NCBI GenBank assembly: GCA_029261195.1
Contig: JAJDBU010000036.1
Coordinates: 6,087-70,086 of the forward strand
Reading direction: 5' to 3'
DNA length: 64,000 nucleotides
Origin: Nitrospirota bacterium
GTDB taxonomy: Bacteria > Nitrospirota > Nitrospiria > SBBL01 > JAADHI01
The notes beneath the pieces were generated by a model. That model searched no databases. It saw nothing but the letters and a program-made list of their open reading frames with translations, and was not told the origin of the DNA. Position 1 is the stretch's first letter, and every line of letters starts with the position of its first letter. Both the position numbers and the translations under genes were made by a program. Positions 1-64,000 of the stretch are shown piece by piece.

Positions 1-609
1 TTTTTTCTGCATGACGATGGATGGAACCGCTTTGAGCTTGAGGCGTTTGATCAGCTTTTGATCTGCGAAGAAAACAGGCCGATCCATTTGTTCGGTCAGT
101 TCGTAATAAGGGCCTTCGGTCAGAAGGAGTGTGACTTTTGTGTCTTTCGCAAAATCGGAAGATTTAAACCATGTGACCTGTTCGGCGTCGTTACCATTTA
201 GGACGATGAGGATTGTCGGAAGAAAAACATGGTTGAGTGGATTAAAACTGTAGCCCCTTGGATAGAGGATGCCCCCTTTTCCATCAGGAATATCCATGTC
301 CAGGGTGTAGGCCATGTTGACTGTAAAGGTGTTGGTTTCTACAGCACGAGGCAGTTTTTGAAGGTCGGATGGCCGATAGGATTTAACTGTTTTTTCGACA
401 TGCTCTTTGTTGAAAATCGATCCCCAATCGACCTCTCCCGCTCGTTTTTCAATTTCAGTCAATGCATCGGGTTCAATGATGGAATAAGTTGTGCCGAATG
501 ATCCTAATTCAATCGCAAAAAGGGAGCTTGGCGCAATCAGACATACAACTAGGGGCAGGACAAAGATGAAGATTGAGTTAAGGAATATTTTATCGTTTCT
601 TTTGGTCAT
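1..609 (-). CDS. traW: TraW, F-type conjugative pilus assembly protein (3' end beyond window edge)
   Basis: Hand translation of the minus strand from ATG at 609..607 gives MTKRNDKIFLNSIFIFVLPLVVCLIAPSSLFAIELGSFGTTYSIIEPDALTEIEKRAG...YSFNPLNHVFLPTILIVLNGNDAEQVTWF...FADQKLIKRLKLKAVPSIV. The frame stays open to nt 1, so it is missing from the ORF track because no stop lies in the window. It has a signal-like N-terminus, and the blocks G..Y.I.EPD, NP..., NG.D..QV.W and vPs.v match F TraW as I recall it. It lies directly downstream of traN. Confidence 0.7.
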   Translation of the reverse strand, partial: MTKRNDKIFLNSIFIFVLPLVVCLIAPSSLFAIELGSFGTTYSIIEPDALTEIEKRAGEVDWGSIFNKEHVEKTVKSYRPSDLQKLPRAVETNTFTVNMAYTLDMDIPDGKGGILYPRGYSFNPLNHVFLPTILIVLNGNDAEQVTWFKSSDFAKDTKVTLLLTEGPYYELTEQMDRPVFFADQKLIKRLKLKAVPSIVMQKK

Positions 610-618
610 GACTTCGCC

Positions 619-3117
619 TTATCTGAGATCGTTGTAAAAATTATTGATCTCATCTCCCATGTTGGTTTCCATCTGGCTTTGATTCTCAGTTGAAATATCT
701 CCGAAGTAGTCCGAGAGGTCGATTTGACTAAAATCGAGCATGGCAAAATCTTCCGGCGTAAACCCACCGCATTTGGGGTCGGCAACGGTTCCCCAATCTC
801 CGGTTGTTCCGAAGGTATTGAGTTGAGGTCGTCCCTGCTCATGGATAATTCGACCGAGTTTTCCACTGAATTGGCAATAGACTTCTTCGTCTTGTATGCA
901 GATCGTTGTGAACCCGAGATCGATACTGGAAATACATTGACTACCAATGAGGACGGTTTGTCCGTTGTCCCTGGCGTCGTTCAGTTCTTGTTCTGACGCG
1001 TCACAGAATTTTAAGAAGTCCAGTATTGAGGAAGAGGTGTTACTGCAGCAGTTAAAGAAAGTAGTGTCTGCACCCGATGGTCGGCAACTCGCTCCTTTTC
1101 CTCCAAAGATTTCGATTGTTCCAGTGCAAAGACCTGTACTTGGGTCGGTGACTCCATTACAGCTCATCTCTTCTCCGGCTGTTTTTAAGACTTCCATCAT
1201 AGAGGCGGCCTCAGCAAAGTCGTCCTGACAGGCGCAATCGCTGACTAAAGTTTCGCCGATATCCAGTGGGCATGTCGGTGTACCGCCAACAATCGGACAG
1301 GTTTTGTAGAAGGTGTCGATACTGTTCGTCGACAACCGAAATTCCGAGGTATTTCCACTGAGCGTTGCGTCGGTGTCGCTAGTCGGTTTGCTCGTCCTGC
1401 AAGACATATCGCAGGTGCCGGTGGGCGTTGCGGAAGGGAGTGTAAATGTACTGTTATCAGAAACCCAAGCGCCTCCCTCGTCTTTTCGAAGATCTTCATA
1501 ATAGAGCGAGGTGGGTGAACTACTGACGCTGCCTGTAATGGCTTCCGCGCGTGTTTGTGCATCACTGAAGTCATAAGTTGCGCCTGTCTCACAGCGGTAG
1601 GTTCGGTCTTGTTCCCACCAGTCTCTACATTCAGTGTAGTTTCCCAACCCCCCGGCAAAGTCTCGGCAGGAGTTTAAAGGTGTAAGCCCTGTTGGATTGT
1701 AATTGGCGTAGGTAATGACACCATCGACCGTTTCATCTTTGAGTTGGCAGGTTGGGTCGGCCTCCAGGCCGGTGCAGCCGTCGTTGATTACCTCATTGAT
1801 GGTATCTAATGTGTAATTAAAGAAGTAGGAATAGGTGTAGCTTGGGAATTGCGCACCTCCAGCACTGCAAGTGATGACGTTGAGGGGTGTATTGACGGTA
1901 GAAACCGTTGATGTCGGTGTTGTCCCGCATCCCCCTCCGCTTGCATTGATTGTCGCCCAAAAAGACGTTGGGGCTGCGGGGAGGGTGATAATTTCTAGCG
2001 TATGCCAGTCACCGACTCCGCCGCCGCTTCCTCCTCCGCCACAATTTTTATGGGGTTCACCTAATTCTCCGGGTCCGGTATCAAGCACTTGGAGATGAAA
2101 GGTGAGTGGATCCGCTTCAAAGACTCGGACATAGACAAAATGGTCGGTGCACATTGTTCCGGCACCGGAGTTGGTCACTGTATCGGTCGTTGTTGTGACT
2201 GAGATCACGCGGTCGACCTTGCAAGTCGGGTAGGCCGAAGCAGCTGCACTGGATGCTAAAGAAGATGACATGAGGTTGTAATAGCTGTCCGGATCTCCTG
2301 ATTGGCTTGTGATTTCAGTCGTCGTATCCGTCGTGATCGCACTTGGATTTCCATAATATTGGTCCGGGTTTGTTGGGCCGCTGGATGAGGGGATACTGGA
2401 ACAAGCCGCCGTATTTTGTCCGTAATAGTCGATGGAAAACCCTGAAACACTGACATTTGAAATCGCATATTTTGGATCAACGGATTGGATGGAAGCGGCA
2501 ACGCCGCTGCCTAAATCTTGCAGTATTTTAGACAGCATTGTCGCGGAAGGACTTCCGCAACTGGCGTTGACACAGTAACAACCGCCAAGGGCGGTCATAG
2601 AAGTGGCACTCAGTGTGACATTGATTGCGGCACTGGTTTGCCATTGATAGTAATTGCATGAATTCCATGTGCCCGGATCGCAGGAAATAACACCGTTGGC
2701 ACAGACACCAGAGACAGGAGAGGGAGGACTATAGGTGTAGTCAGCTGTACCATCCAGGTCTGTGTCAATCGCGATCACTATGGGGTCTAAATCCTTATTG
2801 ATTGCAGTCACGCCGGTCGTGACGTTTAAGAACGCGCTTGAGGAGGGACATGTCAGCTGTGCATCAAAGGATGTTGCATCGTCCAGTGATTTAAGTTGTG
2901 TGCTGTTATTGGTTAAAGGATTGGCGCTTCGGTCTTGAATGCCTTGGGTTGATCCCATCCGGTCTAGCACCCAATTCCCGAGGTTTGTTCCTGCTTGTGA
3001 TGACAAATCATGGCTTGTCGCAAGCAGTAATGAGGGCCGCGTGACCGACATCAATACAAACAAGAGAATGACCCTAACTCCGATATTTCTGGACCATTTT
3101 GGCCAGTGCTTCTTCAT
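619..3117 (-). CDS. traN: TraN, mating-pair stabilisation outer-membrane protein (large variant, ~832 aa)
   Basis: This is ORF 619..3228 with the start trimmed to ATG 3117 (MKKHWPKWSRNIGVRVILLFVLMSV, signal-like), which overlaps the traC 3' end by ~44 nt. The protein is very Cys-rich. The C-terminal block FFNCCSNTSS...FCDASEQELNDARDNG...VYCQFSGKLGRIIHEQGRPQL...CGGFTPEDFAMLDFSQIDLSDYF matches the conserved TraN C-terminus. Confidence 0.8.
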   Translation of the reverse strand: MKKHWPKWSRNIGVRVILLFVLMSVTRPSLLLATSHDLSSQAGTNLGNWVLDRMGSTQGIQDRSANPLTNNSTQLKSLDDATSFDAQLTCPSSSAFLNVTTGVTAINKDLDPIVIAIDTDLDGTADYTYSPPSPVSGVCANGVISCDPGTWNSCNYYQWQTSAAINVTLSATSMTALGGCYCVNASCGSPSATMLSKILQDLGSGVAASIQSVDPKYAISNVSVSGFSIDYYGQNTAACSSIPSSSGPTNPDQYYGNPSAITTDTTTEITSQSGDPDSYYNLMSSSLASSAAASAYPTCKVDRVISVTTTTDTVTNSGAGTMCTDHFVYVRVFEADPLTFHLQVLDTGPGELGEPHKNCGGGGSGGGVGDWHTLEIITLPAAPTSFWATINASGGGCGTTPTSTVSTVNTPLNVITCSAGGAQFPSYTYSYFFNYTLDTINEVINDGCTGLEADPTCQLKDETVDGVITYANYNPTGLTPLNSCRDFAGGLGNYTECRDWWEQDRTYRCETGATYDFSDAQTRAEAITGSVSSSPTSLYYEDLRKDEGGAWVSDNSTFTLPSATPTGTCDMSCRTSKPTSDTDATLSGNTSEFRLSTNSIDTFYKTCPIVGGTPTCPLDIGETLVSDCACQDDFAEAASMMEVLKTAGEEMSCNGVTDPSTGLCTGTIEIFGGKGASCRPSGADTTFFNCCSNTSSSILDFLKFCDASEQELNDARDNGQTVLIGSQCISSIDLGFTTICIQDEEVYCQFSGKLGRIIHEQGRPQLNTFGTTGDWGTVADPKCGGFTPEDFAMLDFSQIDLSDYFGDISTENQSQMETNMGDEINNFYNDLR

Positions 3118-5569
3118 ACGGCATTCCTGATGAAACATGTGATTCGATTTCTGCGACTTCTGCCCCATCCGAGGTATAGACGTAGTAGGAATAGGGATCC
3201 ACGACGAGACGGCCAACGCCGCGTCCAAAGGGTGTCTCCATAAATATTTCAGAGTAATAGGGCTTCTTGCTTTCCGTGCTTTTCAGGAGTTCGAGGGAAA
3301 AGGGGTCGAAATCGATGAGTTTTTCTTGTTGGGCTTTTTCGAAATCAGGGGATTGCAGGAAAAATTTAAAGGCCGAGTTAGAATTGATGACATCTCCGAT
3401 ACTGCCGAAATTTTTCAGATCAAGTGGGGATTGTGTGATAATGCCGAAGCTGCCTCCGTATTTTCTGGCACGTCGATATCCGCCATTAATGACTTGTTCC
3501 AAGGCCATCATTTCCCCGCCTTCACCTAAGAATTGCCAGGCTTCGTCAAAATTGATCAATCGTCTTCTGCTTTTATCGGAAAGATAGAGATCCAAGGTGA
3601 CGGCATTGACAATCTGAAGAGTGATGACTTTAAAGAGTTCTTTTTGGGGTTTGAGATTTTCAAGCTCAAGCACAACAAATTCATCATTGGAGATATCTAA
3701 GGTTGATTTTCCGTTGACCCAACGGCCGTAATTCCCCTCACTTGTAAATTCGCTCAGGTTGTAGGCCATTTCAAATGCCAATTCTTTTAATGCCTCAAGG
3801 TTGATGTTTTCGTTTGTTGCATGTTGTGGGAAGGTTTTTAGGAATTCGTAAACAAGGTCAATGTGGTTCTGTTTTTCTGGCATTTCTTCGTAGGCCCATG
3901 TTGCTGCCGCTTTGATCAAGGTCATAATGGTTTCTGCTTTTTCCGGTGGCACGGAGCCGGTCGCGGAATAGATCATTTGCAGGATAATGGCGGCAACGAC
4001 AGAGACATCTTCTTTAAAGTCACGGATATTGCTGAAAGGGTTGAGGCAGACTTGAGAGGATTTATCAAAATCGAGGTAGACGCCGTTAAACATCTTGGCC
4101 AGTTTTTTATATGAACCGCCGATGTCGATAATCCGAATGATGGATCCGCTTGCGAAGTAGTTGTATACGAGCGAATTAACAAAGAACGATTTTCCGCCGC
4201 CGCTGGTGGCACAGACAAAGTAGTTATGGTTGTTGGCATGTTTGTCGAAGATATCGATGCCGCAGACCTGGCCCTTTCGCCCGCAAAAGACGATGACGGG
4301 CTTTCCGCCGCCCGCAAAATCCGATTGGACGGGAACAATCGATGTAATGGCGTCGGTTTGAGCAATGAAATCTCGTTCAAGCAAAGCAAGATTATTCCCT
4401 TGGGTGTAAAGGCCGAAAGGCAGGCTGCTCAGGAAGAGGATGGGCAGAATCCCGCGATCTTCCTGCATGACGAATTCGTGTGATTCCCAGATGCGCTTGA
4501 TTCGCGTAATGGCATCCGTCGTGCTTTGTTCGCTTTTATGCCAAACCCAAAGGATGGGGATAATCTGCAGGAATTGCGTCCCCTTTTCGAGTTCGTCTGT
4601 CGCCCATTGAAATTCATTTTGTTTGCGTGCCAGGGTGCTGGCTAAACTGCCGAAGCCTTGCTGCAATAGAATGAGGTTGCATTTCTTGTGGAGCGCGGCT
4701 TTTTGGTTACTGAAAATGACATTCATGGTGTAGAGGAAGGGGGTTTTAATCTGATCTCCATCAGACCCCCCGCCCCAGCATCCCCCGAAAAGTTCATTGC
4801 TCATCATGAGGTCAACCTGCTTCGGGAAGATTTTAGGGGTGGCGCATTTAAAGAAGGTGTCTCCTATTTTTAAATGATTGGACTGATGTGAGATGGGTGT
4901 TTCTGCGGAGATGATTTGTTTGCTGATCGGAATACCATCGTCATAGTGAAAATGCTCATGCGTTTTCTGCTGGTTGAATAGGCGCCACATGCAATCGATC
5001 AACGCCTCTGCTTTCCAAGGCCTTGGGTAGAGACCGGCACCACGGAGGGTTTCTTCAACGATTTTTTTTGTGTCTTCCAGATCCGTTTTAGAGAAGCCTT
5101 TGATGTTCACAGGGAATTTAATACTGACAAATAATCTGAAGTTTCGGACGGGGATATTTGAAAGGCTCTGTAGGCCCTTGGTTCCATTTTTCAGGAAGTC
5201 ACAGAAACCTTGAGTTGTTTTTCTGACGATGGGCAGGTCTCTTGTCTTGAGTGCTTCAAAAGCGTCTAAAAAGGGATCGATATTGTCATCCGCATAAAGC
5301 GTGAATTGAAGGATAGTCCCTTCCGGCATGGGATATTGAATCAGATTTTTTAATATGTTTTGTGTCTTTTCTCCGGCAAATGCCAGTGGGCTGCACTCCC
5401 AAATAAATCCCTGAGTGTTGTCTGAATTAATGTAAAGGTCACTTTCTGGATCGTGTGCCAACCAAGGCAGAAAATCAGAGAACTTACTTCGCTCGGTCAT
5501 TTTCTTTAGATCGCCGGTAGTCATTCCACCCTTGGATCCAAAGATATTAAAGAAATCGAGTACACCCAT
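3074..5569 (-). CDS. traC: TraC, VirB4-family T4SS ATPase
   Basis: 831 aa. Walker A is CATSGGGKSFF and the Walker B-like segment is RRLINFDEAWQF. The N-terminal FSDFLPWLAHDPESDLYINSD resembles F TraC. Synteny is traV-traC. Confidence 0.9.
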   Translation of the reverse strand: MGVLDFFNIFGSKGGMTTGDLKKMTERSKFSDFLPWLAHDPESDLYINSDNTQGFIWECSPLAFAGEKTQNILKNLIQYPMPEGTILQFTLYADDNIDPFLDAFEALKTRDLPIVRKTTQGFCDFLKNGTKGLQSLSNIPVRNFRLFVSIKFPVNIKGFSKTDLEDTKKIVEETLRGAGLYPRPWKAEALIDCMWRLFNQQKTHEHFHYDDGIPISKQIISAETPISHQSNHLKIGDTFFKCATPKIFPKQVDLMMSNELFGGCWGGGSDGDQIKTPFLYTMNVIFSNQKAALHKKCNLILLQQGFGSLASTLARKQNEFQWATDELEKGTQFLQIIPILWVWHKSEQSTTDAITRIKRIWESHEFVMQEDRGILPILFLSSLPFGLYTQGNNLALLERDFIAQTDAITSIVPVQSDFAGGGKPVIVFCGRKGQVCGIDIFDKHANNHNYFVCATSGGGKSFFVNSLVYNYFASGSIIRIIDIGGSYKKLAKMFNGVYLDFDKSSQVCLNPFSNIRDFKEDVSVVAAIILQMIYSATGSVPPEKAETIMTLIKAAATWAYEEMPEKQNHIDLVYEFLKTFPQHATNENINLEALKELAFEMAYNLSEFTSEGNYGRWVNGKSTLDISNDEFVVLELENLKPQKELFKVITLQIVNAVTLDLYLSDKSRRRLINFDEAWQFLGEGGEMMALEQVINGGYRRARKYGGSFGIITQSPLDLKNFGSIGDVINSNSAFKFFLQSPDFEKAQQEKLIDFDPFSLELLKSTESKKPYYSEIFMETPFGRGVGRLVVDPYSYYVYTSDGAEVAEIESHVSSGMPYEEALAKMVQKYRS

Positions 5570-5572
5570 TGT

Positions 5573-6100
5573 TCAGTCCTTTAAGTCTCTTGGAAACGGT
5601 TGTTGAGATCGGAGATGTCGCTTTTTCCCAGTGAGTTGGTTCTCAAGCACCCATTGAGCCTTGTCGACAATGAGGTAGATGTACCGAGGCATATAGAGTT
5701 CTGAGCCTGAGCCTTCGTAGGGCAGTACGAGGACACGAATGACTTTTGGAGGTTTGATCATGGGTGTTTTGGGCTCCTTTAAAATACTCGTCATTTTTTT
5801 TACAAGGGCATTGAAATAAGTGACCTCAGTAGAGTCAGGTTCGGCCGCTTTTTCAATCGCATCTGCAATGTCTTTATCGCTCTCGTTTGAGGATTCAGAA
5901 GATTCCGATGTATCGGATGCTTTCGATGTCTCGTTAAGAGGATCCTGAGGATCGCCATTGATTGATTCTTCGTAGGCTGTGGTTGTCGAAATACATTTCC
6001 CTCCGAATGTTTCAGGGCAGGAAAAATCGGCTTCATAAGGGGTGAAATGTTTGCAAGCTGAAAGCAATAAAAGCATGACAACGATGGTTAGATTTCGCAT
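5573..6100 (-). CDS. traV: TraV, T4SS outer-membrane lipoprotein
   Basis: 175 aa with lipobox LLLSAC. The C-terminal VIRVLVLPYEGSGSELYMPRYIYLIV resembles the TraV C-terminal motif. The gene sits between traB and traC and overlaps the traB stop. Confidence 0.65.
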   Translation of the reverse strand: MRNLTIVVMLLLLSACKHFTPYEADFSCPETFGGKCISTTTAYEESINGDPQDPLNETSKASDTSESSESSNESDKDIADAIEKAAEPDSTEVTYFNALVKKMTSILKEPKTPMIKPPKVIRVLVLPYEGSGSELYMPRYIYLIVDKAQWVLENQLTGKKRHLRSQQPFPRDLKD

Positions 6101-7242
6101 TGATCTTCTCCTTTACAAGTTTCTTTGATCTCCAGGTTGACGCCTTCGGAGATAATGACGGTGACTGTCTGACCTGGCAGCATTTCAATCACTGGGGTTG
6201 CTTGACGGGCGAGTTCGAGGTAGAGCTTTTGAATCTCTTTACTCCCACCTGAGAGTCCACCACCCAGAGCAGCTCTTCCAAGATTATTGGTGTCGATGAT
6301 TTGAGTGCTTCCCAGCGGACTGTTGCTTGTAGATCTTGCCGAGGATGAAAGGGCGTCTCCCGCGCCGCCAAATAGGCCCGCGATGGCGGCATAGGCAATG
6401 GATTCGCCCACTTTATGCACCACTTTTCCTTTAACCCCGTTTTTGCTGGTACTGCCTGCGATCCATCCTTTGATGGCTTGGTCAATGACGGACTCCCCGT
6501 TTTTGGCAAGACATGAGAGCGTGACCAAACGCAGCATGACGGCTTCTTTTGAGAGTTTCCCGTAACCATGTGCGATGACAAAACAGCCTTTCAGGTTTGC
6601 TTTGATCCTGTTGGGGAGAACCGCGAGGTCTTTGATTCTAAGGAGAACCGGTTCGGGTTCTCCGTCGGCTGACTCAACGGTTTCAGCATCAAGGCCAGTT
6701 AAGAGGGTCGCTTCCATAAAAGAAGGGGGAAGGTAGATGCTGTTTGTTTCTTTTTTTTTATCGGCTGGGCTTGCAAGCAGTTCATCAAGAAAGGGATTGG
6801 AGGCGACAGTGATTGCACCGATGCTTTCTTCTGTGTGGATGATAGAAACTGGGGCAGGTGCTTTTGTGATTACGGGGAGAGGTGGGGGCGGCAACGTGAG
6901 TGCATTGTCGGGTGGGATGGGGATGCTTTTTCCCTTTTTAGCTGGTTCCAGGTCAATGGTGACGCCTCTAATGGCTTCAATTTCTTTTTTTAGTTTCTCA
7001 ATTTTGTTGTTTTGTTCTCGCGCCGTTTGTTGTGCTTCGGAGACCATGGTTTTTTCTAAAACGCCCGGGTCGAGTCTGATCTCTTTTTGCGTGCTTCGGG
7101 GATCAATAATAGGAGAGACTTTATCCTTGAATGTATAGGCTGCGGTGGCTGCGCCAATAATGAGGAAAAGAATAGAGACCAAGAGAAAGCGTTGCTTCCG
7201 TGCGGGACTTAAGTTTTTCCAAAAGTCGTTTGGATTAGCCAT
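6088..7242 (-). CDS. traB: TraB, VirB10-like T4SS core protein
   Basis: 384 aa. It has an N-terminal TM segment (FLLVSILFLIIGAATAAY), a coiled or Pro-rich linker (LTLPPPPLPVITKAPAP) and a beta-rich C-terminal domain. Synteny is traK-traB-traV with overlapping stop and start codons. Confidence 0.7.
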   Translation of the reverse strand: MANPNDFWKNLSPARKQRFLLVSILFLIIGAATAAYTFKDKVSPIIDPRSTQKEIRLDPGVLEKTMVSEAQQTAREQNNKIEKLKKEIEAIRGVTIDLEPAKKGKSIPIPPDNALTLPPPPLPVITKAPAPVSIIHTEESIGAITVASNPFLDELLASPADKKKETNSIYLPPSFMEATLLTGLDAETVESADGEPEPVLLRIKDLAVLPNRIKANLKGCFVIAHGYGKLSKEAVMLRLVTLSCLAKNGESVIDQAIKGWIAGSTSKNGVKGKVVHKVGESIAYAAIAGLFGGAGDALSSSARSTSNSPLGSTQIIDTNNLGRAALGGGLSGGSKEIQKLYLELARQATPVIEMLPGQTVTVIISEGVNLEIKETCKGEDQCEI

Positions 7243-8008
7243 GAAATTGACCTCCTTGGCGTTCGATGATAATCATGCGTGCGGTGTGACCCGGTTTCAG
7301 CGACAGGATGTCGATGCTCAGGGCGACCGGGCGCAGAGTAAATTCACTGCGTAGAAAATCCCCTTCTTTTAATGCGATGGCGCCAGTAACATCTTTGGGT
7401 TTCAGAACATATTCCTTAATGAGAAAACCTTCACCCTCAACTTTGATCGTTCGAATATGGGTAACCTTGAGGTTGCGGTAGAGGTTTATGGCTTTGTTTG
7501 CGGTGTGGATGGTAAAGCTGTCAGGGATGTCATTGGTATAGACAGCTTTGATCAGCTTGAGAACTTTTTCTTCATAGGGCAGGCCTCTAAGATAGGCCTG
7601 GTTTTTTTTAATGGTTTGTGTCGTACCGCTTGCGAGATGAATGATTTGGGATGGGATTTTCTTAGGAACTGCAATGATATGGTAAACGCTCTCTCCGCAC
7701 GTGATAAAGAGTTCTGATGGAATCTGGGAATAGTGCAGCTTTTCATCTATCTTGATGATCTCAAATTTGAGATAGGCATCTTTTTTCGTGTAGTGGATCT
7801 TAATGCCCTTTTCTTGTGAGTGGACGATATCCGTGATGGGTGTGGGGCAAATGATCCGGTTGACGTCTGAATTGCTGAGTTCTACTTTCGTCGCTATTTC
7901 CGGCAGAACCCGAGTACCCCTTTGGATAAGAAGCTGTGGCTCCGCAGAAAATCCCTTAGCTGGAAAGATGAAAAGAAGTAACAAGATGACTATTTGAATT
8001 TTCTGCAT
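7235..8008 (-). CDS. traK: TraK, VirB9/secretin-like T4SS core protein
   Basis: 257 aa with a signal peptide (MQKIQIVILLLLFIFPAKGFSA). Its position between traE and traB and its size match F TraK. The call rests mainly on synteny. Confidence 0.6.
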   Translation of the reverse strand: MQKIQIVILLLLFIFPAKGFSAEPQLLIQRGTRVLPEIATKVELSNSDVNRIICPTPITDIVHSQEKGIKIHYTKKDAYLKFEIIKIDEKLHYSQIPSELFITCGESVYHIIAVPKKIPSQIIHLASGTTQTIKKNQAYLRGLPYEEKVLKLIKAVYTNDIPDSFTIHTANKAINLYRNLKVTHIRTIKVEGEGFLIKEYVLKPKDVTGAIALKEGDFLRSEFTLRPVALSIDILSLKPGHTARMIIIERQGGQFHG

Positions 8009-8577
8009 TAGGACCGTCCTCCATCATCGGCGAGTTCTTGTCTCACCTGGGTGAGAGAAAAACGGCCGTTAATAATTTTGTAGTGAATGAGATAAACCCT
8101 TTTTTCATCCCCAAGGGTGGTGGCCTCGGAAAATTGTTTGTTGAGCCCGTAGACCTTGAGCAAGTTGGGTGTTGAAATGACCTTTTGGACAAAGAAGGTA
8201 TTTGAGACCAGGGACACTTCGATTCGGTCAGCGAGATCATAAAGCTGTGTTTTGGCTTCATCGAAAGACTCCGGGGTGTAGAAGGTCAGCAAGGCGTCGA
8301 ATTGAGATCTTGCCGTAGAAGGCGTGAAGGTTCCCATGAGCGAAACGACATAGCGTCCATAGGCATCCAGGGTACTCTCAGAGGCATGGCTTCCACTGAT
8401 TTCAAGGGGTGTGGGCATGACCGGTGGAATGAGGATGGTTTTTTGGGAATCAAAGGATCTTTGGATCTGAATGGCATTCCAAAAACTCATGACCCCGATC
8501 ACCACAACGACAAATTTCAATAATTTGTTTTCTGCCCACATGGCTGAGGTCATGTTCATGTATCCTTTGGGATTCAT
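8008..8577 (-). CDS. traE: TraE, VirB8-like T4SS inner-membrane protein
   Basis: 189 aa (F TraE is ~188 aa). It has a single N-terminal TM segment (LLKFVVVVIGVMSFWNAI). Synteny is traL-traE-traK. Confidence 0.65.
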   Translation of the reverse strand: MNPKGYMNMTSAMWAENKLLKFVVVVIGVMSFWNAIQIQRSFDSQKTILIPPVMPTPLEISGSHASESTLDAYGRYVVSLMGTFTPSTARSQFDALLTFYTPESFDEAKTQLYDLADRIEVSLVSNTFFVQKVISTPNLLKVYGLNKQFSEATTLGDEKRVYLIHYKIINGRFSLTQVRQELADDGGRS

Positions 8578-8586
8578 CAGCGCGTC

Positions 8587-8856
8587 CTATTCCTGAAAAT
8601 CTTTTTCAAAATAGATTGGGTAGCCTTTAAATCGGGCGAATCCACACATATAAAAGAGGTGTTTGATAAAGCCTCTTGGCCGGGAACTTTTGATGGATTT
8701 AAAGCAGTAGGGCCCGGCAACAATGAAGGGGAAAAACCAGATGCTGATGATATTGGTGAGCAGATAAAAGATGACGCCGATGATGATTTCGTCGATTTCA
8801 AACCATAAGATCTGAAAGGGTCTTGAGATATATAAGGGGAAGCGTGCTTTTTTCAT
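8587..8856 (-). CDS. traL: TraL, VirB3-like T4SS protein
   Basis: 89 aa. MKKARFPLYISRPFQILWFEIDEIIIGVIFYLL is followed by a second TM segment. The size and the position as first gene after the pilin match F TraL. Confidence 0.6.
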   Translation of the reverse strand: MKKARFPLYISRPFQILWFEIDEIIIGVIFYLLTNIISIWFFPFIVAGPYCFKSIKSSRPRGFIKHLFYMCGFARFKGYPIYFEKDFQE

Positions 8857-8897
8857 GATGACCTTCTCTTATCCTCTCTACTCTCTACTTTCTCCTG

Positions 8898-8933
8898 CCC
8901 CTGCCCTGGGCAAGCAAGCATTCAGGGCAGGGG
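8898..8933 (-). promoter_or_regulatory. GC-rich intercistronic stem-loop between pilin gene and traL
   Basis: An 11-bp stem CCCCTGCCCTG (8898..8908) pairs with CAGGGCAGGGG (8923..8933) around a 14-nt loop. It begins ~20 nt after the pilin stop on the transcribed strand. No U-tract follows. Confidence 0.5.
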
Positions 8934-8955
8934 GGAGCGGGGTTGAGGGTGATTG

Positions 8956-9288
8956 TTAAATGATCGCACCGAGACTAGCGACGACGGTATCGGCTTGGAG
9001 AAGAATGGCTCCCCCGAGCACTGCGCTAATCGCCAGCATGATCTCTGACCGGATTGCAGCCCAGGCACCAAAACCGATTGCTAAGACGCCCAGGACAAAT
9101 CCAATGGGGCCATTGAGGATCTGAGTCACCCCGATGTCATAGGCGTCATAGGCAAACGAACCGGCAGCCGGGACTGCGATCGCCCATGCCAGTGAGCTCA
9201 GGCTCATGACGAGCAGCATCACCATGATCGGCATGGATAGATTCCTTGCGTTGAAGCGCTTGGAATATATTTTTCTGAAACTTTGCAT
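8956..9288 (-). CDS. Putative conjugative pilin (TraA/VirB2-like propilin)
   Basis: This is ORF 8956..9384 trimmed to ATG 9288, which is preceded by AAGGAGAA. The 110-aa product has a basic leader ending LAWA followed by two hydrophobic helices (IGFVLGVLAIGFGAWAAI, AISAVLGGAILL). It lies immediately upstream of traL. Confidence 0.55.
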   Translation of the reverse strand: MQSFRKIYSKRFNARNLSMPIMVMLLVMSLSSLAWAIAVPAAGSFAYDAYDIGVTQILNGPIGFVLGVLAIGFGAWAAIRSEIMLAISAVLGGAILLQADTVVASLGAII

Positions 9289-9334
9289 GTTTTCTCCTTT
9301 ATGCGATTGATCTTCTTTCTGCACGAGGCCCGTT

Positions 9335-10057
9335 TTATGAGCCATCGCCCAATAGAGCGGCGATCCTTTTAAAATCGGCCCCATTCACAAATTGGTTGTT
9401 GATCCAAAGTGCGGGAGTCCCCCGGACATTGAGTCTTTTCCCAACTTGTTTGTGTTGATTGAGGAGAATCGTCACACCTTCCTCCTCGCATGGCACTGGC
9501 AGCTCATTATCAAACTTGCCAGTCAGTGCATCCTCATAGGCCTTCTGTCTGTCTTTAGCGCAGAGGATATGCCTCGCCTTTTTTTCAGCATGTGGATGGA
9601 GTTTTAGAATCGGGAAAAGAAAGACGTAGCGGGTCAGGTCGTCTCTTTCCGAAAAATACTTATGGGTTTTTCGGCAAAAGGGGCAGTCCGGATCCACCAC
9701 CTCTATGACGGTGTTAGGCCCGTTTCCAATCTTGATCGCAATGTCGAGAGGCAGGTCTTGAAGCCTGGCGGTAATGAGTTCGTTTTTTCTTTCCTGGGTC
9801 AGGTTGATCTTTTGACTGTTCCAGAGTTCACCGAGAAAGAGGATTTTTGATTCCGGGTGGTAATAAAAGATCCCGTCATTCACGGTCAGCTCATAAATGC
9901 CGTCCATCCCCGTTTCTGAGATGCGGTCAATTTTTGTATTAGGAAGTTGATCTCGAATGATTATTGCGGCTTCCGCAGGTTCTTCATGGGCATGGGCTAA
10001 TTGCAGTGTGAAAGTGAAAAGGATGCCGGTGATTAAAATAAGCCGTTCTAATTTCAT
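9335..10057 (-). CDS. DsbC/TrbB-like periplasmic thiol:disulfide isomerase
   Basis: 240 aa with a signal peptide and the thioredoxin-fold CxxC motif DPDCPFCRK. The C-terminal VRGTPALWINNQ is typical of the DsbC/DsbG family. Such genes are common in F-type tra operons that encode Cys-rich TraN. Confidence 0.8.
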   Translation of the reverse strand: MKLERLILITGILFTFTLQLAHAHEEPAEAAIIIRDQLPNTKIDRISETGMDGIYELTVNDGIFYYHPESKILFLGELWNSQKINLTQERKNELITARLQDLPLDIAIKIGNGPNTVIEVVDPDCPFCRKTHKYFSERDDLTRYVFLFPILKLHPHAEKKARHILCAKDRQKAYEDALTGKFDNELPVPCEEEGVTILLNQHKQVGKRLNVRGTPALWINNQFVNGADFKRIAALLGDGS

Positions 10058-10689
10058 GATTGCGCTCCTTCTGGTTCTATGATTTCCACCCGAATCTCCA
10101 CCCGCCGGTTGAGCCCTCTTTTTTTAGAGATCGGGCAACAACTTCCCTTCCCCTCTATGTCCACCCTGCGCAGACCCTGCGCCTTGAGCCGACGTGCGAC
10201 CGTTTCGGCCCGCCTCAACGAAAGTTGCTTGTTATAGCCTTCCGGTCCGATGTCACAGGTGTAGCCAAGGACGGCGATCCTAATATTGCCCGGCATCGCC
10301 TCTATTTTCTTGATGACCTTGTTCAGTTTTTTTATCGCCTCCGTAGAGAGCCGATCTGCGTCAAAACCAAAAGGAATGGTGAATCTGGCCGGTTTTGATT
10401 TCATTTTTACTCCCTTTACTGGTGTTGTTTTGCTTGGTGCTTTTTGCAGAGCGGATGCCTTCAAGGCCAAGGGCGGTGTCACTAAGGCGCGTGCCAGATC
10501 CGGCGACTCTGGACAGTCACAGATGACAAAGGACTCACCTTCTGAAAAGTGGATCGGTGACTCTGAGCTGTATTGATACGCTTCCATGACAATCTCAGCC
10601 GCAACGCTTTGCTGAACGAAGCAGAGCGTGCTGAGGAGCCATACCCACTGTTTTGCCTTCCGTCTGAAATTAAAAAATCTGAACACCAT
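10054..10689 (-). CDS. OmpA-family peptidoglycan-binding protein
   Basis: This is ORF 10054..10728 trimmed to ATG 10689 (MVFRFFNFRRKAKQWVWLLSTLCFVQQSVAA, signal-like). The C-terminal OmpA_C-like block is GYTCDIGPEGYNKQLSLRRAETVARRL...NRRVEIRV. Confidence 0.8.
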   Translation of the reverse strand: MVFRFFNFRRKAKQWVWLLSTLCFVQQSVAAEIVMEAYQYSSESPIHFSEGESFVICDCPESPDLARALVTPPLALKASALQKAPSKTTPVKGVKMKSKPARFTIPFGFDADRLSTEAIKKLNKVIKKIEAMPGNIRIAVLGYTCDIGPEGYNKQLSLRRAETVARRLKAQGLRRVDIEGKGSCCPISKKRGLNRRVEIRVEIIEPEGAQS

Positions 10690-10727
10690 CTTGTTTGCTC
10701 CCCTGATCGATTGTGTAAACGATAACA

Positions 10728-10814
10728 CCGATCCTCAGCCAAAAATCAGGTCATTTTCGGCAAAATGCCCCCCCTCTTATGCCGAAAACGTGACGATTTT
10801 CGGCTGAGGATCGG
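10728..10814. repeat. Nested inverted repeats in the divergent tra/T4CP intergenic region (candidate oriT or operator)
   Basis: The outer arms are CCGATCCTCAGCCaAAAATC (10728..10747) and GATTTTcGGCTGAGGATCGG (10795..10814), matching 19/20. The inner arms are TTTTCGGCA (10754..10762) and TGCCGAAAA (10780..10788), matching 9/9. Confidence 0.8.
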
Positions 10815-10849
10815 CTGTATGATTAAGGGAACTATTTGGAGGCAATACA

Positions 10850-11863
10850 ATGAAAAATAAACGCATTTATATCGGGAAGAGAAATCTTCTTGGACAATAT
10901 CTCTCTTTAGAGGAACGATTAGGACATATTTTAATCACCCCTTCCCGGGCAGAAGTCACCCGGCAGTTCTGGCTCCATCTTGTAGGGAAGGAGATGGAGC
11001 AGCCTTGTTCTTCTATTATTTTTACCCATAACCCGGACACGGCGAAAAAGATCGGAGCCCTGACCGGTAACAGAAAGGTCCTGCTGCGTTTGGATCCGGA
11101 TCATCCCGATTCGCTCTCACTCAATCCGCTCTTCCATTCAGATCTGTCGACCCCCAAATGGCTGGCCGATTTTTTCTTCGGGTCTGAGGGCGAGAGTGGA
11201 AAGCATCATTCGGCAAGACAGATACTGGAGGGGCTTTTTGAGATTGCGAGTAACGATCCCTGCAAGGACAGAAGCCTGCCGGATCTCTATCGGCAAGTGG
11301 GTCTGGGACTGAATTGCCTGAAAGAATGGCTCTATTTCCAGGAAGGCCTTCTGCATCTGGCGCTCCTGGACAGGATGAATCAGGTTAGTCCAAACGATCA
11401 GGCGGAGATCCTACGTGAGATCTATTCACAACTCTCTTTCTTTCAGAATTTTCGGACTGAGGCAGTCTTTTCGAGACCGACGATCTATGCACCGATCTAT
11501 TATCACCAGCCAAGCGTCCTGATAGTCTATCTCTCTCCGGAGCTTCCGGAATCGCGGCGACTATTGCGGCTTGCCTTCCTTTCCATCGCACATCAAATTC
11601 TGTCTTTCCCTCCAGGAGCTTGTCCTCTGCCTCTCTATTTTCATATGGACGAAGTCGATCCTCTTCCCGAAGACATCCTGATGGGACTGGGTAAACGACA
11701 TGCCGGTCTGACTTATTTGAGCAAGCACTCAGAGGCTTATGAAGGTTGCGGCATCGAAATCAGGGTAGCTGAAGGGATGAGTGAATTGATCCGGGAGGGA
11801 GGAGAGGCAAGACCTTTTCATCCCGCTTTGGAAAAGGCTGCCGTTTCTTCTCAGTATCAATAA
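10850..11863 (+). CDS. Hypothetical protein; possible degenerate (Walker-A-less, TM-less) coupling-protein paralogue
   Basis: 337 aa, located 10 nt upstream of the T4CP gene. Its segments parallel the soluble domain of the adjacent T4CP: LRLDPDHPDSLSLNPL vs ILFDPFHPHCIGFEPL, and LYFHMDEVDPLPEDIL vs FFYLDEFYALHLPDL. Where the P-loop would be, it reads HILITPSRAEVTRQF. Confidence 0.4.
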   Translation: MKNKRIYIGKRNLLGQYLSLEERLGHILITPSRAEVTRQFWLHLVGKEMEQPCSSIIFTHNPDTAKKIGALTGNRKVLLRLDPDHPDSLSLNPLFHSDLSTPKWLADFFFGSEGESGKHHSARQILEGLFEIASNDPCKDRSLPDLYRQVGLGLNCLKEWLYFQEGLLHLALLDRMNQVSPNDQAEILREIYSQLSFFQNFRTEAVFSRPTIYAPIYYHQPSVLIVYLSPELPESRRLLRLAFLSIAHQILSFPPGACPLPLYFHMDEVDPLPEDILMGLGKRHAGLTYLSKHSEAYEGCGIEIRVAEGMSELIREGGEARPFHPALEKAAVSSQYQ

Positions 11864-11872
11864 TCGTGGAGA

Positions 11873-13666
11873 GTGAAAATGGATCAAATCGAATCGATCA
11901 GGAATAGCGGCCTTATATCAGATCAGGTGTTCTTTATTTTTATCGGCATTCTTCTTGTTTTTATCATTGTTGTCGGCGCGACACGCTCAGGTCGACGGGG
12001 ATCGGGCCGTTATGCGGGGACTTTCGAGTTGCTGAAACATCTCGGAAACTGGGCACGCTTCCCGCTCTCGCTTTTTGCATTTCTTCTAGTCCTTACGGTC
12101 TGCATCAGCACGGCCCTTGGCTTGGGAGCTTACTTCGCTGGAGGGTCTTTTTTTTCGGATCAGGGTCAGCTTGTCATGGCGCTTGGAGGGACATTGAGCG
12201 CTGCGGTGTTCCTGTTTTGGCAGTTATATGAGCATGTCTTGCTTCCCCCGGAGAAGAACCGTTATCTCCTGGGGACAAGGCGCTTTCTCTTTTCCGTGCC
12301 CTTGTCCCTGCCTGAAAAAGACCGCTTTGAACATATCCGGATGATGGGGCGTGCCGGTACGGGAAAGACGACTGGTTTTATCTTTCCGCAACTGATTGAA
12401 GATGCCTCAGGGGATTGCTCTTCTATCCTGCTGGATGTGAAATCCCCGGAAGCATACGAAACGATTGCGGGCGCATGGCAGGCACAGGGGAAGAAGGTGA
12501 TCCTATTTGATCCTTTTCATCCCCATTGTATCGGTTTTGAACCCCTCGCATCGGCAAGCGAAGGCCTGTTGTCACGGCTTGAGATGACCGTTTTTGGAAA
12601 ACAGAATACCAATGGGAATGACAATTCGATCTGGTTTGATGTGCAGGAGCGGCGGCTCTTTACCCTCGTCTGTCAGCTGGTCCAGGGATATAAAAAACGG
12701 AGCCAGGTTTGTCTGCCGATGGTTTACCAACTCCTCTTGAGGGGTCTGCCATCCTTGCAGGCGGCGGTGACCTACTGCGGCAATCCCTCTCTTCAGGGGG
12801 ATTTTACAGAACTCTTCAATTACAAGAACCGTCTGCATGATATTCTCAGCGGGGTCTTAAATCACCTTGACCTTTTTGGGGAACCGGAGATCAGAGCTGC
12901 CTTCTCCCGACCGGACCTCGACATTGATCTCCTCTTCCGTGAACCGACCCTCCTGATTATTGCCAGTCCTCACAGCAACCCGAAGGCGCGTTTGGCCGCA
13001 TCCATTCTACTCCGTACCCTGATGAACAAGGTTTATGAGAAACCGGTCCGGACAGAAAAAGACGGTGCATCCGTCTTTTTCTACCTGGATGAGTTTTATG
13101 CCCTGCATCTGCCCGATCTGGCTGATTTTGCAAACACGGCCCGTTCTGCACGGGTCGGTATCTTGACCGGACTGCAATCGGAAGAGCAGCTCTACCGCTA
13201 TGAACGGCACGAGGCGGCATCGATTGCGATCAATACCAAGACAAATATTTATTTGCAGGGCTGCGATCTTGCGACATGCAAGGTATTAAGCGATCAGCTT
13301 GGAAAAACCCTGATCAAAGACAAGCGGGTTTCACGATCAATGAAACGAGGTTCAATGACCTCCATCGGACATATCGAGACCGCTCTTGAGACCCCCGATA
13401 TGATTCAGAACCTGCCGCTTGATCAAGCCCTGATTTTCTCTGGAGGGATGCGGGGTTTTAAGGTCAAGCAGATCTCTTCATTTAAGACCCGATGGATCAA
13501 AAAAAGGATCGGTCTGCCTGCACGGGCCTATCGGCCTGTCGATGAACCCCTGGTCGCCCCTTCATATAAAGATTTCGATCTGCCTGAGCTGCCTCCGGGT
13601 GGACCGGAGGGCCGCCCACCTTCTGTCCCGACACCTGATGATGGAGAGATCCTGGGGTGGCAGTAG
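11873..13666 (+). CDS. Type IV coupling protein (VirD4/TraD/TraG family)
   Basis: 597 aa. It has N-terminal TM segments, Walker A MMGRAGTGKTTGF and Walker B FFYLDEFYAL. An alternative ATG at 11879 sits behind GGAGAG. Confidence 0.85.
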   Translation: MKMDQIESIRNSGLISDQVFFIFIGILLVFIIVVGATRSGRRGSGRYAGTFELLKHLGNWARFPLSLFAFLLVLTVCISTALGLGAYFAGGSFFSDQGQLVMALGGTLSAAVFLFWQLYEHVLLPPEKNRYLLGTRRFLFSVPLSLPEKDRFEHIRMMGRAGTGKTTGFIFPQLIEDASGDCSSILLDVKSPEAYETIAGAWQAQGKKVILFDPFHPHCIGFEPLASASEGLLSRLEMTVFGKQNTNGNDNSIWFDVQERRLFTLVCQLVQGYKKRSQVCLPMVYQLLLRGLPSLQAAVTYCGNPSLQGDFTELFNYKNRLHDILSGVLNHLDLFGEPEIRAAFSRPDLDIDLLFREPTLLIIASPHSNPKARLAASILLRTLMNKVYEKPVRTEKDGASVFFYLDEFYALHLPDLADFANTARSARVGILTGLQSEEQLYRYERHEAASIAINTKTNIYLQGCDLATCKVLSDQLGKTLIKDKRVSRSMKRGSMTSIGHIETALETPDMIQNLPLDQALIFSGGMRGFKVKQISSFKTRWIKKRIGLPARAYRPVDEPLVAPSYKDFDLPELPPGGPEGRPPSVPTPDDGEILGWQ

Positions 13667-13737
13667 GCAGTAGTGTTTTAAAAAGATTGTTCTCAGTTGA
13701 CGGTTTACGGTGACCGTCAAAGGCAGGGAATTCATTT

Positions 13738-15477
13738 GTGAAAACCATCAATCCCTTCGAAGAGGTCAAGCGCCGGGTCGACATTGTCGCAGTTATCGAG
13801 AAGTTCACCGGAATGGCTGTGACAGGCAGGGGAAACCATCGCCAGTTACCGGAGTGCCCCTTTTGCAAGGGGCATCACTGCTTTTCTATTACGATCGACA
13901 AGCAGCTCTTCAACTGTTTCCAGTGTCCGGGTGAGTCAACTGGCGGGGATGTGTTTTCCTTTCTCGCTAGGCTTAAAGGATACGATCTCCGTTCCGCTTT
14001 GGAAACCCTTGCAGTAGAGGTGGGGGTATTACTCCCCCATGCTTCCGTTCGCTCAAAACCGGGAATACGGGAAGAGATCATGAGGCAGACCAAGGCCGAC
14101 TGGAGCCTGCCGGAGGCAAAGTCTTTTTGGGACTACCTGGTTGATGAGAGGAAATTATCCGGACAAGTCTTGAAAGCACATGATGTCGGTTATCTGAGAA
14201 GCCGGTCAGACCTGATCTCAAATCTGAAAAAAAAGGGTTATGCCTACGATGAAATCAAAGACTCCGGGATTCTGACCAGGGATTTCGGGGGGCGCTATCG
14301 CATTTTGTTCGGCTGGCGTGGTCTTGATGGAAAGATTGAGGGCTTCGTTTGCGCGATGACAAGGAATGCGCTTGCAAGCATTCCCCTTGCCGAAAAAGAC
14401 CGCTATCCGAAATATAAAAAGAGTGCGCATTTTCAGGCTCAATCGCCCTACAACCTCTTTTATGCCAAGCGCCGTGTTCCGGATGACCGGACACTCGTGA
14501 TCGTGGAAGGAATTGTCGATTGTCTTCAGTTGCGGTCGCATGGCATTCATAACGTCGTTGCCCTGGGTGGGAGTGCTTTAAAGGAGGTGTTCATTCCGGC
14601 CTTGGAGCGCACACGTTTTGAGCGTTTGATCCTTTTGTTTGACAGCGATCACGCCGGTACGGAGGGGACGGATCGGGCGATTCGGATTTTACTGAAAGAG
14701 GGTCCCAAGTTCTCTCTCTATGTGGCGCAGATCGGGGCCTGTGATCCGGAGGATGAAACGCGGATCATCAAGGATCCGGATGAAGTGATCTGTAAAAAAG
14801 GGCCGGAGGTTCTCCGGGCTGTCATTGATGTCCCGGTTAAGGCCGGTCCCTGGATAGTCGGTGCGATGTGGAATCAGAACGATATGAAGAATCCCTTGCA
14901 CCGGGATAAGGTATTACAAGATGTCGGTACCCTATGGCATTGTTTTCCCGATGAGGTCGAAAAAAAGGAGATGCTTGTCGTTTTATCCGAGGCCTGTGCT
15001 TTGCCGCAGGCTTATATTCTGAAGACGATTGAGCAATACGGGGCACGACTTAGAAAGACGATCACGGATGTAAATAAGGCGAATATTGCCGAGCAATCCA
15101 CGGGGAATAAGGGAGTTGCTTCTTCTGCTCAAACGGAAAAACACACTGCGCTCAAAATAAAACTCAAGTCGGAGGTCCGGAAAAACCGGGAGCTTGTCCA
15201 AACGAATCGGCTGTTATTAAAGGCCTATACCCGCCTTATCTGTCAGGCGAAGGCGCTGTCTAAAGCGGGACTGCTCTGGCATGTCTCCCGCTTAGCGGAA
15301 GGCCATACGATGCTGATCAAGCGCATCCGAAACGATCCGAATAAGGCGACGGCATTGATCAAGAAGGTGGACGCTGTTTTCTCTGCTTCGAAATTGAATG
15401 ATCTCGCGCAGATCAATCGGGATATTGAAGATCTGTCCGAAACTTCGGAGCCAGGCGGGAGCACAGACCATGCTTAA
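13738..15477 (+). CDS. DnaG-type DNA primase (CHC2 zinc finger + Toprim)
   Basis: GTG start. The zinc finger is CPFCKGHHCFSITIDKQLFNCFQCPGESTGGDVFSF. The Toprim region reads LVIVEGIVDCLQL...LLFDSDHAGTEGTDRA. Confidence 0.85.
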   Translation: MKTINPFEEVKRRVDIVAVIEKFTGMAVTGRGNHRQLPECPFCKGHHCFSITIDKQLFNCFQCPGESTGGDVFSFLARLKGYDLRSALETLAVEVGVLLPHASVRSKPGIREEIMRQTKADWSLPEAKSFWDYLVDERKLSGQVLKAHDVGYLRSRSDLISNLKKKGYAYDEIKDSGILTRDFGGRYRILFGWRGLDGKIEGFVCAMTRNALASIPLAEKDRYPKYKKSAHFQAQSPYNLFYAKRRVPDDRTLVIVEGIVDCLQLRSHGIHNVVALGGSALKEVFIPALERTRFERLILLFDSDHAGTEGTDRAIRILLKEGPKFSLYVAQIGACDPEDETRIIKDPDEVICKKGPEVLRAVIDVPVKAGPWIVGAMWNQNDMKNPLHRDKVLQDVGTLWHCFPDEVEKKEMLVVLSEACALPQAYILKTIEQYGARLRKTITDVNKANIAEQSTGNKGVASSAQTEKHTALKIKLKSEVRKNRELVQTNRLLLKAYTRLICQAKALSKAGLLWHVSRLAEGHTMLIKRIRNDPNKATALIKKVDAVFSASKLNDLAQINRDIEDLSETSEPGGSTDHA

Positions 15478-16294
15478 GGGTGTGCATCTGACCGACCGGG
15501 ACATTGAGATCTTTAAATATCTCGCTTATGGCCCGGCCTTTGAGGACGACCTTCATGTCCGCTTTTTTGTCGGAAGGGGAAAGCAGGTTATTCGGAAGGT
15601 GTTGCTTCGCAGAATGAAGAAACTCCTTGATGAAAAATTTATTGCCTGTTTACGTCCGAAACGGATGCAGGGAAGGGTGAGTGATCATCGCCCCGTTTAT
15701 TTTTTGGCTGAAGCTGGCATCAATCTTTTGGGGGGTGAAAGACTGATGCCAGCAGATCGGATTCGGCATGTCCGCTTGGATGTGAGGACCATTTTTCATG
15801 AGGTGATTGTGACGCGACTGGTCCGCAAAATCTATGACGGGGATCCAACGCGCTATCAGGTGGTGAGGCTTTACGATCATCAGGATTTGTCCAAATTGGT
15901 GCAGAAGGCGAGGATGAAGCGGATACCGGATTTACGTTTTTCCGTACAGCTTCGCAATGGCTCCTTTTTCAGTTACATCGTAGAAGTCGATGCGGGAACG
16001 ACGCATATGCCGGAGTTCATCCAGAAATTGATTGTCTTTTTGCAGATTAAAAAGGTACTGGCCCCGGTGGGTAGCAAGGAGCCGGTGGGCTTCCTGATCG
16101 TCGCGCATACATCCGATCGGATGGCGAAGCTACAACGTGCTGTGATCGAAAGTCGGCCGATGACAAAGCTTGTGCCTTATTTTCTCTTTAACACGATACA
16201 GAACATTGATAACCATCTCGGTTTGTATAATGCCTGGTACCGAGCGGATGGGAAGAAAATCGACTTGATTTTTAGAGGGAATCGGAGGGTTTGA
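15470..16294 (+). CDS. Replication-relaxation (Replic_Relax) family protein
   Basis: This is ORF 15398..16294 trimmed to ATG 15470, which overlaps the primase stop (ATGCTTAA). The N-terminal wHTH-like HLTDRDIEIFKYLAYG...RRMKKLLDEKFIA...PVYFLAEAGINLL and the later HEVIVTRL...PDLRFSV...VEVDAGT resemble this family. Confidence 0.6.
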   Translation: MLKGVHLTDRDIEIFKYLAYGPAFEDDLHVRFFVGRGKQVIRKVLLRRMKKLLDEKFIACLRPKRMQGRVSDHRPVYFLAEAGINLLGGERLMPADRIRHVRLDVRTIFHEVIVTRLVRKIYDGDPTRYQVVRLYDHQDLSKLVQKARMKRIPDLRFSVQLRNGSFFSYIVEVDAGTTHMPEFIQKLIVFLQIKKVLAPVGSKEPVGFLIVAHTSDRMAKLQRAVIESRPMTKLVPYFLFNTIQNIDNHLGLYNAWYRADGKKIDLIFRGNRRV

Positions 16295-16363
16295 CAATGC
16301 CTCTTGTGTCATCAATTAGAGAGAGAAGATCATTGATACAATATTACAAATTTTGTCTCAGAT

Positions 16364-17716
16364 TCAGACCCCTTTTACAAGCAATGTCCCTTTTGTTGGT
16401 TCTGGTAGGTTATCTGCATGACATTCATATTCTAAAGTTGCTGTTTCCCCTTTTTTCAAAAAAGGACACAAGTATATCCTATGCTCTTTTATTTCATAGT
16501 TATGATTATGCATTAACTTATCATCAATATTAATTGTTAATAAGTGACGCTCAGCAAGAACTTTGACGCTTTGGCTATGTGTGAACCAACTAGGGGATCT
16601 TGGGATATTTAGGCGAGGCCGCTTTATCACAGGGGGCCTATACCCCCTGATACTACTAGTATCGAGTTTCGCCCTATCAATTATTTTACATATCCTGTCA
16701 GGAATTTTATTACTAAATGGAATAGTTATTTCACGAAGTTTTTCATATTCCAGAAATTTTATTTTTGGGTCAGAATTGATGTAAATGATCATATTTTCTG
16801 CGGGACAGTGTCCCGAATTGAAAATATTTAATGTTAGATATGTTGGAATCTTATATTTTTTTTGATTATCCAATGGTTTAGCAAGCTCGATGGCTCTTGT
16901 TTCTAAATGATATTTTCTTTCAAATTCATCAAAATTATCCTCTAACAGACTAATAGAATCCGTAAGCCTCTTCACATAGTCAAAAAAATAATCGGCCGCA
17001 TATGGATGAAAAACGGTTCCATCTGGTAGCTGTTCTGTGATTTCATTTAGTTCTTCTTTTTTACTTCTAACTACTTCAACAATATCCAAGGATATTTGAA
17101 TGCTTTTTAGACTCTCTAGTATTTCTCCTCTGTTAAGGGGTTCTATCTGGTGAACCGTTAGAGATGTATTATTGTTATTTTTGGAATCCCTGAAATAAAC
17201 TTCTAAATAAGGTTCAATTTTTTCTACCAAATTTATGCCACTGCTTTTCATTTGAGAAACTTCATCTGGCCGGGCTTCTGCGGTTGAGGAACCGCGGCGG
17301 ATATAAACAGTATCCTTAGTTAGTTTTCCATAATTCCTATTCAGGAAATTTGGCCTTTCCTGAATAGGAATAGTTATAATTCCGATTTTTTTATCGTCGA
17401 AATTATATGCTTTATAACTAAAATTGATTGGTCGATATGTTTTACTATTAACGAATTGTTGTAGCGTGGCATCATCCAAGTCTGTCTTGATTTCATGAAC
17501 AATGCTTTTCCCACCTTTTATTTCTTCAACACCTATCAATATATATCTATCTGTTCTTGCCCAACTATTTGAAAATGCAAGAATATCTTTTAATAACTCA
17601 CTTTTTATATGGTCATTTTTACCTTCAAATTCGTACTGTTCTCTTTTAAAATCTAAACTGGAATCTTCCTCCTCAAATAAAAGACTTTCTATGAAATTGC
17701 TATCAATATTTTCCAT
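16364..17716 (-). CDS. AlbA_2 (Schlafen-type 'divergent AAA') domain protein with uncharacterised C-terminal half
   Basis: 450 aa. The N-terminal ESLLFEEEDSSLDFKREQYEF...LLKDILAFSNSWARTDRYILIGVEE is the AlbA_2 signature as I recall it. The gene is low GC. It is co-oriented with hsdS and lies 53 nt downstream of it. Confidence 0.6.
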   Translation of the reverse strand: MENIDSNFIESLLFEEEDSSLDFKREQYEFEGKNDHIKSELLKDILAFSNSWARTDRYILIGVEEIKGGKSIVHEIKTDLDDATLQQFVNSKTYRPINFSYKAYNFDDKKIGIITIPIQERPNFLNRNYGKLTKDTVYIRRGSSTAEARPDEVSQMKSSGINLVEKIEPYLEVYFRDSKNNNNTSLTVHQIEPLNRGEILESLKSIQISLDIVEVVRSKKEELNEITEQLPDGTVFHPYAADYFFDYVKRLTDSISLLEDNFDEFERKYHLETRAIELAKPLDNQKKYKIPTYLTLNIFNSGHCPAENMIIYINSDPKIKFLEYEKLREITIPFSNKIPDRICKIIDRAKLDTSSIRGYRPPVIKRPRLNIPRSPSWFTHSQSVKVLAERHLLTINIDDKLMHNHNYEIKEHRIYLCPFLKKGETATLEYECHADNLPEPTKGTLLVKGV

Positions 17717-17769
17717 TATTTAATTAAGAGAATATCCATAAAAAAAGAAGGGATTTTCCTTGTTCTGTA

Positions 17770-19131
17770 TCACATGGTTTCAACGGTATCACCCCTCTGG
17801 AAAGCCTCTTTTAAGACCGCTTGCATCAGTTGTTCACTGTGTGTTTGAGCGGTTGTGATTTGCTGTTCCAGTTGATCGCAGAGGGCCAGCAGTTTTTCGA
17901 CTTTGGTGACGATGGTTTTTTGTTCAGGAAGTGGGGGAAGAGGAAAAAGCCCCCCATTTAATATTCTCTGATTTAGATTTGCCATTGTTTGACCAACGGA
18001 AGTATCTGCTAGTTGTTTTTGAAAAAAGGATGATCTGTAGACTTTTACAAAGAAATCTTTTGAAATAAATTCTGACGCTTGAATGAAGAATGAGCCTGTA
18101 CCACAAAGCCAACCTTCTTCTTGTTTGCTAACTATTGCACATTTTGACAAGTTACCCCTTCTCGCAATGACGAATTCACCAGCTTTTAAGACATACTTTG
18201 AAAGTCTTTCCCTTGTTTTCTTGTCTATCATCATTTTTCCATTTGGAACAATAACGCCATTTACTATGTTGGCTGGATTTACAAGCGGGATTCCATTAGG
18301 GACATAATCTGATTTGTGTAGCATGGTTCCAAATGGACCAGTCGAAAATTTATTCAGCAAAACACCAATTCGACACCAGGTCCACCCCTCCGGCAATTCA
18401 AACGATTTTTCTTCCTCACTAATGGGTGACAGTGGTGTTTGTTTTTTGATTTTTTTGTCTTTAATCAGTTGTTCTTTTTCTGCCTGAATGAGTTTTAATA
18501 ATTCACTGGCAGGTTCGACATCGGGGTTTTGTTTGCGCCAGTCAGCAGTGAGTTTGCCTTCAATGGCTTCCTGTAAAATGCTTTGGCGTAGTTTTTTCAG
18601 CAGGTCTTTTTGATGGGTGAGTTCGGTCGTTAAATCGTTATTTTTTTGCTTATATCGCTTAAACCATAAAATAAAATTACCTTGTTCTTTAATATTGGGT
18701 AGATTTACCTCTTGGTCAAAGAATTTATTTTTTTGTAGTCTAATTCTTTGTGTTGTCCCATCACTCCCTGTTCTGCATATCTCATCAAACCAGCGTGTAG
18801 CTGTTAGCTCAAGAAAGAAATGTTTATCTACAATATTGTCATCAATTTCAAAATACCAAAAATCATTGGTAACAACAGCACCATCGAGTTCTTTCGGTAC
18901 AATTCCAAAAGCACCATTCCGGGCGTCAATTCCTGAAAGTATGAAGTCATTTTCTTTCACTTCATACATCTTGGATTTTATTTGTGAACCAAGTTTTTCT
19001 TCCCGTAGTAAAACCCCTTTATGGTTCATTTTGACTGTAACCAGTTTGTATTTCTTTTCTTTCAACAAATTCACAGGTCGTTTAATGCGATGTAAAAATT
19101 TCCCGATTAATATAGGTTTACTTTCTACCAC
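17770..19131 (-). CDS. hsdS: Type I R-M specificity subunit HsdS
   Basis: 453 aa. It has two target-recognition halves separated by a coiled conserved region (LLKKLRQSILQEAIEGKLT... and C-terminal KVEKLLALCDQLEQQI). Its start overlaps the hsdM stop. Confidence 0.85.
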   Translation of the reverse strand: MVESKPILIGKFLHRIKRPVNLLKEKKYKLVTVKMNHKGVLLREEKLGSQIKSKMYEVKENDFILSGIDARNGAFGIVPKELDGAVVTNDFWYFEIDDNIVDKHFFLELTATRWFDEICRTGSDGTTQRIRLQKNKFFDQEVNLPNIKEQGNFILWFKRYKQKNNDLTTELTHQKDLLKKLRQSILQEAIEGKLTADWRKQNPDVEPASELLKLIQAEKEQLIKDKKIKKQTPLSPISEEEKSFELPEGWTWCRIGVLLNKFSTGPFGTMLHKSDYVPNGIPLVNPANIVNGVIVPNGKMMIDKKTRERLSKYVLKAGEFVIARRGNLSKCAIVSKQEEGWLCGTGSFFIQASEFISKDFFVKVYRSSFFQKQLADTSVGQTMANLNQRILNGGLFPLPPLPEQKTIVTKVEKLLALCDQLEQQITTAQTHSEQLMQAVLKEAFQRGDTVETM

Positions 19132-20555
19132 TACGCCAATTCCTTCCGAAGCTGCACCAGAAGGTCATCACTTTTTCCAAAAGACTGATGCAATAAATCC
19201 AGCAGTTCCGCGCTACTGTATTGCTTTTCTTCTTCGGGCTGGTGCGGGTTTTTAATGTCGAGGTTGTAGCCGCTTTCGATGATGGTCTTAATGTCCACCT
19301 GCCACGCCTGTTCATTGGCTTCGCGCTTCTTCCACCATTGTTTCAGCGTGTCAAATTCGGCTAATTGAATAGGCTTCGTTTTGGAATAGGCTTTCTGGTT
19401 TTCTGGCAAAAGGTGTTGGTAGTACCAGATATTTTTTGTCGGCTTGCCCTTGGTAAAAAACAAAAGATTGGTTGCAACAGAGGCGTAGGGCTGGAAAACC
19501 GAGTTAGGAAGACGAATAATCGTGTGCAAATTACAATCTTCCAGCAGCTTTTGACGAATGCGCTGTTTTACGCCGTCTCCCGTGAGTGAGCCATCGGGCA
19601 GAACAATTGCGGCGCGGCCACCGTCTTTGAGCAGGTGAATCATCAGGATTAAAAACAGGTCTGCCGATTCCTTGGTGCGGTAGTTTTGCGGGAAATTATT
19701 TTCGTTGTTGTTGGACACCACACCACCAAATGGCGGATTAGCGAGGATGGCATCAACACGGTCTTTTCGTCGGTATTCGATTAAAGGGCGGCTGAGTGAA
19801 TCATCAAAACGAATGTCCGGCACTTCAATATCATGCAAGACCAAGTTGGTCGTTGCCAGAAGGTAGGGCAAGGGTTTGTATTCCCAGCCCCTCACGTTAT
19901 CTTGCAGACGTTTACGGTCTTCCAAAGTAAGGCATTTCTCTTTCAAGTGCTCAATGGTGGCGGTTAAAAAGCCCCCTGTCCCGCAAGATGGGTCAAGAAT
20001 CTTTTCCCCTAACTTGGGGTCAGTTAAATCCGTGAGCAACTGCACGATGGCTCTGGGTGTGTAAAATTCGCCACTTTTACCCGCGCTTTGTAATTCTTTT
20101 AAAATGGTTTCGTAGATGTCCCCGAAAATGTGTTTGTCTTCGCTGTTGTTGAAGTCGATCTCGTTGAGCTTGTTGATCACCTGCCGAAGCGTCGTACCGG
20201 ACTTCATATAGTTGTGATTGCCGTCAAAAACTTCATGCACCATCAAGGCGCGTTTGTTCCCCGTGGATAAATCGAGATTACTCAGGGTGGGGAATAATTT
20301 TTGATCAACAAAGCGTAGCAGTTCATCCCCTGTCATCCCTTCGTCATCCCCTGCCCACTCGTCCCAGTGCAGTTCAGCAGGGATGGGAGAGAGATAGCCT
20401 TCCTGTATCACTTCCAGTTCTTTGTCTTTGTCGCTGAATATTTTAAGAAAGAGCATCCATCCGAGTTGTTCGATGCGCTGTGCGTCCCCGTTGATGCCAG
20501 TGTCTTCCCGCATGATGTTACGAATTCTTTTGATGATGCCGCTGATATTTGCCAT
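19131..20555 (-). CDS. hsdM: Type I R-M N6-adenine DNA methyltransferase HsdM
   Basis: 474 aa. It has an HsdM N-terminal domain, SAM motif ILDPSCGTGGFL and catalytic NPPFGG. Confidence 0.9.
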   Translation of the reverse strand: MANISGIIKRIRNIMREDTGINGDAQRIEQLGWMLFLKIFSDKDKELEVIQEGYLSPIPAELHWDEWAGDDEGMTGDELLRFVDQKLFPTLSNLDLSTGNKRALMVHEVFDGNHNYMKSGTTLRQVINKLNEIDFNNSEDKHIFGDIYETILKELQSAGKSGEFYTPRAIVQLLTDLTDPKLGEKILDPSCGTGGFLTATIEHLKEKCLTLEDRKRLQDNVRGWEYKPLPYLLATTNLVLHDIEVPDIRFDDSLSRPLIEYRRKDRVDAILANPPFGGVVSNNNENNFPQNYRTKESADLFLILMIHLLKDGGRAAIVLPDGSLTGDGVKQRIRQKLLEDCNLHTIIRLPNSVFQPYASVATNLLFFTKGKPTKNIWYYQHLLPENQKAYSKTKPIQLAEFDTLKQWWKKREANEQAWQVDIKTIIESGYNLDIKNPHQPEEEKQYSSAELLDLLHQSFGKSDDLLVQLRKELA

Positions 20556-22940
20556 TTATCCTACCTTGTAAATTTCATGTTCGAGTTCCGTAATCGCTTT
20601 CTGGTATTGCACCTTGCCGCCAAAGAGTTTGATAATTTCCAGCGGGGAGCCAAATTCATTGATGGGTTTGAGCTGTAACACCTTCATCTCCTCGATGTTC
20701 TCAATGCCTTCATCGGCATATTTATCCAGAAGAGCTTCGAGCACCTTGCGGGCTTGTTCGCCATACTTTGTAAAGTAATCGCGCTTCTTGACGGCTTTCG
20801 CACGCTCGGCGCGAGTAAGCGGAGGCCGGTCAAAAGCCGCGTGACAAATAAGATCGAAGATGTCCATCTCCTTATTGATGGCCTCCACAAAATTTTCAAG
20901 CACAATACCTTGTTCAGTTAATTCCTCAATAATTACTTTTTTCTTGTCGGCATTATTCCAGCGATTTAGAAAATCATCCAGTGATTGATACTGTTCCAAA
21001 ACTTGCTGGCGGGTGTAGTCTTTGAGACTGCCCGTGATCAGCTTGCCGTTGCCATCCATGTATTGAAACCGCTCATTGAGCACCGCCACATTCACCCCGT
21101 TCACATAGTATTTTTCTCTGGGTTCGGTATCGATGCCACCGCCGTCAATGATGGGCGGGGGTGTTTGAGGCGGCTCAAAAATTACTTCTTCGCCGTCTTC
21201 TTCGGTAATCGGTTCATCATCCATTTCGTTTTCCGGCGAATCGAATTCGTCATCTTCATCCATCACTTTGACTTTGACCGGATCGCCGTCAAAGTCCGGG
21301 TCTGCAAAAAGATCGGTCACATTCCTAAAATCCATAATGGTGAAGAAGGTCTTGCCAAATTCTTCATTGATGCGCGTTCCGCGCCCGATAATTTGTTTGA
21401 ATTCGGTCATAGAACCGATATTGCTATCCAGCACAATCAATTTACAGGTTTGAGCATCTATACCCGTGGTCATCAATTTTGAGGTGGTCGCAATAACAGG
21501 GTATTTTTCTTCGGGGTTGATGAAGTTGTCTATCTCCCGCTTTCCCTCGTCATTATCCCCCGTGATTTGCATGACAAATTTACTGTTCTCTGCCATCAAG
21601 TCGCTGTTTGCGTTGGCAATGGCAGCACGCATTCTCTGGGCATGATCAATATCAACACAGAAAATGATTGTCTTATCAAAGCGGTGGGTCTTTTTCAGGT
21701 ATTCGGTGACTTTTCTCGCAACGGTTTCTGTTCGCTCATCAATCACCAGATTCTTATCAAAATCTTTTCGGTTATAAATACGGTCTTCAACCAACGCGCC
21801 TTGTTTGTCCGTTTTACCCTGTTCGGGTCGCCAGCCTTCAAGATCAACATTCAAGCCAACACGAAGCACCTTGTAAGGCGCAAGAAAGCCGTCATTGATG
21901 CCTTGCTTGAGCGAATAGGTATAGATGGGGTCGCCAAAATATTCGGTGCTGGAAATGGTCTCCGTTTCTTTGGGTGTGGCGGTTAAGCCGATATGGGTGG
22001 CCGTTTTGAAGTAGCTCAAGATTTCCCGCCATGCGCTATCTTCTGCGGCACTGCCACGGTGACATTCATCAATCACGATCAAGTCAAAAAAATTCCGGCT
22101 GAATTCTCGATAAGCGTCTTTGTCTTCATCATAATTGGTCAAGCCTTGATAAAGCGCGAGATATATCTCGTAGGATTTGTCAATTTGCTTCTTTTTGATC
22201 ACCGTCATCTTGTCTTTAAAATGACGAAAATCGCCTCGCTTGGTTTGGTCAATCAATGCGTTTCGATCCGCAAGAAAAAGAATCCGCTTTTTTGTGCCGC
22301 TTTTCCAAAGCCGGTGAATAATCTGAAATGCGGTGTAGGTTTTCCCCGTACCTGTTGCCATTGTCAGTAAAATGCGGTTTTGTCCCTTGGCAATGGCTTC
22401 AACGCTTCGATTGATGGCGATTTGCTGGTAGTAGCGCGGCGATCTGCCGGAGCCGTCAAAAAAATACGCCTGTGAAGAGATTCTTTCCTGTTCTTGTGTG
22501 GCAATGCCTTTGTATTTTTTATAGCGTTGCCATAGCTCGTCCGGTGTAGGGAATTGATCAAGAGTGAGTTCTTTTTCTATCTGCCCCTCTGTGCGCGTTC
22601 TATCGTGCTCAAAGAAACCATCGCCATTACTGCTATAGACAGAAGGAATATCAAGGATTTCTGCATAGCCTAAACCCTGCTGGATGCCTGCCCGTACTGT
22701 GTGCTTGTTGTCTTTTGCTTCGATAATGGCGATGGGAATATTGGCCTTGTAGTACAAGATGTAATCTGCCCTTTTTCGTTTTCCCCGACTTGAGAGATTT
22801 CCCTTCACATAGATTCGACCGTCAGTGAAAGAAACTTCTTCTCGAATCTGTGTTTGAAGGTTCCACCCTGCTTTTTCCAAAGCAGGTGTGATGTATTTTG
22901 TACAAATATCCCTTTCAGACAGTTCTTTTTTCGAGGTCAT
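20556..22940 (-). CDS. hsdR: Type I restriction endonuclease subunit HsdR
   Basis: 794 aa. It has an N-terminal nuclease-like region, helicase motif I MATGTGKTYTA and motif II VIDECHRG. It abuts the hsdM start. Confidence 0.9.
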   Translation of the reverse strand: MTSKKELSERDICTKYITPALEKAGWNLQTQIREEVSFTDGRIYVKGNLSSRGKRKRADYILYYKANIPIAIIEAKDNKHTVRAGIQQGLGYAEILDIPSVYSSNGDGFFEHDRTRTEGQIEKELTLDQFPTPDELWQRYKKYKGIATQEQERISSQAYFFDGSGRSPRYYQQIAINRSVEAIAKGQNRILLTMATGTGKTYTAFQIIHRLWKSGTKKRILFLADRNALIDQTKRGDFRHFKDKMTVIKKKQIDKSYEIYLALYQGLTNYDEDKDAYREFSRNFFDLIVIDECHRGSAAEDSAWREILSYFKTATHIGLTATPKETETISSTEYFGDPIYTYSLKQGINDGFLAPYKVLRVGLNVDLEGWRPEQGKTDKQGALVEDRIYNRKDFDKNLVIDERTETVARKVTEYLKKTHRFDKTIIFCVDIDHAQRMRAAIANANSDLMAENSKFVMQITGDNDEGKREIDNFINPEEKYPVIATTSKLMTTGIDAQTCKLIVLDSNIGSMTEFKQIIGRGTRINEEFGKTFFTIMDFRNVTDLFADPDFDGDPVKVKVMDEDDEFDSPENEMDDEPITEEDGEEVIFEPPQTPPPIIDGGGIDTEPREKYYVNGVNVAVLNERFQYMDGNGKLITGSLKDYTRQQVLEQYQSLDDFLNRWNNADKKKVIIEELTEQGIVLENFVEAINKEMDIFDLICHAAFDRPPLTRAERAKAVKKRDYFTKYGEQARKVLEALLDKYADEGIENIEEMKVLQLKPINEFGSPLEIIKLFGGKVQYQKAITELEHEIYKVG

Positions 22941-23123
22941 CTTATTTCTCTATCCGTCACTTAGGGTTTTATTCCTTTTTTGACTTCGATAATCCCCTAG
23001 GGAAACAAATTTCAATATAGCCATCATTTCTAGCTATAGCAATATTTCTTCAGTTTCTACATGTACTAAATTATTGCCGGTTCTTTGTCTCGTTTCTGTG
23101 TCGTGAGATAAAAAGAGGAACGA

Positions 23124-23843
23124 TCAGAGACAAATGAAATTCCGCCTCTTTTTCCTGAGGCGCATCCGGCCGTAGGCCGAGCCGAAACCAATTAGGAGCA
23201 GGATCAAGAGACCGATATAGAACCGTCGTGATCCGGGCTCTAATAGGGTATTTCCAAGAAAACCAAAGGCAAACGCCCTCGGGGTGAGGCCAAGGAAATG
23301 TGCAGCAAGATAGTTCTTGAACTGCATATGAGAAAGCCCTGCTCCGTAATTGATGACCGTGACCGGCATAATAGGGAGGAGGCTCAAAAGGAAAACAACG
23401 GAGAAACTGAAACGATAACTATCAATCTCCCCTGCGCCGAATTTGAGTCTACTCATGACATATTCATGTCCCATAAGCCGGGCAATCCAAAAGCCGACCG
23501 TCCCGCCCAGGGCCGCCCCGACCGAAGCATAAACCGGCCCCCAGATTGGGCCGAAGGCTAAGCCTCCTGCAATAAAAAGGGCAATTGAGGGAATCAGAAA
23601 TATGGGGCGAATGATAAAGATAGCAGTATAGAGGATCGAGCCGAAGACCCCCAGGGATAGGACAAAGTGCTTAAAAGTTTCAGGAGTCAGGTGAAAACCG
23701 CGCCGAAAACTCAGGTAGCCGGTCACTCCACCAATAGCAACAAGGACGACAAACTTGATGAACCGCTTTTTTGGATCAGGCCCTAAGAGGAAACTGGATA
23801 TTATCTTGAATAAATCTTTGCGCGTATGAGGGGGATAGCCCAT
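23124..23843 (-). CDS. TVP38/TMEM64 (DedA-related) family membrane protein
   Basis: 239 aa polytopic membrane protein. The segment PIMPVTVINYGAGLSHMQFKNYL is typical of the family. Confidence 0.65.
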   Translation of the reverse strand: MGYPPHTRKDLFKIISSFLLGPDPKKRFIKFVVLVAIGGVTGYLSFRRGFHLTPETFKHFVLSLGVFGSILYTAIFIIRPIFLIPSIALFIAGGLAFGPIWGPVYASVGAALGGTVGFWIARLMGHEYVMSRLKFGAGEIDSYRFSFSVVFLLSLLPIMPVTVINYGAGLSHMQFKNYLAAHFLGLTPRAFAFGFLGNTLLEPGSRRFYIGLLILLLIGFGSAYGRMRLRKKRRNFICL

Positions 23844-23903
23844 AAAATCCTGTTCGCTCTTCTAGATCTAATGTCACTCTTGTTTTATAGATTTTCGTCT
23901 GTT

Positions 23904-23932
23904 TTGACAATGCCATATTGATTTAATACTAT
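23904..23932 (+). promoter_or_regulatory. Candidate sigma70-type promoter for the HU gene
   Basis: TTGACA (23904..23909), a 17-nt spacer, then TACTAT (23927..23932), ~45 nt upstream of the ATG. This is a sequence match only. Confidence 0.4.
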
Positions 23933-23975
23933 CGGACTCTGCCCATCAAACCGACAAATAACAAGGGGACATTCC

Positions 23976-24254
23976 ATGACAAAAAGTAAACTTATCGAGG
24001 AAATTTCGAAATCAGTTTCTAATGATGCTCTCAATGACAAGTCGATTGAATCAATTGTCTCAGGCGCTTTTACGACAATTGGGGAAACGATTAAGAAAAC
24101 CGGTCGGTTCAGTTATCCGGGCTTCGGAACATTTACCGTAACAAATCGGTCCGCCCGAAAGGGTCGAAATCCTAGGACGGGGGAGGCGATTGATATCAAG
24201 GCTTCAAAGTCAATTAAGTTCAAACCAGCACCTGCGTTGAAGGACAATTTGTAA
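23976..24254 (+). CDS. HU/IHF-family DNA-binding protein
   Basis: 92 aa. MTKSKLIEEISK...GFGTFTVTNRSARKGRNPRTGEAIDIKASKSIKFKPAPALKD is the canonical HU beta-arm region. Confidence 0.85.
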   Translation: MTKSKLIEEISKSVSNDALNDKSIESIVSGAFTTIGETIKKTGRFSYPGFGTFTVTNRSARKGRNPRTGEAIDIKASKSIKFKPAPALKDNL

Positions 24255-24376
24255 CAAAGACGAGAACCCTTAATTTATCAAAACACTGATTTTTCTTGAC
24301 CTCTTTTCATGACTCCATTAATGTTATGTGACATGAAAGAATAATACATGACATTAAAACTGCGAGTATCTTTAAG

Positions 24377-24568
24377 ATGGCTAAAGGAAATAGCGGTCGA
24401 ATCGTTATCGAGATCGATCCTGAATTAAAGCAAGAACTTTACGAGGCACTTGGTGTCAAAGAACTTAACTTGAAGCAGTGGTTCTTGAGCCATGTCAATC
24501 AGCTTTTAGCAGAAAGGCAGCCCTCTTTGCCTATGTTCAAATCGCAAGAATTGAGCAAGAGATCTTAA
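24377..24568 (+). CDS. Small ribbon-helix-helix-like protein, first gene of the Ssp-like operon
   Basis: 63 aa. The pattern is a beta strand (RIVIEID), a helix (PELKQELYEAL), a turn and a second helix (KQWFLSHVNQLLAE). Its stop is 3 nt before the ATG of the DUF4007 gene. Confidence 0.45.
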   Translation: MAKGNSGRIVIEIDPELKQELYEALGVKELNLKQWFLSHVNQLLAERQPSLPMFKSQELSKRS

Positions 24569-24571
24569 GCC

Positions 24572-25492
24572 ATGAAATTCAACCCTAATAAAGCTGCATT
24601 TGGACGGCATGAAACGTTCGCGCTGCGGTATAGCTGGCTAACGAAAGGCTATCAAGCCTTGGGGCATGATTCAAAGGTGTTTTCATCCGACAATGCCACG
24701 GTTACGCTTGGCGTCGGGAAAAATATGGTCAACGCCATCCGGTATTGGCTTCTTGCCGCGCGTTTAATTGAGGCGGCTCCAGAAGGGCTAAAACCAACCG
24801 AACTGGGGGGAAAGATTTTTGGAAATAAGGGCTTCGACCCTTATTTGGAGGACGAAGGGACGATCTGGTTGATTCATTGGCTGATCGCAACAAATCCGGA
24901 ACAGGCAACGAGTTGGTACTGGTTTTTTAATTATTTTCACAAGGCCGAATTCACGGCGGGAGAAGTGGCGACTTCACTCTTTGAATTTGCCAAACAGAAA
25001 ATTAAATCCAAGTTTTCGGCAAGCACGGTCAAACAGGACGCATCCATCGTCTTGCGCATGTATGCGCGTTCGAGGGGCAATACCCGCACCCCGATTGAAG
25101 AGGCCCTTGATTCTCCCCTTTCTCTACTGAACCTGATTTCCCAAGCTGAGGGCGGACGGACTTATTTTTCGCCTCCGGCAGAACGCGAAGCACTGCCTAC
25201 CGGAATCTTTGGTTTTGCAGTAGCAGAGTTGTTTCGTGTTATGGATGTCCGAGAACTTCCAATCCAAGATCTGATGTATGCAAAGAACACTTACCCCTCA
25301 CCCGGAGCCGTGTTCCGCCTGACCGAAAATGGACTGATTACAAAGCTCGAAAAAATGATTCATCTCCTTCCGGGTATTTTTGAAATCCGAGAGACGGCAG
25401 GCATCCATCAACTTTACCTACTTGAGGAGGTTGACCCTACACATTTTTTGGAAGCCCATTATATTGAACAATGCGAGGCAGAAGCAGCATGA
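24572..25492 (+). CDS. sspB: DUF4007-family protein (SspB-like, phosphorothioation nickase family)
   Basis: 306 aa. The N-terminal FGRHETFALRYSWLTKGY matches my memory of the DUF4007 signature. Gene order is DUF4007, large ATPase, PAPS-reductase-like, as in sspBCD. Confidence 0.6.
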   Translation: MKFNPNKAAFGRHETFALRYSWLTKGYQALGHDSKVFSSDNATVTLGVGKNMVNAIRYWLLAARLIEAAPEGLKPTELGGKIFGNKGFDPYLEDEGTIWLIHWLIATNPEQATSWYWFFNYFHKAEFTAGEVATSLFEFAKQKIKSKFSASTVKQDASIVLRMYARSRGNTRTPIEEALDSPLSLLNLISQAEGGRTYFSPPAEREALPTGIFGFAVAELFRVMDVRELPIQDLMYAKNTYPSPGAVFRLTENGLITKLEKMIHLLPGIFEIRETAGIHQLYLLEEVDPTHFLEAHYIEQCEAEAA

Positions 25493-28400
25493 GCCTAATC
25501 GATAAGGTTCGGGTCAATACCCACTACACACGGTCTATTAATCTCATCCGTGATGCCGATTCGCTGCCTGTCATTGAATCCTATATTCCAACCTCGCGTG
25601 CCTTGCGGACTTTTGGCGTCATACAAGAATCCCTCAAGGCCAAGGAAAGTCCCCGTGCCTGGTCATTAGTCGGACCTTATGGCTCGGGGAAGTCCTCCTT
25701 TGCACTCTTCCTCGCTCATCTGCTCCAACACCCAGACTTGGAAAGTACAAAAACAGCACACAATATTCTAAAGAAAAGTGACCCAGTCCTAGCAAAACAA
25801 CTCATCAAATTAACGAAAAAATCGGAAGGTTACTGTACGGTCTTACTCACCGGAAGTCCCGAATCGCTGGGCCGCCGAATAGTTAAAAGTCTCAACGAAA
25901 AGGCAAAAGAAATTTTCTCGCATCGCAGAGGACGGCGTCACAAAATTCTTGCGAAATTAGATGAACTCGTAAATAAACAGGAAGAACCTTCCACGACTGA
26001 AGTGCTTGTATGCGTCACTGAACTCCAAGATGCCATCGCACATATCGGCTATGCGGGCTTGCTGATTGTGATTGATGAATTGGGGAAATTTCTTGAATAT
26101 GAGGCACGTCACTCCGACAGTCATAATATCTTTTTGCTGCAAGATCTTGCCGAACATGCGCTTAGCTCCCACACCGCACCGTTCTCCCTCGTTGTTATGA
26201 TGCATCAGGCCTTCGAGCAATATGCACGTGGCTTGGGTGAAATCCTTAAAAACGAATGGGCCAAGGTGCAGGGGCGCTTTGAAAGCATCCCCTTTCTTGA
26301 AGCGACTGAACAGGTCTTGCGGGTCGTCGCAAGTGCCATCGAACATCGGTTTAGTACGCATGAAACAGAAAAAATCGAAAAATACGCAAAAAAAACAGCC
26401 CGTATTTTTGGCAAAGCGAAGGCGATCCCCGGAACAATGGATGAAGACACTGCTGCGAATTTGTTTCTCCGCTGCTATCCCTTGCATCCGGTCACGGTGC
26501 TACTGCTTCCCATTCTCTGCCAAAAAGTGGCGCAGAATGAGAGAACCCTCTTTAGTTATCTTGGCAGCCGGGAAACAAACGGTTTCCAAGACGCATTGCA
26601 GCGATGCACGAAAGTCGGGGACTGGATTCTCCCTTGGGAGATCTATGAGTACTTTATTCTCAGTCAGCCCGCCATGCTCTCCGATCACGCAACACGCCGC
26701 CGGTGGGCAGAAGTCGTTACAGCAATAGAACGCCTCGGAGATGCTCCAGATCATGAAGGGCAACTACTAAAAGCGGTGGGCTTGTTAAATATTGTTGGTG
26801 CTCAGGGGAATTTCAAGGCATCGAAAGAAATTGTTGAACTCTGTCTACCCACAAAAAAGGCCGTTTCGGAAATACTCAAAGCGCTGGATCGAAAATCTCT
26901 GATTCAATATCGTAAGTTCAGCGCCGAGTATCGGGTTTGGCAGGGAAGTGATTTTGAACTTGATACACACGTCGAGGAAGAACGAAGTAAGCTCGGTCGA
27001 TTTTCTCTTGCAGAAAAATTGAACAGCCGACACCCTCTTTTGCCGATTGTGGCCCGCCGCCATACCATCGAAAAAGGGGCTTTACGATATTTTACCCCGA
27101 TATTTGCCGATGCCGATTCATACCGACAGCTTTCGGAACGGGATGATCAGGCACGGCTCATTTTTTTCCTGTCTGAGAATAAAGAGGATGAGCAGTGCTT
27201 TCATGAATCCGTCCGTGACCATTTCTCTGATCTTGATATTGTCGCGCTCTGTGACAATGGCGAACAACTCCGTGAAACAGTGGGAGAAGTCCTGGCCTTG
27301 GAAGAGGTGCTGAAAAATTCTCAAGCGCTCAATTCCGATCCGGTTGCACAGCGCGGATTCAAAGACCGATTTGCCGCAACTCAAGCAAAAAAAGATGAAT
27401 TGCTTGCACGTTTAACCGGCGAACCGACACGGTCTCATTGGTATTGGAAGTCGAGCCGTCTCATGATTACAAGTAAAAGGGCATTGCAAAAAGAATTTTC
27501 ACGGGTTTTAGATGAGATCTATTACGCGACACCCATTATCAAAAATGAATTGATCAATCGAGATAAACCTTCGGCTCAGGCAAATGCAGCACGGAATAAA
27601 TTGGTCATCGCCATGTTAAATAACGAAGCTAAGGAAGATCTTGATTTTAAAAAGTTTCCGGCGGAAAAGGCCCTCTATCGTGCGGTCTTGAGAGAAACCC
27701 GACTGCATGTGCAGGGGAAAGATGGAACGTGGCAATTTCAGAGTTTTACCATTCAATCAGAATCAGACCCGTGCAACCTGCGCCATGTCTGGCAACGCAT
27801 TGAGGCATTTCTCGACGGGACAGAGCAAAAACCTCAGTCCCTTATTGAACTGAATCACGAATTGCTTGCCCCGCCCTATGGCGTAAAGGCGGGAGTCTTA
27901 CCCGTTCTTTACCTCACTGCCATGATAGCTAATCAAGAAGAGTTAGCGGTTTACGAAAATCGACGCTACTCCCCTTATCTTACCGAAGAACAAGTCGAAC
28001 GATTTATAAAACGCCCCGACGAATTTACTCTGCAACGCTTTCGAATCAGCGGTTTGAACCACTCGATTTTTCAGGAATATTCCAAGACCTTGTTCGGTGA
28101 TGAGAAAGGCCGTTCTCTTTTATCTATCGCGCGGCCCATTGCTACATTTATCGGCGAGTTGCCGGAATATACAAAAACGACGAAACGGGGACTTTCAAAA
28201 GAAGCCCAAGCTGTTCGAGATGCCTTTAAATTGGCCTTATCCCCCGTACAGCTTTTAATGGAAGATATTCCAAGTGCTTTAGGGATTGACCTGAAAAAAG
28301 CGCGTCAGGACGGTGAGGAAGTTAAGTCACTTTCTAATCGATTGACCGAAGCCCTCCGGGAATTAAAATACTGTTTAACCGGATTGCAGGAAGAAATGCG

Positions 28401-28995
28401 GACTCTGCTAGCGCAGGCCTTTGCATTGGATAAAGAAAGCACGGTTTCAGAATTACGGCTCACTCTCTATGGGCGCTGCGCAGGGTTAGACAGCTACACG
28501 ATTGATCGAGACGGGCAACGCGCCTTTATTCTACGCCTGATCAACAAGTCCGGAAGCGATGCACAGTGGTTCAACAACATCCTGATGTTTCTTGGGCATA
28601 AGTCCTTGGAAAAATGGACTGACACTGACCGGGATACTGCGGAATACCGTTTATCAGAATATACCCGGAAATTGAATGACCTCGAAAAACTCCGCATCCA
28701 TTACGATTCTCTAGATCACAAACCCAATAATGACTTTGAAATTTATCTACTTCGGAGTATAAAGAAGGGTGCTCCTGATTACGATGAAATCGTTGCCGTG
28801 GATAAAAAGCGTCACGATACGATTTCCACCATAAAATCTGAAATCAGGGAACGCCTCAAGACACTCGGTGATCATGACTTAGAACTTGCCGCCCTCGCGG
28901 AAGTCGTCGATGAAGTCTTAGCTGAGTCTCACGAAAATACCAGTAAAAATATCGAAACAGTCAAAGAAGGCCGAAGGCTGCGCAATATCAATTGA
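25489..28995 (+). CDS. sspC: Large P-loop ATPase (SspC-like / DUF499-BrxC-like)
   Basis: This is ORF 25471..28995 trimmed to ATG 25489, which forms an ATGA overlap with the upstream stop. Walker A is LVGPYGSGKSSFALFL and Walker B is LLIVIDELGKFLEY. The product is 1168 aa. Confidence 0.55.
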   Translation: MSLIDKVRVNTHYTRSINLIRDADSLPVIESYIPTSRALRTFGVIQESLKAKESPRAWSLVGPYGSGKSSFALFLAHLLQHPDLESTKTAHNILKKSDPVLAKQLIKLTKKSEGYCTVLLTGSPESLGRRIVKSLNEKAKEIFSHRRGRRHKILAKLDELVNKQEEPSTTEVLVCVTELQDAIAHIGYAGLLIVIDELGKFLEYEARHSDSHNIFLLQDLAEHALSSHTAPFSLVVMMHQAFEQYARGLGEILKNEWAKVQGRFESIPFLEATEQVLRVVASAIEHRFSTHETEKIEKYAKKTARIFGKAKAIPGTMDEDTAANLFLRCYPLHPVTVLLLPILCQKVAQNERTLFSYLGSRETNGFQDALQRCTKVGDWILPWEIYEYFILSQPAMLSDHATRRRWAEVVTAIERLGDAPDHEGQLLKAVGLLNIVGAQGNFKASKEIVELCLPTKKAVSEILKALDRKSLIQYRKFSAEYRVWQGSDFELDTHVEEERSKLGRFSLAEKLNSRHPLLPIVARRHTIEKGALRYFTPIFADADSYRQLSERDDQARLIFFLSENKEDEQCFHESVRDHFSDLDIVALCDNGEQLRETVGEVLALEEVLKNSQALNSDPVAQRGFKDRFAATQAKKDELLARLTGEPTRSHWYWKSSRLMITSKRALQKEFSRVLDEIYYATPIIKNELINRDKPSAQANAARNKLVIAMLNNEAKEDLDFKKFPAEKALYRAVLRETRLHVQGKDGTWQFQSFTIQSESDPCNLRHVWQRIEAFLDGTEQKPQSLIELNHELLAPPYGVKAGVLPVLYLTAMIANQEELAVYENRRYSPYLTEEQVERFIKRPDEFTLQRFRISGLNHSIFQEYSKTLFGDEKGRSLLSIARPIATFIGELPEYTKTTKRGLSKEAQAVRDAFKLALSPVQLLMEDIPSALGIDLKKARQDGEEVKSLSNRLTEALRELKYCLTGLQEEMRTLLAQAFALDKESTVSELRLTLYGRCAGLDSYTIDRDGQRAFILRLINKSGSDAQWFNNILMFLGHKSLEKWTDTDRDTAEYRLSEYTRKLNDLEKLRIHYDSLDHKPNNDFEIYLLRSIKKGAPDYDEIVAVDKKRHDTISTIKSEIRERLKTLGDHDLELAALAEVVDEVLAESHENTSKNIETVKEGRRLRNIN

Positions 28996-29005
28996 GGTAA
29001 CCCGA

Positions 29006-29863
29006 ATGAAGTGGCACGAACTCGCACTCAGTGAGGATAAAAACACACGTCATGTACTCGGACTTTCCGGCGGTAAAGACAGCACGGCTCTCGCCATCTA
29101 TATCAGAGATCACCATCCGGAAATTTCAGAAAAAATGGAGTATTTTTTCTGCGACACCGGCGCGGAGCTTGAGGAGGTTTATGAAATTCTCGATAAACTC
29201 GAAGCTTATTTAGGAAAAGAGATTACACGCTTGAGCAGCGGAAAACCTTTTGAGCATTGGCTGAAAATGCACGATAACTACCTACCTTCCCCTCGCCAGC
29301 GTTGGTGTACATTAACGATGAAAATCAAACCCTTTGAAAAGTTTGTCGGCGATGATCCTGTCATTAGCTATATCGGTATTCGTGCAGACGAAAATAGGGA
29401 AGGATACATCAGTAAAAAACCGACTATCAAAGCGCTATTTCCTTTTGTTGAAGATGGCATTGTCAGAGAGGATGTTTTTCAAACACTGGAAAACACCATC
29501 GGTATTCCCAAATATTACGAATGGCGGAGCCGCTCAGGATGCTATTTCTGCTTCTTTCAGCGGCAAGACGAATGGCTGGGTTTGAAGAGGAGACATCCCG
29601 AGCGTTTTGAAGAAGCAAAACGAATTGAGCGTGAAGTCTCGCAAAAGAAATTTGATTGGTCTAAAACAGAGGTCAAAGAATGCGGGCAGGGCTATACCTG
29701 GCATCAGTCGGGGACGCTTGATGAAATTGTGGATCGAGCCGAACAGAAAGAGGACGTTCCCACTCTTTCAAAGAAAAAAGAAGTACGGAAATGGCAGGAT
29801 GTGCTTAAAAGTGAGTTAGATGATGACCCTGAAGATCAGGCATGTTTGATATGTAGTCTTTAG
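29006..29863 (+). CDS. sspD: PAPS-reductase/DndC-like PP-loop ATP pyrophosphatase (SspD-like)
   Basis: 285 aa. The PP-loop is LGLSGGKDSTALAIY. It has a Cys cluster (RSGCYFCFFQ) and a C-terminal CLICS. A GAGG RBS precedes the start. Confidence 0.75.
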   Translation: MKWHELALSEDKNTRHVLGLSGGKDSTALAIYIRDHHPEISEKMEYFFCDTGAELEEVYEILDKLEAYLGKEITRLSSGKPFEHWLKMHDNYLPSPRQRWCTLTMKIKPFEKFVGDDPVISYIGIRADENREGYISKKPTIKALFPFVEDGIVREDVFQTLENTIGIPKYYEWRSRSGCYFCFFQRQDEWLGLKRRHPERFEEAKRIEREVSQKKFDWSKTEVKECGQGYTWHQSGTLDEIVDRAEQKEDVPTLSKKKEVRKWQDVLKSELDDDPEDQACLICSL

Positions 29864-30193
29864 CGACTATGAAATTTTGTGTTGTATTTAGATTACACAC
29901 AAGAGATAGACTCACCATTACTGAAACCTTCTCACATTTCACATCAGACTTCCCTCAACTTGAAGGAAGGGACTTGCATGCAAGAATTATTAACTCGTCA
30001 ATTATCTAGACCGGTGCAGGCTTAGTAAAGGTAACCACTTGGACTTAGATTTCTGCTCTATTTTTTCGTAGCTGAGGTTCAATACCCCGCTCCCCGGAGC
30101 GTAAAAATTCCGCTTCGCTTTTGATACCCCATTGCGTGCTGGGAGGTAGTTCATTTCCGTGTTAATAGGAACTCAAGAACATATTGGATAGCC

Positions 30194-31999
30194 ATGGACT
30201 CTGCATTTTTTAAACTCTTAGCGGCATATGCTCCAACCTCCCAAAACAAAGCGTCCTATGACGAACACGTTTCCAAATATGCTAAACGTTTATGCGTCGA
30301 CGAAATTAATATTGACAATGGGCTTTTTTCTAAGCTCTATGAATGTTTCATAAAGCAGCCAAGATCTATCATCCTCTCCGGCTCGGCAGGCGATGGAAAA
30401 ACCTACCTTTTGCGCAAGACCTATGAAAAAATAGAAGGAGAGCAAACAAACTGGGGCAATACCTATATACCTAAAATAAACTATGGTGATTATCAAATAC
30501 ATTTCATTAAGGACTTTACTGAAATAACGAGTCAAGATAAGCTGGAGACCTTAGAAGGCCTGTATGAATCAATCTATGAAAACTCTAATCAACTTTACAT
30601 TATCGCAGCGAATGATGGCATCTTAACAGACACTCTTCGTAATGCATTAGAAACAGAGCATACTAAACATTTCGATAAGCTCCTAAAACTTATTGAAAAC
30701 CATATTGGTGATACACATAAATTAGAAGACAATTTGATTCTCCTTGATCTCAGTCAGACCTCATCAGCTAAAAACTTCGAGCTTCTTCTCAAAGCTATTC
30801 TTGACGCATCTGACCTCTATGAGTCTGATTGCCCAAGTTTGATAAATCCAGCAACGTTTTGCCCCATACATACTAACATCGCACTGTTAAAAAAAGAGTA
30901 CATTCAAAAGCAACTACTCAGCATTATTCGAAGTTGTGATCTGAATTACAATCACATCACCCTTCGAAAATTATTCATGCTTATCGCCAATATGATACTT
31001 GGCAACCAAGGTAAAAAAAGGGTGTTTACCGGTTGTCAGGAAGCCATAGAATATTATTGCGGCCCCATAGACAGGATGGAAGCTTCTTTTTATAACAATA
31101 TCTTCGGAGACAATCTTTCACGAAGCAAGCAAGAAAAAAGTCCGTTTAAAGAGTTGTTAGAACTTCGTATAGGGTATGAAACAACTAACAATATTGATAA
31201 CTTTATTTTGTATGGGGATATTCAAGCCCAAGAGCTTCACACCAAACAACTATCAAATCCATTTCTTGATTTCAACGCATTTAATAATGCAAAAGATGGT
31301 TACCTTGAAAAGGGTGATAGCACTCAAATTAAAAAATATTTAGTTTTTTTGCGCAGGCACCTGTTTTTCAATTTTGATGAAAATGTTGTTTGGAATTACA
31401 AACCTATTAACGCTAATGACTTAATGACCTATGAGCATGCAAGAGAGTTTTATATCGATGTCATCACTCCGTTGAAGAACAAACAAAACATCTCAAAACG
31501 AGTTGTTAAACATCTTGCACTAGGGCTCAACCGTATTTTTCTTGGTGAGCTAGTTAGTAAGGAGGGTAGTGACAGACTCTACATTGGATCATCTCTCACC
31601 AGTACCATGTCTAGGCTCTCATCTGAGGTTATTGCTCGTATTGAGTTTAATCAAAAACATCTCAATCAAGGCATTCACTTAACCCTTACAGAGGGATTTG
31701 ATAGCGAATATTGCAAAGTTAATCTAGAGATCGAGTTTTCAGGTCAACGCATTGCCACACTTGAACTTGATTTACATATGTTTGAATTTTTGCGTCGAAT
31801 TGCTGAAGGGATTTTGCCCACGAGTTTTTCTGTCGAATACTACGAACGTGTACTAACATTCAAGTCACAAATCGTGAATTACATTTTGCAAACGGAAGAG
31901 TTGGATGGGTCATTTAATCTTTTTTCTCTAAATGACACGGAAGGAACACTGAATTTTAATGAGTTTCAAATAGAGAATGGCAATGTTCGAGAAAGCTGA
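30194..31999 (+). CDS. P-loop ATPase, DptF/SspF-like first gene of a three-gene PT-dependent restriction-type module
   Basis: 601 aa with Walker A ILSGSAGDGKTYLL. It is low GC. The size and order pattern of ~600/~500/~1700 aa resembles dptFGH. Confidence 0.5.
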   Translation: MDSAFFKLLAAYAPTSQNKASYDEHVSKYAKRLCVDEINIDNGLFSKLYECFIKQPRSIILSGSAGDGKTYLLRKTYEKIEGEQTNWGNTYIPKINYGDYQIHFIKDFTEITSQDKLETLEGLYESIYENSNQLYIIAANDGILTDTLRNALETEHTKHFDKLLKLIENHIGDTHKLEDNLILLDLSQTSSAKNFELLLKAILDASDLYESDCPSLINPATFCPIHTNIALLKKEYIQKQLLSIIRSCDLNYNHITLRKLFMLIANMILGNQGKKRVFTGCQEAIEYYCGPIDRMEASFYNNIFGDNLSRSKQEKSPFKELLELRIGYETTNNIDNFILYGDIQAQELHTKQLSNPFLDFNAFNNAKDGYLEKGDSTQIKKYLVFLRRHLFFNFDENVVWNYKPINANDLMTYEHAREFYIDVITPLKNKQNISKRVVKHLALGLNRIFLGELVSKEGSDRLYIGSSLTSTMSRLSSEVIARIEFNQKHLNQGIHLTLTEGFDSEYCKVNLEIEFSGQRIATLELDLHMFEFLRRIAEGILPTSFSVEYYERVLTFKSQIVNYILQTEELDGSFNLFSLNDTEGTLNFNEFQIENGNVRES

Positions 32000-33503
32000 G
32001 ATATTACAAACACACTACAAATTTTTTCAAGACCCCTTCTTACAGGAACTTATCTGGTTCCACCGAATTATAGCTAATCAGGATAAAGAACTCCTTGTTC
32101 TGGAGTTTTTGAATGTTTGTGCCAGTCATGCTAGTGATGGCAGGCTGTTTGATAAAAAACTCACAACAGTGAAGTACCGCAAAGATATTCAACTACGAAG
32201 CATTCTATATAATTTCCCTGAATTAGAAGGTATCTATAAGTCTCATGACGACGAAGAAAAAAAGTGGGACAGTATTATATCAACGTTGCAAAAAAAACTA
32301 GAAACGCCTTTCGACTATCGTTATCTAAAAAAGCGTTTTGATTCAATTAAGATATTTTTTTTATCTGTATCGCTGCTGCGAAAAGCGTCGTTAGGTGTCA
32401 GCACCTCAAGAAACTGGACGAGTAAATTTATTTTTCCGTTTTCTTTTAAGACGCTCTTAATCGCTTTAGATAATCGTAACGAATCATTCACGGTGGGGCG
32501 TCAATTTTTTTCAAGAGGCGGCGAAGTCCTTTATCTAATGGTTGCTCGAGGGAAAAATGTTGATAAACTCAAAATACTTATGCTCGATGTTTTTCAAAAT
32601 CCATCTCAAAACAAACGCTGGAACGAATTAGTTTCTGTATTCAGAGGTACATCTGAACCCACAAAAGATCCGACGAGAATAGGTTTCTTAAGAATCGATT
32701 CTCATGAAGTGTATGATCAACTAGTCGATGATTTGATCGCTTTGTTTGAATCCAATATTCCAAACAACGACTTATTTCATCATTTTGCATCAATTTCCGC
32801 TTACTATATGATTCATTTTATTTTAACCGTTTCTTCTCAAATTATTAAAACAAGTTTCGTCAAAGGTGAAAATCATAAGGTAGTATATCCCGTTGAGCTT
32901 TTAGCTCCACGAAGCGATCATGTTAGAAGATCTTCTCGGCAAATTTATAAAATCAATGAAGAACTCCCCCTCAAAGCACTAAAGGAAACCCTAAAAAACT
33001 ACTTTTATGATTTGAGAGGCATTGTTGACAAAGACGTTCTACTTCTAAAGCTTAGAAATGAGCTTAACTATGCTAATGATGATAATGATCAAACAGATGA
33101 CATTGATCTTCAGCAACTCGAAAAAGAGGCCTGGGCGGCAATCTATGCAAAGGCTAAAAACGAACTTCAGCCTATTCATAGGGTTCTGTTAAAGGGGGCA
33201 GGACTTGCAAGTGTAAAAAAAACCAATAGCTATCGTTACCTTGCAAGTGATGAATGGTTGAAAACTCTAGTGCTCATCAACGTGCCTGAACGTAAGCCTT
33301 TTCATGAATTTGTTGACATCCTTTATGAAAGATATGGCTTCATTATTTCCAATAAACATTCATCCCTATTGATTGAGTCATATTCAGATAACGATTATAA
33401 GAAGAATGAGTCTAGGCTATTTGAGCGACTGCGTGCATTAGGCTTGCTTGAGAGTAAATCTGATGGCTATGCGTATGTTTTGAATCGCTATGGAAGAAAA
33501 TAG
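31977..33503 (+). CDS. DptG/SspG-like middle component (no recognisable motif)
   Basis: 508 aa. It overlaps the upstream gene by 23 nt and ends 5 nt before the next gene. The assignment rests on position only. Confidence 0.4.
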   Translation: MAMFEKAEILQTHYKFFQDPFLQELIWFHRIIANQDKELLVLEFLNVCASHASDGRLFDKKLTTVKYRKDIQLRSILYNFPELEGIYKSHDDEEKKWDSIISTLQKKLETPFDYRYLKKRFDSIKIFFLSVSLLRKASLGVSTSRNWTSKFIFPFSFKTLLIALDNRNESFTVGRQFFSRGGEVLYLMVARGKNVDKLKILMLDVFQNPSQNKRWNELVSVFRGTSEPTKDPTRIGFLRIDSHEVYDQLVDDLIALFESNIPNNDLFHHFASISAYYMIHFILTVSSQIIKTSFVKGENHKVVYPVELLAPRSDHVRRSSRQIYKINEELPLKALKETLKNYFYDLRGIVDKDVLLLKLRNELNYANDDNDQTDDIDLQQLEKEAWAAIYAKAKNELQPIHRVLLKGAGLASVKKTNSYRYLASDEWLKTLVLINVPERKPFHEFVDILYERYGFIISNKHSSLLIESYSDNDYKKNESRLFERLRALGLLESKSDGYAYVLNRYGRK

Positions 33504-33508
33504 AAGAC

Positions 33509-36500
33509 ATGAATTTTATTGCTAGTTACCTCGTAGAAAACATTATCAAAGAAGCGCAAATATCTTCAACTGAAGGGACCAGTGGAAAGTTCATTCTTAC
33601 CAATTATCCACAAGAGGTCATTGGTGAGATAATTAATTACTTCCTCACTCATCCACACCTAAATATCCTCCTCGTTATTGATAGAAAATTTCCTATTGAT
33701 CTGAAGACTACAAATATTGTGTATGCCACTCATGAAGTGATGGCACAATATCGTAATGAAAACGTCCAACATACAGATATTGATCTTGATACGATCACCT
33801 ATTTAGTATTCATTACCAATGAGACGATTGATACGCTAAACGATATCAATACGCTCACTCCAGACGATATAGCGCGGGATTTCGAATCTGTTGTCGCCTC
33901 TATTAAAAATCGACTTTTGGATAATGAAAGTAAGGAAAAACTTCGCAAGGTATGCCGAGTGTTCTTAAAAGAAGTAGATGAAATTGACCCTTTTCAAATG
34001 GAGCAGTTTATACAGGCTGTTTTGAGCCATTTAAATAATGGCAATCCAATTGAAGATGCTATGGGGCTTTCTATCAATGCCTTAAACTCTTTTAGATGCC
34101 GCAAATGCTTCGAATCGCTTAAAAAAAATGATTCCATCAAAAATATCAAAAAGATCGCACAGTCTTACAAGGCAATAGCTGTTGCATTGTTCAAAAGAGT
34201 TGGTAACAAAACGCTGGACGAAGAAGCCTTAAACGAAAAGTTCAAAGAAAATATAACAGAGTTTGATTTACTAGACCCTCAAAAGCAAAAGCTTCTAAAG
34301 CAGTTTATTCACGCTGACTACAGAGAAATTGTCCAACTTAGGGAGCAGTTTAGTACGCTAGATTGGCAAAAAGATCACGTATACCGATTATTTGAAAAAA
34401 CCCGCTCCGATACCTCAAAAAAGCTTGGCGCAGAAACCGTTGAATTACTTGAATTATCCGATATTGAACTGGCAGATTACGAGAAAAATAGTTTGCTGCA
34501 ATATGACGACCTTAAACCCAGCGAACGTACAGGCTTGCGAGATACACTAGAACCCATTTATAAAGATCATAAACCCCTCATTGAAAACAATAAGGCTCTG
34601 CGCAATAAGTGGGACAAGTTTTTATATCCCTCCCAAACGAAATCTGATAACTTTATTATCGCTCTCCTTGATACCATAAAAAAATTAAAATCTGATGTTA
34701 CATATATCGATTCTATCGAAGTGACGCTCAAGCACACTCAGACCGCTGCAATCGTCCGAAATTACTCAAAACATCCCATTAACTATCTTCACAAGCGTTA
34801 CTCTGTTCTTAATCGAATATCTAATAAAATTGTGTTTGATCTAAAATTTATTGTAGATATCGATGAGCGATTAAAAAAAGAAAAACTATCTCCAGATGAT
34901 AAAAAGTTTCGTAAAGGCAGTTTATCAAAATCTGCTAATGAGCTACATTTCATTGTTTATGCTAAAAACTCCTCTGGTAAAAGGATTGCAAAACGAAAAT
35001 TGATCTGGAACTATAATCCAAATACCGTATTAAATGGTTATAAAGAAGATGCGGAAGTTGTTCAATATCATTTGAAAAACAAGAGACTGCATTCCAGTAT
35101 TGTATACCGGGCAAGTAGCTCGGAAAAAGGCGAGAAAAAGCCTCTTTCATTACATGACTTTTCATCCCTTGAAAGTCGAGGAAAAATATCCGGGCACCGG
35201 CTTTTTCAAAAAAAGAATGAGCGAGGGTTTTCTAGCAATGAGATCAAAGCGTCCGCAAAGGCAATTTTAGATCCCGATGATTACACAGACTTTCAAACAC
35301 TATTTTCTGAATATCTAAAACAATATTCTTGGTTGCTTGGACAATTAGACATTCAAAAAAATGTAGAAAAATCTGGCTTTGACTTTGATGGCGTTGAAAA
35401 GCTAAGTCAAATATATGTAAATCTCTGTCAATTTCTTTACAACAATAGTGATAATGACACTTTTAAGGCTGAAGTGATTGAGCCATTCTTATCGCTCATA
35501 ACAGTGCGGGTAGGCCAAGAAGATACCGTTATTATTCCATCGTATCATCCAATGCGTCTCATTTCATTTTTCGTTAAGCTCAAACATGTATTTGAGTTTA
35601 TGGATGCGTACATAGTAACTCCCGATCTGGCAAGAATTAAAGAAGATCTATTTTTTAATGATCTAGAGCAAAGTTGCAATACACCGTATTACCCAGAGAT
35701 ATTTAGACTTTTTGAGGCTGAAGGCAGTGAGCGAAGCCTTTTGCATATTTCTGAAGCGTGTGATGACTACACCATATTGGAACCTGTACAAAGGTTTCTT
35801 GATAGTGGTCAGAGTACGGACTCATCATCACAAAGTATTATTTTAAGTAAGGTGATTGAGAATTATTTGGATCTCAATAGCCACAAGCAAAGCAGCCTAA
35901 AAATCTTACTACACGCAGTCAATAATTATGAGCTCCCTGTAAAATTTATGAAGAAGTTAATGTCTCTTGATTTTACATCCAAAGAGAATAACTTTGAAAT
36001 TTACCTCAATGATGTAGATGCATCGCATATTAGAAAGATGTACCGCGCATTCTTAATTAGTCAGAACGCGCAAGGGGCTGAAGAGGCGCTTGAGTACAAC
36101 GAGGTCTCTTTCTTATCAAATATTCGTCTCAATGCCTTTGATCAAAGTTTTAAACAACTCGACAATGTCAATGATCAAATAAACATCGCATTTCTAAATG
36201 ATTTTGTCTCTTCAAAAGCAACGCTGGAATTTAGAAAGCAACTGCTTGAAGAATCTTATCCACTTTTTGATTTTCATCCTACTATGTGGTCAAAGCGTAA
36301 GTATATGAGCGAGCAAGAAAGCAATGTTGGGAAATATCTCGTATCTCCTGCGAAAAGTGATTTGACCAGCGCATTTTATAATTTGCTCTATCTAACAATG
36401 AGTACACACCGTGATGACTATAAAGATAAAATCCCTACACTTAAGGTTGATCGCAATAACAAGCGTTTACAGGCAGATCTCGAAGCCATCCACAAGCGAA

Positions 36501-38692
36501 CAGACTGGGTGGTCAATCTTGATGCTCTATTGGATAAAAAAATATTAGAAGAGTTTGGGGCCAACGTTATTAAATATCGCAAAGCCCGTCATATCGATCG
36601 TAATCTTGTAATCTCATCAAAATCAAATCCCATACTACTAAAAAACCATTTAGTTAAAAAGTTTCAAGACTTTGGTGTAGATGCCAGTATTATCAAAATA
36701 GCTGTTGATAATATTATCAAATCCGCTAATGAACTATCAGGAGACATACTGTTAAAAGCTATTGGTCGTGGCTGCTTTGCTAATGAGATGCTAGGTCTTG
36801 TCCTTACAAAAACCATTTTGGAAGGATGCTCCCCTCATGAAAATATTCTGATATTCATTGACGATTATGCCGATTGGTTTTTGTCTAGCATAAGCTCCGA
36901 AGAGAAACTGTTGGTCCCGCAAAACAATGTGTTAGCGGATATTCTTTTTATTACTCCGGTGTTCCATGAGGGAAACCTTTCAAACATATATATCGATGTT
37001 GTAGAAGCAAAATTTTGTAATGAAACTAATCGAGGAAATCTAGCTAAAAAATCTTTGCAACAAACGAAAAACTCATTTTTTCAAATCAAAAAAGTGTTTG
37101 ATGACAATGCCTACGCTGATAAGGATTATTGGCGAGCAAAAATATCTGATTTAATAGTTGAAAACCACCATAAAAGCTTTGTCGGTAATTTGACATCTGA
37201 AGATATTAGAAATGCTATTCGACGTGATAAAACGATACGATTTATTGTCCGTGGCATGTCATTTGTGTTTGTTTATGACCATGAAGAAGATTATCAACCT
37301 TCGGCAAATAGGGAAGATGTAGAGCAATATATTATTGGTTCCAAATCTATAGTTACAATGCTTGAAAAAATACCGCTATTCGACTCATCAATGTCTTGTT
37401 TATCATTACCTACATTTGAGTTGCAATCTCCCCAACAAAAAGAGGCAGTGTCATCTACGACTTACATTGAAGAAACCCCGAAAAAAAACATAGGTCTAAA
37501 TTCAATTGAGAGTACAAATACAGTCCAAACGGACATTGTTAGTATCTCTGTGAAAAAGAGTGATAAACAATTTGTTGATGTTAATGCAAAAATTGTTTCG
37601 TTACAAAAAATGGAAGAAGAAAAGTCTGAAGGTGAGGCTATAAGTCTCGCAGTGAAAAAAGTAGTTATGTACCACAAGTATCGAGCAAAGATACGGAGCT
37701 ATTTATTCACTCCCAACGCAGTCAGAATATCACTGGAGCCAGAGCTCGGTTGGAATGAGAATATTTTCTATAAAATGATAAATGATTTTCTTGCTGTTGA
37801 AAAATTGAGGTTATTACGCGTGGAGGTTGTTCCTGGAGCTTACGACCTAATATTTGAAAGGAAAGAGCGACAAATTATTTCATATGAGGACTGCTTAGAA
37901 GACAGAGAGATAAGTGATGGGGCAGGTAATACAAAAATCCTGCTTGGCCGTAATGAGCAAAATAACCAAGTAGTCTACTATAACCTCGATAGTGAAGATC
38001 CTCATGCACTCATTGGAGGCATGACAAAAAGTGGTAAGAGTGTTCTATTGAATGTTTTTATTGTCGATTTAATGTGCACAAATACAGTTGATGAATTACT
38101 ATTGATTTTGGTAGACCCAAAACAAGTTGAGTTTACACGATATAAGGGCATTCCATACTTAGATCCCGAAGGGATAGTAACGGGAAAAAAAATAGCAATT
38201 AGAAAGCTTAATGATTTAGTCGTTGAAATGGATAGACGTTTTCTGCTCTTTGCGGAAAGTGGGGTCAATGAACTCAATAAGTACAATAAAAAAGTTCAAA
38301 CTAAAATCCCTAGAATCGTTCTCATTTTTGATGAATTTGCCGACTGGATGCTTGATGACGAATTTAAGAGGGATGCTAGTAATGCAGTTCAAAGCCTTTC
38401 TGGCAAAGCTCGAGCTGCTGGTATACATTTGATAGTCAGCACTCAACGTCCAGATAATTCCGTTGTTGTGCCTATCTTGCGAGCTAATTTAGGAGCGAAA
38501 TTCGCCTTACGTGTTGACAGCGAAAAGAACTCCGCCATCATTCTTGATGAGCCAGGGGCTGAAAAACTTTTAGGGTACGGACATATGATAGCTAAGTTCG
38601 CAGGCAAGAAACAGTATATTCAAACAGCATTCGTTTCTGATGGTTATATTGACTCCATACTCGATAAGATTAAAAGGGCGGACTCAAAATAG
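33509..38692 (+). CDS. Giant DptH/SspH-like protein with C-terminal FtsK/HerA-type ATPase domain
   Basis: 1727 aa. The C-terminal domain reads HALIGGMTKSGKSVLLNVFIV (Walker A)...LILVDPKQVEFTRY...RIVLIFDEFADWM (Walker B)...AAGIHLIVSTQRPDNSVV...ANLGAKFALRV. Its stop TAG (38690..38692) coincides with the left IS30 inverted repeat. Confidence 0.55.
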   Translation: MNFIASYLVENIIKEAQISSTEGTSGKFILTNYPQEVIGEIINYFLTHPHLNILLVIDRKFPIDLKTTNIVYATHEVMAQYRNENVQHTDIDLDTITYLVFITNETIDTLNDINTLTPDDIARDFESVVASIKNRLLDNESKEKLRKVCRVFLKEVDEIDPFQMEQFIQAVLSHLNNGNPIEDAMGLSINALNSFRCRKCFESLKKNDSIKNIKKIAQSYKAIAVALFKRVGNKTLDEEALNEKFKENITEFDLLDPQKQKLLKQFIHADYREIVQLREQFSTLDWQKDHVYRLFEKTRSDTSKKLGAETVELLELSDIELADYEKNSLLQYDDLKPSERTGLRDTLEPIYKDHKPLIENNKALRNKWDKFLYPSQTKSDNFIIALLDTIKKLKSDVTYIDSIEVTLKHTQTAAIVRNYSKHPINYLHKRYSVLNRISNKIVFDLKFIVDIDERLKKEKLSPDDKKFRKGSLSKSANELHFIVYAKNSSGKRIAKRKLIWNYNPNTVLNGYKEDAEVVQYHLKNKRLHSSIVYRASSSEKGEKKPLSLHDFSSLESRGKISGHRLFQKKNERGFSSNEIKASAKAILDPDDYTDFQTLFSEYLKQYSWLLGQLDIQKNVEKSGFDFDGVEKLSQIYVNLCQFLYNNSDNDTFKAEVIEPFLSLITVRVGQEDTVIIPSYHPMRLISFFVKLKHVFEFMDAYIVTPDLARIKEDLFFNDLEQSCNTPYYPEIFRLFEAEGSERSLLHISEACDDYTILEPVQRFLDSGQSTDSSSQSIILSKVIENYLDLNSHKQSSLKILLHAVNNYELPVKFMKKLMSLDFTSKENNFEIYLNDVDASHIRKMYRAFLISQNAQGAEEALEYNEVSFLSNIRLNAFDQSFKQLDNVNDQINIAFLNDFVSSKATLEFRKQLLEESYPLFDFHPTMWSKRKYMSEQESNVGKYLVSPAKSDLTSAFYNLLYLTMSTHRDDYKDKIPTLKVDRNNKRLQADLEAIHKRTDWVVNLDALLDKKILEEFGANVIKYRKARHIDRNLVISSKSNPILLKNHLVKKFQDFGVDASIIKIAVDNIIKSANELSGDILLKAIGRGCFANEMLGLVLTKTILEGCSPHENILIFIDDYADWFLSSISSEEKLLVPQNNVLADILFITPVFHEGNLSNIYIDVVEAKFCNETNRGNLAKKSLQQTKNSFFQIKKVFDDNAYADKDYWRAKISDLIVENHHKSFVGNLTSEDIRNAIRRDKTIRFIVRGMSFVFVYDHEEDYQPSANREDVEQYIIGSKSIVTMLEKIPLFDSSMSCLSLPTFELQSPQQKEAVSSTTYIEETPKKNIGLNSIESTNTVQTDIVSISVKKSDKQFVDVNAKIVSLQKMEEEKSEGEAISLAVKKVVMYHKYRAKIRSYLFTPNAVRISLEPELGWNENIFYKMINDFLAVEKLRLLRVEVVPGAYDLIFERKERQIISYEDCLEDREISDGAGNTKILLGRNEQNNQVVYYNLDSEDPHALIGGMTKSGKSVLLNVFIVDLMCTNTVDELLLILVDPKQVEFTRYKGIPYLDPEGIVTGKKIAIRKLNDLVVEMDRRFLLFAESGVNELNKYNKKVQTKIPRIVLIFDEFADWMLDDEFKRDASNAVQSLSGKARAAGIHLIVSTQRPDNSVVVPILRANLGAKFALRVDSEKNSAIILDEPGAEKLLGYGHMIAKFAGKKQYIQTAFVSDGYIDSILDKIKRADSK

Positions 38693-39569
38693 AAGTGCAA
38701 CGCTTTACGGAGGTAAAGTGTTGCCATGGGAAAAAGATACAGTCATTTGAGTTGTGAAGATCGGACATTGATCCAGTTGAGTCTTGAGAGGAAGTGTTCA
38801 ATGAGCGAGATAGGCAGAAGCCTGGAAAGGCCCACAAGTACGATCATCCGGGAGTTGAAGCGTAACGGTTGGAAAAAGAAGCAGTCCCGTCAAAGAGGGC
38901 GACCTCCAATAGCAGGAGGTTACCGGGCAGTTATCGCTCATCAACAGGCGAAGGAAAGGTCTATCAAGGGCAGAAAACCAAAACGCTTGATTGAAGGGAG
39001 TGTTCTTTGGAACTCGGTTGACACACTGTTGCGAGAATTTAAGTCTCCGGAACAAATAGCGGGTATGCTCAAGCGTATCTACCCCGATGACAAGGGACTT
39101 CAAGTGAGCCATGAGACCATCTACACAGCGATTTATGCCATGCCTCGGGGCGTCTTGCGGAAAGATCTGATTGCCTGTTTGCGTCAGTCTCGTAAGAGTC
39201 GAAGGCCCCGCGCTCGTGGCAATGATCGTCGGGGGAAGATTCCCAACATGGTCAGTATCCATGAGCGACCTGCCGAGATAGAGGACCGTCTTGTTCCCGG
39301 TCACTGGGAAGGTGACTTGATTAAAGGGGCAAAGAACGCCTCTTCGGTTGGCACGCTGGTGGAGCGCACCAGCCTATTCGTCACCCTCGTAAAAATGGAC
39401 AGTGCAGGTGCTTTAGATGCTCAGAAGGGCTTTGCACATGTCTTGAATCGCATGGGAGCTAAACACCAGGCCAAGAAAAACCTTGAACTTCAGATGCCCT
39501 GTCGAAAAATTCATGCCTGAGTCTTTCGACTTTTATAAACATTTTAGCTATGTTGCACTTCGACCTTGA
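38685..39569 (+). mobile_element. IS30-family insertion sequence derivative with internal deletion (non-autonomous)
   Basis: The terminal inverted-repeat core is GAAGTGCAAC (38692..38701) paired with GTTGCACTTC (39552..39561), with partial matches extending outward ~7 nt. It encloses a truncated transposase. The exact ends are uncertain by a few nt. Confidence 0.7.
38726..39569 (+). pseudogene. IS30-family transposase, catalytic core deleted
   Basis: The N-terminal HTH regions and the first catalytic Asp are intact (HETIYTAIY...PGHWEGDLI...VERTSLFV). After ...FAHVLNR the reading frame changes. A different frame reads IAWELNTRPRKTLNFRCPVEKFMPESFDFYKHFSYVALRP*, which is the IS30 C-terminal tail. 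The roughly 130-150 aa that carry the second D and the E are therefore absent. The junction is at ~39445-39455. Confidence 0.75.
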
Positions 39570-39759
39570 ATCCGCCAAGATAAATAATTATTGAAGAGCT
39601 GAAATAAACATAGTACTACGGGTAGTGGGGGTACATGAGCATGCTGTTGGAAAGTGTAATTTCACATTTTCAGGTCGGCTTTTTCAGGGTTTTCAGATAT
39701 AAGGGAACACTATTTCTCCTTTTGAAGCCCTAATTTCTTAGACTTTTCTCGCGTGAAAG

Positions 39760-41628
39760 TTAAAACGAGGTTTTGTTCCCAAGTGGCGGTGGCTCAAATT
39801 CCCCGCCATAATCAAAGAAATCCACTTCCAATGTCCGAAGCTTAATTTTGATCCGCTGCATCAGAAGTGGCACATCCTTCGAGAAATCGTCATAGCGCAT
39901 GAGCGAAACTTTTCCAGATGTGAAGTGGATCTTGATCAGATCAATGCCATCCAGATCGCCATAGAGTTGATAGGCACAGCCCACATAGACACGAAGTACG
40001 GGATCAAGATTTTGTAGGTGTTTTTTCGGAATCACCCATGAGTGCCCTGGCTTAAACTCACCGATAGGGTCTTTTTCATAGACTTGTATCGCCTGTGTTT
40101 CAATGACCTTTGGTCTTCCCACACTAAAAAGAACTTGCATTGCTTCTTTTGTGGCGTCGTTGTAGTTATTGAAGAAAAACTTTACATCTCTTTTTAAGGT
40201 TTCCGGCATTTGTCTGTAGGGTTTGCGTCGTCCAAATTGACCCAGGGCAAAATAGACGAGCAGGTCATCTCGGCGAGCCTGGCCCGCTTGATCGAAAACA
40301 TCGTGGCCGAAATAATCTTCCAACGCATCAAAGGCCTTTTTATGAGAACCCGCAATACGACGCATCTGATCAGAGAATTCAAACTCACTATTAGCGGGAA
40401 TCCGTCCAAGATCGAGTGCCGTCTCCCAAAAATGGGTGAAGAGTTCCTTGTGTTGATCGATCAATCCCTTTGTGATCTGTTGTGTTTGTGTCCTCGCTTC
40501 TCGTTCGGTGAGCTGTGCCCAGTTGCGGCGGATGTGTTGTCTTTCGAGCAGGAAGTGTTGTTCTTCTAATTTATCTTTGAAGACGATGAAGGTTCCTTGC
40601 CCCACCGCAACAGCATTTTCCGCCAATGATGCTTCAATGTAGGCTTTGATCTCGCCTTGTGTGTAATAGCGTTGGAAGGTGTTTCTCGACGTAATGACCC
40701 CGTCTTTATACGGTGTAAACTGCCGAATGACACTTTCTCCGGCGATCATCACGGAAACAATCAGTAGTTTGTTTGAATAGGTATATGCCCGGCGCAATGT
40801 TTCAGTGCGCTCATCAATCGCCTCGATCACGTTGACAACATAGCCCAGATTTACAATATCGGATTTTAATAATTTGCCATCGGAATGATGCACAGGGTCC
40901 CAACCGGATACATCGACACCGTGCGCCTCAAGTTCTCGAATGTCATCCCCTTTCCCACAACCATAGTCGAGAATCGAATGCTCTCCCTCCAGGTACCCAT
41001 GGCGCGCAAGCACCTGCATCGGTGAAGAGAGTTTGTTTCGGTCAATCGCTGTTTTGTGACGGTCGATACCCGAATCCGGGAGATCGATATCGGCATTACG
41101 GGTTTTATCTTCCTTTTTGTGGAGCCGTCCCTCTTTGTCGAGAAAACATCCCTTACTATTGATGAGCCGTTCCCAGGGTTTTTTAAATCCGATTGAACGA
41201 GGTTTGTCATAGAGGCCCGTCGCTTCCCCCTCCTGAGTAATCGATTCAAACAAGGCGTATAAAGGATGGGTTTTGCTGACAAATGTTTCTTTTCTATGCA
41301 GTATCGGCGGATTCTCAGAGCTTGAGTAGTCTGCTTTTCGTAAGGAGAGCTTGCTTAAATTAAGGGTAAAACTCTGATGCAGTCCAGGATAGGCATAATG
41401 ATCAAAGTCAGGATAGTTGAGCAGGGTCATTTTGAAACACCGCCGAAAATATTTGACGATATTCCATGAACCATCGCTAACCTCCATCGTTTCAGCAATA
41501 TTTTTTGTAAATATTGCAAGTTCGGGAGAGGCTTCAGAGATCAAACTTTTGTGGAGATAAACGGCATCAGGAAGCTGCTTGCCAAAGCGCAAGGCCCCGA
41601 CGAGTTGGCGGAATTTGGGGTAGTCCAC
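39760..41628 (-). CDS. Large SAM-dependent methyltransferase (resembles the 'DNA phosphorothioation-associated putative methyltransferase' family)
   Basis: 622 aa. Motif I is ILDYGCGKGDDIRELEAHGVDVSGWDP, followed by VNLGYVVNVIE. Long N- and C-terminal extensions flank the central MTase fold. Confidence 0.6.
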   Translation of the reverse strand: MDYPKFRQLVGALRFGKQLPDAVYLHKSLISEASPELAIFTKNIAETMEVSDGSWNIVKYFRRCFKMTLLNYPDFDHYAYPGLHQSFTLNLSKLSLRKADYSSSENPPILHRKETFVSKTHPLYALFESITQEGEATGLYDKPRSIGFKKPWERLINSKGCFLDKEGRLHKKEDKTRNADIDLPDSGIDRHKTAIDRNKLSSPMQVLARHGYLEGEHSILDYGCGKGDDIRELEAHGVDVSGWDPVHHSDGKLLKSDIVNLGYVVNVIEAIDERTETLRRAYTYSNKLLIVSVMIAGESVIRQFTPYKDGVITSRNTFQRYYTQGEIKAYIEASLAENAVAVGQGTFIVFKDKLEEQHFLLERQHIRRNWAQLTEREARTQTQQITKGLIDQHKELFTHFWETALDLGRIPANSEFEFSDQMRRIAGSHKKAFDALEDYFGHDVFDQAGQARRDDLLVYFALGQFGRRKPYRQMPETLKRDVKFFFNNYNDATKEAMQVLFSVGRPKVIETQAIQVYEKDPIGEFKPGHSWVIPKKHLQNLDPVLRVYVGCAYQLYGDLDGIDLIKIHFTSGKVSLMRYDDFSKDVPLLMQRIKIKLRTLEVDFFDYGGEFEPPPLGNKTSF

Positions 41629-41749
41629 TAGATTAAGTCATCCATTCTCATGTCCCAGACTTGGGGTGAATGTGTAATGGCTGTAACGCAGAAGAAGCGA
41701 GATGAGATAATTTAAGAACGGGGTGAAAAAATACAAACCCGAGGGAAAT

Positions 41750-41992
41750 CTACTTGTTTGTCGAGAGATTTTTGTCCAAGGCAAAATTTTCAGGGCTTTC
41801 CTGATAAGCGTTGATGCAGGCGAGACAGATACAAGATTTTCCTTTAGAGCTTTCTGGAATTAACTCCTGTAGTGCCGTAGGAATCGTTATTTCAAAACAC
41901 CAACAAGGCTCTTTACTATAAGCCATGCAGTTATTTTCAGCTCTGCAAAACGGGCAAAGATAGGCATCAACTGACTCTTCTATTGGTTCCAT
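41750..41992 (-). CDS. Cysteine-rich CWC family protein
   Basis: 80 aa. The sequence reads CPFCRAENNCMAYSKEPCWCFEI...CICLACINAY. Confidence 0.7.
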   Translation of the reverse strand: MEPIEESVDAYLCPFCRAENNCMAYSKEPCWCFEITIPTALQELIPESSKGKSCICLACINAYQESPENFALDKNLSTNK

Positions 41993-42322
41993 TAATGGCC
42001 TAACGCTCCTTTGAGCGGGGTGCTGGATTCGCTAAGCGAAACACCCGATTTTTTCAGATTAGCTTGTACCCGTATATTCTACAAAAATTGAAAAGAAGTC
42101 AAAGAATTGAATCTTTTATCTTGGCCTCCTGACGACAGAATATTTCTTGTCCTGCAAACCGATGGGGAGAGAGTAATTCTATTATCAGACTTAAATAATT
42201 GTCCTTGCTAACAAAGCTTTAGTTTGTTTTTTGGATTGTGTTCCACAAAAAACTGAATGTGTCTCCTAATATTGAGTTCGCCGCTGGGAGGATCTGATTC
42301 AGTCTTTCGGTGAGGAGGGCGC

Positions 42323-42964
42323 TCACGGGCTGACCTGGATACAACGCAGGATATAATGTTCGTCCTGCTTGAGAAGGTGTTGTGTGATTTCTTCGGAAAT
42401 GTGGACGGTCTGGAGTTTGCGCGTTCGGGTATTTGAAATGTAGCCACCCTGGGCCAGGATCTGGAAGACAGAGGACCGCAGGCGAGCAATGGTCGATTCG
42501 CTCCACTCAGACATTTTCGGATCACGGTTTTGGCAATCTGAAATATAACCTTCCCACAATCTTACTGAAAGGTCGGGTGCAAACAGCCGGTATTGTTCCC
42601 GAAGCACGGAATCTAGAAAGTCTCCAAGTAAGGCACTGTGTTTTACGGCGGCAGCAAGACAGGCCTGCGTGGCTAGTGACATTGAGCCATTTCGAATAAA
42701 GCGCCACAGATCCGGAGTCATCAGTGATAGGCGGTTTTTCAGGAGTCTGGCGAGGCGCTTGGCCGTTGCAGGACTTCTGGTCTGTAGGACGTTCTCCGTT
42801 TGGATGGCGTGCATCCATTCCCGCTCCCCGGTTTGCCGAAGGAGAAGATCAGCAATGATCCGGCTTTCGTGGATTTTCAGAGATCCGGCGGTAAGGTCTG
42901 CATTGTACCTCCCTGCACCCTGAATACTGTCGATTATTTTATTGGATACAAGGATCGGGATCAC
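42323..42964 (-). CDS. brxA: BrxA (DUF1819) family protein, orphan
   Basis: 213 aa. The segments YNADLTAGSLKIHESRIIADLLL...W..AI..ENVLQTRSPATAKRLARLLKNRL...AAAVKHSALLGDFL match my recollection of the BrxA/DUF1819 pattern. No brxC, pglX, pglZ or brxL is nearby. Confidence 0.6.
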   Translation of the reverse strand: MIPILVSNKIIDSIQGAGRYNADLTAGSLKIHESRIIADLLLRQTGEREWMHAIQTENVLQTRSPATAKRLARLLKNRLSLMTPDLWRFIRNGSMSLATQACLAAAVKHSALLGDFLDSVLREQYRLFAPDLSVRLWEGYISDCQNRDPKMSEWSESTIARLRSSVFQILAQGGYISNTRTRKLQTVHISEEITQHLLKQDEHYILRCIQVSP

Positions 42965-43383
42965 TCCACATTAAAACCCCATTCCGGCATTTGTAAGGGA
43001 ACAGATGTCGAAAGATGGGATGTTCTGACAAAAATAGATGATGCCAAGCTGAAAAAGCGGTTTAATGTTTACATTTTCTTGTAAAAAAACACAACGTAAA
43101 TGATGTTCTGGATGAGCATGGGGCAGACTTTTTTGTAGGCTCCCTGTGGGATGTTCCGTTTGCATAATGTTCCATAAAGAAGTATCTTTTTTGAACCTAT
43201 CCTGTGTTCGATATTGTTTAAGAAAAGTGATGGTGAATTGGGTTTTTCGACAGCTGCGTCAGCGGCTTAGGTCAAAATCGTCTTCCAACCCAACCGCATA
43301 ATATTGCTTGGTTTTAGTTTGAATCGTCGGACGATCAGATACATCAACGATGGTCCTGAAGGAATGGCCTTTACGGATGAAAC

Positions 43384-43578
43384 ATGAAATTACTGAGCTT
43401 TGACATAGAGATCTCGGATGTCTTCGATTTAGGAAAACACGAGGACATGGAAAAGTATGCACCGTTTCATATTTCTGTAGCTGCAACAGCCATTCATAAT
43501 GGGGAGGAACGGGTGTGGTATTCCGAGGGTAAGGACGGTCGACCAGTGTTTGATCAAAGTATAAATAAGAGCCTGTGA
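43384..43578 (+). pseudogene. N-terminal fragment of a DnaQ/RNase-H-fold 3'-5' exonuclease or polymerase gene
   Basis: The 64-aa ORF MKLLSFDIEISDVFD... carries an ExoI-type motif (FDIE) at the extreme N-terminus and then terminates. It is far too short for the fold. Confidence 0.35.
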
Positions 43579-43836
43579 GATCAAGAGTGAAATAGATTAC
43601 TTGTTATCTGTTGAGGTATTGCATTTCTCTCGAAAAACGAACGTTTTCCGTGAGAGATGGGTGGAACAGTATTTTTATTACTTAGGGAAAGGGGAACGAG
43701 AGTTTTATCATTCAATTGGATTTCTATCCTATATTCACTGACAAATAGGGTGGATGATGTTTTTTCGTGCCCCCCCACATATTTCTATCAAAAACATCTG
43801 CTGACAAACTAAAATTTAGGGTGCAGTCTAACCGTC

Positions 43837-44423
43837 ATGAATATAGGCGTTTACATTCGTGTTTCAACACACAGCCAGAAATCCGATAGCCAGAGAGCGG
43901 AAATAGCGAGGCTCACGGACACGACCCCAAAAAGGTTCAATGGTTTGAGGACAAAGAAACAGGCGCAAATCTCAATCGCTCAGGATTCAATACGTTTTTA
44001 GAAGCGATATTTTCAGGAACAGTAAAAACGGTTGTTGTCTGGAAGCTGGATAGAATAGCCCGTTCCATGCGCGATGGTATCAATGTAATTTGCCAATGGT
44101 GCGAGTCTGGCGTTCGTGTTGTTTCTGTAACGCAACAGATTGATCTTTCTGGCACGGTGGGACATCTTGTCGCTGGTGTCCTCTTTGCAATAGCTGAAAT
44201 AGAATTGCAGCACTCCAAGGAGCGACAAGCCGCAGGAATTGCCGTTGCTAAATCAAAGGGAACTTACAAGGGCAGGAAAAAAGGCACAACCAAGGCAAAG
44301 CCAGAACGTGCTAGAGAATTAAAATCTCAGGGATTGAAAAAAAAAGAAATCGCCAGCGCTCTAGGTGTACAGAACGGACGGTGTTTAGGTATCTGGTGGA
44401 AATATCTTGAACTCTGCCCGTAA
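43837..44423 (+). pseudogene. Serine recombinase (resolvase/invertase family) with at least two frameshifts
   Basis: The first frame reads MNIGVYIRVSTHSQKSDSQRAEI (catalytic Ser region) and stops at 43999..44001. A second frame continues AHGHDPKKVQWFEDKETGANLNRSGFNTFLEAIFSGTVKTVVVWKLDRIARSMRDGINV...AEIELQHSKERQAAGIAVAKSKGTYKGRKKG...KKEIASALGV. A third frame gives the expected HTH end TERTVFRYLVEIS*, with its stop at 44408..44410. Confidence 0.8.
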
Positions 44424-44532
44424 TGAGAATACTCATGTCTGGTAACGACCCAAAGCGGACATTAATAGGTCTTATCTTTTTAGTTTTTTTGGTTGAATAG
44501 TTAACAAAAATAGAGTTTTTTTAATTTTGCGC

Positions 44533-45825
44533 ATGTCAGAAAATGAGCCGACCACTAAGGAAGTACATCTTCCAGATCAATCCTTGGATTCTAGTGATAC
44601 AGGCGACGACACTGGCTCACGTTTTCGATATCAGTATTGTTATGCAGCTTTATTAGCAGTCAAAATAATCTCTGAAGATAGCGATATTGTAGAGGTTATA
44701 TGTGAAAATTATGACGATATTCTTTTGAAACGATCCTCCGGGAAATTTGTTGCTGTTCAGGTCAAGACTAGGAGTCCTGATCAATCTCCATTTAAAGCCA
44801 CTGATGACGCTATAATAAAATCCTTAAAGCGTTTCATACAATTGAATGTGATTTTTCCTGAACAGTTTGAATTTTTTGAAATTGTTACAAACTTTCAATT
44901 TTGGAAAGGTAGCGACAATAAAAGCAATATATGCTGGCTCCTAGAAAGCCTAAAAAGTAGAGGCAAAATAAAAGGCCTGAGAAAAGATAATCCAGTTCGA
45001 ATGTGGGTGCAATCATTAGCGGATGAAACTAGACAAGATTTGAACCTTGTCGTATTTACTCTCCTAAATACAAATCTAGTTGCTCGTAAAGATTCTTTAA
45101 GAGTTTTATCTTCAGACATTCAGGGTGCAGTATCAAAACTTCCCTCCTTTGATAATTTGCCTCTTAAAGTTTGCGTAGAAGCCGCTAGAGGTTTAGAGCA
45201 AATGAGCACTGAAGCTTCTACTCTGAAAAGGGAGGGAAGTGTTCTTGATCTATATGAACCAGGAATAAACTTAGAAGAAAAATTATCTGAACATATTTTA
45301 GAGGGAAAAAGGCTCACTGCAAGCAAAGTTCAGGGCATTCTTGATAATAGTGTTCAAAAAGCAACAAACATTGAACCGATTAAATTTGCTGGCTTATTAG
45401 CTCCAGAGGAAATCCCTGAAGATCTTGGGATTATGGTAAAAAAGCTAATAGCCGGTGATTTGGAGGGTCCGCGCATAGATCAGCTCAAAACTTTGAGACA
45501 AGGATTTTATTACATGTACTTCCTCTGGGTCGGAAGATACGGAGCAACAAGAGCAAATGAATTATATGGAGATGTGATGTCGCAAGTGAAGTTTGAGTGT
45601 ACGGAGGCTCAAGTAGAGGCAGCACAGGACGATACTGCTTATGCATCTGACATGTATGGTATTTTATTCGAAAAACTTAAGACTAAACGAGAGAGTGGTC
45701 CTGAACGTATTTATGGATGCTCTGAAGAGCATTTAATGGGGGCAGCAGCAATATTAACACAAGAGTGTCACGCGTGGTGGTCCAACAAATTTGATGTAGA
45801 TGGGGCTAGCGATGAAAAGACCTAA
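44533..45825 (+). CDS. lmuA: Lamassu effector LmuA with Cap4-type (DUF4297) dsDNA nuclease domain
   Basis: ATG at 44533; the ORF track starts at TTG 44527. The N-terminal GSRFRYQYCYAALLAVKII...IVEVICENYDDILLKRSSGKFVAVQVKTR is the DUF4297/Cap4 PD-(D/E)xK pattern. It is the first gene of an effector, small, SMC-like triad. Confidence 0.7.
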   Translation: MSENEPTTKEVHLPDQSLDSSDTGDDTGSRFRYQYCYAALLAVKIISEDSDIVEVICENYDDILLKRSSGKFVAVQVKTRSPDQSPFKATDDAIIKSLKRFIQLNVIFPEQFEFFEIVTNFQFWKGSDNKSNICWLLESLKSRGKIKGLRKDNPVRMWVQSLADETRQDLNLVVFTLLNTNLVARKDSLRVLSSDIQGAVSKLPSFDNLPLKVCVEAARGLEQMSTEASTLKREGSVLDLYEPGINLEEKLSEHILEGKRLTASKVQGILDNSVQKATNIEPIKFAGLLAPEEIPEDLGIMVKKLIAGDLEGPRIDQLKTLRQGFYYMYFLWVGRYGATRANELYGDVMSQVKFECTEAQVEAAQDDTAYASDMYGILFEKLKTKRESGPERIYGCSEEHLMGAAAILTQECHAWWSNKFDVDGASDEKT

Positions 45826-46378
45826 TCTTGTAGAAATCGTGACATCGCTCGATAACGATGAACACATACATTTAGCAAGAATACTTATATTGCTTCATTC
45901 TTTTGCTAGAGAAGATGGTCCATCTATTGTCGGTATTACCAAATTAGCTAAATTAGATTTTCTGCTACGGTATCCAACGTACTTTGAAAAAGCCATAGAA
46001 GCACGAGGTGGATCAATGAAGAGTGTTGAGGTCGAAGACTACGAAAGATTAGCTGTTGAGGCTCAAATGGTTAGGTACCGTTTCGGTCCATGGGATCATA
46101 GGTACAGAAGGTTTCTAAACATCCTTGCTGCTAAAGCTCTGGCGTCATTAAGAGTTCATGGCCGCACAATACAAATTGATATTACAGAAGCTGGCAAGAT
46201 TATGGCCCAAGATTTAGGGCAAATGGAGGAGTTTGGGAAGCTTGCCGAGAGATCGAAGATTTTAAAACGTCATTTGGACATCGGTGCCACTAAGATTATG
46301 GAGTTTATATACGAAATTTTTCCAGAGATTGTTTCTCTCGAATACAACGAAAATATTAAAGTTGGATCAATACAATGA
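45812..46378 (+). CDS. lmuC: Lamassu middle component LmuC (DdmB-like)
   Basis: ~188 aa (ATG 45812, alternative start 45800). It overlaps the lmuA stop and is overlapped by the lmuB start (ATGA). The call is positional. GITKLAKLDFLLRYPTYF is typical of a helical or wHTH small component. Confidence 0.55.
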   Translation: MKRPNLVEIVTSLDNDEHIHLARILILLHSFAREDGPSIVGITKLAKLDFLLRYPTYFEKAIEARGGSMKSVEVEDYERLAVEAQMVRYRFGPWDHRYRRFLNILAAKALASLRVHGRTIQIDITEAGKIMAQDLGQMEEFGKLAERSKILKRHLDIGATKIMEFIYEIFPEIVSLEYNENIKVGSIQ

Positions 46379-48315
46379 AGCTTGAATTAAAACAGCTAAA
46401 ATTACTATGTCGTCAAGGTGAAGAGATTGTTCCTTTTTCGCCTGATCTAAGCTTTTTTCATGGTGAAATGGCTGCTGGGAAATCATCCATACCTGAGCTT
46501 GTAAATTATTGTTTAGGTGGAGGCCTTGTTTATACAACAGCCTTAAGAGAAGAGCTTGTTTCTTTGGAATTAGAGTTTTCAGTCGGAGATACCAAGATTC
46601 TTGTTGAAAGAAACCCAGGGGTTGCAACGCTTATTGATGTAACGTGGGAGGGAGAGGAGCAGTTTGGCAGGGCGACACTCCCTCTTCAGGCTAAAAATGA
46701 TCCAGTTATTGAACCGGATATATTCAATTTTAGTGATTTTATGGTTAAGTCATTAGGACAACCTATTATTAAGGTTAGAAAAAGGGCTAATGACCCAGAA
46801 TCTGAACTCGAGCGTTTGAGTTTTAGAGACATGTTTAGATTTGTTTACTTAGATCAAGATGACCTTGATTCAAGTTTTTTTAAGTTGGAACAACCTATTA
46901 GGGCAGAAAAAAGTAAAAATGTTTTGAGATTCTTTTCTGGTTTATGGAATGAAAAATTAAATGAGCTAGAAGCCTGGTTGTCTAATTTAAGACAAGAACA
47001 GAGAGTAAAAAGAGAAGCTGCAAATCAAATAGCGGCCTTCTTACAAAAATTTGGTTTCAGTTCTGAGGAAGGATTAAAAACCCAGATAAATGAAGCGTTG
47101 AATGAACAAGAGAGACTGGATAACTCTATAGAGAAACTTCAATCAGAGGGGATTTCAGGCGTTTCAGTTGATGAGGAAAATAGGTTACGAATTGCTGAAC
47201 TATCGGGTCGAATATCTTCTATCTCTGAGTCCATTTCCGAATTAAATGAAAGAATTCATGAGCAAGAATCGTTAATTGCAGAGTTTGTAAGCATGAAATT
47301 TAAAGCTGCTAGAACCAATGCAGCAAGCGAACTTTTGAAGGGTGCTCAATTTCATTCTTGTCCATCATGTGGAAAAAAAGTTGGGCACAAGGTAGAAAAT
47401 GAAGACGAATGTTATCTATGCAAAGAATCTGTTTCTGAAAATAGTTCTCTTTCTAGCTTCGATATAGAGGTCATTGATAAAGACCTGAATGATAGAATTG
47501 ATGACCTGAAAAGATCAGTAACTAAAATGAAAAAGTCTCTTGATACGCAGCAGCGTAAAGAAAGGGAATTTACTGAAGACCGATCAGAGCTAGAAAATAA
47601 AACTTTACATCTTCAGAAAAGTACAGAGTCGGAATACATCAAGAGAATAAGGAAATATGAATCACAATCTGGTGCTGTTAGGGAAAGAGTGAAGCTTTTA
47701 ACCAGAGTTCAAGCGATGCCAACCGAAATAGAGCGCATATGGGAAGAGGCTAGTGCCTTAAGTTCACAAATTGATGAAATAAGAAGAAAAATATCTATAG
47801 AAGAAGGGAAGTTGTCTGAGGGAGACGCAAACATTAAGCGCTTGGAGGAAAATTTCTTATCTGTACTTCTGGCTATCAACTTTCCGGGAGTAACTGAGAG
47901 GGATAAAGTAGAAATCAACCGGAAAACTTGGGCAGTTAAGATATTAGATGCCGGTAGAGAAAGTGCAGCATACTCTTTTTATGATCTGGGTAGCGGGGGT
48001 AAAAAGGTTCTTTTCAAAATAAGTTTTGCGCTGGCTTTGCATTTAACTGCTGCTCAAAGAGACTTACCTGTTCCCAGATTACTTATCATAGACTCCAGTA
48101 TGAAAAATATTGCAACAGATGTTAATCCTGAAATTTTTGAGGCTTTTTATCAGTATCTGTATACCTTGATGGAGGGGGAGCTTAGAGATTGGCAGGTCGT
48201 CATAGTAGATCAAACTTATAAAACTCCCCCGGACACTTTAGATGTAAAAGAAAGATATATGACGCGAGATGATAAGGATCATCCACCATTAATTAGTTAT
48301 TATAGGGGCGCATGA
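46375..48315 (+). CDS. lmuB: Lamassu SMC/Rad50-like ABC ATPase LmuB (DdmC-like)
   Basis: 646 aa. Walker A is FFHGEMAAGKSSIPEL. A long coiled-coil middle is interrupted by CPSCGKKVGHKVENEDECYLCK. The C-terminal signature-like LGSGGKKVLFKISFALAL is followed by Walker B/D-loop RLLIIDSSMKN. Confidence 0.75.
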   Translation: MKLELKQLKLLCRQGEEIVPFSPDLSFFHGEMAAGKSSIPELVNYCLGGGLVYTTALREELVSLELEFSVGDTKILVERNPGVATLIDVTWEGEEQFGRATLPLQAKNDPVIEPDIFNFSDFMVKSLGQPIIKVRKRANDPESELERLSFRDMFRFVYLDQDDLDSSFFKLEQPIRAEKSKNVLRFFSGLWNEKLNELEAWLSNLRQEQRVKREAANQIAAFLQKFGFSSEEGLKTQINEALNEQERLDNSIEKLQSEGISGVSVDEENRLRIAELSGRISSISESISELNERIHEQESLIAEFVSMKFKAARTNAASELLKGAQFHSCPSCGKKVGHKVENEDECYLCKESVSENSSLSSFDIEVIDKDLNDRIDDLKRSVTKMKKSLDTQQRKEREFTEDRSELENKTLHLQKSTESEYIKRIRKYESQSGAVRERVKLLTRVQAMPTEIERIWEEASALSSQIDEIRRKISIEEGKLSEGDANIKRLEENFLSVLLAINFPGVTERDKVEINRKTWAVKILDAGRESAAYSFYDLGSGGKKVLFKISFALALHLTAAQRDLPVPRLLIIDSSMKNIATDVNPEIFEAFYQYLYTLMEGELRDWQVVIVDQTYKTPPDTLDVKERYMTRDDKDHPPLISYYRGA

Positions 48316-48904
48316 ATAAGGAGTTTTCGAGAAGATAAACCGTTATCAATGTCCGCTATTGGCCGATAGCAGACCTACAATAACTAACCGCCACCATGTC
48401 AAAAAGGTTCCATTTTGGTGGGTTAAGACACTTCCTGAACTTTAGTCGCTTGTTAGAGATGGGAGAAATGGTACATAAGACTCGGTGAGGAAGAGGAACG
48501 ATTCCATCGTTTCTTCCTTCCTGAAAGGTTGAGTTTTTCGTAAATTCCAGCCACACAAGGTTTTAATCCGCATTCGTTAGATATTGACAGTAAGCGTGAA
48601 TTGAAAAGTATTTCTGAAAGGTGTAGCTTTAACCAGAAATCAACCTATGAGAATCGGGGGGAGAGGGACTTGTCTCTTTCTAACTTCGTAGTAACATGCC
48701 CTATAAAAGTCAACGGCAGACTTGACCCCTTCCTCTTTACTTTCATTCCAAGAGTAATAGGTGTTTCTCTTTTTTGGAATAAGGGGGGATCTCACTTAGG
48801 AATATAATATTTCTATGATGATATTGTTTTATTAAATGATCCCCGCGGTAAGGCCACGCGGAATCAAAGAGATTGAATTATCTTTTTTTGAGGAGATAGA
48901 CGTT

Positions 48905-49231
48905 ATGAAACAAACAATTCGATATTCATCTTCTGACCTTACGATTGATGTACTGCGAAATGCTATCAGCGAAATATGGAGTGATACATGTTCAAGTAGC
49001 TCGACAAAAAAAATACTAAATCAAGATGAGGCTAATTCAATAGAGTTATTAAAGATGTCCCCGGGTGCCCTCTTCGAAATAAAGCGAGATGGAGCTGGGC
49101 TTGCACCTGGTGTTACTGAAATAATATTGATATGTGCTGGAATTGTTGCAAAGGATATATGGGTAAAAATTATTTTACCCCGCCTTGTTCAAAGGTTTGG
49201 TGTGGACTCCTTAAAACCTCTTGATAAATAA
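48905..49231 (+). CDS. Small hypothetical protein with hydrophobic C-terminal segment
   Basis: This is ORF 48836..49231 trimmed to ATG 48905, which sits 9 nt after GAGGAG. The 108-aa product has a C-terminal GVTEIILICAGIVAKDIWVKIILPRLV, a TM-like or amphipathic segment. I recognise no family. Confidence 0.5.
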   Translation: MKQTIRYSSSDLTIDVLRNAISEIWSDTCSSSSTKKILNQDEANSIELLKMSPGALFEIKRDGAGLAPGVTEIILICAGIVAKDIWVKIILPRLVQRFGVDSLKPLDK

Positions 49232-49266
49232 CTCCTCCTAAAGATTTTTTTTATATGGACTAAATT

Positions 49267-50487
49267 ATGGAAGAAGAACACGTAAGCCTTGACTTTCGTA
49301 AGTTTCTGATTGCTCATGTTTTATATTATAAAGCACTACAAAAGTACCATTTAGATGTATTATTGGAGAAAAATGGGGGGGAGTCGTTAGTAGCAATTGA
49401 GGATTTGATACATAGTGCATCAAATCTACAACTTAATGCTGAAAGCGATTCTATCCCATTAAGTACCTTTTTAAGTGATTTCGTCGATGGTATTACACCT
49501 ACTACAAATTATATCTATAGCCTTAACCGCAATAAAAAATTGAATCAATTAATTGATGACTATACAGAATCTACAAAAAAAATTCGTTGTAGCGAGTGCC
49601 ATCCAAATAGTATTTGTATGGGTAGCGAGGACGATCATTGGAAAGTTGCTAATGATGGGGCCTGTATGCAGTATTTTCTAGACATTTTTAATACAGCTAA
49701 TATTTGGGCTAAAGAATTATACCAAAAGCACTCAAATGACTTTCCAGATAATCTACCAGGGTTGGTGTTTAGTACTTATTTTTGTAGATATAAACCACAT
49801 GATATTCCGATTGAATGCTTTATTGGAGGGGCAACTAAATATGGAGATCATAGAAGCAAAATAAAGCTTATTTTCAATAATAAGCAATTTTCCAGGAATT
49901 GTTTTTTTGCTGTGCCATACGTATTACTACACGAATGCATTGCTCATGCTTACAGTGCAATTCTACTCAACAATGGTTCAGAATACTGCACTGAACCCAA
50001 CGATCCATTTGATGAAGGATGGATGGATTTTTGTGCATTTACCATTTTAAACAATTCAAAAAAATCCCACTGGCCCAATTCTCTAAAAGAATTCATGAAT
50101 GATTACAAAAAAATGGGGCAAAAATTTCATATGTCGCGTTCTGACTATCTCAACAAAAACTCATCAAAATTTGCTATACAGATCGCTCTTGGAATTCGTG
50201 CTGCAAAGAAAACATTTAATTATTTTAAACAAATTTCTGATTCTGATGACGAAGCTCTCTCTTATTTTTTTGGGTTTTCATTTGATTTCAATATTGGGGA
50301 ATTTTCTAGAGAAGATCGAAGAAGCCTTGTGACAATGTGCGACAATCAACTACCAGAATCATGGGACCAACCGCTTCCATCCTATTATAATTCAAATGTT
50401 TATGAAATTTTCAAAAATTACCAGGAAACAAAAGATATTATTACTTTTTTTCATCGACTTAAGAGTATTGACATTCACAAAAATTAA
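49267..50487 (+). CDS. Hypothetical 406-aa protein (no recognisable family)
   Basis: It lies 35 nt downstream of the small ORF on the same strand and is low GC. It has Cys pairs (RCSECHPNSIC) and the segment VLLHECIAHAY...DPFDEGWMDFCAF. Its stop is embedded in a 47-bp palindrome. Confidence 0.6.
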   Translation: MEEEHVSLDFRKFLIAHVLYYKALQKYHLDVLLEKNGGESLVAIEDLIHSASNLQLNAESDSIPLSTFLSDFVDGITPTTNYIYSLNRNKKLNQLIDDYTESTKKIRCSECHPNSICMGSEDDHWKVANDGACMQYFLDIFNTANIWAKELYQKHSNDFPDNLPGLVFSTYFCRYKPHDIPIECFIGGATKYGDHRSKIKLIFNNKQFSRNCFFAVPYVLLHECIAHAYSAILLNNGSEYCTEPNDPFDEGWMDFCAFTILNNSKKSHWPNSLKEFMNDYKKMGQKFHMSRSDYLNKNSSKFAIQIALGIRAAKKTFNYFKQISDSDDEALSYFFGFSFDFNIGEFSREDRRSLVTMCDNQLPESWDQPLPSYYNSNVYEIFKNYQETKDIITFFHRLKSIDIHKN

Positions 50488-50530
50488 TACAATCATTATT
50501 CATTTGACAAACGAATAATGATTGTATTAA
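50484..50530. repeat. 47-bp near-perfect palindrome (23-nt arms, 1-nt centre, 22/23 paired)
   Basis: TTAATACAATCATTATTCATTTG a CAAACGAATAATGATTGTATTAA. It overlaps the TAA stop of the 406-aa gene. No T-tract follows, so it may be either a terminator or RNA stabiliser, or a protein-binding or recombination site. Confidence 0.8.
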
Positions 50531-50771
50531 TTGTAACTCAGAAATAGCTTGTTGCATATATACATGTGAGTACAAACATTATCTGGTCAGATTTAGAGAC
50601 TGCACCATAATACAGGGCGATTCTCCTGTGTTATGAATATAAGTCTACTAGATAACCTTGACGTATTGATAGAGCGTGGTAGATTTTAAAAGGGTTCTTG
50701 CAGCGTAAACTGAAAGGGCTTAGTTACTTGTCTATTGCCATAATTCTATTTTTAAACAAGGGTGCGTCTTT

Positions 50772-51980
50772 GTGAAAATAAACGAACAATATAAAATTCT
50801 TGGTGCCATCTATGCGCTGAGAAACTTTAACGTAAAGTCTCTCGTTAGTTTTGCAAACGTTGGTGAATCTACTGTTTATAGATTTTTAAAGGGTAATAGG
50901 GATCTATTCTTGGAGGTAGGAACAAAAAAAACTAATAGCCCTGGAGGACAACACAAACAATATGCCCTAAAAACTGAGATGCTTCCACGAGTAAAGCAAT
51001 TGCTTGAAGAACAGTATTTGGATTCGCTTTCCGCTCTTTCACACCATCAGACTACGAATAAAACAATAAGTGCTATTGACTCCCTTAGCTTTCTAGCGAC
51101 AAATGATATTCTTTATCGTCTTTATCCAGAGGCGAAATCAATCGCTGATAAAAAGGCTTTACTCAAGGCCGCCAGTATAAGTAGTGAGTCTGCCCGCCTC
51201 GAATTAGGAGTTCAAAAAGAATGCTCAGGAACAAGATTGTCACCGCAACAAAATGAAAATTATCTTGCCCTAGAGCAACAACAAGGAAAGCTTCAGTTAG
51301 AAGAACTTAAACTATCATGGAGAGCACATGGAGCTGACATACAGAATTTAATGAATACCATCGATCCAATTTTAAATAAATTAGGAAATCCCGGAAACAT
51401 CTGGGCGCAGTTTCTTAATAGAACACCAGTTGAGGCTTTTCAATCATTTAGAGTGAGAGTGGCCCCAGTTGTTTGGGTCACTGATGGAATTGAAACTAAA
51501 ACAGACAGACTCACTCCTATAATCCATAAAGAAGTAAAAGGAGCATTCCACGGACACATTAACTACTTTCAGGCACATGAATTTCGTCCCCAGGCCCTCG
51601 ACATTAGTGAAGTTCCTTCGGTTTGTGTCCTTACAATGAATTCAGAGGGATCAAAAAAAACTAAATCTGCTCTTATAAATGTTATTAATTATTGTGTGGA
51701 TGCCAATATTGAAAAGGTCATTGTTTTCGATGCTAAGTCAGGCAAAACCCTGCGAAAAAATACGCCACGAAGTAACCTAATCTATTTTGATAACTGCAAT
51801 AATATCACAAATAAAGTCATTTCCGGAATAATTAAAACCATTGTTGTTAGCTTTAGACGCAGGAACCTTCAATCACTAGAAAGTGGCAATTTAGGTACTA
51901 GCCCTGCCATTAGAGCCTATGAGGAGCGCCTCGAAGAATCTGAGGAGTGGACCCACTCGCTTATTGAGGACACTAAATAA
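50772..51980 (+). CDS. Hypothetical protein with N-terminal wHTH-like segment
   Basis: 402 aa with a GTG start. The N-terminal VKSLVSFANVGESTVYRFLKGN is HTH-like. The C-terminal ~150 aa show an alternating beta/alpha pattern with no motif I recognise. Confidence 0.5.
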   Translation: MKINEQYKILGAIYALRNFNVKSLVSFANVGESTVYRFLKGNRDLFLEVGTKKTNSPGGQHKQYALKTEMLPRVKQLLEEQYLDSLSALSHHQTTNKTISAIDSLSFLATNDILYRLYPEAKSIADKKALLKAASISSESARLELGVQKECSGTRLSPQQNENYLALEQQQGKLQLEELKLSWRAHGADIQNLMNTIDPILNKLGNPGNIWAQFLNRTPVEAFQSFRVRVAPVVWVTDGIETKTDRLTPIIHKEVKGAFHGHINYFQAHEFRPQALDISEVPSVCVLTMNSEGSKKTKSALINVINYCVDANIEKVIVFDAKSGKTLRKNTPRSNLIYFDNCNNITNKVISGIIKTIVVSFRRRNLQSLESGNLGTSPAIRAYEERLEESEEWTHSLIEDTK

Positions 51981-52288
51981 GTATTTCTTCCTGTCTTATT
52001 AATAAGACAATATCATTCTAAGAAAAATAGTGCGCTACTACACCTAAACGCAATTTAGTTCCGAGTGGAATGGGGTGATATATGTTGGCATCTCTTTATC
52101 ACATTGCTGTTATTGAACTTTTCGATGTAATCGACAGCAGACCTGCTTTCATTCCGTATTTCTCAAAATATTCCATACGTAAACTTGTCGCTTAGTAGAT
52201 GAAAGCGATAATTCCCCTCCGCTTGTTTAGGCGGAATTTTCATGCTATATCGGACTTTTTCACCCCCCTTATATCCGGCCCAATTACC

Positions 52289-54751
52289 TCACCTCAATAA
52301 CTCCTCTAAGGCAGTTTGCCTCTCATTCGCTTCCTGATGGCGAATCGCCATTGAAAGTGCTCGACGGGTCCCGACGAAGACCGCGAGGGTTTTGGCTCGG
52401 GTTAGGCCTGTGTAGATGAGTTTTCTGTAGAGCATCTTGAAATGCTGTGTGAGGACGGGAATGATGACAGTTTTGAACTCACTTCCTTGTGATTTGTGGA
52501 TAGTGATGGCGTAGGCGAGGTCGAGTTCCATGATGTCTTCTTTTTTGTATTCCACTTCCCTTTCATCCGGGTAGAAGGAGACAATGCAGGTAAGATTTTC
52601 ATTGTCGATATTTTTGATCTTTCCGATGTCACCGTTAAAGACATTCAGGTCGTAGTTATTTCTTCGGTGAATGACTCGGTCTCCTTCTCTGAAAATCTTT
52701 TCTCCGACCTTGAGTTGATGTTTCCCTCCAGCGGGGGGATTGGCTTTTTCCTGGATGATGCTGTTCAGATTTGCGGTTCCGAGACTCCCTCTCGTCATTG
52801 GAGATAAGATCTGGATTTCTGTTGTATTGCCGTGATATTTCGGGATCCATTCCAGGTAGAGCTTTGTGACGATGTCGACGGCTGTGAGTCGGTAATGGAG
52901 TGATGACCAGGGGTGGATCTTTTTTATGAGGGTCTTTAAGGCTTCAACTCCGCTTTCAGTCTTGTTGAGTTTTTCCAGGTCGACATGTTCGTATTTCGGG
53001 GGAATGACAAATTCTTCTTCGTAGGCGGACGAAATCTCTTCTTCCGTCCTGAAGGCGAAGGGACTTTCTTTGCATGAGGCGATGGCTTCGAGTTCCGCTG
53101 TTTTCCAATCAAAAAGCCGTTTGACTCGACCGATGAATTTGATCTGATCCTGAGTCGCTTCGTCCGAATCAATGAAGAGGCAATCTTGTTTGTCGTGCCA
53201 GATAGAAGGACGTTTGAAGGGGGATTCTATCGGTGGGATCTTTCCGGTGTTGATCTGGTGGGCGTATTGGATGATGGCAGATTCCTGGGCCTGACGAAAA
53301 ACTTTTGTAAGTCGAAAACAGGGGACGGATTTTGACGCGATGATGTCGTTCAGAACATTTCCGGCCCCGACGGACGGAAGCTGGTCGGCATCCCCGATGA
53401 AAAGAACTTGGCAATGTTGTGGCACGGCCTTTAGAAGTGCGGCGCTGAGGCTGATGTCGAGCATGGAGCATTCGTCGACAATGAGGAAGTCAGCCTTTAA
53501 GGGAGAGGTGTCGTTCTTCTGGAACTCTCCGCCTCTCCATTCAAGCATCCGATGGATCGTCTTGGCCTCCCGCCCAATGACTTCGTGCATCCTCTGGGCC
53601 GCCCGTCCGGTCGGTGCGGCAAGAAGGACATCTTTTCCCATTGCTTCGAGTAGTCTGACGATGACTTTTGTCGTGGTGGTCTTCCCGCAACCGGGGCCTC
53701 CGGTCAGGATTGAAAATTGGTATGAGACGACACCCTCGACCGCTTCGGCCTGTTCATCACTCAATGAGATCGAGTTGTTTTTGCAGTAGCGGACAATCCA
53801 GTTGGAAATCCGGTCTTGATCGCCTGGGATAGCTCCTGTCATTTGCTGGAGCTTTTGCGCGACGCTTGTTTCATCGTAGTAGAGGCTTTTTGAGTAATAA
53901 CAACGGCACTCTTTCCCCTCTTGATCCAGGTCTCGGACCCGGAGCTGCCCCTCTTTCAGCATCGCTTCAAGATATTCCGTGAGCTGTGCGCCGAGATCGA
54001 TTTCGATGAGTTCTTTGACCTGGGTTTGGATCTGGTTTTCAGTGAGGTAACAATGACCCTGCTCCCGACTGGCAGAAAGGACATGCCGGATGGCGGCATT
54101 GATCCGTTGAATGCTGTCTCCGGCAAGACCGATGCTTAGGGCGATCTTATCAGCTGAGAAGAAGCCGATGCCGTAGATGTCGGTAGATAAACGGTAGGGG
54201 TCTTCCGTGACATTTTGGATGGCTTTGTCCCCGTACTTTTTATAGATTTTGACGGCAAAGAGGGTACTGATGCCGTGGCTCTGGAGGAACATCATGACTT
54301 CGAGGATGGCCCGGTGCTCCCGCCAGGCCTTCACAATCATGCTTAATTTCTTTTGAGCGATTCCGGGGACTTCTGTGAGGCGGTCAATCTCATGTTCAAA
54401 GATCTCAAGGGTATCTTTGGCGAAATGTTTGACGATCTTTTTTGCGGTCTTCGGGCCGACACCTTTGATCAAGCCGGATCCGAGATATTTTTCTATTGAG
54501 GCGGTCGTAGCGGGTTTCTTCTCAATGGCTTCGGTCGCTTTGAATTGGCGACCGAATTTCGGGTTAAAAGTCCAAGCGCCCTTAAATTCCATCGTCGCCC
54601 CGGCAAAGACTTTCGTCTGATGGACGGTGACGGTCTCCTGCTGCTCAGGTCGGTCGAAGGGATTGACCCGAAGGACGGACCAGGCATTCTCAGGGTTGTG
54701 GTAGGTGACGCGATTGACGATGCCGCAAAGTGTCTCAACGATGGTGGTCAT
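52289..54751 (-). CDS. recD2: RecD2-like SF1B DNA helicase (RecD/TraA family)
   Basis: 820 aa. The N-terminal OB-like region is followed by an HhH (LGSGLIKGVGPKTAKKIV, EVPGIAQKKL). Walker A is LTGGPGCGKTT, then AAPTGRAAQRM, and Walker B is LIVDECSML. The C-terminal YAITIHKSQGSEF and TRAK are present. Confidence 0.9.
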   Translation of the reverse strand: MTTIVETLCGIVNRVTYHNPENAWSVLRVNPFDRPEQQETVTVHQTKVFAGATMEFKGAWTFNPKFGRQFKATEAIEKKPATTASIEKYLGSGLIKGVGPKTAKKIVKHFAKDTLEIFEHEIDRLTEVPGIAQKKLSMIVKAWREHRAILEVMMFLQSHGISTLFAVKIYKKYGDKAIQNVTEDPYRLSTDIYGIGFFSADKIALSIGLAGDSIQRINAAIRHVLSASREQGHCYLTENQIQTQVKELIEIDLGAQLTEYLEAMLKEGQLRVRDLDQEGKECRCYYSKSLYYDETSVAQKLQQMTGAIPGDQDRISNWIVRYCKNNSISLSDEQAEAVEGVVSYQFSILTGGPGCGKTTTTKVIVRLLEAMGKDVLLAAPTGRAAQRMHEVIGREAKTIHRMLEWRGGEFQKNDTSPLKADFLIVDECSMLDISLSAALLKAVPQHCQVLFIGDADQLPSVGAGNVLNDIIASKSVPCFRLTKVFRQAQESAIIQYAHQINTGKIPPIESPFKRPSIWHDKQDCLFIDSDEATQDQIKFIGRVKRLFDWKTAELEAIASCKESPFAFRTEEEISSAYEEEFVIPPKYEHVDLEKLNKTESGVEALKTLIKKIHPWSSLHYRLTAVDIVTKLYLEWIPKYHGNTTEIQILSPMTRGSLGTANLNSIIQEKANPPAGGKHQLKVGEKIFREGDRVIHRRNNYDLNVFNGDIGKIKNIDNENLTCIVSFYPDEREVEYKKEDIMELDLAYAITIHKSQGSEFKTVIIPVLTQHFKMLYRKLIYTGLTRAKTLAVFVGTRRALSMAIRHQEANERQTALEELLR

Positions 54752-55102
54752 TTTGAAAAACAGCCTCTATTCAAATATTCCCAAAAAGACGAACTTAATA
54801 ATGTGTAAACGTCGCATGGCTTGAATACAACTCATTGCTTATTTTCGTTCATAATCTACGAAGTACATTGACCAATCAAGGATTAAGTAATCCAGTTTAG
54901 TCAATCCGGTATATCAATTTGTCTTCCATAAGAATCTCCAAAAACAACCTCCCATGCTTTCCTTGCTAAGGGGAGAAAGTAATTCGAGTTTCCTCCAATA
55001 AAACATTTTTTTTAATTGTCTGAATAGTGGCAAAATTATTGATTTTTTGGATGAACCCCCTTTTTTCTGTCCCCGGAAATCCAGAAAAAAGGCAAAAAAA
55101 AA

Positions 55103-55130
55103 GAGACCCCCAAATTCGTAAAGGGGTCTC
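55103..55130 (-). terminator. Rho-independent terminator downstream of the SNF2-like helicase (potentially bidirectional)
   Basis: The stem GAGACCCC/GGGGTCTC has a 12-nt loop. It is flanked by an A-run on one side and a T-run on the other, so a U-tract follows on either strand. It begins ~10 nt after the stop at 55139. Confidence 0.65.
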
Positions 55131-55138
55131 TCATTTTT

Positions 55139-58100
55139 TTATTCAGCAACAAGCATGTCAAAATAACTCGATAGCTTCATATTCTTTTCTGCAACATCTT
55201 CAATCTCCCGCTCCAAAGACTCAATGAGTAAAGAGACCGAAACCTCCTTTGCGTCCTTAAGCCAAATTGAATATTGCACCACGGCCTCCTCAATCGCCTT
55301 TTTACAAAAACCTTCGACGGTCTTGGCATTGAATATCGGCCTCGTATCAACAAAATGGAAGACTTCCCGATCGGTAAAGAGTCCCGGGAATGCGCGTTGA
55401 TGTGTCTGAGAAAAGAGAAAGGTGTTGAGCATGTATGCCTTCCCGTTTTGGATATCCGGGAAGCCCGATATCATCTGAGGCGAGATAATATCGAAGATCT
55501 TCACGTTCTCCCCAAGCCGACTCAAATGCCGTAGCACAGGAGCATCCGGCTGAGTTTTGTTCAAGACCTCTTCCATTGCTGCGATCTCTTTGTAATGCTG
55601 CGGAAAGAGCGGGCGAAGGCGTCCCGCCATCTGCATTCGTACCTCAGCATTGTCTAGCCCTTCGCTCATAAATCCGTACTGGGTATAAAACAAGTTGAAG
55701 CCTTTCAAGATCGATTTTGTGGTGGCGACCAGGGTCCGTCCCATGTTTTCACCCAAGCGATCAAAGGACTCCAGCAAGCGATACCGTTCCGACTTCTCCG
55801 TTTTGCCCGTCACGGAAAATTCTGCCTTTGTGGCAGAAAGCAAACTTTGTTGCGAGAAGCGATACCGGCAAGAGATGAGAAGTTGGACTTGATGAGATCT
55901 CGTGAGCTTCGACATCCGGCGCGCATAATTTTCGAAGCCAGCGCATCTTGAAATGAGCAAGCGAATCCGATCGAGATCCCCCTTTTCTATCTTCAGATTG
56001 ATCCCACCTTCCGCCAATAACACGGCCAGCCGATGTAGAATCCGGTCCGCAAACCGGAGGACCAGAGGAAAGTTCAAGGACTCGGACGCCTTGAAGATAA
56101 TCCCGTACTCAGCCAAGGCCTGCGCCAGATCGACATGCTCGGAACCGATATCATGGATGACTTCATTAAAACGTTGCGCCTCCAGTCCGATCCGGCCTTT
56201 CGCTTCATCTTGCAGGATCGCCAAAGTCTCACTGAGAAAGATAGGGTATTTTGCCAGGATAGAGGGCCGGAAGTGGATCAGTTCATCTTCTTCCGTCCCG
56301 ATTTTATTCAGATCATTTTTGAAGTGTTCAACAAGCTCATTAAAGGTCTGCTTGCCTTGCCTGAGACCCAATGCCACGCCCAGGGTTTCCAGGATCATGG
56401 CCCGTTTTTTCTCAATCTCTTCCTCCTCTTGTTCTATCCTGCCGCGCAGATGGTCTTGTGATCGATTCTCCAACAAATTCAGCAACTCGAAATAACGCAC
56501 CGGCGCAAAAAACTGAGCCAGTTCCTCAATCAGACGATTGCCGAGGATCTCTCCTTCGGATAGTTCCTCCAGTATACCGATCAAGGCCGCTTTCTGATCC
56601 AGTCGCGCCGCCAGATAGGCATGGGACTCTGTCTCTTCCACAATCTGAAATCCCTTGTGTACCTTCCGTGTCACCTCCTCTTGCTTCGGGATCAGTGGCA
56701 CGCCATGCATGAAAGCGTAAGTGGCGAGAAATTCCATACGGAGTTTTCTGCATTCGCCTTCCACCTCTTTTTTCACTACCCACCAGGTCCGGTTATAGGA
56801 ACGCACTTTCCTGACCATGTTGACGAACATCGTCAGGTTCAGGAATTGTCGGATCTTCTCCAAGACCTCCAGGTTGGTCACTGCCTCAAGCAGGTTCGGC
56901 TGGAGTTGCTTGGCGTTCATCTGGAAATGGACCTCTTCTTCGGCATTCAATGCGCGATCATAAGTCAAAGCCGAAGTCATGGATTTGAGCAAAAGCAGAC
57001 AAGGAATTAAGGTGTCCAGATCCCTCGATCCGGGATGAACCAGGGGTTTCTCCAAGCCGATGAGGGGACGAACCGGCTCTTCTATCGGCTGGATGATCCG
57101 TGTATGACCAACTCCCAGTTTTGCCATGATATCGACTAAGGTCGCCTGAATTTCTTTGCCGTCTCGGTTTTGACCCAGCCAGGGGGTAATCGGAAAAAGA
57201 CCGGCATTAAAAGCCGCGTGGTAATAACAGGCCAAGACAGCGCCGGCACAGTCGGTATAGATCAGCTCATGCATTGCTTTTTCCGTCGGGTTTTTATCCG
57301 CATCGTCGACCCTGCTCGATCCGTCTTTTGAGGTTTCAAGAAGATTGAAATCGATCAGCACGCCAGTCCGTGAACTGCTGGTTCTTAAGAGGTTCAACAG
57401 CCGATGTAATGTCAGGCTGTTTCTGTCGTAAATGCGGTCTTGAAATGCGCTCAACACCGACTGCATATGATGGGCAATTTTGGGATAGGCGTAGAGAAAT
57501 GCACCGACATTGATTTGATTGGTCGACAGCAGGTAAAGAAAATCACCGGTATCGTTATTCACCGGGGTGGCCGACAGTCTGTAGTCGACCCGAAGGACTC
57601 TCTTCTTTTTCAGATAGCCATAGAGGGTTTCCATCGCAGAAGAGATGCCGCTCTCTCCATTTTTCATGAAAGAAGATTCGTCTGCGACGATCATGAAGTG
57701 AAATCCCCTGCGAACAAGAATCTCCAAGGATTGGATAATGTCCTGTTTTTTCTTTAATCCGACCTCATGCCGACTCAAGACAACACAATCGCCATCCTGG
57801 AGTTTTAGGGAAGAGAGGTTTTTTATCCGGACATGATGCAGCTTCTCTTCCGGAACCCCGATCTCAATCATCGACTTGATCACATTCTCAACCAGGTTGG
57901 CCTCCGTCAGGTACAGGGTGATGATCCCGGGAACGATCTTCCCGCGTTCCGATTCCGCCTTTGCGATGATTTCAGTAAACATCTTCAGGAAGATCGGCGT
58001 CGTATAGGTCTTTCCTGCACCGACCTGGGCAAAGTTGTTTAATCTGAAAAAATCTTTCGGATGCCGTCTTTTTGAGAGAAAGGATTGCAGGCCCAGATAG

Positions 58101-58978
58101 GCGTAAAAAAGTGCCTTCTCCTGCATCGCGGTCGGAGATCCAGCGAAACCAAAGGAGATCTCCTTGATAAAACTCTGGAATGTAACAAAGCACTCCAAGT
58201 GAATCTCCGAGCCAGAGCCTGATTCACTCAACATCTCCTTCTCAAGGCTTTTGGCCTGTATGGAGACAAAGGTCGATAAAGAAGCCCAGGAGGCAATTGA
58301 AGAGACGAACATGTTGTCGCATAAATCGGCAAGTTCCTGATATTGCGCCAAGGCTTCTCCTAATTCGAGGCCTGTGCTGCCTCGATTTTTCAAAACGGAC
58401 AAGTGATCGACGATCCTGCCGTTCTCTATCTCGCACTCAGCAATGATCAATCCGATCTCAGTGAGAATTCTCCCCAACTTAGTGTTGTCCGGGATGGTCG
58501 TATAGAGGCATTTAAAGAATCGATAATCACATAGAAAAGGATTCTCCTTTTCTTTTTTTCCTTCCTCTTCTGTGGTATCAATGTGTGCCACCTCTTCCTC
58601 CTGGTGATAGCAGCATTCCAGCTCCCGCAGTCTCCCCATCAAATGCTTCAAGGGCGTGATCCTTTTTTCGAAGCGGTCCATAAATACTTCTCTGAACTTC
58701 CGGGCATATGGCAGCAGGAACAATCCGTCGTCATGCTCTGCAACCCTGATCACCGGAGGATTTCTTCTGCTCTCTTTCTTCGGAAATGAGAGCTTGGTCA
58801 CTGGAACTTCCGGAATATGAATGGTTTGAATCGGATCAATCGGCCGCAATTGTCCGATCTCGTCTTCAATCTCTGCTGCCACAATCTCAGGGGAATGGGA
58901 AAAGGATGTAATCCTCTGATGGAAATCACGAAGCTGATCCAGCCTTGTTTGTAAGGTCTTTGATAAAAGTTCGTTCAT
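55139..58978 (-). CDS. 1279-aa SNF2/DEAD-like SF2 helicase-family protein
   Basis: Motif I is FAQVGAGKTYTTP, motif II MIVADESSFMKN, motif III YRLSATPVNN and motif VI-like QMAGRLRP near the C-terminus. There are long insertions between the two RecA-like halves. Confidence 0.65.
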   Translation of the reverse strand: MNELLSKTLQTRLDQLRDFHQRITSFSHSPEIVAAEIEDEIGQLRPIDPIQTIHIPEVPVTKLSFPKKESRRNPPVIRVAEHDDGLFLLPYARKFREVFMDRFEKRITPLKHLMGRLRELECCYHQEEEVAHIDTTEEEGKKEKENPFLCDYRFFKCLYTTIPDNTKLGRILTEIGLIIAECEIENGRIVDHLSVLKNRGSTGLELGEALAQYQELADLCDNMFVSSIASWASLSTFVSIQAKSLEKEMLSESGSGSEIHLECFVTFQSFIKEISFGFAGSPTAMQEKALFYAYLGLQSFLSKRRHPKDFFRLNNFAQVGAGKTYTTPIFLKMFTEIIAKAESERGKIVPGIITLYLTEANLVENVIKSMIEIGVPEEKLHHVRIKNLSSLKLQDGDCVVLSRHEVGLKKKQDIIQSLEILVRRGFHFMIVADESSFMKNGESGISSAMETLYGYLKKKRVLRVDYRLSATPVNNDTGDFLYLLSTNQINVGAFLYAYPKIAHHMQSVLSAFQDRIYDRNSLTLHRLLNLLRTSSSRTGVLIDFNLLETSKDGSSRVDDADKNPTEKAMHELIYTDCAGAVLACYYHAAFNAGLFPITPWLGQNRDGKEIQATLVDIMAKLGVGHTRIIQPIEEPVRPLIGLEKPLVHPGSRDLDTLIPCLLLLKSMTSALTYDRALNAEEEVHFQMNAKQLQPNLLEAVTNLEVLEKIRQFLNLTMFVNMVRKVRSYNRTWWVVKKEVEGECRKLRMEFLATYAFMHGVPLIPKQEEVTRKVHKGFQIVEETESHAYLAARLDQKAALIGILEELSEGEILGNRLIEELAQFFAPVRYFELLNLLENRSQDHLRGRIEQEEEEIEKKRAMILETLGVALGLRQGKQTFNELVEHFKNDLNKIGTEEDELIHFRPSILAKYPIFLSETLAILQDEAKGRIGLEAQRFNEVIHDIGSEHVDLAQALAEYGIIFKASESLNFPLVLRFADRILHRLAVLLAEGGINLKIEKGDLDRIRLLISRCAGFENYARRMSKLTRSHQVQLLISCRYRFSQQSLLSATKAEFSVTGKTEKSERYRLLESFDRLGENMGRTLVATTKSILKGFNLFYTQYGFMSEGLDNAEVRMQMAGRLRPLFPQHYKEIAAMEEVLNKTQPDAPVLRHLSRLGENVKIFDIISPQMISGFPDIQNGKAYMLNTFLFSQTHQRAFPGLFTDREVFHFVDTRPIFNAKTVEGFCKKAIEEAVVQYSIWLKDAKEVSVSLLIESLEREIEDVAEKNMKLSSYFDMLVAE

Positions 58979-59012
58979 CGCATCTCCTATCTTGATTTGG
59001 ATTTAAAATAGA

Positions 59013-59048
59013 AAGGCCCGACTTTCCATCTCGGGGAAGTCGGGCCTT
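59013..59048 (-). terminator. Rho-independent terminator after the PRTRC ThiF gene
   Basis: A perfect 12-bp stem AAGGCCCGACTT/AAGTCGGGCCTT with a 12-nt loop. On the minus strand it is followed by TTCTATTTTAAAT. It lies between the ThiF stop (59078) and the helicase start (58978). Confidence 0.6.
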
Positions 59049-59077
59049 CAAAACACTTCATTCTGCTTTGTCTTCTG

Positions 59078-59893
59078 TTACGCCGCTTTCTTTTTCTCAG
59101 GCGTTTTCTTCCTTGGTTTTCTGACTCCGTATCCGAAGCGTCTCCAAGCCTTTGGATCAATCGCCAATACGGTTGTACTCCTCGGTTCAAGGCTGATGTA
59201 AGCCGCCGAATATTCGAGGTAGCCGTAACGCAAGGCCTTCCAGAGCATCTCGGCGGCCTCTATGGCAACCAGGGGATTGATAAAGAGATCCTGTTGTTCG
59301 ATGGCCTCAGCCAGAGAACAGGAAGGCCCCTGGTCGTCGTCTTCTCCCTCAGCCAACTCCGGATAGAGATCAAGAACGGTCGGAAGCCGATTGATCGTCT
59401 TGACTCCGGGTGTTGTAGGTTGTTGTGTTTTACCAGTGGACCCGAAGACGACCTGTCCCTGACGTTGCATATTCCCGCAATCCATCCAATACGGATGATG
59501 GTAAGTTCGCCGAAGTGCGCGGCCGATCATGACTCTTGACCTTGCGGTATCCACCGCAGTAATCACGAGTTTAGGAGAACTCGAATAGCTGACCGGGTAG
59601 GCGACCGGATGTCCTTCCCAATCGAAACCGGTGCATTGATTGATTCGAGTGACCAAGACCGACACTTTCGGCAAGCCGATATCCGGTTCATAAAACATCT
59701 GCCTGCCGACATTGGCTGCGCTGACGAGATCAGGGTCGTACATCACGACATGGAGACCCGGATGGCCCAAAGCCAGAAGCGTCGTATTGAGTTGAACAAG
59801 TCGGGTCGCGAGGTGGCTTCCGGTCCCGCCGCAACCGACCAGATGGATAAGGGTCGGTCTTGTACCGGTCAAGGATCTGAGATAATGCCGCAT
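59078..59893 (-). CDS. ThiF/E1-like adenylyltransferase (PRTRC-system ThiF family)
   Basis: 271 aa. The Rossmann motif LIHLVGCGGTGSHLATRL is present. It is the last gene of the ParB-linked cassette. Confidence 0.8.
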   Translation of the reverse strand: MRHYLRSLTGTRPTLIHLVGCGGTGSHLATRLVQLNTTLLALGHPGLHVVMYDPDLVSAANVGRQMFYEPDIGLPKVSVLVTRINQCTGFDWEGHPVAYPVSYSSSPKLVITAVDTARSRVMIGRALRRTYHHPYWMDCGNMQRQGQVVFGSTGKTQQPTTPGVKTINRLPTVLDLYPELAEGEDDDQGPSCSLAEAIEQQDLFINPLVAIEAAEMLWKALRYGYLEYSAAYISLEPRSTTVLAIDPKAWRRFGYGVRKPRKKTPEKKKAA

Positions 59894-60534
59894 GTCATCT
59901 CCTTACCAGAAGACTTCCAGAGACTGATGTTCTCAGAATCCTCAAAGAAAAACCCGGACAGACAGAGGCGGATCGCCGTGTCGAGTTCGGCCAAGGCACG
60001 GCCCTTTGCACAATTCCCTATTACCAGAGAGAAGTGAGCTGTCCCCTGATCTGATCGATTATCCGTTTCGGAAAAGAAGGCAGGTCCCCGGCCATGGCTG
60101 TGCATGTCCAGGACGAGGGAAGTTTCCGGGGCAAGCTCCGGCCATCGAAACATCACAGAGCCCACGTTTTGCACAAGAAGGTCAAGTTCCAGATATTGCC
60201 AGCCTTCATCAGCACTCCAGATAATCCATGCGGCCGTTTCAAGCCCCTCTTGTCCCGATTCATTCGCCTGCGCCACAAATCGTTCCAGAAATCGGATCGG
60301 AATAGCACCACTCAAAAGTGCTGTCTTTTCCTCGACGGATCCATAGGGAAGCGGACGCGGACTCTCAAAGATCCTTTTGATCAATACACCCCATGCCGTT
60401 TTCGCCTCGATCCACAGGCCGTCGTCTGCTATCAGTAAGCGGGAGCGGTTTTTTTGAAGTTCCGGTAACGATTCAAACTGCGGAACCATGAGGGTCGGAA
60501 GGTGGTTTTGAAGCAGGATGTCTTTTCGGTTCAT
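59869..60534 (-). CDS. JAB/MPN metalloprotease-domain protein (PRTRC protein A-type; letter assignment tentative)
   Basis: 221 aa. It carries an exact JAMM motif H-x-H-x7-S-x2-D in LDMHSHGRGPAFFSETDNRSD. Confidence 0.75.
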   Translation of the reverse strand: MNRKDILLQNHLPTLMVPQFESLPELQKNRSRLLIADDGLWIEAKTAWGVLIKRIFESPRPLPYGSVEEKTALLSGAIPIRFLERFVAQANESGQEGLETAAWIIWSADEGWQYLELDLLVQNVGSVMFRWPELAPETSLVLDMHSHGRGPAFFSETDNRSDQGTAHFSLVIGNCAKGRALAELDTAIRLCLSGFFFEDSENISLWKSSGKEMTCGIISDP

Positions 60535-61243
60535 AAAGATTCCTTTCGATCAAAAGCTGACGCAAGGTCTTTCCGGCAGGTTTGATCAAGTGATAGGGAA
60601 AGCGTTTTCTTTTTCCCGAGAGCAGGGCCTGCCAGAATTGCTCAAGCGTGCCCTTGATCAAGAAATCCCGATCATCGACGTTGGGATGCGTGAATGCGCT
60701 GTTGTAAAAGCTTTCCGCCCAAGCTGTAATATCGCAAGGCCGACAGCCTGCGGGCATCTTCGTCTGTCCGGTGCAGACGCTATGATCTTGATAGACATTC
60801 AGGAAAGGGGGGCATAGTAGAGTCGTATCAAGGTCGGGGCGTTTGTCGCCTTTTACAACATAGATCAAAAGTTTTGAAGGTTCTGCAAGCATGACCATGG
60901 ATGGCCACAGAACAATGCCGCTCGTTAATCCCGTTCTAAGCCCGAAATAGATCGGTCTTCGCACGGAAGGGCGAAAGAAGATCAACGGGCCATTGTCTCC
61001 GGAACCGTAGGCCAGAAGAGAGAGATCAACCCACCCGAGGCGGAAGATCAGTGAGGGAAGAACGCACTTGCATAGTTCCTCAAGCGCTCTTTTAGAAACG
61101 GATCGTCCAGCTTCCAGTTGGGGAACCCCTTTGGCATCGGTCCTCACCGGATGAATCTGCCAGTAATGGACGGCGCCGCCATAGGTATCTGAATCGGCGT
61201 AGCATAGGAGCGCCGTTTTTAATTCAAGTGTCTCCACCATCAT
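60473..61243 (-). CDS. PRTRC protein B-type; possible E2/UBC-like component
   Basis: 256 aa. The assignment rests on its position in the cassette. The segment LLCPPFLNVYQDHSVCTG plus a downstream HPN tripeptide is described under findings. Confidence 0.5.
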   Translation of the reverse strand: MMVETLELKTALLCYADSDTYGGAVHYWQIHPVRTDAKGVPQLEAGRSVSKRALEELCKCVLPSLIFRLGWVDLSLLAYGSGDNGPLIFFRPSVRRPIYFGLRTGLTSGIVLWPSMVMLAEPSKLLIYVVKGDKRPDLDTTLLCPPFLNVYQDHSVCTGQTKMPAGCRPCDITAWAESFYNSAFTHPNVDDRDFLIKGTLEQFWQALLSGKRKRFPYHLIKPAGKTLRQLLIERNLYEPKRHPASKPPSDPHGSAV

Positions 61244-61245
61244 AT

Positions 61246-62340
61246 TTATTCTCCCTCCTTCTTTTCTGCTTGGGGCGGATTAGTAAGACGGGCACCCTCA
61301 TAAAAGAGATCGAACCATTCGGAAGACCGCTTCAGCAGACGAACACTTTCGCCCACCTGTTCCGCATTGTTGAACGGCAGGATTGAGAAGGGCTCGCTTC
61401 CCCCTTGATATTCTGAGTCCAGCATTTCAGAGAAATACTCGGTTAAAGGATCTCTTGGAGACCAGAGAAGGGGCGTAAGATAACCCGGATCGAGAAGGCA
61501 GGCATCCGGGAGGAGGTCGTAAGCCGGGAAATAAGGCATCGGGTTTTCCCAAGTCAGGCTGGTATCGAAAACCGCTCTCGCCCAGTGCCACCATGGATGT
61601 GTCCATGCGGATGCCGGAGGGCATCCAGGAAACGCAGGAAAGCGCGGTCGTTCTTTCATCCGGAGAAGGAAGCGGTAGTCTTTTGGAATGTGATTCTCAA
61701 TCCAATTCAGTTCGTTTTTGATCGCTGCTCTTTCATCGGCTTCCAGACCGGCATCGTTTATTTGTTCTTCACTCCAATCCTGGTATTGTTCAAAACAATC
61801 GTCGTAGGTATAGGTATTTCTGAACCAGCAGAGCATCTTGAGGGCTGCGATGACTACGCCCTCCAAGCTTTTATCCGACTCCCCGATCTTCGGCAGAATG
61901 TCGCAGAAGATGACATCGACATCATACGGATGATGGATCATCAGGCAGATGCCATTTGGCTCACCGGCATCCCCGAGCTTCTCAAGCGTTAGAGTGCCGC
62001 CGGATACTCCCACCATCTTGGATTCCAATTTTGAGAGGAGACTTTCGATCCATGAAACAAGCGCCGCCTTGATCCGGTCCGGATCGGTATTGGAAGCCCA
62101 GGGACCGGGGGGCACAATCTCCTCATCTTTTATGATTTGAGAAATCCAGAGACCGATCTGAGCAAGTTTGCCGTTGTCGATGCCGACGTTCACATGGTCA
62201 AGCCTGGAAGGAATCCCTTCTAATACGGGGAGCGCGATCAATGCAGAAGTGGAAGTCTCTCGCTTGGCAGAACGACCTCTCCTGTCTGCCCGTTTTGATT
62301 TTGTCCGCCGAATAGTTGTGTCAGCAGTCTGTGTGGACAT
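61246..62340 (-). CDS. PRTRC protein F-type (uncharacterised, 364 aa)
   Basis: A strong RBS (AAGGAGG) lies 6 nt upstream of the ATG. It has a basic N-terminus. I recognise no motif, so the assignment rests on cassette position. Confidence 0.5.
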   Translation of the reverse strand: MSTQTADTTIRRTKSKRADRRGRSAKRETSTSALIALPVLEGIPSRLDHVNVGIDNGKLAQIGLWISQIIKDEEIVPPGPWASNTDPDRIKAALVSWIESLLSKLESKMVGVSGGTLTLEKLGDAGEPNGICLMIHHPYDVDVIFCDILPKIGESDKSLEGVVIAALKMLCWFRNTYTYDDCFEQYQDWSEEQINDAGLEADERAAIKNELNWIENHIPKDYRFLLRMKERPRFPAFPGCPPASAWTHPWWHWARAVFDTSLTWENPMPYFPAYDLLPDACLLDPGYLTPLLWSPRDPLTEYFSEMLDSEYQGGSEPFSILPFNNAEQVGESVRLLKRSSEWFDLFYEGARLTNPPQAEKKEGE

Positions 62341-62645
62341 CCGCTTCCTCCTTTTTTGTTACGCTTAATATCGGCTTGGCTGTTTGTCTCTTTCGCCGCC
62401 ATATCCGCCAGCGCTTGCACGGTGATGGGAGGCGATTGCTCGCCCCCCTTTGTTCCCACTGCCCGTTTGATTGCGTAGACCAGAGTGTCCCCCCTCCGGA
62501 CAGGCTCTTCCATGACCGCCTGCGACAATTCCGGATAAACGGCGGTGTAGAAGTGTTTAACGTCCTCTGGATTCATCGTTGGATCCGGATCGTTCAGACG
62601 CATACCGCTGTATTCAAAGATTCGTTCAATCAGTCGTTTTTCCAT
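62238..62645 (-). CDS. Small ubiquitin-like candidate (PRTRC protein C-type) with C-terminal extension
   Basis: This is ORF 62238..62660 trimmed to ATG 62645, which sits 4 nt after AGGAGG. The first 68 aa end ...LVYAIKRAVGTKGG, and 67 further residues follow. The tail overlaps the next gene by 103 nt. Confidence 0.6.
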   Translation of the reverse strand: MEKRLIERIFEYSGMRLNDPDPTMNPEDVKHFYTAVYPELSQAVMEEPVRRGDTLVYAIKRAVGTKGGEQSPPITVQALADMAAKETNSQADIKRNKKGGSGCPHRLLTQLFGGQNQNGQTGEVVLPSERLPLLH

Positions 62646-62668
62646 TTTTCCTCCTGACAAGTGAATGC

Positions 62669-63070
62669 TTATTGAAAGAGACTGAAGTCTTTTGACTCCG
62701 GTTTTGTTTCGGTTTCTTCCTTCGCATTTGGTTTATCTTTTGTTCGATCGGGCGTCTTTTCTGTTGTTGATATCGCCTTTTTGATCGCCTCTTGTTTGGC
62801 AAGAAAGGCGCGTTGCAACATTCCTTCGGTTGTGCCGGTTTCTTCCAACATCCGCATAAAGTCATTGTTTAATTCTTCCGGCGTCCCTTCCAGGACCATT
62901 GGCACGCGGGCTTGTTGGTAGTCCTCTTTTTTCTGTCCCTTCAATGTGTCAATCGCCGGGTAGATCGGCTGGACCAGAACGACCAGATGGGCGTTTCGGC
63001 CTGCTGTGATTGTGAATGAGATCTTGCCTTGCGGGGGGATGAGTGATGCAATTTTGTTAAAGTCGAACAT
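62669..63070 (-). CDS. PRTRC protein E-type (133 aa, acidic/lysine-rich tail)
   Basis: The sequence reads MFDFNKIASLIPPQGKISFTITAG...MVLEGTPEELNNDFMRMLEE. It is assigned by its position between the ParB-like and Ubl genes. Confidence 0.5.
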   Translation of the reverse strand: MFDFNKIASLIPPQGKISFTITAGRNAHLVVLVQPIYPAIDTLKGQKKEDYQQARVPMVLEGTPEELNNDFMRMLEETGTTEGMLQRAFLAKQEAIKKAISTTEKTPDRTKDKPNAKEETETKPESKDFSLFQ

Positions 63071-63117
63071 TTGTGATCTCCATTGTTATTGTGGTGGAAC
63101 AAAATGACGGGAGGGCC

Positions 63118-64000
63118 TTAAGAAAGGCTGAGTGTTTCCGGATGAAGCCATTTCGGGAGCTTCGTTCCAGAAATGACGCAATTCAATACCCCTTCGATCA
63201 GCTTCTTTTTGGGCTGGTTTGCCAGTTTTTTGATCGACAAGCCCTTGTGCTTGGGTGAGTTGTCGAGGTCAATTTCCTTGGCCGTGGCCTCAATCTCTCT
63301 TTTGGTCAAAAGTTCAAGATAGGCCTTGTCCAGAGAGAAAAGGTCCTCGGGATGTTTCTTCAGATCGACAAAGAGCATCTGTTCGACTGTCTCAAGACTG
63401 AGCTTCGGAATCACCCGGGTCGCCATACGGCCAGCGAGAGGAAAAAGAGCCTCAATGTTCTGAGGCCTTGTTCCTGCCAGTAGGCGGATTTCGAGGGAAT
63501 TACCTTGGTTAGTCGCAGCGCTGTCCAATTTTTTCATTAACGAATCAGATGAGAAATCCCTGAGCCATGCAGCATTTGCCATCGCGATCATGGCAAGCCG
63601 GAGCGCATTTTCATGCGTCCCGGTAAACGCTTTCATTAGATAGTCATCATATTGTTTCCTCTTGTACTCCTTGACCCGCTGTGGGACATTTGCGGTGCTC
63701 ATTTTTTCCGGATCACCACTATTACTCTTCCCTGTCTTTCTTGAGGAAGCATCTGGTGTCCTTTGGGAATCAAGCGTTTCCTGACGTCCATTCGAAGAAA
63801 CAGAAGTCTCTTTTTCAGCATTCTCCGCCCGAAAGGCGGCGGCGCGTTCCTGATAACAGGCCTGCTTTGTACAGATGTTCTGTTTGAGCAGATGACCCAT
63901 GTTGGAAATGAAGACCACCAGGAATTGGCAGCTCTGGCAGTCAGACAAGTTGCTTTCCCCTAACTCCGCTTTGTTGTGTATGACGGACTGAGTCGGATTG
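63118..64000 (-). CDS. ParB-related protein (PRTRC ParB family), 5' end beyond window
   Basis: The ORF track starts it at TTG 63948. My translation shows the frame stays open to nt 64000 (...NPTQSVIHNKAELGESNLSDCQSCQ...). Only the C-terminal helical part is visible, so the ParB call is contextual. Confidence 0.45.
   Translation of the reverse strand, partial: NPTQSVIHNKAELGESNLSDCQSCQFLVVFISNMGHLLKQNICTKQACYQERAAAFRAENAEKETSVSSNGRQETLDSQRTPDASSRKTGKSNSGDPEKMSTANVPQRVKEYKRKQYDDYLMKAFTGTHENALRLAMIAMANAAWLRDFSSDSLMKKLDSAATNQGNSLEIRLLAGTRPQNIEALFPLAGRMATRVIPKLSLETVEQMLFVDLKKHPEDLFSLDKAYLELLTKREIEATAKEIDLDNSPKHKGLSIKKLANQPKKKLIEGVLNCVISGTKLPKWLHPETLSLS

Follow-up and report, generated by a model that had tools for sequence, protein, structure and literature searches.

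The locus at positions 24377-38692 of the window (i.e., the whole 64-kb stretch of DNA that was analysed) opens with a conserved small ORF of 63 aa (24377-24568, + strand), which is followed by sspB (DUF4007; 24572-25492, +), sspC (a BrxC-like P-loop ATPase; 25489-28995, +) and sspD (a PP-loop enzyme of the PAPS-reductase fold; 29006-29863, +). SspB (306 aa) matches the respective PADLOC model over its full length (E-value 9.6e-91) as well as Pfam DUF4007 (5e-82), SspC covers positions 1-1063 of the 1064 in its PADLOC profile (E=0, 1412 bits), and SspD (285 aa) is identified by PADLOC SspD (1e-101) and Pfam PAPS_reduct (4e-9). The length of SspC is 1168 aa when counted from the ATG within the ATGA overlap with sspB (25489-25492) or 1174 aa from 25471, and its Walker A motif GPYGSGKS is found at residue 62. 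SspD shows the PP-loop motif SGGKDS at residues 21-26. The ATGA overlap and the order sspBCD, both of which had been noted for this block in the first-pass annotation, are confirmed.

Behind a spacer of 330 nt (29864-30193), which had been reported correctly beforehand and forms the left junction of a variable cassette, three further genes follow directly and in the same orientation with internal gaps that are either overlapping or 5 nt long. These are sspF (30194-31999, +), encoding a P-loop protein of 601 aa, sspG (31977-33503, +; 508 aa), which overlaps sspF and starts at 31977 or at 31983 (the latter is the public gene call in L016), and sspH (33509-38692, +; 1727 aa) with its C-terminal FtsK/SpoIIIE-type motor. 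PADLOC identifies all three, i.e., SspF (7e-113, 376 bits), SspG (5e-96, 321 bits) and SspH (8e-265, 880 bits). Walker A motifs are located at residue 63 of SspF (GSAGDGKT) and at residue 1504 of SspH (GMTKSGKS), and the C-terminal domain of the latter matches Pfam FtsK_SpoIIIE (1e-31) as well as FtsK in the PDB (5e-41). The trio's sizes, its P-loop first gene and its giant FtsK-type last gene are therefore as initially described. Its first label, DptFGH/SspFGH-like, holds for the SspFGH part only; none of the Dpt/Dnd F/G/H models of PADLOC matches any trio protein at E≤1e-3. PDB sequence searches with SspF and SspG gave no match, and a literature search on newer SspF/G/H mechanisms yielded nothing useful.

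Taken over both blocks, the six ssp products match PADLOC HMMs near full length (E-values from 1e-91 to 0), all six ORFs are intact and of full length with respect to the profiles, and the Walker A and PP-loop motifs are retained. An identical copy of the locus is present in an independent read-set assembly. Every structural claim of the first-pass annotation that we checked (ORF sizes, order, overlaps, gap and motifs) agrees with these data. From such sequence comparisons, we consider it likely (probability about 0.85) that the locus represents an intact SspBCD-SspFGH phosphorothioation (PT) modification-restriction defence system, which is carried as cargo within the defence island of an F-type conjugative element. 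Carriage on such an element had been suggested before and is confirmed by F-type TraN/TraC/TraV/TraK/TraE, a TrbI-like protein, a coupling protein and a primase encoded at 0.6-15.5 kb; plasmid carriage of the system is already recorded in databases. That is, SspBCD-SspFGH is an already described anti-phage system, of which we report another intact copy. A megablast search of E. coli genomes and PLSDB plasmids with the 14.5-kb region gave no match, hence the locus is not closely related to those of E. coli that encode Ssp systems. The whole 64-kb window has no match in Rfam.

The first-pass annotation had pointed out the lack of a linked sspA/iscS-like gene, and this extends to the whole window: no Aminotran_5/cysteine desulfurase is found among its non-nested complete ORFs of at least 175 aa. 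In published systems, sspA/iscS is normally unlinked, as is also the case for the type locus of Vibrio anguillarum FF-93 (mBio 2021, PMC8092258), and the published minimal definition of an Ssp system comprises sspBCD only, i.e., sspA linkage is not required. Sulfur is assumed to be mobilised by an IscS-type cysteine desulfurase of the host. By analogy to characterised Ssp members, for which the single-strand PT motif 5'-C(ps)CA-3' is known, SspB (DNA-binding/nicking), SspC (ATPase) and SspD (PP-loop sulfurtransferase) would then place single-strand PT on resident DNA.

By the same analogy, SspF (P-loop), SspG and SspH (FtsK-like translocase) would damage non-PT DNA and block phage DNA replication. 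From the comparison of loci, sspFGH is predicted to be a transcription unit of its own behind the 330-nt spacer. Toxicity of SspFGH alone, its rescue by SspBCD (even if heterologous) and phage protection are known for FF-93 only (PMC8092258). In the characterised system, SspFGH damages non-PT DNA and PT protects, while SspE is the PT-sensing effector (PMC8092258). The term PT-sensing nuclease, which had been used for the trio, is thus not appropriate, and neither is the puzzle that was derived from it, namely how incoming ssDNA would escape the element's own PT-sensing nuclease during conjugation. Given that SspFGH hits non-PT DNA, this reduces to the ordinary establishment problem of restriction-modification systems, which concerns the recipient's unmodified chromosome and not the incoming strand.

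The family of the 63-aa ORF counts about 204 proteins, which are 63-67 aa long and have no Pfam domain. Copies with 62-82% identity are found directly upstream of or overlapping sspB in the related loci L018 and L020-L023, and an alignment of n=35 sequences shows 15 invariant columns. No Pfam or PDB sequence match was obtained for the ORF or its family. An AF2 monomer model (low confidence, pLDDT 60) shows an extended N-terminus (RIVIEI) and, behind it, two helices (residues 15-28 and 32-46). The label RHH (ribbon-helix-helix) is compatible with this model and with a tandem palindrome upstream of the ORF; it is plausible but not proven. This palindrome is present as two operator-like boxes, at 24321-24334 and at 24341-24354 (+), of the form ATGTTA-YR-TAACAT, which precede the ORF's ATG by 56 and 36 nt and have 1 and 3 mismatches, respectively. 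Within 179 kb of related small-ORF loci, all 8 matches (with at most 2 mismatches) are positioned at -56/-58 or -37/-39 relative to the ORF start, and L019 shows neither the small ORF nor the box. Based on this arrangement, sspBCD would be co-transcribed with the RHH-like protein, i.e., a putative sspBCD autoregulator, from a promoter region in which the 14-bp palindrome occurs twice, and the palindrome is probably the autoregulatory operator. Scans for sigma-70 promoters and terminators within 23.8-30.3 kb do not exceed the shuffle background and we thus do not claim a mapped sspFGH promoter.

The 3' end of sspH overlaps with a defective, internally deleted IS30-family element of 900 bp (38677-39576, +). 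Its inverted repeats of 25 nt (38677-38701 and 39552-39576) are 84% complementary, and the element is flanked by the 3-bp direct repeat AAG. The transposase matches NCBIfam transpos_IS30 (5e-49) at profile positions 1-188 of 267 only, with the C-terminal tail in another frame. The last 4 codons and the stop codon of sspH are supplied by the left end of the element. When reconstructing the state before insertion, SspH ends with DKIKR* and comprises 1723 aa, i.e., the insertion alters the C-terminus by four residues. The sequence thereby indicates that IS30 hit the sspH 3' end when sspFGH was already present at its position.

Convergent to sspH, we find a gene for a DNA phosphorothioation-associated putative methyltransferase (39760-41628, - strand; 622 aa), which is assigned by NCBIfam TIGR04096 (5e-184, 612 bits with a cutoff of 150). 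Homologues with 66-76% identity occupy the same position in L019, L020, L022 and L023, and more distant ones (36-37%) are found in L013, L014, L021 and L045. The protein has no PDB sequence match, and a search for papers on TIGR04096 revealed nothing useful. Upstream of it and on the same strand, there are a Cys_rich_CWC ORF of 80 aa (41750-41992, -; Pfam 4e-14) and a BrxA-family gene (42323-42964, -; Pfam BrxA 4e-51, PADLOC BrxA 1.3e-76). The former is 69% identical to the ORF that takes this position in L019. Both genes may form one operon with the TIGR04096 gene; whether they are parts of the Ssp system is uncertain.

The two blocks differ in base composition, as initially estimated with about 10 points of GC. 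The GC contents of sspB/C/D are 48.3/46.8/44.3% (GC3 of 44-49%), compared to 36.9/36.5/36.4% for sspF/G/H (GC3 of 33-36%). This had been taken to suggest a modular reassortment of both halves. We find the GC step to be insufficient as proof of a swap or of recent import: in related loci, partners of every kind have a GC content 4-10 points lower than that of their sspBCD (43-47%), e.g., the Pbe module (38%), an 811-aa partner (37%), a helicase/HATPase/PLD set (38-39%) and a second FGH lineage (38%). Since the step occurs with every partner, it is not diagnostic on its own.

The reassortment itself is strongly supported by the identities across loci, which are discordant in both directions and point to different evolutionary origins of the two halves. 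The FGH proteins of the window share 60-77% identity with the trios of L001-L010 and L024-L045 (low-GC Campylobacterota-type), while the BCD proteins of these loci are only 20-46% identical to those of the window. Vice versa, the window's BCD are 59-94% identical to those of the gammaproteobacterial (Sedimenticola-type) loci L018-L023, which show other partners within the same slot, i.e., PbeABCD in L019, the helicase/HATPase/PLD set in L020/L021, an 811-aa unknown protein in L018 and a second SspFGH lineage; the latter is an FGH-like trio in L022/L023 that is 24-30% identical to that of the window. As judged from these comparisons, the writer half (small ORF, sspBCD and the convergent TIGR04096 gene) belongs to the gammaproteobacterial lineage, in which the stretch from sspD to the TIGR04096 gene is a variable slot with the latter at its far edge. 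Within the window, this slot holds an sspFGH cassette with relatives in low-GC Campylobacterota-type genomes. A metagenome scan with SspF gave no match and one with SspH resulted in 29 loci, none of which is closer than about 73-80% identity. Since the closest FGH relatives reach only about 71-77% identity, the donor lineage of FGH is considered unsampled.

The slot is best seen from L019, which is the nearest backbone relative of the window. Both share HU, sspBCD, TIGR04096 and the 80-aa ORF, and L019 has PbeABCD where the window has the spacer, sspFGH and IS30. The exchange may have gone in either direction, with FGH taking the place of Pbe or, in L019, Pbe that of FGH. At the DNA level, homology to L018, an sspBCD relative, stops at 29897 and homology to Campylobacterota-type sspF starts at about 30205, with 29898-30193 matching neither of them. 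The left cassette edge is placed within 29898-30193 (after sspD) and the right one within 39580-39759 (before the TIGR04096 gene). We also considered whether IS30 had brought about the cassette swap and rejected this, given that the element, with inverted repeats of its own and a 3-bp duplication, is a simple insertion and that low-GC sequence of the cassette type extends past it.

Among the known systems, the SspBCD-SspFGH of V. anguillarum FF-93 (Wang et al., mBio 2021, PMC8092258) is the direct counterpart, with the same six families (by profile) in the same order, no sspA in the cluster (iscS is separate), a Walker A motif in SspF and an FtsK/SpoIIIE-like C-terminal region in SspH. In contrast to FF-93, the window has the 63-aa RHH-like gene and the palindromic putative operator before sspB, the convergent TIGR04096 methyltransferase, CWC ORF and BrxA genes after the trio, and halves of demonstrably different lineages that are cargo of an F-type conjugative element. 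The SspABCD-SspE systems of V. cyclitrophicus FF75 and E. coli 3234/A use the same sspBCD writer, where the latter likewise lacks sspA and relies on the host IscS. They differ in the effector, since SspE, which combines DUF262/GmrSD_N with a nuclease, is stimulated by PT while SspFGH acts on non-PT DNA; an SspE/GmrSD_N match was not found among the scanned window proteins. DndABCDE-DndFGH (DptFGH) also combines a PT writer with a three-gene effector (P-loop first, translocase-like giant last) that is toxic without PT. However, SspFGH and DndFGH show no significant sequence identity (PMC8092258), the Dnd writer has DndD/DndE where Ssp uses SspB/SspC, and Dnd PT is double-stranded while that of Ssp is single-stranded. 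DndCDEA-PbeABCD is related via L019, where PbeA/PbeC/dnd_assoc_4 are located exactly in the sspFGH slot; the window itself has no pbe genes, and Pbe is paired with Dnd writers rather than with sspBCD in the literature that was searchable. Finally, MADS, a methylation-associated defence system, shows partial and weak similarities (SspG to MAD7, SspH C-terminus to mad8 with 2e-18), i.e., related effector parts occur both with its methylation-based writer and with the PT-type writer of the window.

We compared this assignment with three other explanations. It is extremely improbable that the first block constitutes all or part of a BREX type 4-like PAPS-reductase system and not an Ssp one. Both systems are homologous and make PT (PMC12914056), with BrxP (of BrxP-BrxC-PglZ-BrxL) related to SspD/SspB and BrxC to SspC, and a true member of the BrxA family is encoded 3.4 kb downstream. 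Related HMM matches are indeed observed, but the Ssp bit scores are 3- to 14-fold higher, i.e., 302 (SspB) vs. 21 (BrxP) for sspB, 1412 (SspC) vs. 458 (BrxC) for sspC and 338 (SspD) vs. 34 (BrxP) and 26 (DndC) for sspD. Furthermore, SspB and SspD are separate proteins with no fused BrxP, and PglZ/BrxZ and BrxL are absent from the Pfam-scanned ORFs of the window, while the defined core of BREX type 4 is brxPCZL (PMC12914056).

The trio could also be a stand-alone counter-invader system that is uncoupled from sspBCD, whose role would then be with another partner or epigenetic. This would fit to halves that are separate transcription units with different histories, to a NAR 2024 reappraisal arguing that DndFGH is commonly decoupled from DndABCDE, and to the about 84% of sspBCD loci that have neither sspE nor sspFGH (PMC8092258). 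We nevertheless rate it as quite unlikely, since all 19 loci of this FGH lineage whose upstream flank is long enough have sspC/sspD directly upstream, irrespective of the BCD lineage, and SspFGH alone is toxic in experiments and rescued by heterologous SspBCD as described above. A decaying, inactive remnant, marked by the IS30 insertion and a lost Pbe-type partner, is suggested by the defective element overlapping the last sspH codons and by TIGR04096, CWC ORF and BrxA, which resemble leftovers of an L019-type arrangement. Six full-length ssp ORFs with intact Walker A and PP-loop motifs, an IS30 effect that is restricted to the sspH stop context (1723 to 1727 aa) and the identical copy in the independent assembly make this very unlikely.

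With respect to the intact SspBCD-SspFGH system, we note that the system as such, the lack of linkage to a cysteine desulfurase and the fact that writers and effectors are paired patchily have already been published in 2021. The locus and its relatives illustrate, at the level of coordinates, how effector cassettes are exchanged at a fixed slot. Beside that, the comparison yields a conserved small regulator with operator for sspBCD and a conserved accessory methyltransferase as candidates. We tentatively suggest, at somewhat less than even odds, that there is a conserved PT-writer frame made up of the small ORF, sspBCD and TIGR04096 (possibly also CWC ORF and BrxA), into whose slot different effectors can be swapped. 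A single writer lineage of gammaproteobacterial type would thereby serve at least five unrelated cassettes (two SspFGH lineages, PbeABCD, the helicase/HATPase/PLD/NERD-kinase set and the 811-aa protein), with the RHH-like autoregulator controlling writer expression via its palindromic operator at fixed position. If so, autoregulated writer expression could permit a safe establishment after conjugative transfer. The slots of the sister loci hold candidates for new PT-dependent effectors.

The ORF calls for the Ssp locus agree exactly with the map of the first-pass annotation. A small ORF (24377-24568, +; 63 aa) precedes sspB (24572-25492, +; 306 aa, a DUF4007 protein), sspC (+; 1168 aa), which encodes a large ATPase and starts at an ATG (25489) overlapping the preceding stop (ATGA), and sspD (29006-29863, +), which encodes a PP-loop enzyme of 285 aa with SGGKDS at residues 21-26. 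After a gap of 330 nt follows the sspFGH trio (30194-38692, +; 601/508/1727 aa). The P-loop and the FtsK-type ATPase expected for its first and last genes are recovered as a Walker A motif (GSAGDGKT) in the sspF product and as an FtsK/SpoIIIE domain at the C-terminal end of SspH (Pfam 1e-31; PDB FtsK 5e-41).

PADLOC HMMs assign the first block to SspB (E 9.6e-91, 302 bits), SspC (E 0, 1412 bits) and SspD (E 1e-101, 338 bits) and the trio to SspF (E 7e-113, 376 bits), SspG (E 5e-96, 321 bits) and SspH (E 8e-265, 880 bits), with near-complete profile coverage for all six. A BREX identity of the first block is rejected, i.e., BrxC (458 bits) and BrxP (21-34 bits) score far below Ssp. None of the Dnd/Dpt F/G/H models matches the trio, such that only the Ssp half of its former label "DptFGH/SspFGH-like" stands. 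Among the window ORFs scanned, no PglZ, BrxL or SspE-type domain was found, in accordance with the claim that the partner is not sspE. Together, these assignments identify the locus, by sequence, as an SspBCD-SspFGH system like that of Vibrio anguillarum FF-93 (PMC8092258), i.e., a system already known and arranged in the usual way, as had correctly been proposed. In FF-93, SspBCD and IscS make C(ps)CA marks, while SspFGH is toxic to cells free of phosphorothioate (PT), damages non-PT DNA, suppresses phage DNA replication and requires all of sspF, sspG and sspH (PMC8092258). The added value of our analysis is modest: a mapped cassette slot, a conserved putative regulator with its operator, and a putative accessory methyltransferase.

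Of the complete and non-nested ORFs in the 64-kb window that are 175 aa or longer, none encodes a cysteine desulfurase, which bears out the earlier claim that an sspA/iscS-like gene is missing. A missing linked sspA is nothing out of the ordinary. In FF-93, the locus comprises sspBCD-sspFGH and iscS was cloned separately, and E. coli 3234/A sspBCD functions with the host IscS (PMC8092258); a 2026 survey (PMC12914056) reports sspA adjacent, dispersed elsewhere or with iscS in its place, and sspBCD as the minimal system. By contrast, sspA does accompany the writer genes on the Agrobacterium plasmid pAtK224b, where sspA-B-C-D and sspFGH are convergent; carriage on a plasmid is thus documented in a public record already.

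To compare the histories of both halves, we scanned a genome collection and metagenomes with SspH as query. The resulting about 40 loci encode SspF/G/H 60-77% identical to the window trio and belong mainly to Sulfurovum, Sulfurimonas, Sulfurospirillum and Arcobacter-type MAGs (contig GC 24-41%). Directly upstream of these Campylobacterota-type trios, sspC and sspD share no more than 20-25% and 32-46% identity, respectively, with their window counterparts. The closest SspC relatives are instead gammaproteobacterial, including Sedimenticola, Thiodiazotropha and Methylococcales, and six such loci (L018-L023) were compared with the window. Their SspB/C/D identities and partners are 87/87/94% with a convergent 811-aa protein of no firm family (L018), 75/74/86% with PbeD-like (dnd_assoc_4), PbeC, a 71-aa ORF and PbeA (L019; PADLOC PbeC 7e-231, PbeA 4e-235), 72/62/74% with a DEAD helicase, HATPase_c_3, PLD and a NERD-kinase (L020), 67/59/69% with the helicase, HATPase_c_3 and PLD (L021), and 72/62/76% with a second SspFGH lineage (L022, L023). 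The latter is 24-30% identical to the window trio, and its SspF matches a different PADLOC sub-model (E=0).

That is, FGH relatives (60-77%) accompany distant sspC/sspD (20-46%), while BCD relatives (59-94%) accompany other partners, which supports the modular reassortment suggested before. On these identities, the two-way discordance shows what we read as cassette exchange, in either direction, at a fixed slot between sspD and the convergent TIGR04096 methyltransferase gene. The window and L019 share an HU-like gene (79% identity), the methyltransferase (76%), an 80-aa CWC ORF (69%) and a 1279-aa protein (85%); therefore, the window's spacer, sspFGH and IS30 element hold the position of pbeABCD in L019. 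Exchange is functionally plausible, since heterologous SspBCD (E. coli 3234/A) protects against FF-93 SspFGH (PMC8092258). Based on the patchy distribution of partners across the SspBCD tree, Wang et al. had earlier deduced horizontal transfer (PMC8092258), so exchange is not new in general and only the coordinate-level example is.

With regard to the junctions, DNA homology of L018 to the window ends at 29897, 34 nt past the sspD stop, and homology to Campylobacterota-type sspF begins at ~30205; 29898-30193 matches neither L018 nor the Campylobacterota-type sspF loci. At the other end lies a 900-bp IS30-family element (38677-39576) with 25-nt inverted repeats, a flanking AAG/AAG duplication and an internally deleted transposase. 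Its excision in silico yields an sspH of 1723 aa ending DKIKR*, i.e., the insertion lengthened the protein by four residues and supplied a different stop codon. Since it is a simple insertion, IS30 post-dates the cassette and is ruled out as the agent of the swap. Some 180 nt of low-GC (38%) sequence separate it from the stop codon of the TIGR04096 gene at 39760.

The GC step between sspBCD and trio, estimated before at about 10 points, is real (GC 44-48%, GC3 44-49% vs. GC 36-37%, GC3 33-36%), yet not diagnostic. All partner types in the sister loci lie 4-10 points under their own sspBCD: Pbe 38% vs. 47%, the 811-aa gene 37% vs. 47%, the helicase set 38-39% vs. 43-44% and the second FGH lineage 38% vs. 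44%. In Campylobacterota-type loci, FGH GC closely tracks local BCD GC from 24% to 41%.

The convergent gene (622 aa) matches TIGR04096 with 612 bits, against a cutoff of 150; this family is named 'DNA phosphorothioation-associated putative methyltransferase'. Upstream on its own strand lie the Cys_rich_CWC ORF and a BrxA-family gene, and the group (39760-42964, -) occurs without other BREX genes. Methyltransferase and CWC ORF are common to the window and L019, and across the sister loci the similarity of the former (66-76% identity) follows the BCD half rather than the partner; this suggests that the group may serve this writer lineage as an accessory not recognised so far.

The product of the 63-aa ORF is one of about 204 related proteins (63-67 aa, 15 invariant positions) in which Pfam finds no domain. 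It lies directly upstream of, or overlaps, sspB in L018 and L020-L023 and is absent from L019 and all Campylobacterota-type loci compared. Its sequence (RIVIEI, a helix beginning PELKQELY, then G-L-N-L-K ahead of a second helix) and a low-confidence AF2 monomer (pLDDT 60; extended N-terminus, helices 15-28 and 32-46) fit a putative ribbon-helix-helix (RHH)-like protein; Pfam and PDB sequence searches gave no match supporting this fold. Upstream lies a 14-bp palindrome, ATGTTA-YR-TAACAT, for which 8/8 matches (at most 2 mismatches) in 179 kb of ORF-carrying loci are at -56/-58 or -37/-39 from the small-ORF ATG. The window has two operator-like boxes (24321-24334, one mismatch; 24341-24354, degenerate), and we infer a putatively autoregulated small-ORF-sspBCD operon. 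An Aravind-lab reappraisal describes Ssp as lacking a cognate of DndE (double-RHH). A DndE-like role of the small protein is conceivable, but the operator position favours probable transcriptional control. The ssp promoter region is immediately preceded by an HU/IHF-family gene (23976-24254, +), whose L019 counterpart (79% identical) lies beside sspB in opposite orientation.

The proposed conjugative nature of the element is upheld by an F-type transfer region (TraN, TraC, TraV, a TrbI-like protein, TraK, TraE) with coupling protein and primase; by gene content, it is thus conjugative, either plasmid or ICE. A PRTRC-type cassette (59078-63948, -; ThiF-like E1, JAB/DUF2016, Prok-E2_D, PRTRC ParB) adjoins the 1279-aa protein (55139-58978), which has no known family; its 85% identity to the L019 protein relates both elements. 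The former label "PT-sensing nuclease" has to be dropped, i.e., the published SspFGH attacks DNA without PT. The transferred strand would enter with the donor's marks, and PT occurs at only 10-15% of sites (PMC12914056). The real hazard would therefore arise upon expression of sspFGH and concern the unmodified chromosome of the recipient, i.e., the standard establishment problem of restriction-modification (R-M). Separate transcription units and a dedicated writer-operon regulator would be plausible mitigations.

Among the sister loci, L019 (9060-21279; GCA_029261165.1, JAJDBV010000001.1) combines sspBCD, PbeABCD (PbeA, 71-aa ORF, PbeC, dnd_assoc_4) and TIGR04096. No description of an Ssp-Pbe pairing was found in the searchable literature, where Pbe is described with Dnd writers. 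The slot cassettes of L020 (11069-17996) and L021 (14387-18843) encode a DEAD/ResIII helicase (weak PbeA-like), HATPase_c_3 (weak MzaB) and PLDc_2 (weak DrmC), a candidate new PT-coupled effector set; the additional NERD-kinase of L020 is PglW/mad6-like. The 811-aa protein of L018 (8167-10602, -), after the closest sspBCD relative (SspC 87%), is another candidate partner, with no PADLOC/NCBIfam family and a sub-threshold HATPase_c_3 match. In the second FGH lineage, a 112-aa gene of no known family lies between sspG and sspH (L022 14506-14844, L023 10589-10927). Campylobacterota-type loci can carry extra genes between sspD and sspF: the L005 insert (4455-6669) encodes a 427-aa GmrSD_N/NsnA-like protein together with a PD-T4-6-like Ser/Thr kinase of 314 aa, thus other defence genes embedded inside an Ssp locus, and similar gaps of 2-3.8 kb occur in L001, L003 and L006-L010.

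Besides Ssp, the window's cargo island holds a Schlafen/AlbA_2 protein (16364-17716, -; PADLOC candidate PDC-S50), a type I R-M system (hsdS 17770-19131, hsdM 19131-20555, hsdR 20556-22940, all -) and a complete Lamassu system (44527-48315, +; GC 38-40%). The latter comprises LmuA (44527-45825, +), which carries a Cap4-type nuclease domain, LmuC (45800-46378, +) and SMC-like LmuB (46375-48315, +), just downstream of a truncated resolvase fragment (44067-44423). The hsdS and Schlafen genes (35-38% GC) form another low-GC patch.

Follow-up and report, generated by a model that had tools for sequence, protein, structure and literature searches.

A PRTRC-C ubiquitin-like protein from a Nitrospirota bacterium carries a conserved C-terminal tail and is a candidate precursor for processing by the operon's JAB peptidase

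INTRODUCTION

Eukaryotic polyubiquitin with its extra C-terminal residue, the UBA52 and RPS27A ubiquitin fusions, and the pro-forms of SUMO and NEDD8 are all made with an extension that is removed to expose a glycine. A gene in a 64,000-nucleotide stretch of DNA from a Nitrospirota bacterium (here called the window) raises the question of whether a bacterial ubiquitin-like protein (Ubl) of the PRTRC system might be handled in a similar manner. The open reading frame of this PRTRC-C (Prok_Ub) protein encodes 135 aa on the minus strand (62238..62645), with an ATG at 62645 preceded by AGGAGG and a stop at 62238-62240. An earlier note on this DNA had observed that the frame runs 67 codons past the Ubl core, across the AAGGAGG and ATG of the next gene, for an overlap of 103 nt, and these coordinates hold on rereading. 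Two explanations were offered for the extra codons: a pro-Ubl that the adjacent JAB protease trims, or an artefact or phase-variable switch at a run of G residues.

PRTRC cassettes occur widely on conjugative plasmids and on ICEs; protein search alone returned 268 plasmid records. The domains involved were reportedly defined in a 2011 paper by Burroughs, Iyer, and Aravind, and our literature text searches found no mechanistic paper on PRTRC or Prok_Ub.

RESULTS AND DISCUSSION

The Ubl belongs to a canonical PRTRC cassette

Profile matches, cassette context, and a predicted beta-grasp followed by a flexible G-x-K-G stretch all identify the reading frame as PRTRC system protein C. The NCBIfam model TIGR03738 (PRTRC_C) matched at 78.7 bits against a cut-off of 45.95, and Pfam PF14454 (Prok_Ub) matched at 78.4 bits against a cut-off of 25. 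TIGR03738 spans only the 66-residue core of the family, and its positions 4-66 of 66 aligned with residues 5-67. AlphaFold modeled the strands and helix of a beta-grasp at residues 7-60 with a pLDDT of about 88, and left residues 61-68 extended. Foldseek returned no significant match when given the whole Ubl model, a failure that we blame on the floppy tail, and no solved PRTRC structure was detectable by sequence search.

The cassette sits on a conjugative element and reads ParB-E-C-F-B-A-ThiF, the canonical order, on the minus strand at 59078-64000. The ParB-family gene (63118..64000, minus strand; partial match to TIGR03734) runs off the window, which holds its C-terminal part; in the source contig it encodes 583 aa, and the L001 gene call carries ParB_N and HTH_ParB. 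PRTRC-E (62669..63070, minus strand), immediately upstream of the Ubl, matched PF19556 at 33 bits and TIGR03741 at 36.5 bits, the latter just below its cut-off. On the far side of the F-position gene, also on the minus strand, are PRTRC-B, an E2-like Prok-E2_D protein (60473..61243; TIGR03737, 156.5 bits; PF14460), PRTRC-A, a DUF2016 protein with a JAB/JAMM metallopeptidase domain (59869..60534; TIGR03735, 158 bits; PF09436 and PF14464), and a ThiF-family E1-like adenylating enzyme (59078..59893; TIGR03736, 242.9 bits). Read from the translation, the JAMM motif of PRTRC-A is intact, with its glutamate (in LETAAW) upstream of HSHGRGPAFFSETD, which follows the pattern HxHx7Sx2D.

The invariant glycine is residue 67

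Residues 61-68 read RAVGTKGG, and the Gly-Gly pair had been proposed as the end at which the Ubl would be activated. Since the TIGR03738 match stops at residue 67, the end of the family profile coincides with G67 (62445-62447, minus strand). In an alignment of diverse family cores K66 and G67 are invariant, whereas position 68 varies, being Cys in a Manganitrophus plasmid homologue, and most relatives have A, G, or S directly behind KG. On this pattern, the mature protein likely ends in ...GTKG at G67, and G68 would be the first residue of the tail rather than part of a ubiquitin-style GG. The proposal of an activation end at this site survives in that the core ends at GTKG, but the second glycine drops out of it. 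Defined this way, the core comprises residues 1-67, ending AVGTKG (62445..62645, minus strand), and the tail comprises residues 68-135 (62241..62444, minus strand).

Most members of the family carry a tail

The statement in the earlier note that PRTRC-C proteins end in GTKG describes a minority, among them classical plasmids like pHG1 and the Pseudomonas megaplasmids. A DNA-pattern scan that is blind to the tail found 99 GTDB loci, 96 of them complete; in 13 of the 96 the protein stops 0-2 aa past KG, and in 83 the tail measures at least 44 aa. Among the best 150 cluster representatives, about 96 carry tails 35-95 aa long and about 27 terminate at G-x-K-G, and the share of relatives that terminate exactly at the conserved Gly is 13-18%. 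Short forms stop exactly at KG in Methylomonas, Deinococcus, and Pseudomonas megaplasmids, and 1-5 residues later in pHG1 (AHARI) and B. gladioli (AHA). By these sequence counts, the long tail is the majority architecture of the PRTRC-C family.

The tails of the 96 complete GTDB loci fall into at least four unrelated classes, tail lengths vary from 44 to more than 190 aa, and the tail ends lack a conserved Gly. A motif of the form [hydrophobic]-P-[S/P]-x-x-L-x-P-L-[L/P]-COOH, represented here by LPSxxLPLLx, closes at least 51 of the 96 mid-length tails among the cluster representatives and about 51 of the 96 complete GTDB loci. Poly-Ubl proteins also occur, in which ...GTKG repeats follow head to tail without a spacer, and the Prok_Ub family includes fusions to unrelated C-terminal modules. 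Tail class does not co-vary with the type of F protein, as tails of classes 1-4 and short forms are all found with a canonical TIGR03742 F in Proteobacteria.

The tail is constrained as protein

Aligning homologues, which had been suggested as the way to see where they terminate, showed that all 17-22 close homologues in Nitrospirota (lengths 126-145 aa) keep the tail open, with conserved motifs and a common stop position. S71, P72, P73, T75, L79, L108, L131, and L133 are invariant among the clade homologues. In the AlphaFold model, a GEQSPP linker leads into a first short helix (residues 76-87; 62385-62420, minus strand), and a disordered acidic/basic linker separates it from a second, CPHRLLTQLF (residues 104-113; 62307-62336, minus strand). 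The flexible end that follows closes with VLPSERLPLLH (residues 125-135; 62241..62273, minus strand), the local version of the family-wide tail-end motif. Outside the two helices the tail is modeled with low confidence and has no globular fold; as modeled, the tail is flexible and without a domain.

The distal part of the tail shares its DNA with the downstream gene at the PRTRC-F position, which encodes 364 aa between C and B (61246..62340, minus strand; ATG at 62340). The Shine-Dalgarno (SD) sequence of that gene, AAGGAGG (62347..62353, minus strand), lies within the tail codons K-K-G-G, and an SD-like sequence is present 5-8 nt upstream of the conserved ATG in 11 of 11 clade loci analysed. 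The overlap of 103 nt (62238..62340, minus strand) spans the final 34 tail codons and the first 33 codons of F, which is read in frame -1 (equivalent to +2) relative to the tail. Overlaps of 97-109 nt, with the F frame open each time, recur in all 11 loci.

Sharing of this kind could make the tail a functionless read-through product, conserved only as a by-product of the F gene and its SD, and two features of the tail do line up with signals of the other frame: KKGG with the SD, and the C/W residue with the TG of the ATG. Conservation extends 5' of the overlap, however, where the stretches SPP and TVxxLA are kept. Within the overlap, differences fall mainly at third codon positions of the tail frame and are fewest at those of the F frame, a substitution pattern that favours the tail frame, and the F leader is the less conserved of the two products (25% versus 31% for the tail). 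In addition, many loci that lack any C/F overlap have homologous tails closing with the same motif. These comparisons largely refute a functionless tail, which we consider extremely improbable. To judge from the same conservation, the tail is no chance open frame and is genuinely translated and conserved.

A selected hairpin marks the core/tail junction

As the earlier note had described, the Gly-Gly codons lie in a homopolymer. This G6 run (62443-62448) consists of the third base of K66 followed by G67 and G68, and it supplies the 5' arm of a conserved hairpin or palindrome of 9 bp, GGGGGGCGA-gcaa-TCGCCTCCC (62427..62448, minus strand), which each of the 14 clade loci has at the same codons. 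Every locus has a single copy, as does the 64-kb window. Nowhere outside the hairpin do invariant residues also keep identical codons across all clade loci, and no more than 0.65% of synonymous recodings reach its stability. The junction hairpin is under selection. Folding of the alignment recovered only the 9-bp stem, without compensatory changes, no Rfam match was found for it, and a search in all other tail-bearing clades found it absent. In the Nitrospirota clade a very stable hairpin has become fixed at the junction as an extra layer.

The presence of G6 at the junction had led the earlier note to suggest a sequencing artefact or a phase-variable switch, such that the true or an alternative gene end would lie near GG. 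We give this suggestion next to no credence. Across 14 loci, which come from different assemblies and lineages, neither the tract nor its flanking sequence varies, so that the tract length is constant, and the tract serves as an arm of the selected hairpin. As had been noted, stops in the alternative frames come only far downstream: G5 would add 41 codons and G7 would add 27, with no stop at GG and no conserved product. The protein-level conservation of the tail also speaks against an artefact.

Several other functions of the junction were tried and rejected. It is not a Rho-independent terminator, as the stem is present but no U-tract follows and the sense strand continues AUCACCGUG. The sequence A_AAG_GGG fits the heptamer of a programmed -1 frameshift but lies in the 5' arm of the hairpin, and the -1 frame stops at non-conserved positions. 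That frame is also the F frame, and only in L007 does it stay open from the G-run to the F ATG, which disposes of a frameshifted short form or a C-F fusion. Pairing of a CCUCC arm with the SD of F fails because most loci have CCCCCC instead. The single copy per locus excludes a repeated protein-binding site, though the hairpin may be a single one.

One further role for the hairpin bears directly on how a short Ubl might be made. By causing mRNA cleavage, 3'-end formation, or ribosome stalling or drop-off after GG, it could yield a short Ubl without any protease, leaving full-length C as a minor or regulatory product. Such a mechanism would account for a selected hairpin exactly at the core/tail boundary, and short-form plasmids do have a true terminator hairpin at the equivalent place, between C and F. 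Yet the sense strand has no U-tract after the hairpin, a non-stop product would end several residues beyond G67 and would normally be tagged for degradation, and the absence of the hairpin from other tail-bearing clades means that it offers no general solution. The tail is also under protein-level constraint, and hence translated. We regard this protease-free route as very unlikely.

JAB processing is the favoured explanation

Taken as a whole, the evidence inclines us, with moderate confidence, to the view that the Ubl is made as a precursor whose tail is removed after G67, most likely by the JAB/JAMM peptidase of the operon, PRTRC-A. Since the C-terminal glycine must be free for a ThiF-type E1, the extension would have to be removed. 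PRTRC-A is the most likely enzyme to cut after G67, and the cut would release mature Ubl for adenylation and transfer; before cleavage, the tail would probably act as a docking or inhibitory element, or serve as a second peptide to be released. We infer the cleavage, its exact site, the responsible enzyme, and the role of the tail from the genes and their conservation. The pro-Ubl proposal of the earlier note is thereby the best supported one, though indirectly, through relatives that end exactly at Gly, poly-Ubl proteins, unrelated tail classes, an intact JAMM motif, and loss of JAB only where there is no tail, but the idea of a throw-away pro-peptide fails on the conserved tail motifs, which suggest that the tail has a function of its own.

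The distribution of the peptidase is informative. B, A, and ThiF are present in all 42 tailed GTDB loci whose downstream DNA extends far enough to tell. The loci without JAB are L082, L130, p12969-DIM, and pDEGR-2, and in each of them the Ubl ends exactly at Gly. JAB is thus missing from 4 of 13 short forms with an exact or near-exact Gly end versus 0 of about 60 tailed forms (p roughly 7e-4, uncorrected for phylogeny), a correlation built on these four JAB-less loci. Retention of JAB in 8 of 10 short-form loci means that it must have another role, such as deconjugation, and that its presence is not specific to tails.

The earlier note had reasoned that tails of conserved sequence in homologues would mean a real domain rather than a pro-peptide. 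Such tails are indeed common, but the modeled tail is flexible and the step to a domain does not follow. A conserved tail can still be a removable one, and so, on our analysis, it would not refute a pro-Ubl; we keep that reading because BubAB and the ubiquitin-ribosomal protein fusions are conserved yet cleaved, and because the tail here has no domain.

The conserved C-terminal motif would fit a permanently attached functional tail as well. PRTRC-C would then be a beta-grasp with a C-terminal docking peptide that binds F, ParB, E, or DUF2016, GTKG would never be exposed, and E1, E2, and JAB would act elsewhere or non-catalytically. The end motif is kept across distant clades, which suggests binding, JAB is retained in tail-less systems too, and many class-1 loci join C to F through an ATGA stop/start overlap, an arrangement typical of co-assembling products. 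A permanent tail nevertheless leaves unexplained why K66-G67 is invariant although it would be internal, and why 13-18% of relatives end exactly at Gly. At least four unrelated tail classes, spanning 44 to more than 190 aa, argue against one fixed adaptor role, and poly-Ubl forms need cleavage. Finally, of the loci with sufficient downstream DNA nearly all keep a ThiF-type E1 (only pDEGR-2, L048, does not), yet the tails end without a conserved Gly. We judge a permanent tail quite unlikely.

If the precursor reading is correct, it can be extended to two products, a speculation that we offer as possible but not probable. The JAB cut after G67 would free the Ubl together with a conserved peptide of about 65 aa, whose LPSxxLPLP-type end would dock on another cassette protein or a host protein as an activation switch or inhibitor, much like the ubiquitin-ribosomal protein fusions. 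In this Nitrospirota clade, the hairpin and the overprinted F start would tune the output of the tail and downstream enzymes relative to ParB-E-Ubl.

Comparison with known systems

The locus agrees with classical PRTRC-C systems (Cupriavidus necator pHG1, Pseudomonas megaplasmids) in family, operon order, invariant G-x-K-G, and conjugative or plasmid carriage. Unlike the classical plasmid proteins, which have 70-74 aa, stop 0-5 residues after the Gly, and are followed by a terminator hairpin before F, the protein described here has a 68-aa tail, an in-frame hairpin at the junction, a 103-nt overlap, and an F-position gene to which the PRTRC_F profile is blind.

Bub and Bil already provide established cases in which a JAB trims a bacterial pro-Ubl, and the PRTRC case would extend known biology. 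Experiments showed that the BubCD JAB cuts the BubAB Ubl-E2 pre-protein directly behind the conserved Gly, and pre-proteins are also cleaved by Bil/CBASS JABs (PMC11601596). PRTRC-C resembles these Ubls in having extra sequence past the Gly and in adjoining JAB/JAMM, E1, and E2 genes. The protein families are different, however, and PADLOC gave only weak E1 matches. The C-terminal partner in type I Bub is an E2 domain, whereas here it is a flexible peptide with a terminal motif; PRTRC travels with ParB on conjugative elements, whereas Bub and Bil lie in defence islands; and cleavage is experimental for BubAB but predicted for PRTRC-C.

The likeness to eukaryotic ubiquitin lies in the C-terminal extension and in the poly-Ubl forms and unrelated-module fusions of Prok_Ub. 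The PRTRC-C end is G-T-K-G rather than R-G-G, the proposed processing enzyme is a JAMM metalloprotease rather than a cysteine DUB, and the tail is a conserved disordered peptide rather than a ribosomal protein.

With most PRTRC Ubls tailed, and JAB dispensable only to systems whose Ubl is made with a Gly end, JAB-dependent maturation at G-x-K-G becomes directly testable, and the proposed 1-67 boundary defines the construct needed to reconstitute the E1/E2 reaction. The features that are new here and specific to the Nitrospirota clade are the selected 9-bp hairpin and a 33-aa F leader overprinted on the tail.

The F start is overprinted on the tail

The protein at the F position gave no match to TIGR03742 (PRTRC_F) even at E<=10 and no family match in profile searches. 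An hhalign comparison with canonical PRTRC_F reached a probability of 1%, which is not significant, and the AlphaFold model (pLDDT 42.7) was too poor for fold comparison. A resemblance is nevertheless seen between its ALIALPVLEGIPSRL and ALALPNLEGIPTRY of canonical F, in which the motif A-L-x-L-P-x-hydrophobic...I-P marks the start of the profile. The conserved N-terminal motif of the F-position protein, ALIALPVLEGIP (62209-62244, minus strand), begins right at the tail stop. An alternative TTG start, with a TTGA overlap, is available at 62238-62241 (minus strand); in at least four lineages, no start other than the equivalent of the ATG at 62340 precedes the invariant L-I-x-L-P motif.

Related loci keep a 4-nt ATGA junction between C and F, which we take as ancestral. 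The F start has shifted about 100 nt upstream, into the tail, in the Nitrospirota clade, an instance of overprinting. As in other overprinted bacterial genes, about 100 nt are read in two frames and the younger product, the F leader, is disordered (33 aa, enriched in R/K/S/T/P); the particular form here is a start moved upstream into the tail of the preceding gene, with relatives that retain the ATGA junction.

Gene callers let the F gene begin only behind the Ubl stop, and the conserved dual-coding overlap of 100 nt escapes them, an annotation habit that the present analysis corrects.

PRTRC-C gene and its surroundings

The minus-strand gene for the ubiquitin-like (Ubl) PRTRC system protein C comprises 135 codons; its ATG lies at 62645, downstream of an AGGAGG, and its stop codon at 62238-62240. 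Positions 4-66 of the 66-position TIGR03738 profile aligned to residues 5-67 with a score of 78.7 bits, and the core also matched Pfam Prok_Ub. Residues 61-68 translate as RAVGTKGG over a run of six G's read at 62443-62448 on the minus strand, and frames shifted after this run stay open for 41 and 27 codons. An earlier note had described the GTKGG, the tail that follows it, the ribosome binding site and 103-nt overlap within that tail, the G6 run, and the open shifted frames, and that description is correct in every particular.

Across a diverse alignment of cores, the only invariant residues were R8, F10, D19, K66, and G67. Because KG67 is the only invariant part of the junction, and a Manganitrophus plasmid homologue carries Cys in place of the second Gly (GRKGC), the conserved end is ...KG67, and G68 is part of the tail. 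In 99 GTDB loci, 96 of them complete, KG is most often followed by A, G, or S.

By TIGR and Pfam profile matches, the neighbors of C are the remainder of a PRTRC cassette: a ParB family gene truncated at the window end, E, an unrecognised 364-aa gene in the F position, B (Prok-E2_D), A (DUF2016 plus JAB), and a ThiF-family E1 gene. As read from the translation, both the Glu and the HxHx7Sx2D motif (HSHGRGPAFFSETD) of the JAB domain are intact. Judged by its gene content, the window is a conjugative element, with genes outside the cassette spanning 619-54751: F-type TraN (619-3228), TraC (3074-5569), a TrbI-like gene (6088-7242), a type IV coupling protein (11873-13666), a DnaG-type primase (13738-15477), type I restriction HsdR (20556-22940), a 1727-aa FtsK/SpoIIIE-like protein (33509-38692), and a RecD2-like helicase (52289-54751).

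Tails are the majority form of PRTRC-C

The pro-Ubl reading of the earlier note is probably right in substance, but the tail is conserved and typical of the family, not a peculiarity of this gene. Searching 5.8 billion proteins returned 17 homologues, and 22 when repeated with a profile; 19 close homologues were 126 to 145 aa long and mostly aligned over the whole query, tail included, with those named coming from Nitrospiria and Candidatus Manganitrophaceae. GTKGG, S71-P72-P73, T75, L79, and L108 were invariant in their alignment, the tail contained a (C/W)-P-H motif, and all finished L-(P/S)-L-L-x with the stop codon at the same place. Among six loci, differences at codon positions 1/2/3 number 223/174/498 in the core and 220/200/297 in the stretch of tail overlapped by the next gene; in that stretch, the wobble position of the tail frame varies most, and that of the other frame (tail position 2) varies least.

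Tails are also the norm at greater distances. Querying exhaustively with the 68-residue core in HMMER yielded 757 cluster representatives, and among the best 150, which were inspected, about 27 end at G-x-K-G or up to 5 residues past it, about 96 have tails of 35 to 95 aa, and a few have C-terminal modules that are longer and unrelated. At least 51 mid-length tails in these 150 (about 70 by eye) close with hydrophobic-P-(S/P)-x-x-L/A-x-x-hydrophobic, of which VLPSERLPLLH in the window protein is an example. Three of the 150, database proteins P0024, P0071, and P0153, consist of 4 to 5 Prok_Ub units joined head to tail without a spacer, every unit ending in ...AGTKG, and resemble polyubiquitin genes.

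To avoid bias, we also scanned the DNA of one genome per GTDB species for F-[RK]-[RK]-A-V-G-T-K-G, a pattern blind to whatever follows the Gly. This gave the 99 loci with a Prok_Ub core; among the 96 complete ones, 13 terminate 0 to 2 residues past KG, about 51 have a 44- to 87-aa class 1 tail, 18 have a DGLTYxE...RWLDRRWPVV-type tail, and two more types account for about 8 and 6. At least four unrelated tail classes occur in these loci (L055-L174), namely, LPSxxLxPLP-end (class 1), DGLTYxE...RWLDRRWPVV, ...NWLD.GD.EFI...HC..AA, and ...AHVCPLLDEEV.FI.AL. Rarer long fusions include a WPW..WWKPRDRI.NL..AGALIAAEIDRL module in five database proteins (P0044, P0083, P0123, P0132, and P0161). Annotated plasmids divide likewise: short forms are found in pHG1 (74 aa, ending ...GAKGAHARI), a B. 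gladioli plasmid (...GAKGAHA), Methylomonas and Deinococcus (exactly at KG), and Pseudomonas megaplasmids (...GDKG), and tailed forms of 124 to 137 aa occur in Azonexus, Dyella, Xanthomonas, and a Manganitrophus plasmid. The window protein is a member of PRTRC-C, a family in which the prevailing architecture has received little description.

AlphaFold, supplied with the homologue alignment, gave a confident beta-grasp for residues 7-60 (pLDDT of about 88), an extended stretch at 61-75, and a tail with short helices at 76-87 and 104-113, a segment of pLDDT <50 between them, and coil at the end. On this model, the tail is predicted to be a flexible, motif-bearing extension rather than a folded domain. 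Conservation of the terminal motif and the helices argues for a function of its own, before or after cleavage; the tail might dock to a cassette partner, keep the Ubl inactive, or act as a released peptide. F proteins of the canonical TIGR03742 type accompany short forms as well as tails of classes 1 to 4, so tail class does not follow F type.

A probable precursor for the JAB protease

ThiF-type E1 enzymes act on a free C-terminal Gly. Although most members have further residues beyond it, the Gly of KG is invariant, and none of the tail classes has a conserved terminal Gly. Certain members end exactly at the Gly and others 1 to 5 residues beyond it, the latter resembling eukaryotic Ubl pro-forms. 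Together, the invariant internal Gly, the exact or near-Gly ends, the poly-Ubl genes, and the several unrelated tails form the pattern of ubiquitin-type precursors; on this favored reading, the JAB would trim C at the invariant Gly.

We compared the presence of JAB with that of a tail in those GTDB loci whose downstream DNA extends for 3.8 kb or more. All 42 tailed loci encode B, A, and ThiF, as do 8 of 10 short-form loci; the other 2 lack A, and both end exactly at Gly. The same exact ending is found in the JAB-less plasmid loci of p12969-DIM and D. grandis pDEGR-2, and A is present in all of about 18 additional tailed loci. Pooled as raw counts that ignore shared ancestry, JAB is missing from 4 of 13 short-form versus 0 of about 60 tailed loci, which fits a peptidase that can be lost only where nothing needs trimming. 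Most short-form systems keep JAB, so the peptidase must have another function as well, presumably deconjugation. In gene order, ThiF directly follows B in three loci without A (p12969-DIM, L082, and L130), and in pDEGR-2 B stands alone within the 5 kb examined.

Literature and structure searches found no PRTRC biochemistry or structure. Experiments on other bacterial systems have shown that the BubCD JAB domain cleaves the BubAB pre-protein directly after the conserved Gly, and that Bil and CBASS JABs process pre-proteins (PMC11601596). By analogy with these pro-Ubls and from sequence, C may be cleaved in the same way, and we regard JAB-dependent maturation as somewhat favored.

A selected hairpin at the junction

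The earlier note's other reading, that the tail is an artefact or a phase-variable switch at the G6 run, was wrong: the tail is real and conserved, and the run is one arm of a hairpin or palindrome, GGGGGGCGA-gcaa-TCGCCTCCC (62427-62448, minus strand), whose 9-bp GC stem covers codons K66-P73 at the core/tail junction. The hairpin is conserved in 14 related loci, with a single copy in each locus and in the window. Across seven loci, G64, K66, G67, and S71, all located here, are alone among the invariant residues in never changing codon; about 30 other invariant residues differ in codon use. No more than 0.65% of the synonymous TKGGEQSPP recodings for any of 11 loci match the stability of the native sequence, whose energies are -15.5 to -21.8 kcal/mol versus a median of about -10 for the recodings, and the codon choice gives near-maximal stability. 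The loop varies in sequence, even in the residues encoded (E/G/D and Q/P/L/K); the stem is constant save for three one-sided changes that keep a sense-strand G.U and one bulge change, and the alignment of hairpin loci contains no compensatory changes. The hairpin is under selection; the homopolymer is fixed because it forms an arm, a role that removes phase variation as an explanation.

No U-tract follows the hairpin on the sense strand, Rfam has no match for it, and it is absent from the other tail clades examined. Two short-form plasmids, pHG1 (L010, 5220-5309) and that of B. gladioli (L050, 5199-5297), separate the Ubl gene from PRTRC-F by a canonical intrinsic terminator (a GC stem followed by a run of T's), which suggests attenuation keeping ParB, E, and Ubl above the downstream enzymes. 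Given these terminators between C and F, it is conceivable by analogy that the hairpin likewise uncouples upstream from downstream expression.

An overprinted start for the next gene

Alongside the hairpin, the window gene has a second clade-specific addition, an overprinted overlap with the F-position gene. This gene appears to start within the tail, at an ATG at 62340 with AAGGAGG at 62347-62353 (minus strand), overlapping C by 103 nt (62238-62340). In 11 of 11 loci of the clade, a Shine-Dalgarno (SD)-like sequence and ATG lie 97 to 109 nt before the C stop, with the frame open onward. Under synonymous resampling with tail amino acids fixed, the frame stays open with a probability of 0.04 to 0.6 per locus, and multiplying over five lineages gives about 1e-3. 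At least four lineages have no start codon other than the SD-ATG inside the tail upstream of an invariant L-I-x-L-P motif, which begins exactly at the C stop and resembles the motif at which the curated profile of canonical PRTRC_F starts. The overlap is therefore real and restricted to this clade.

The 33-aa leader running into L-I-x-L-P is disordered, rich in R/K/S/T/P, and poorly conserved, at 25% versus 31% for the tail encoded by the same DNA. Class 1 loci outside the clade have an F start that abuts the C stop or overlaps it by 4 nt (ATGA), and the window subclade keeps a TTG at this ancestral position (TTGA, 62238-62241). The most parsimonious account is an upstream shift of the F start, which overprinted a new leader on the tail. 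Gene callers mostly choose the TTG or a site further downstream; the upstream ATG was the called start in only one contig among those looked up, and apparently also in database protein P0176. The F-position protein had no match to the PRTRC_F profile even at E<=10, gave an hhalign probability of 1% against canonical F, and produced an unusable AlphaFold model, so it cannot be filed as PRTRC_F.

Other overlaps and neighbors

B and A overlap by 62 nt (60473-60534, minus strand; 17 to 62 nt among related loci), and the last 24 residues of PRTRC-B extend past its family profile. The overlap between A and ThiF is 25 nt (59869-59893, minus strand). In related locus L006 (8082-8721, the same contig type as L012), PRTRC-A looks split, with a 94-aa DUF2016-only call and JAB in another open reading frame, reflecting either a pseudogene or an assembly error. 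Directly after ThiF lies a 1279-aa open reading frame (55139-58978, minus strand) with no match in Pfam, NCBIfam, or PADLOC. Six related Nitrospirota loci (L002, L004-L007, and L052) have a gene of 1273 to 1284 aa in the same place, which may be an uncharacterised additional component of this cassette variant.
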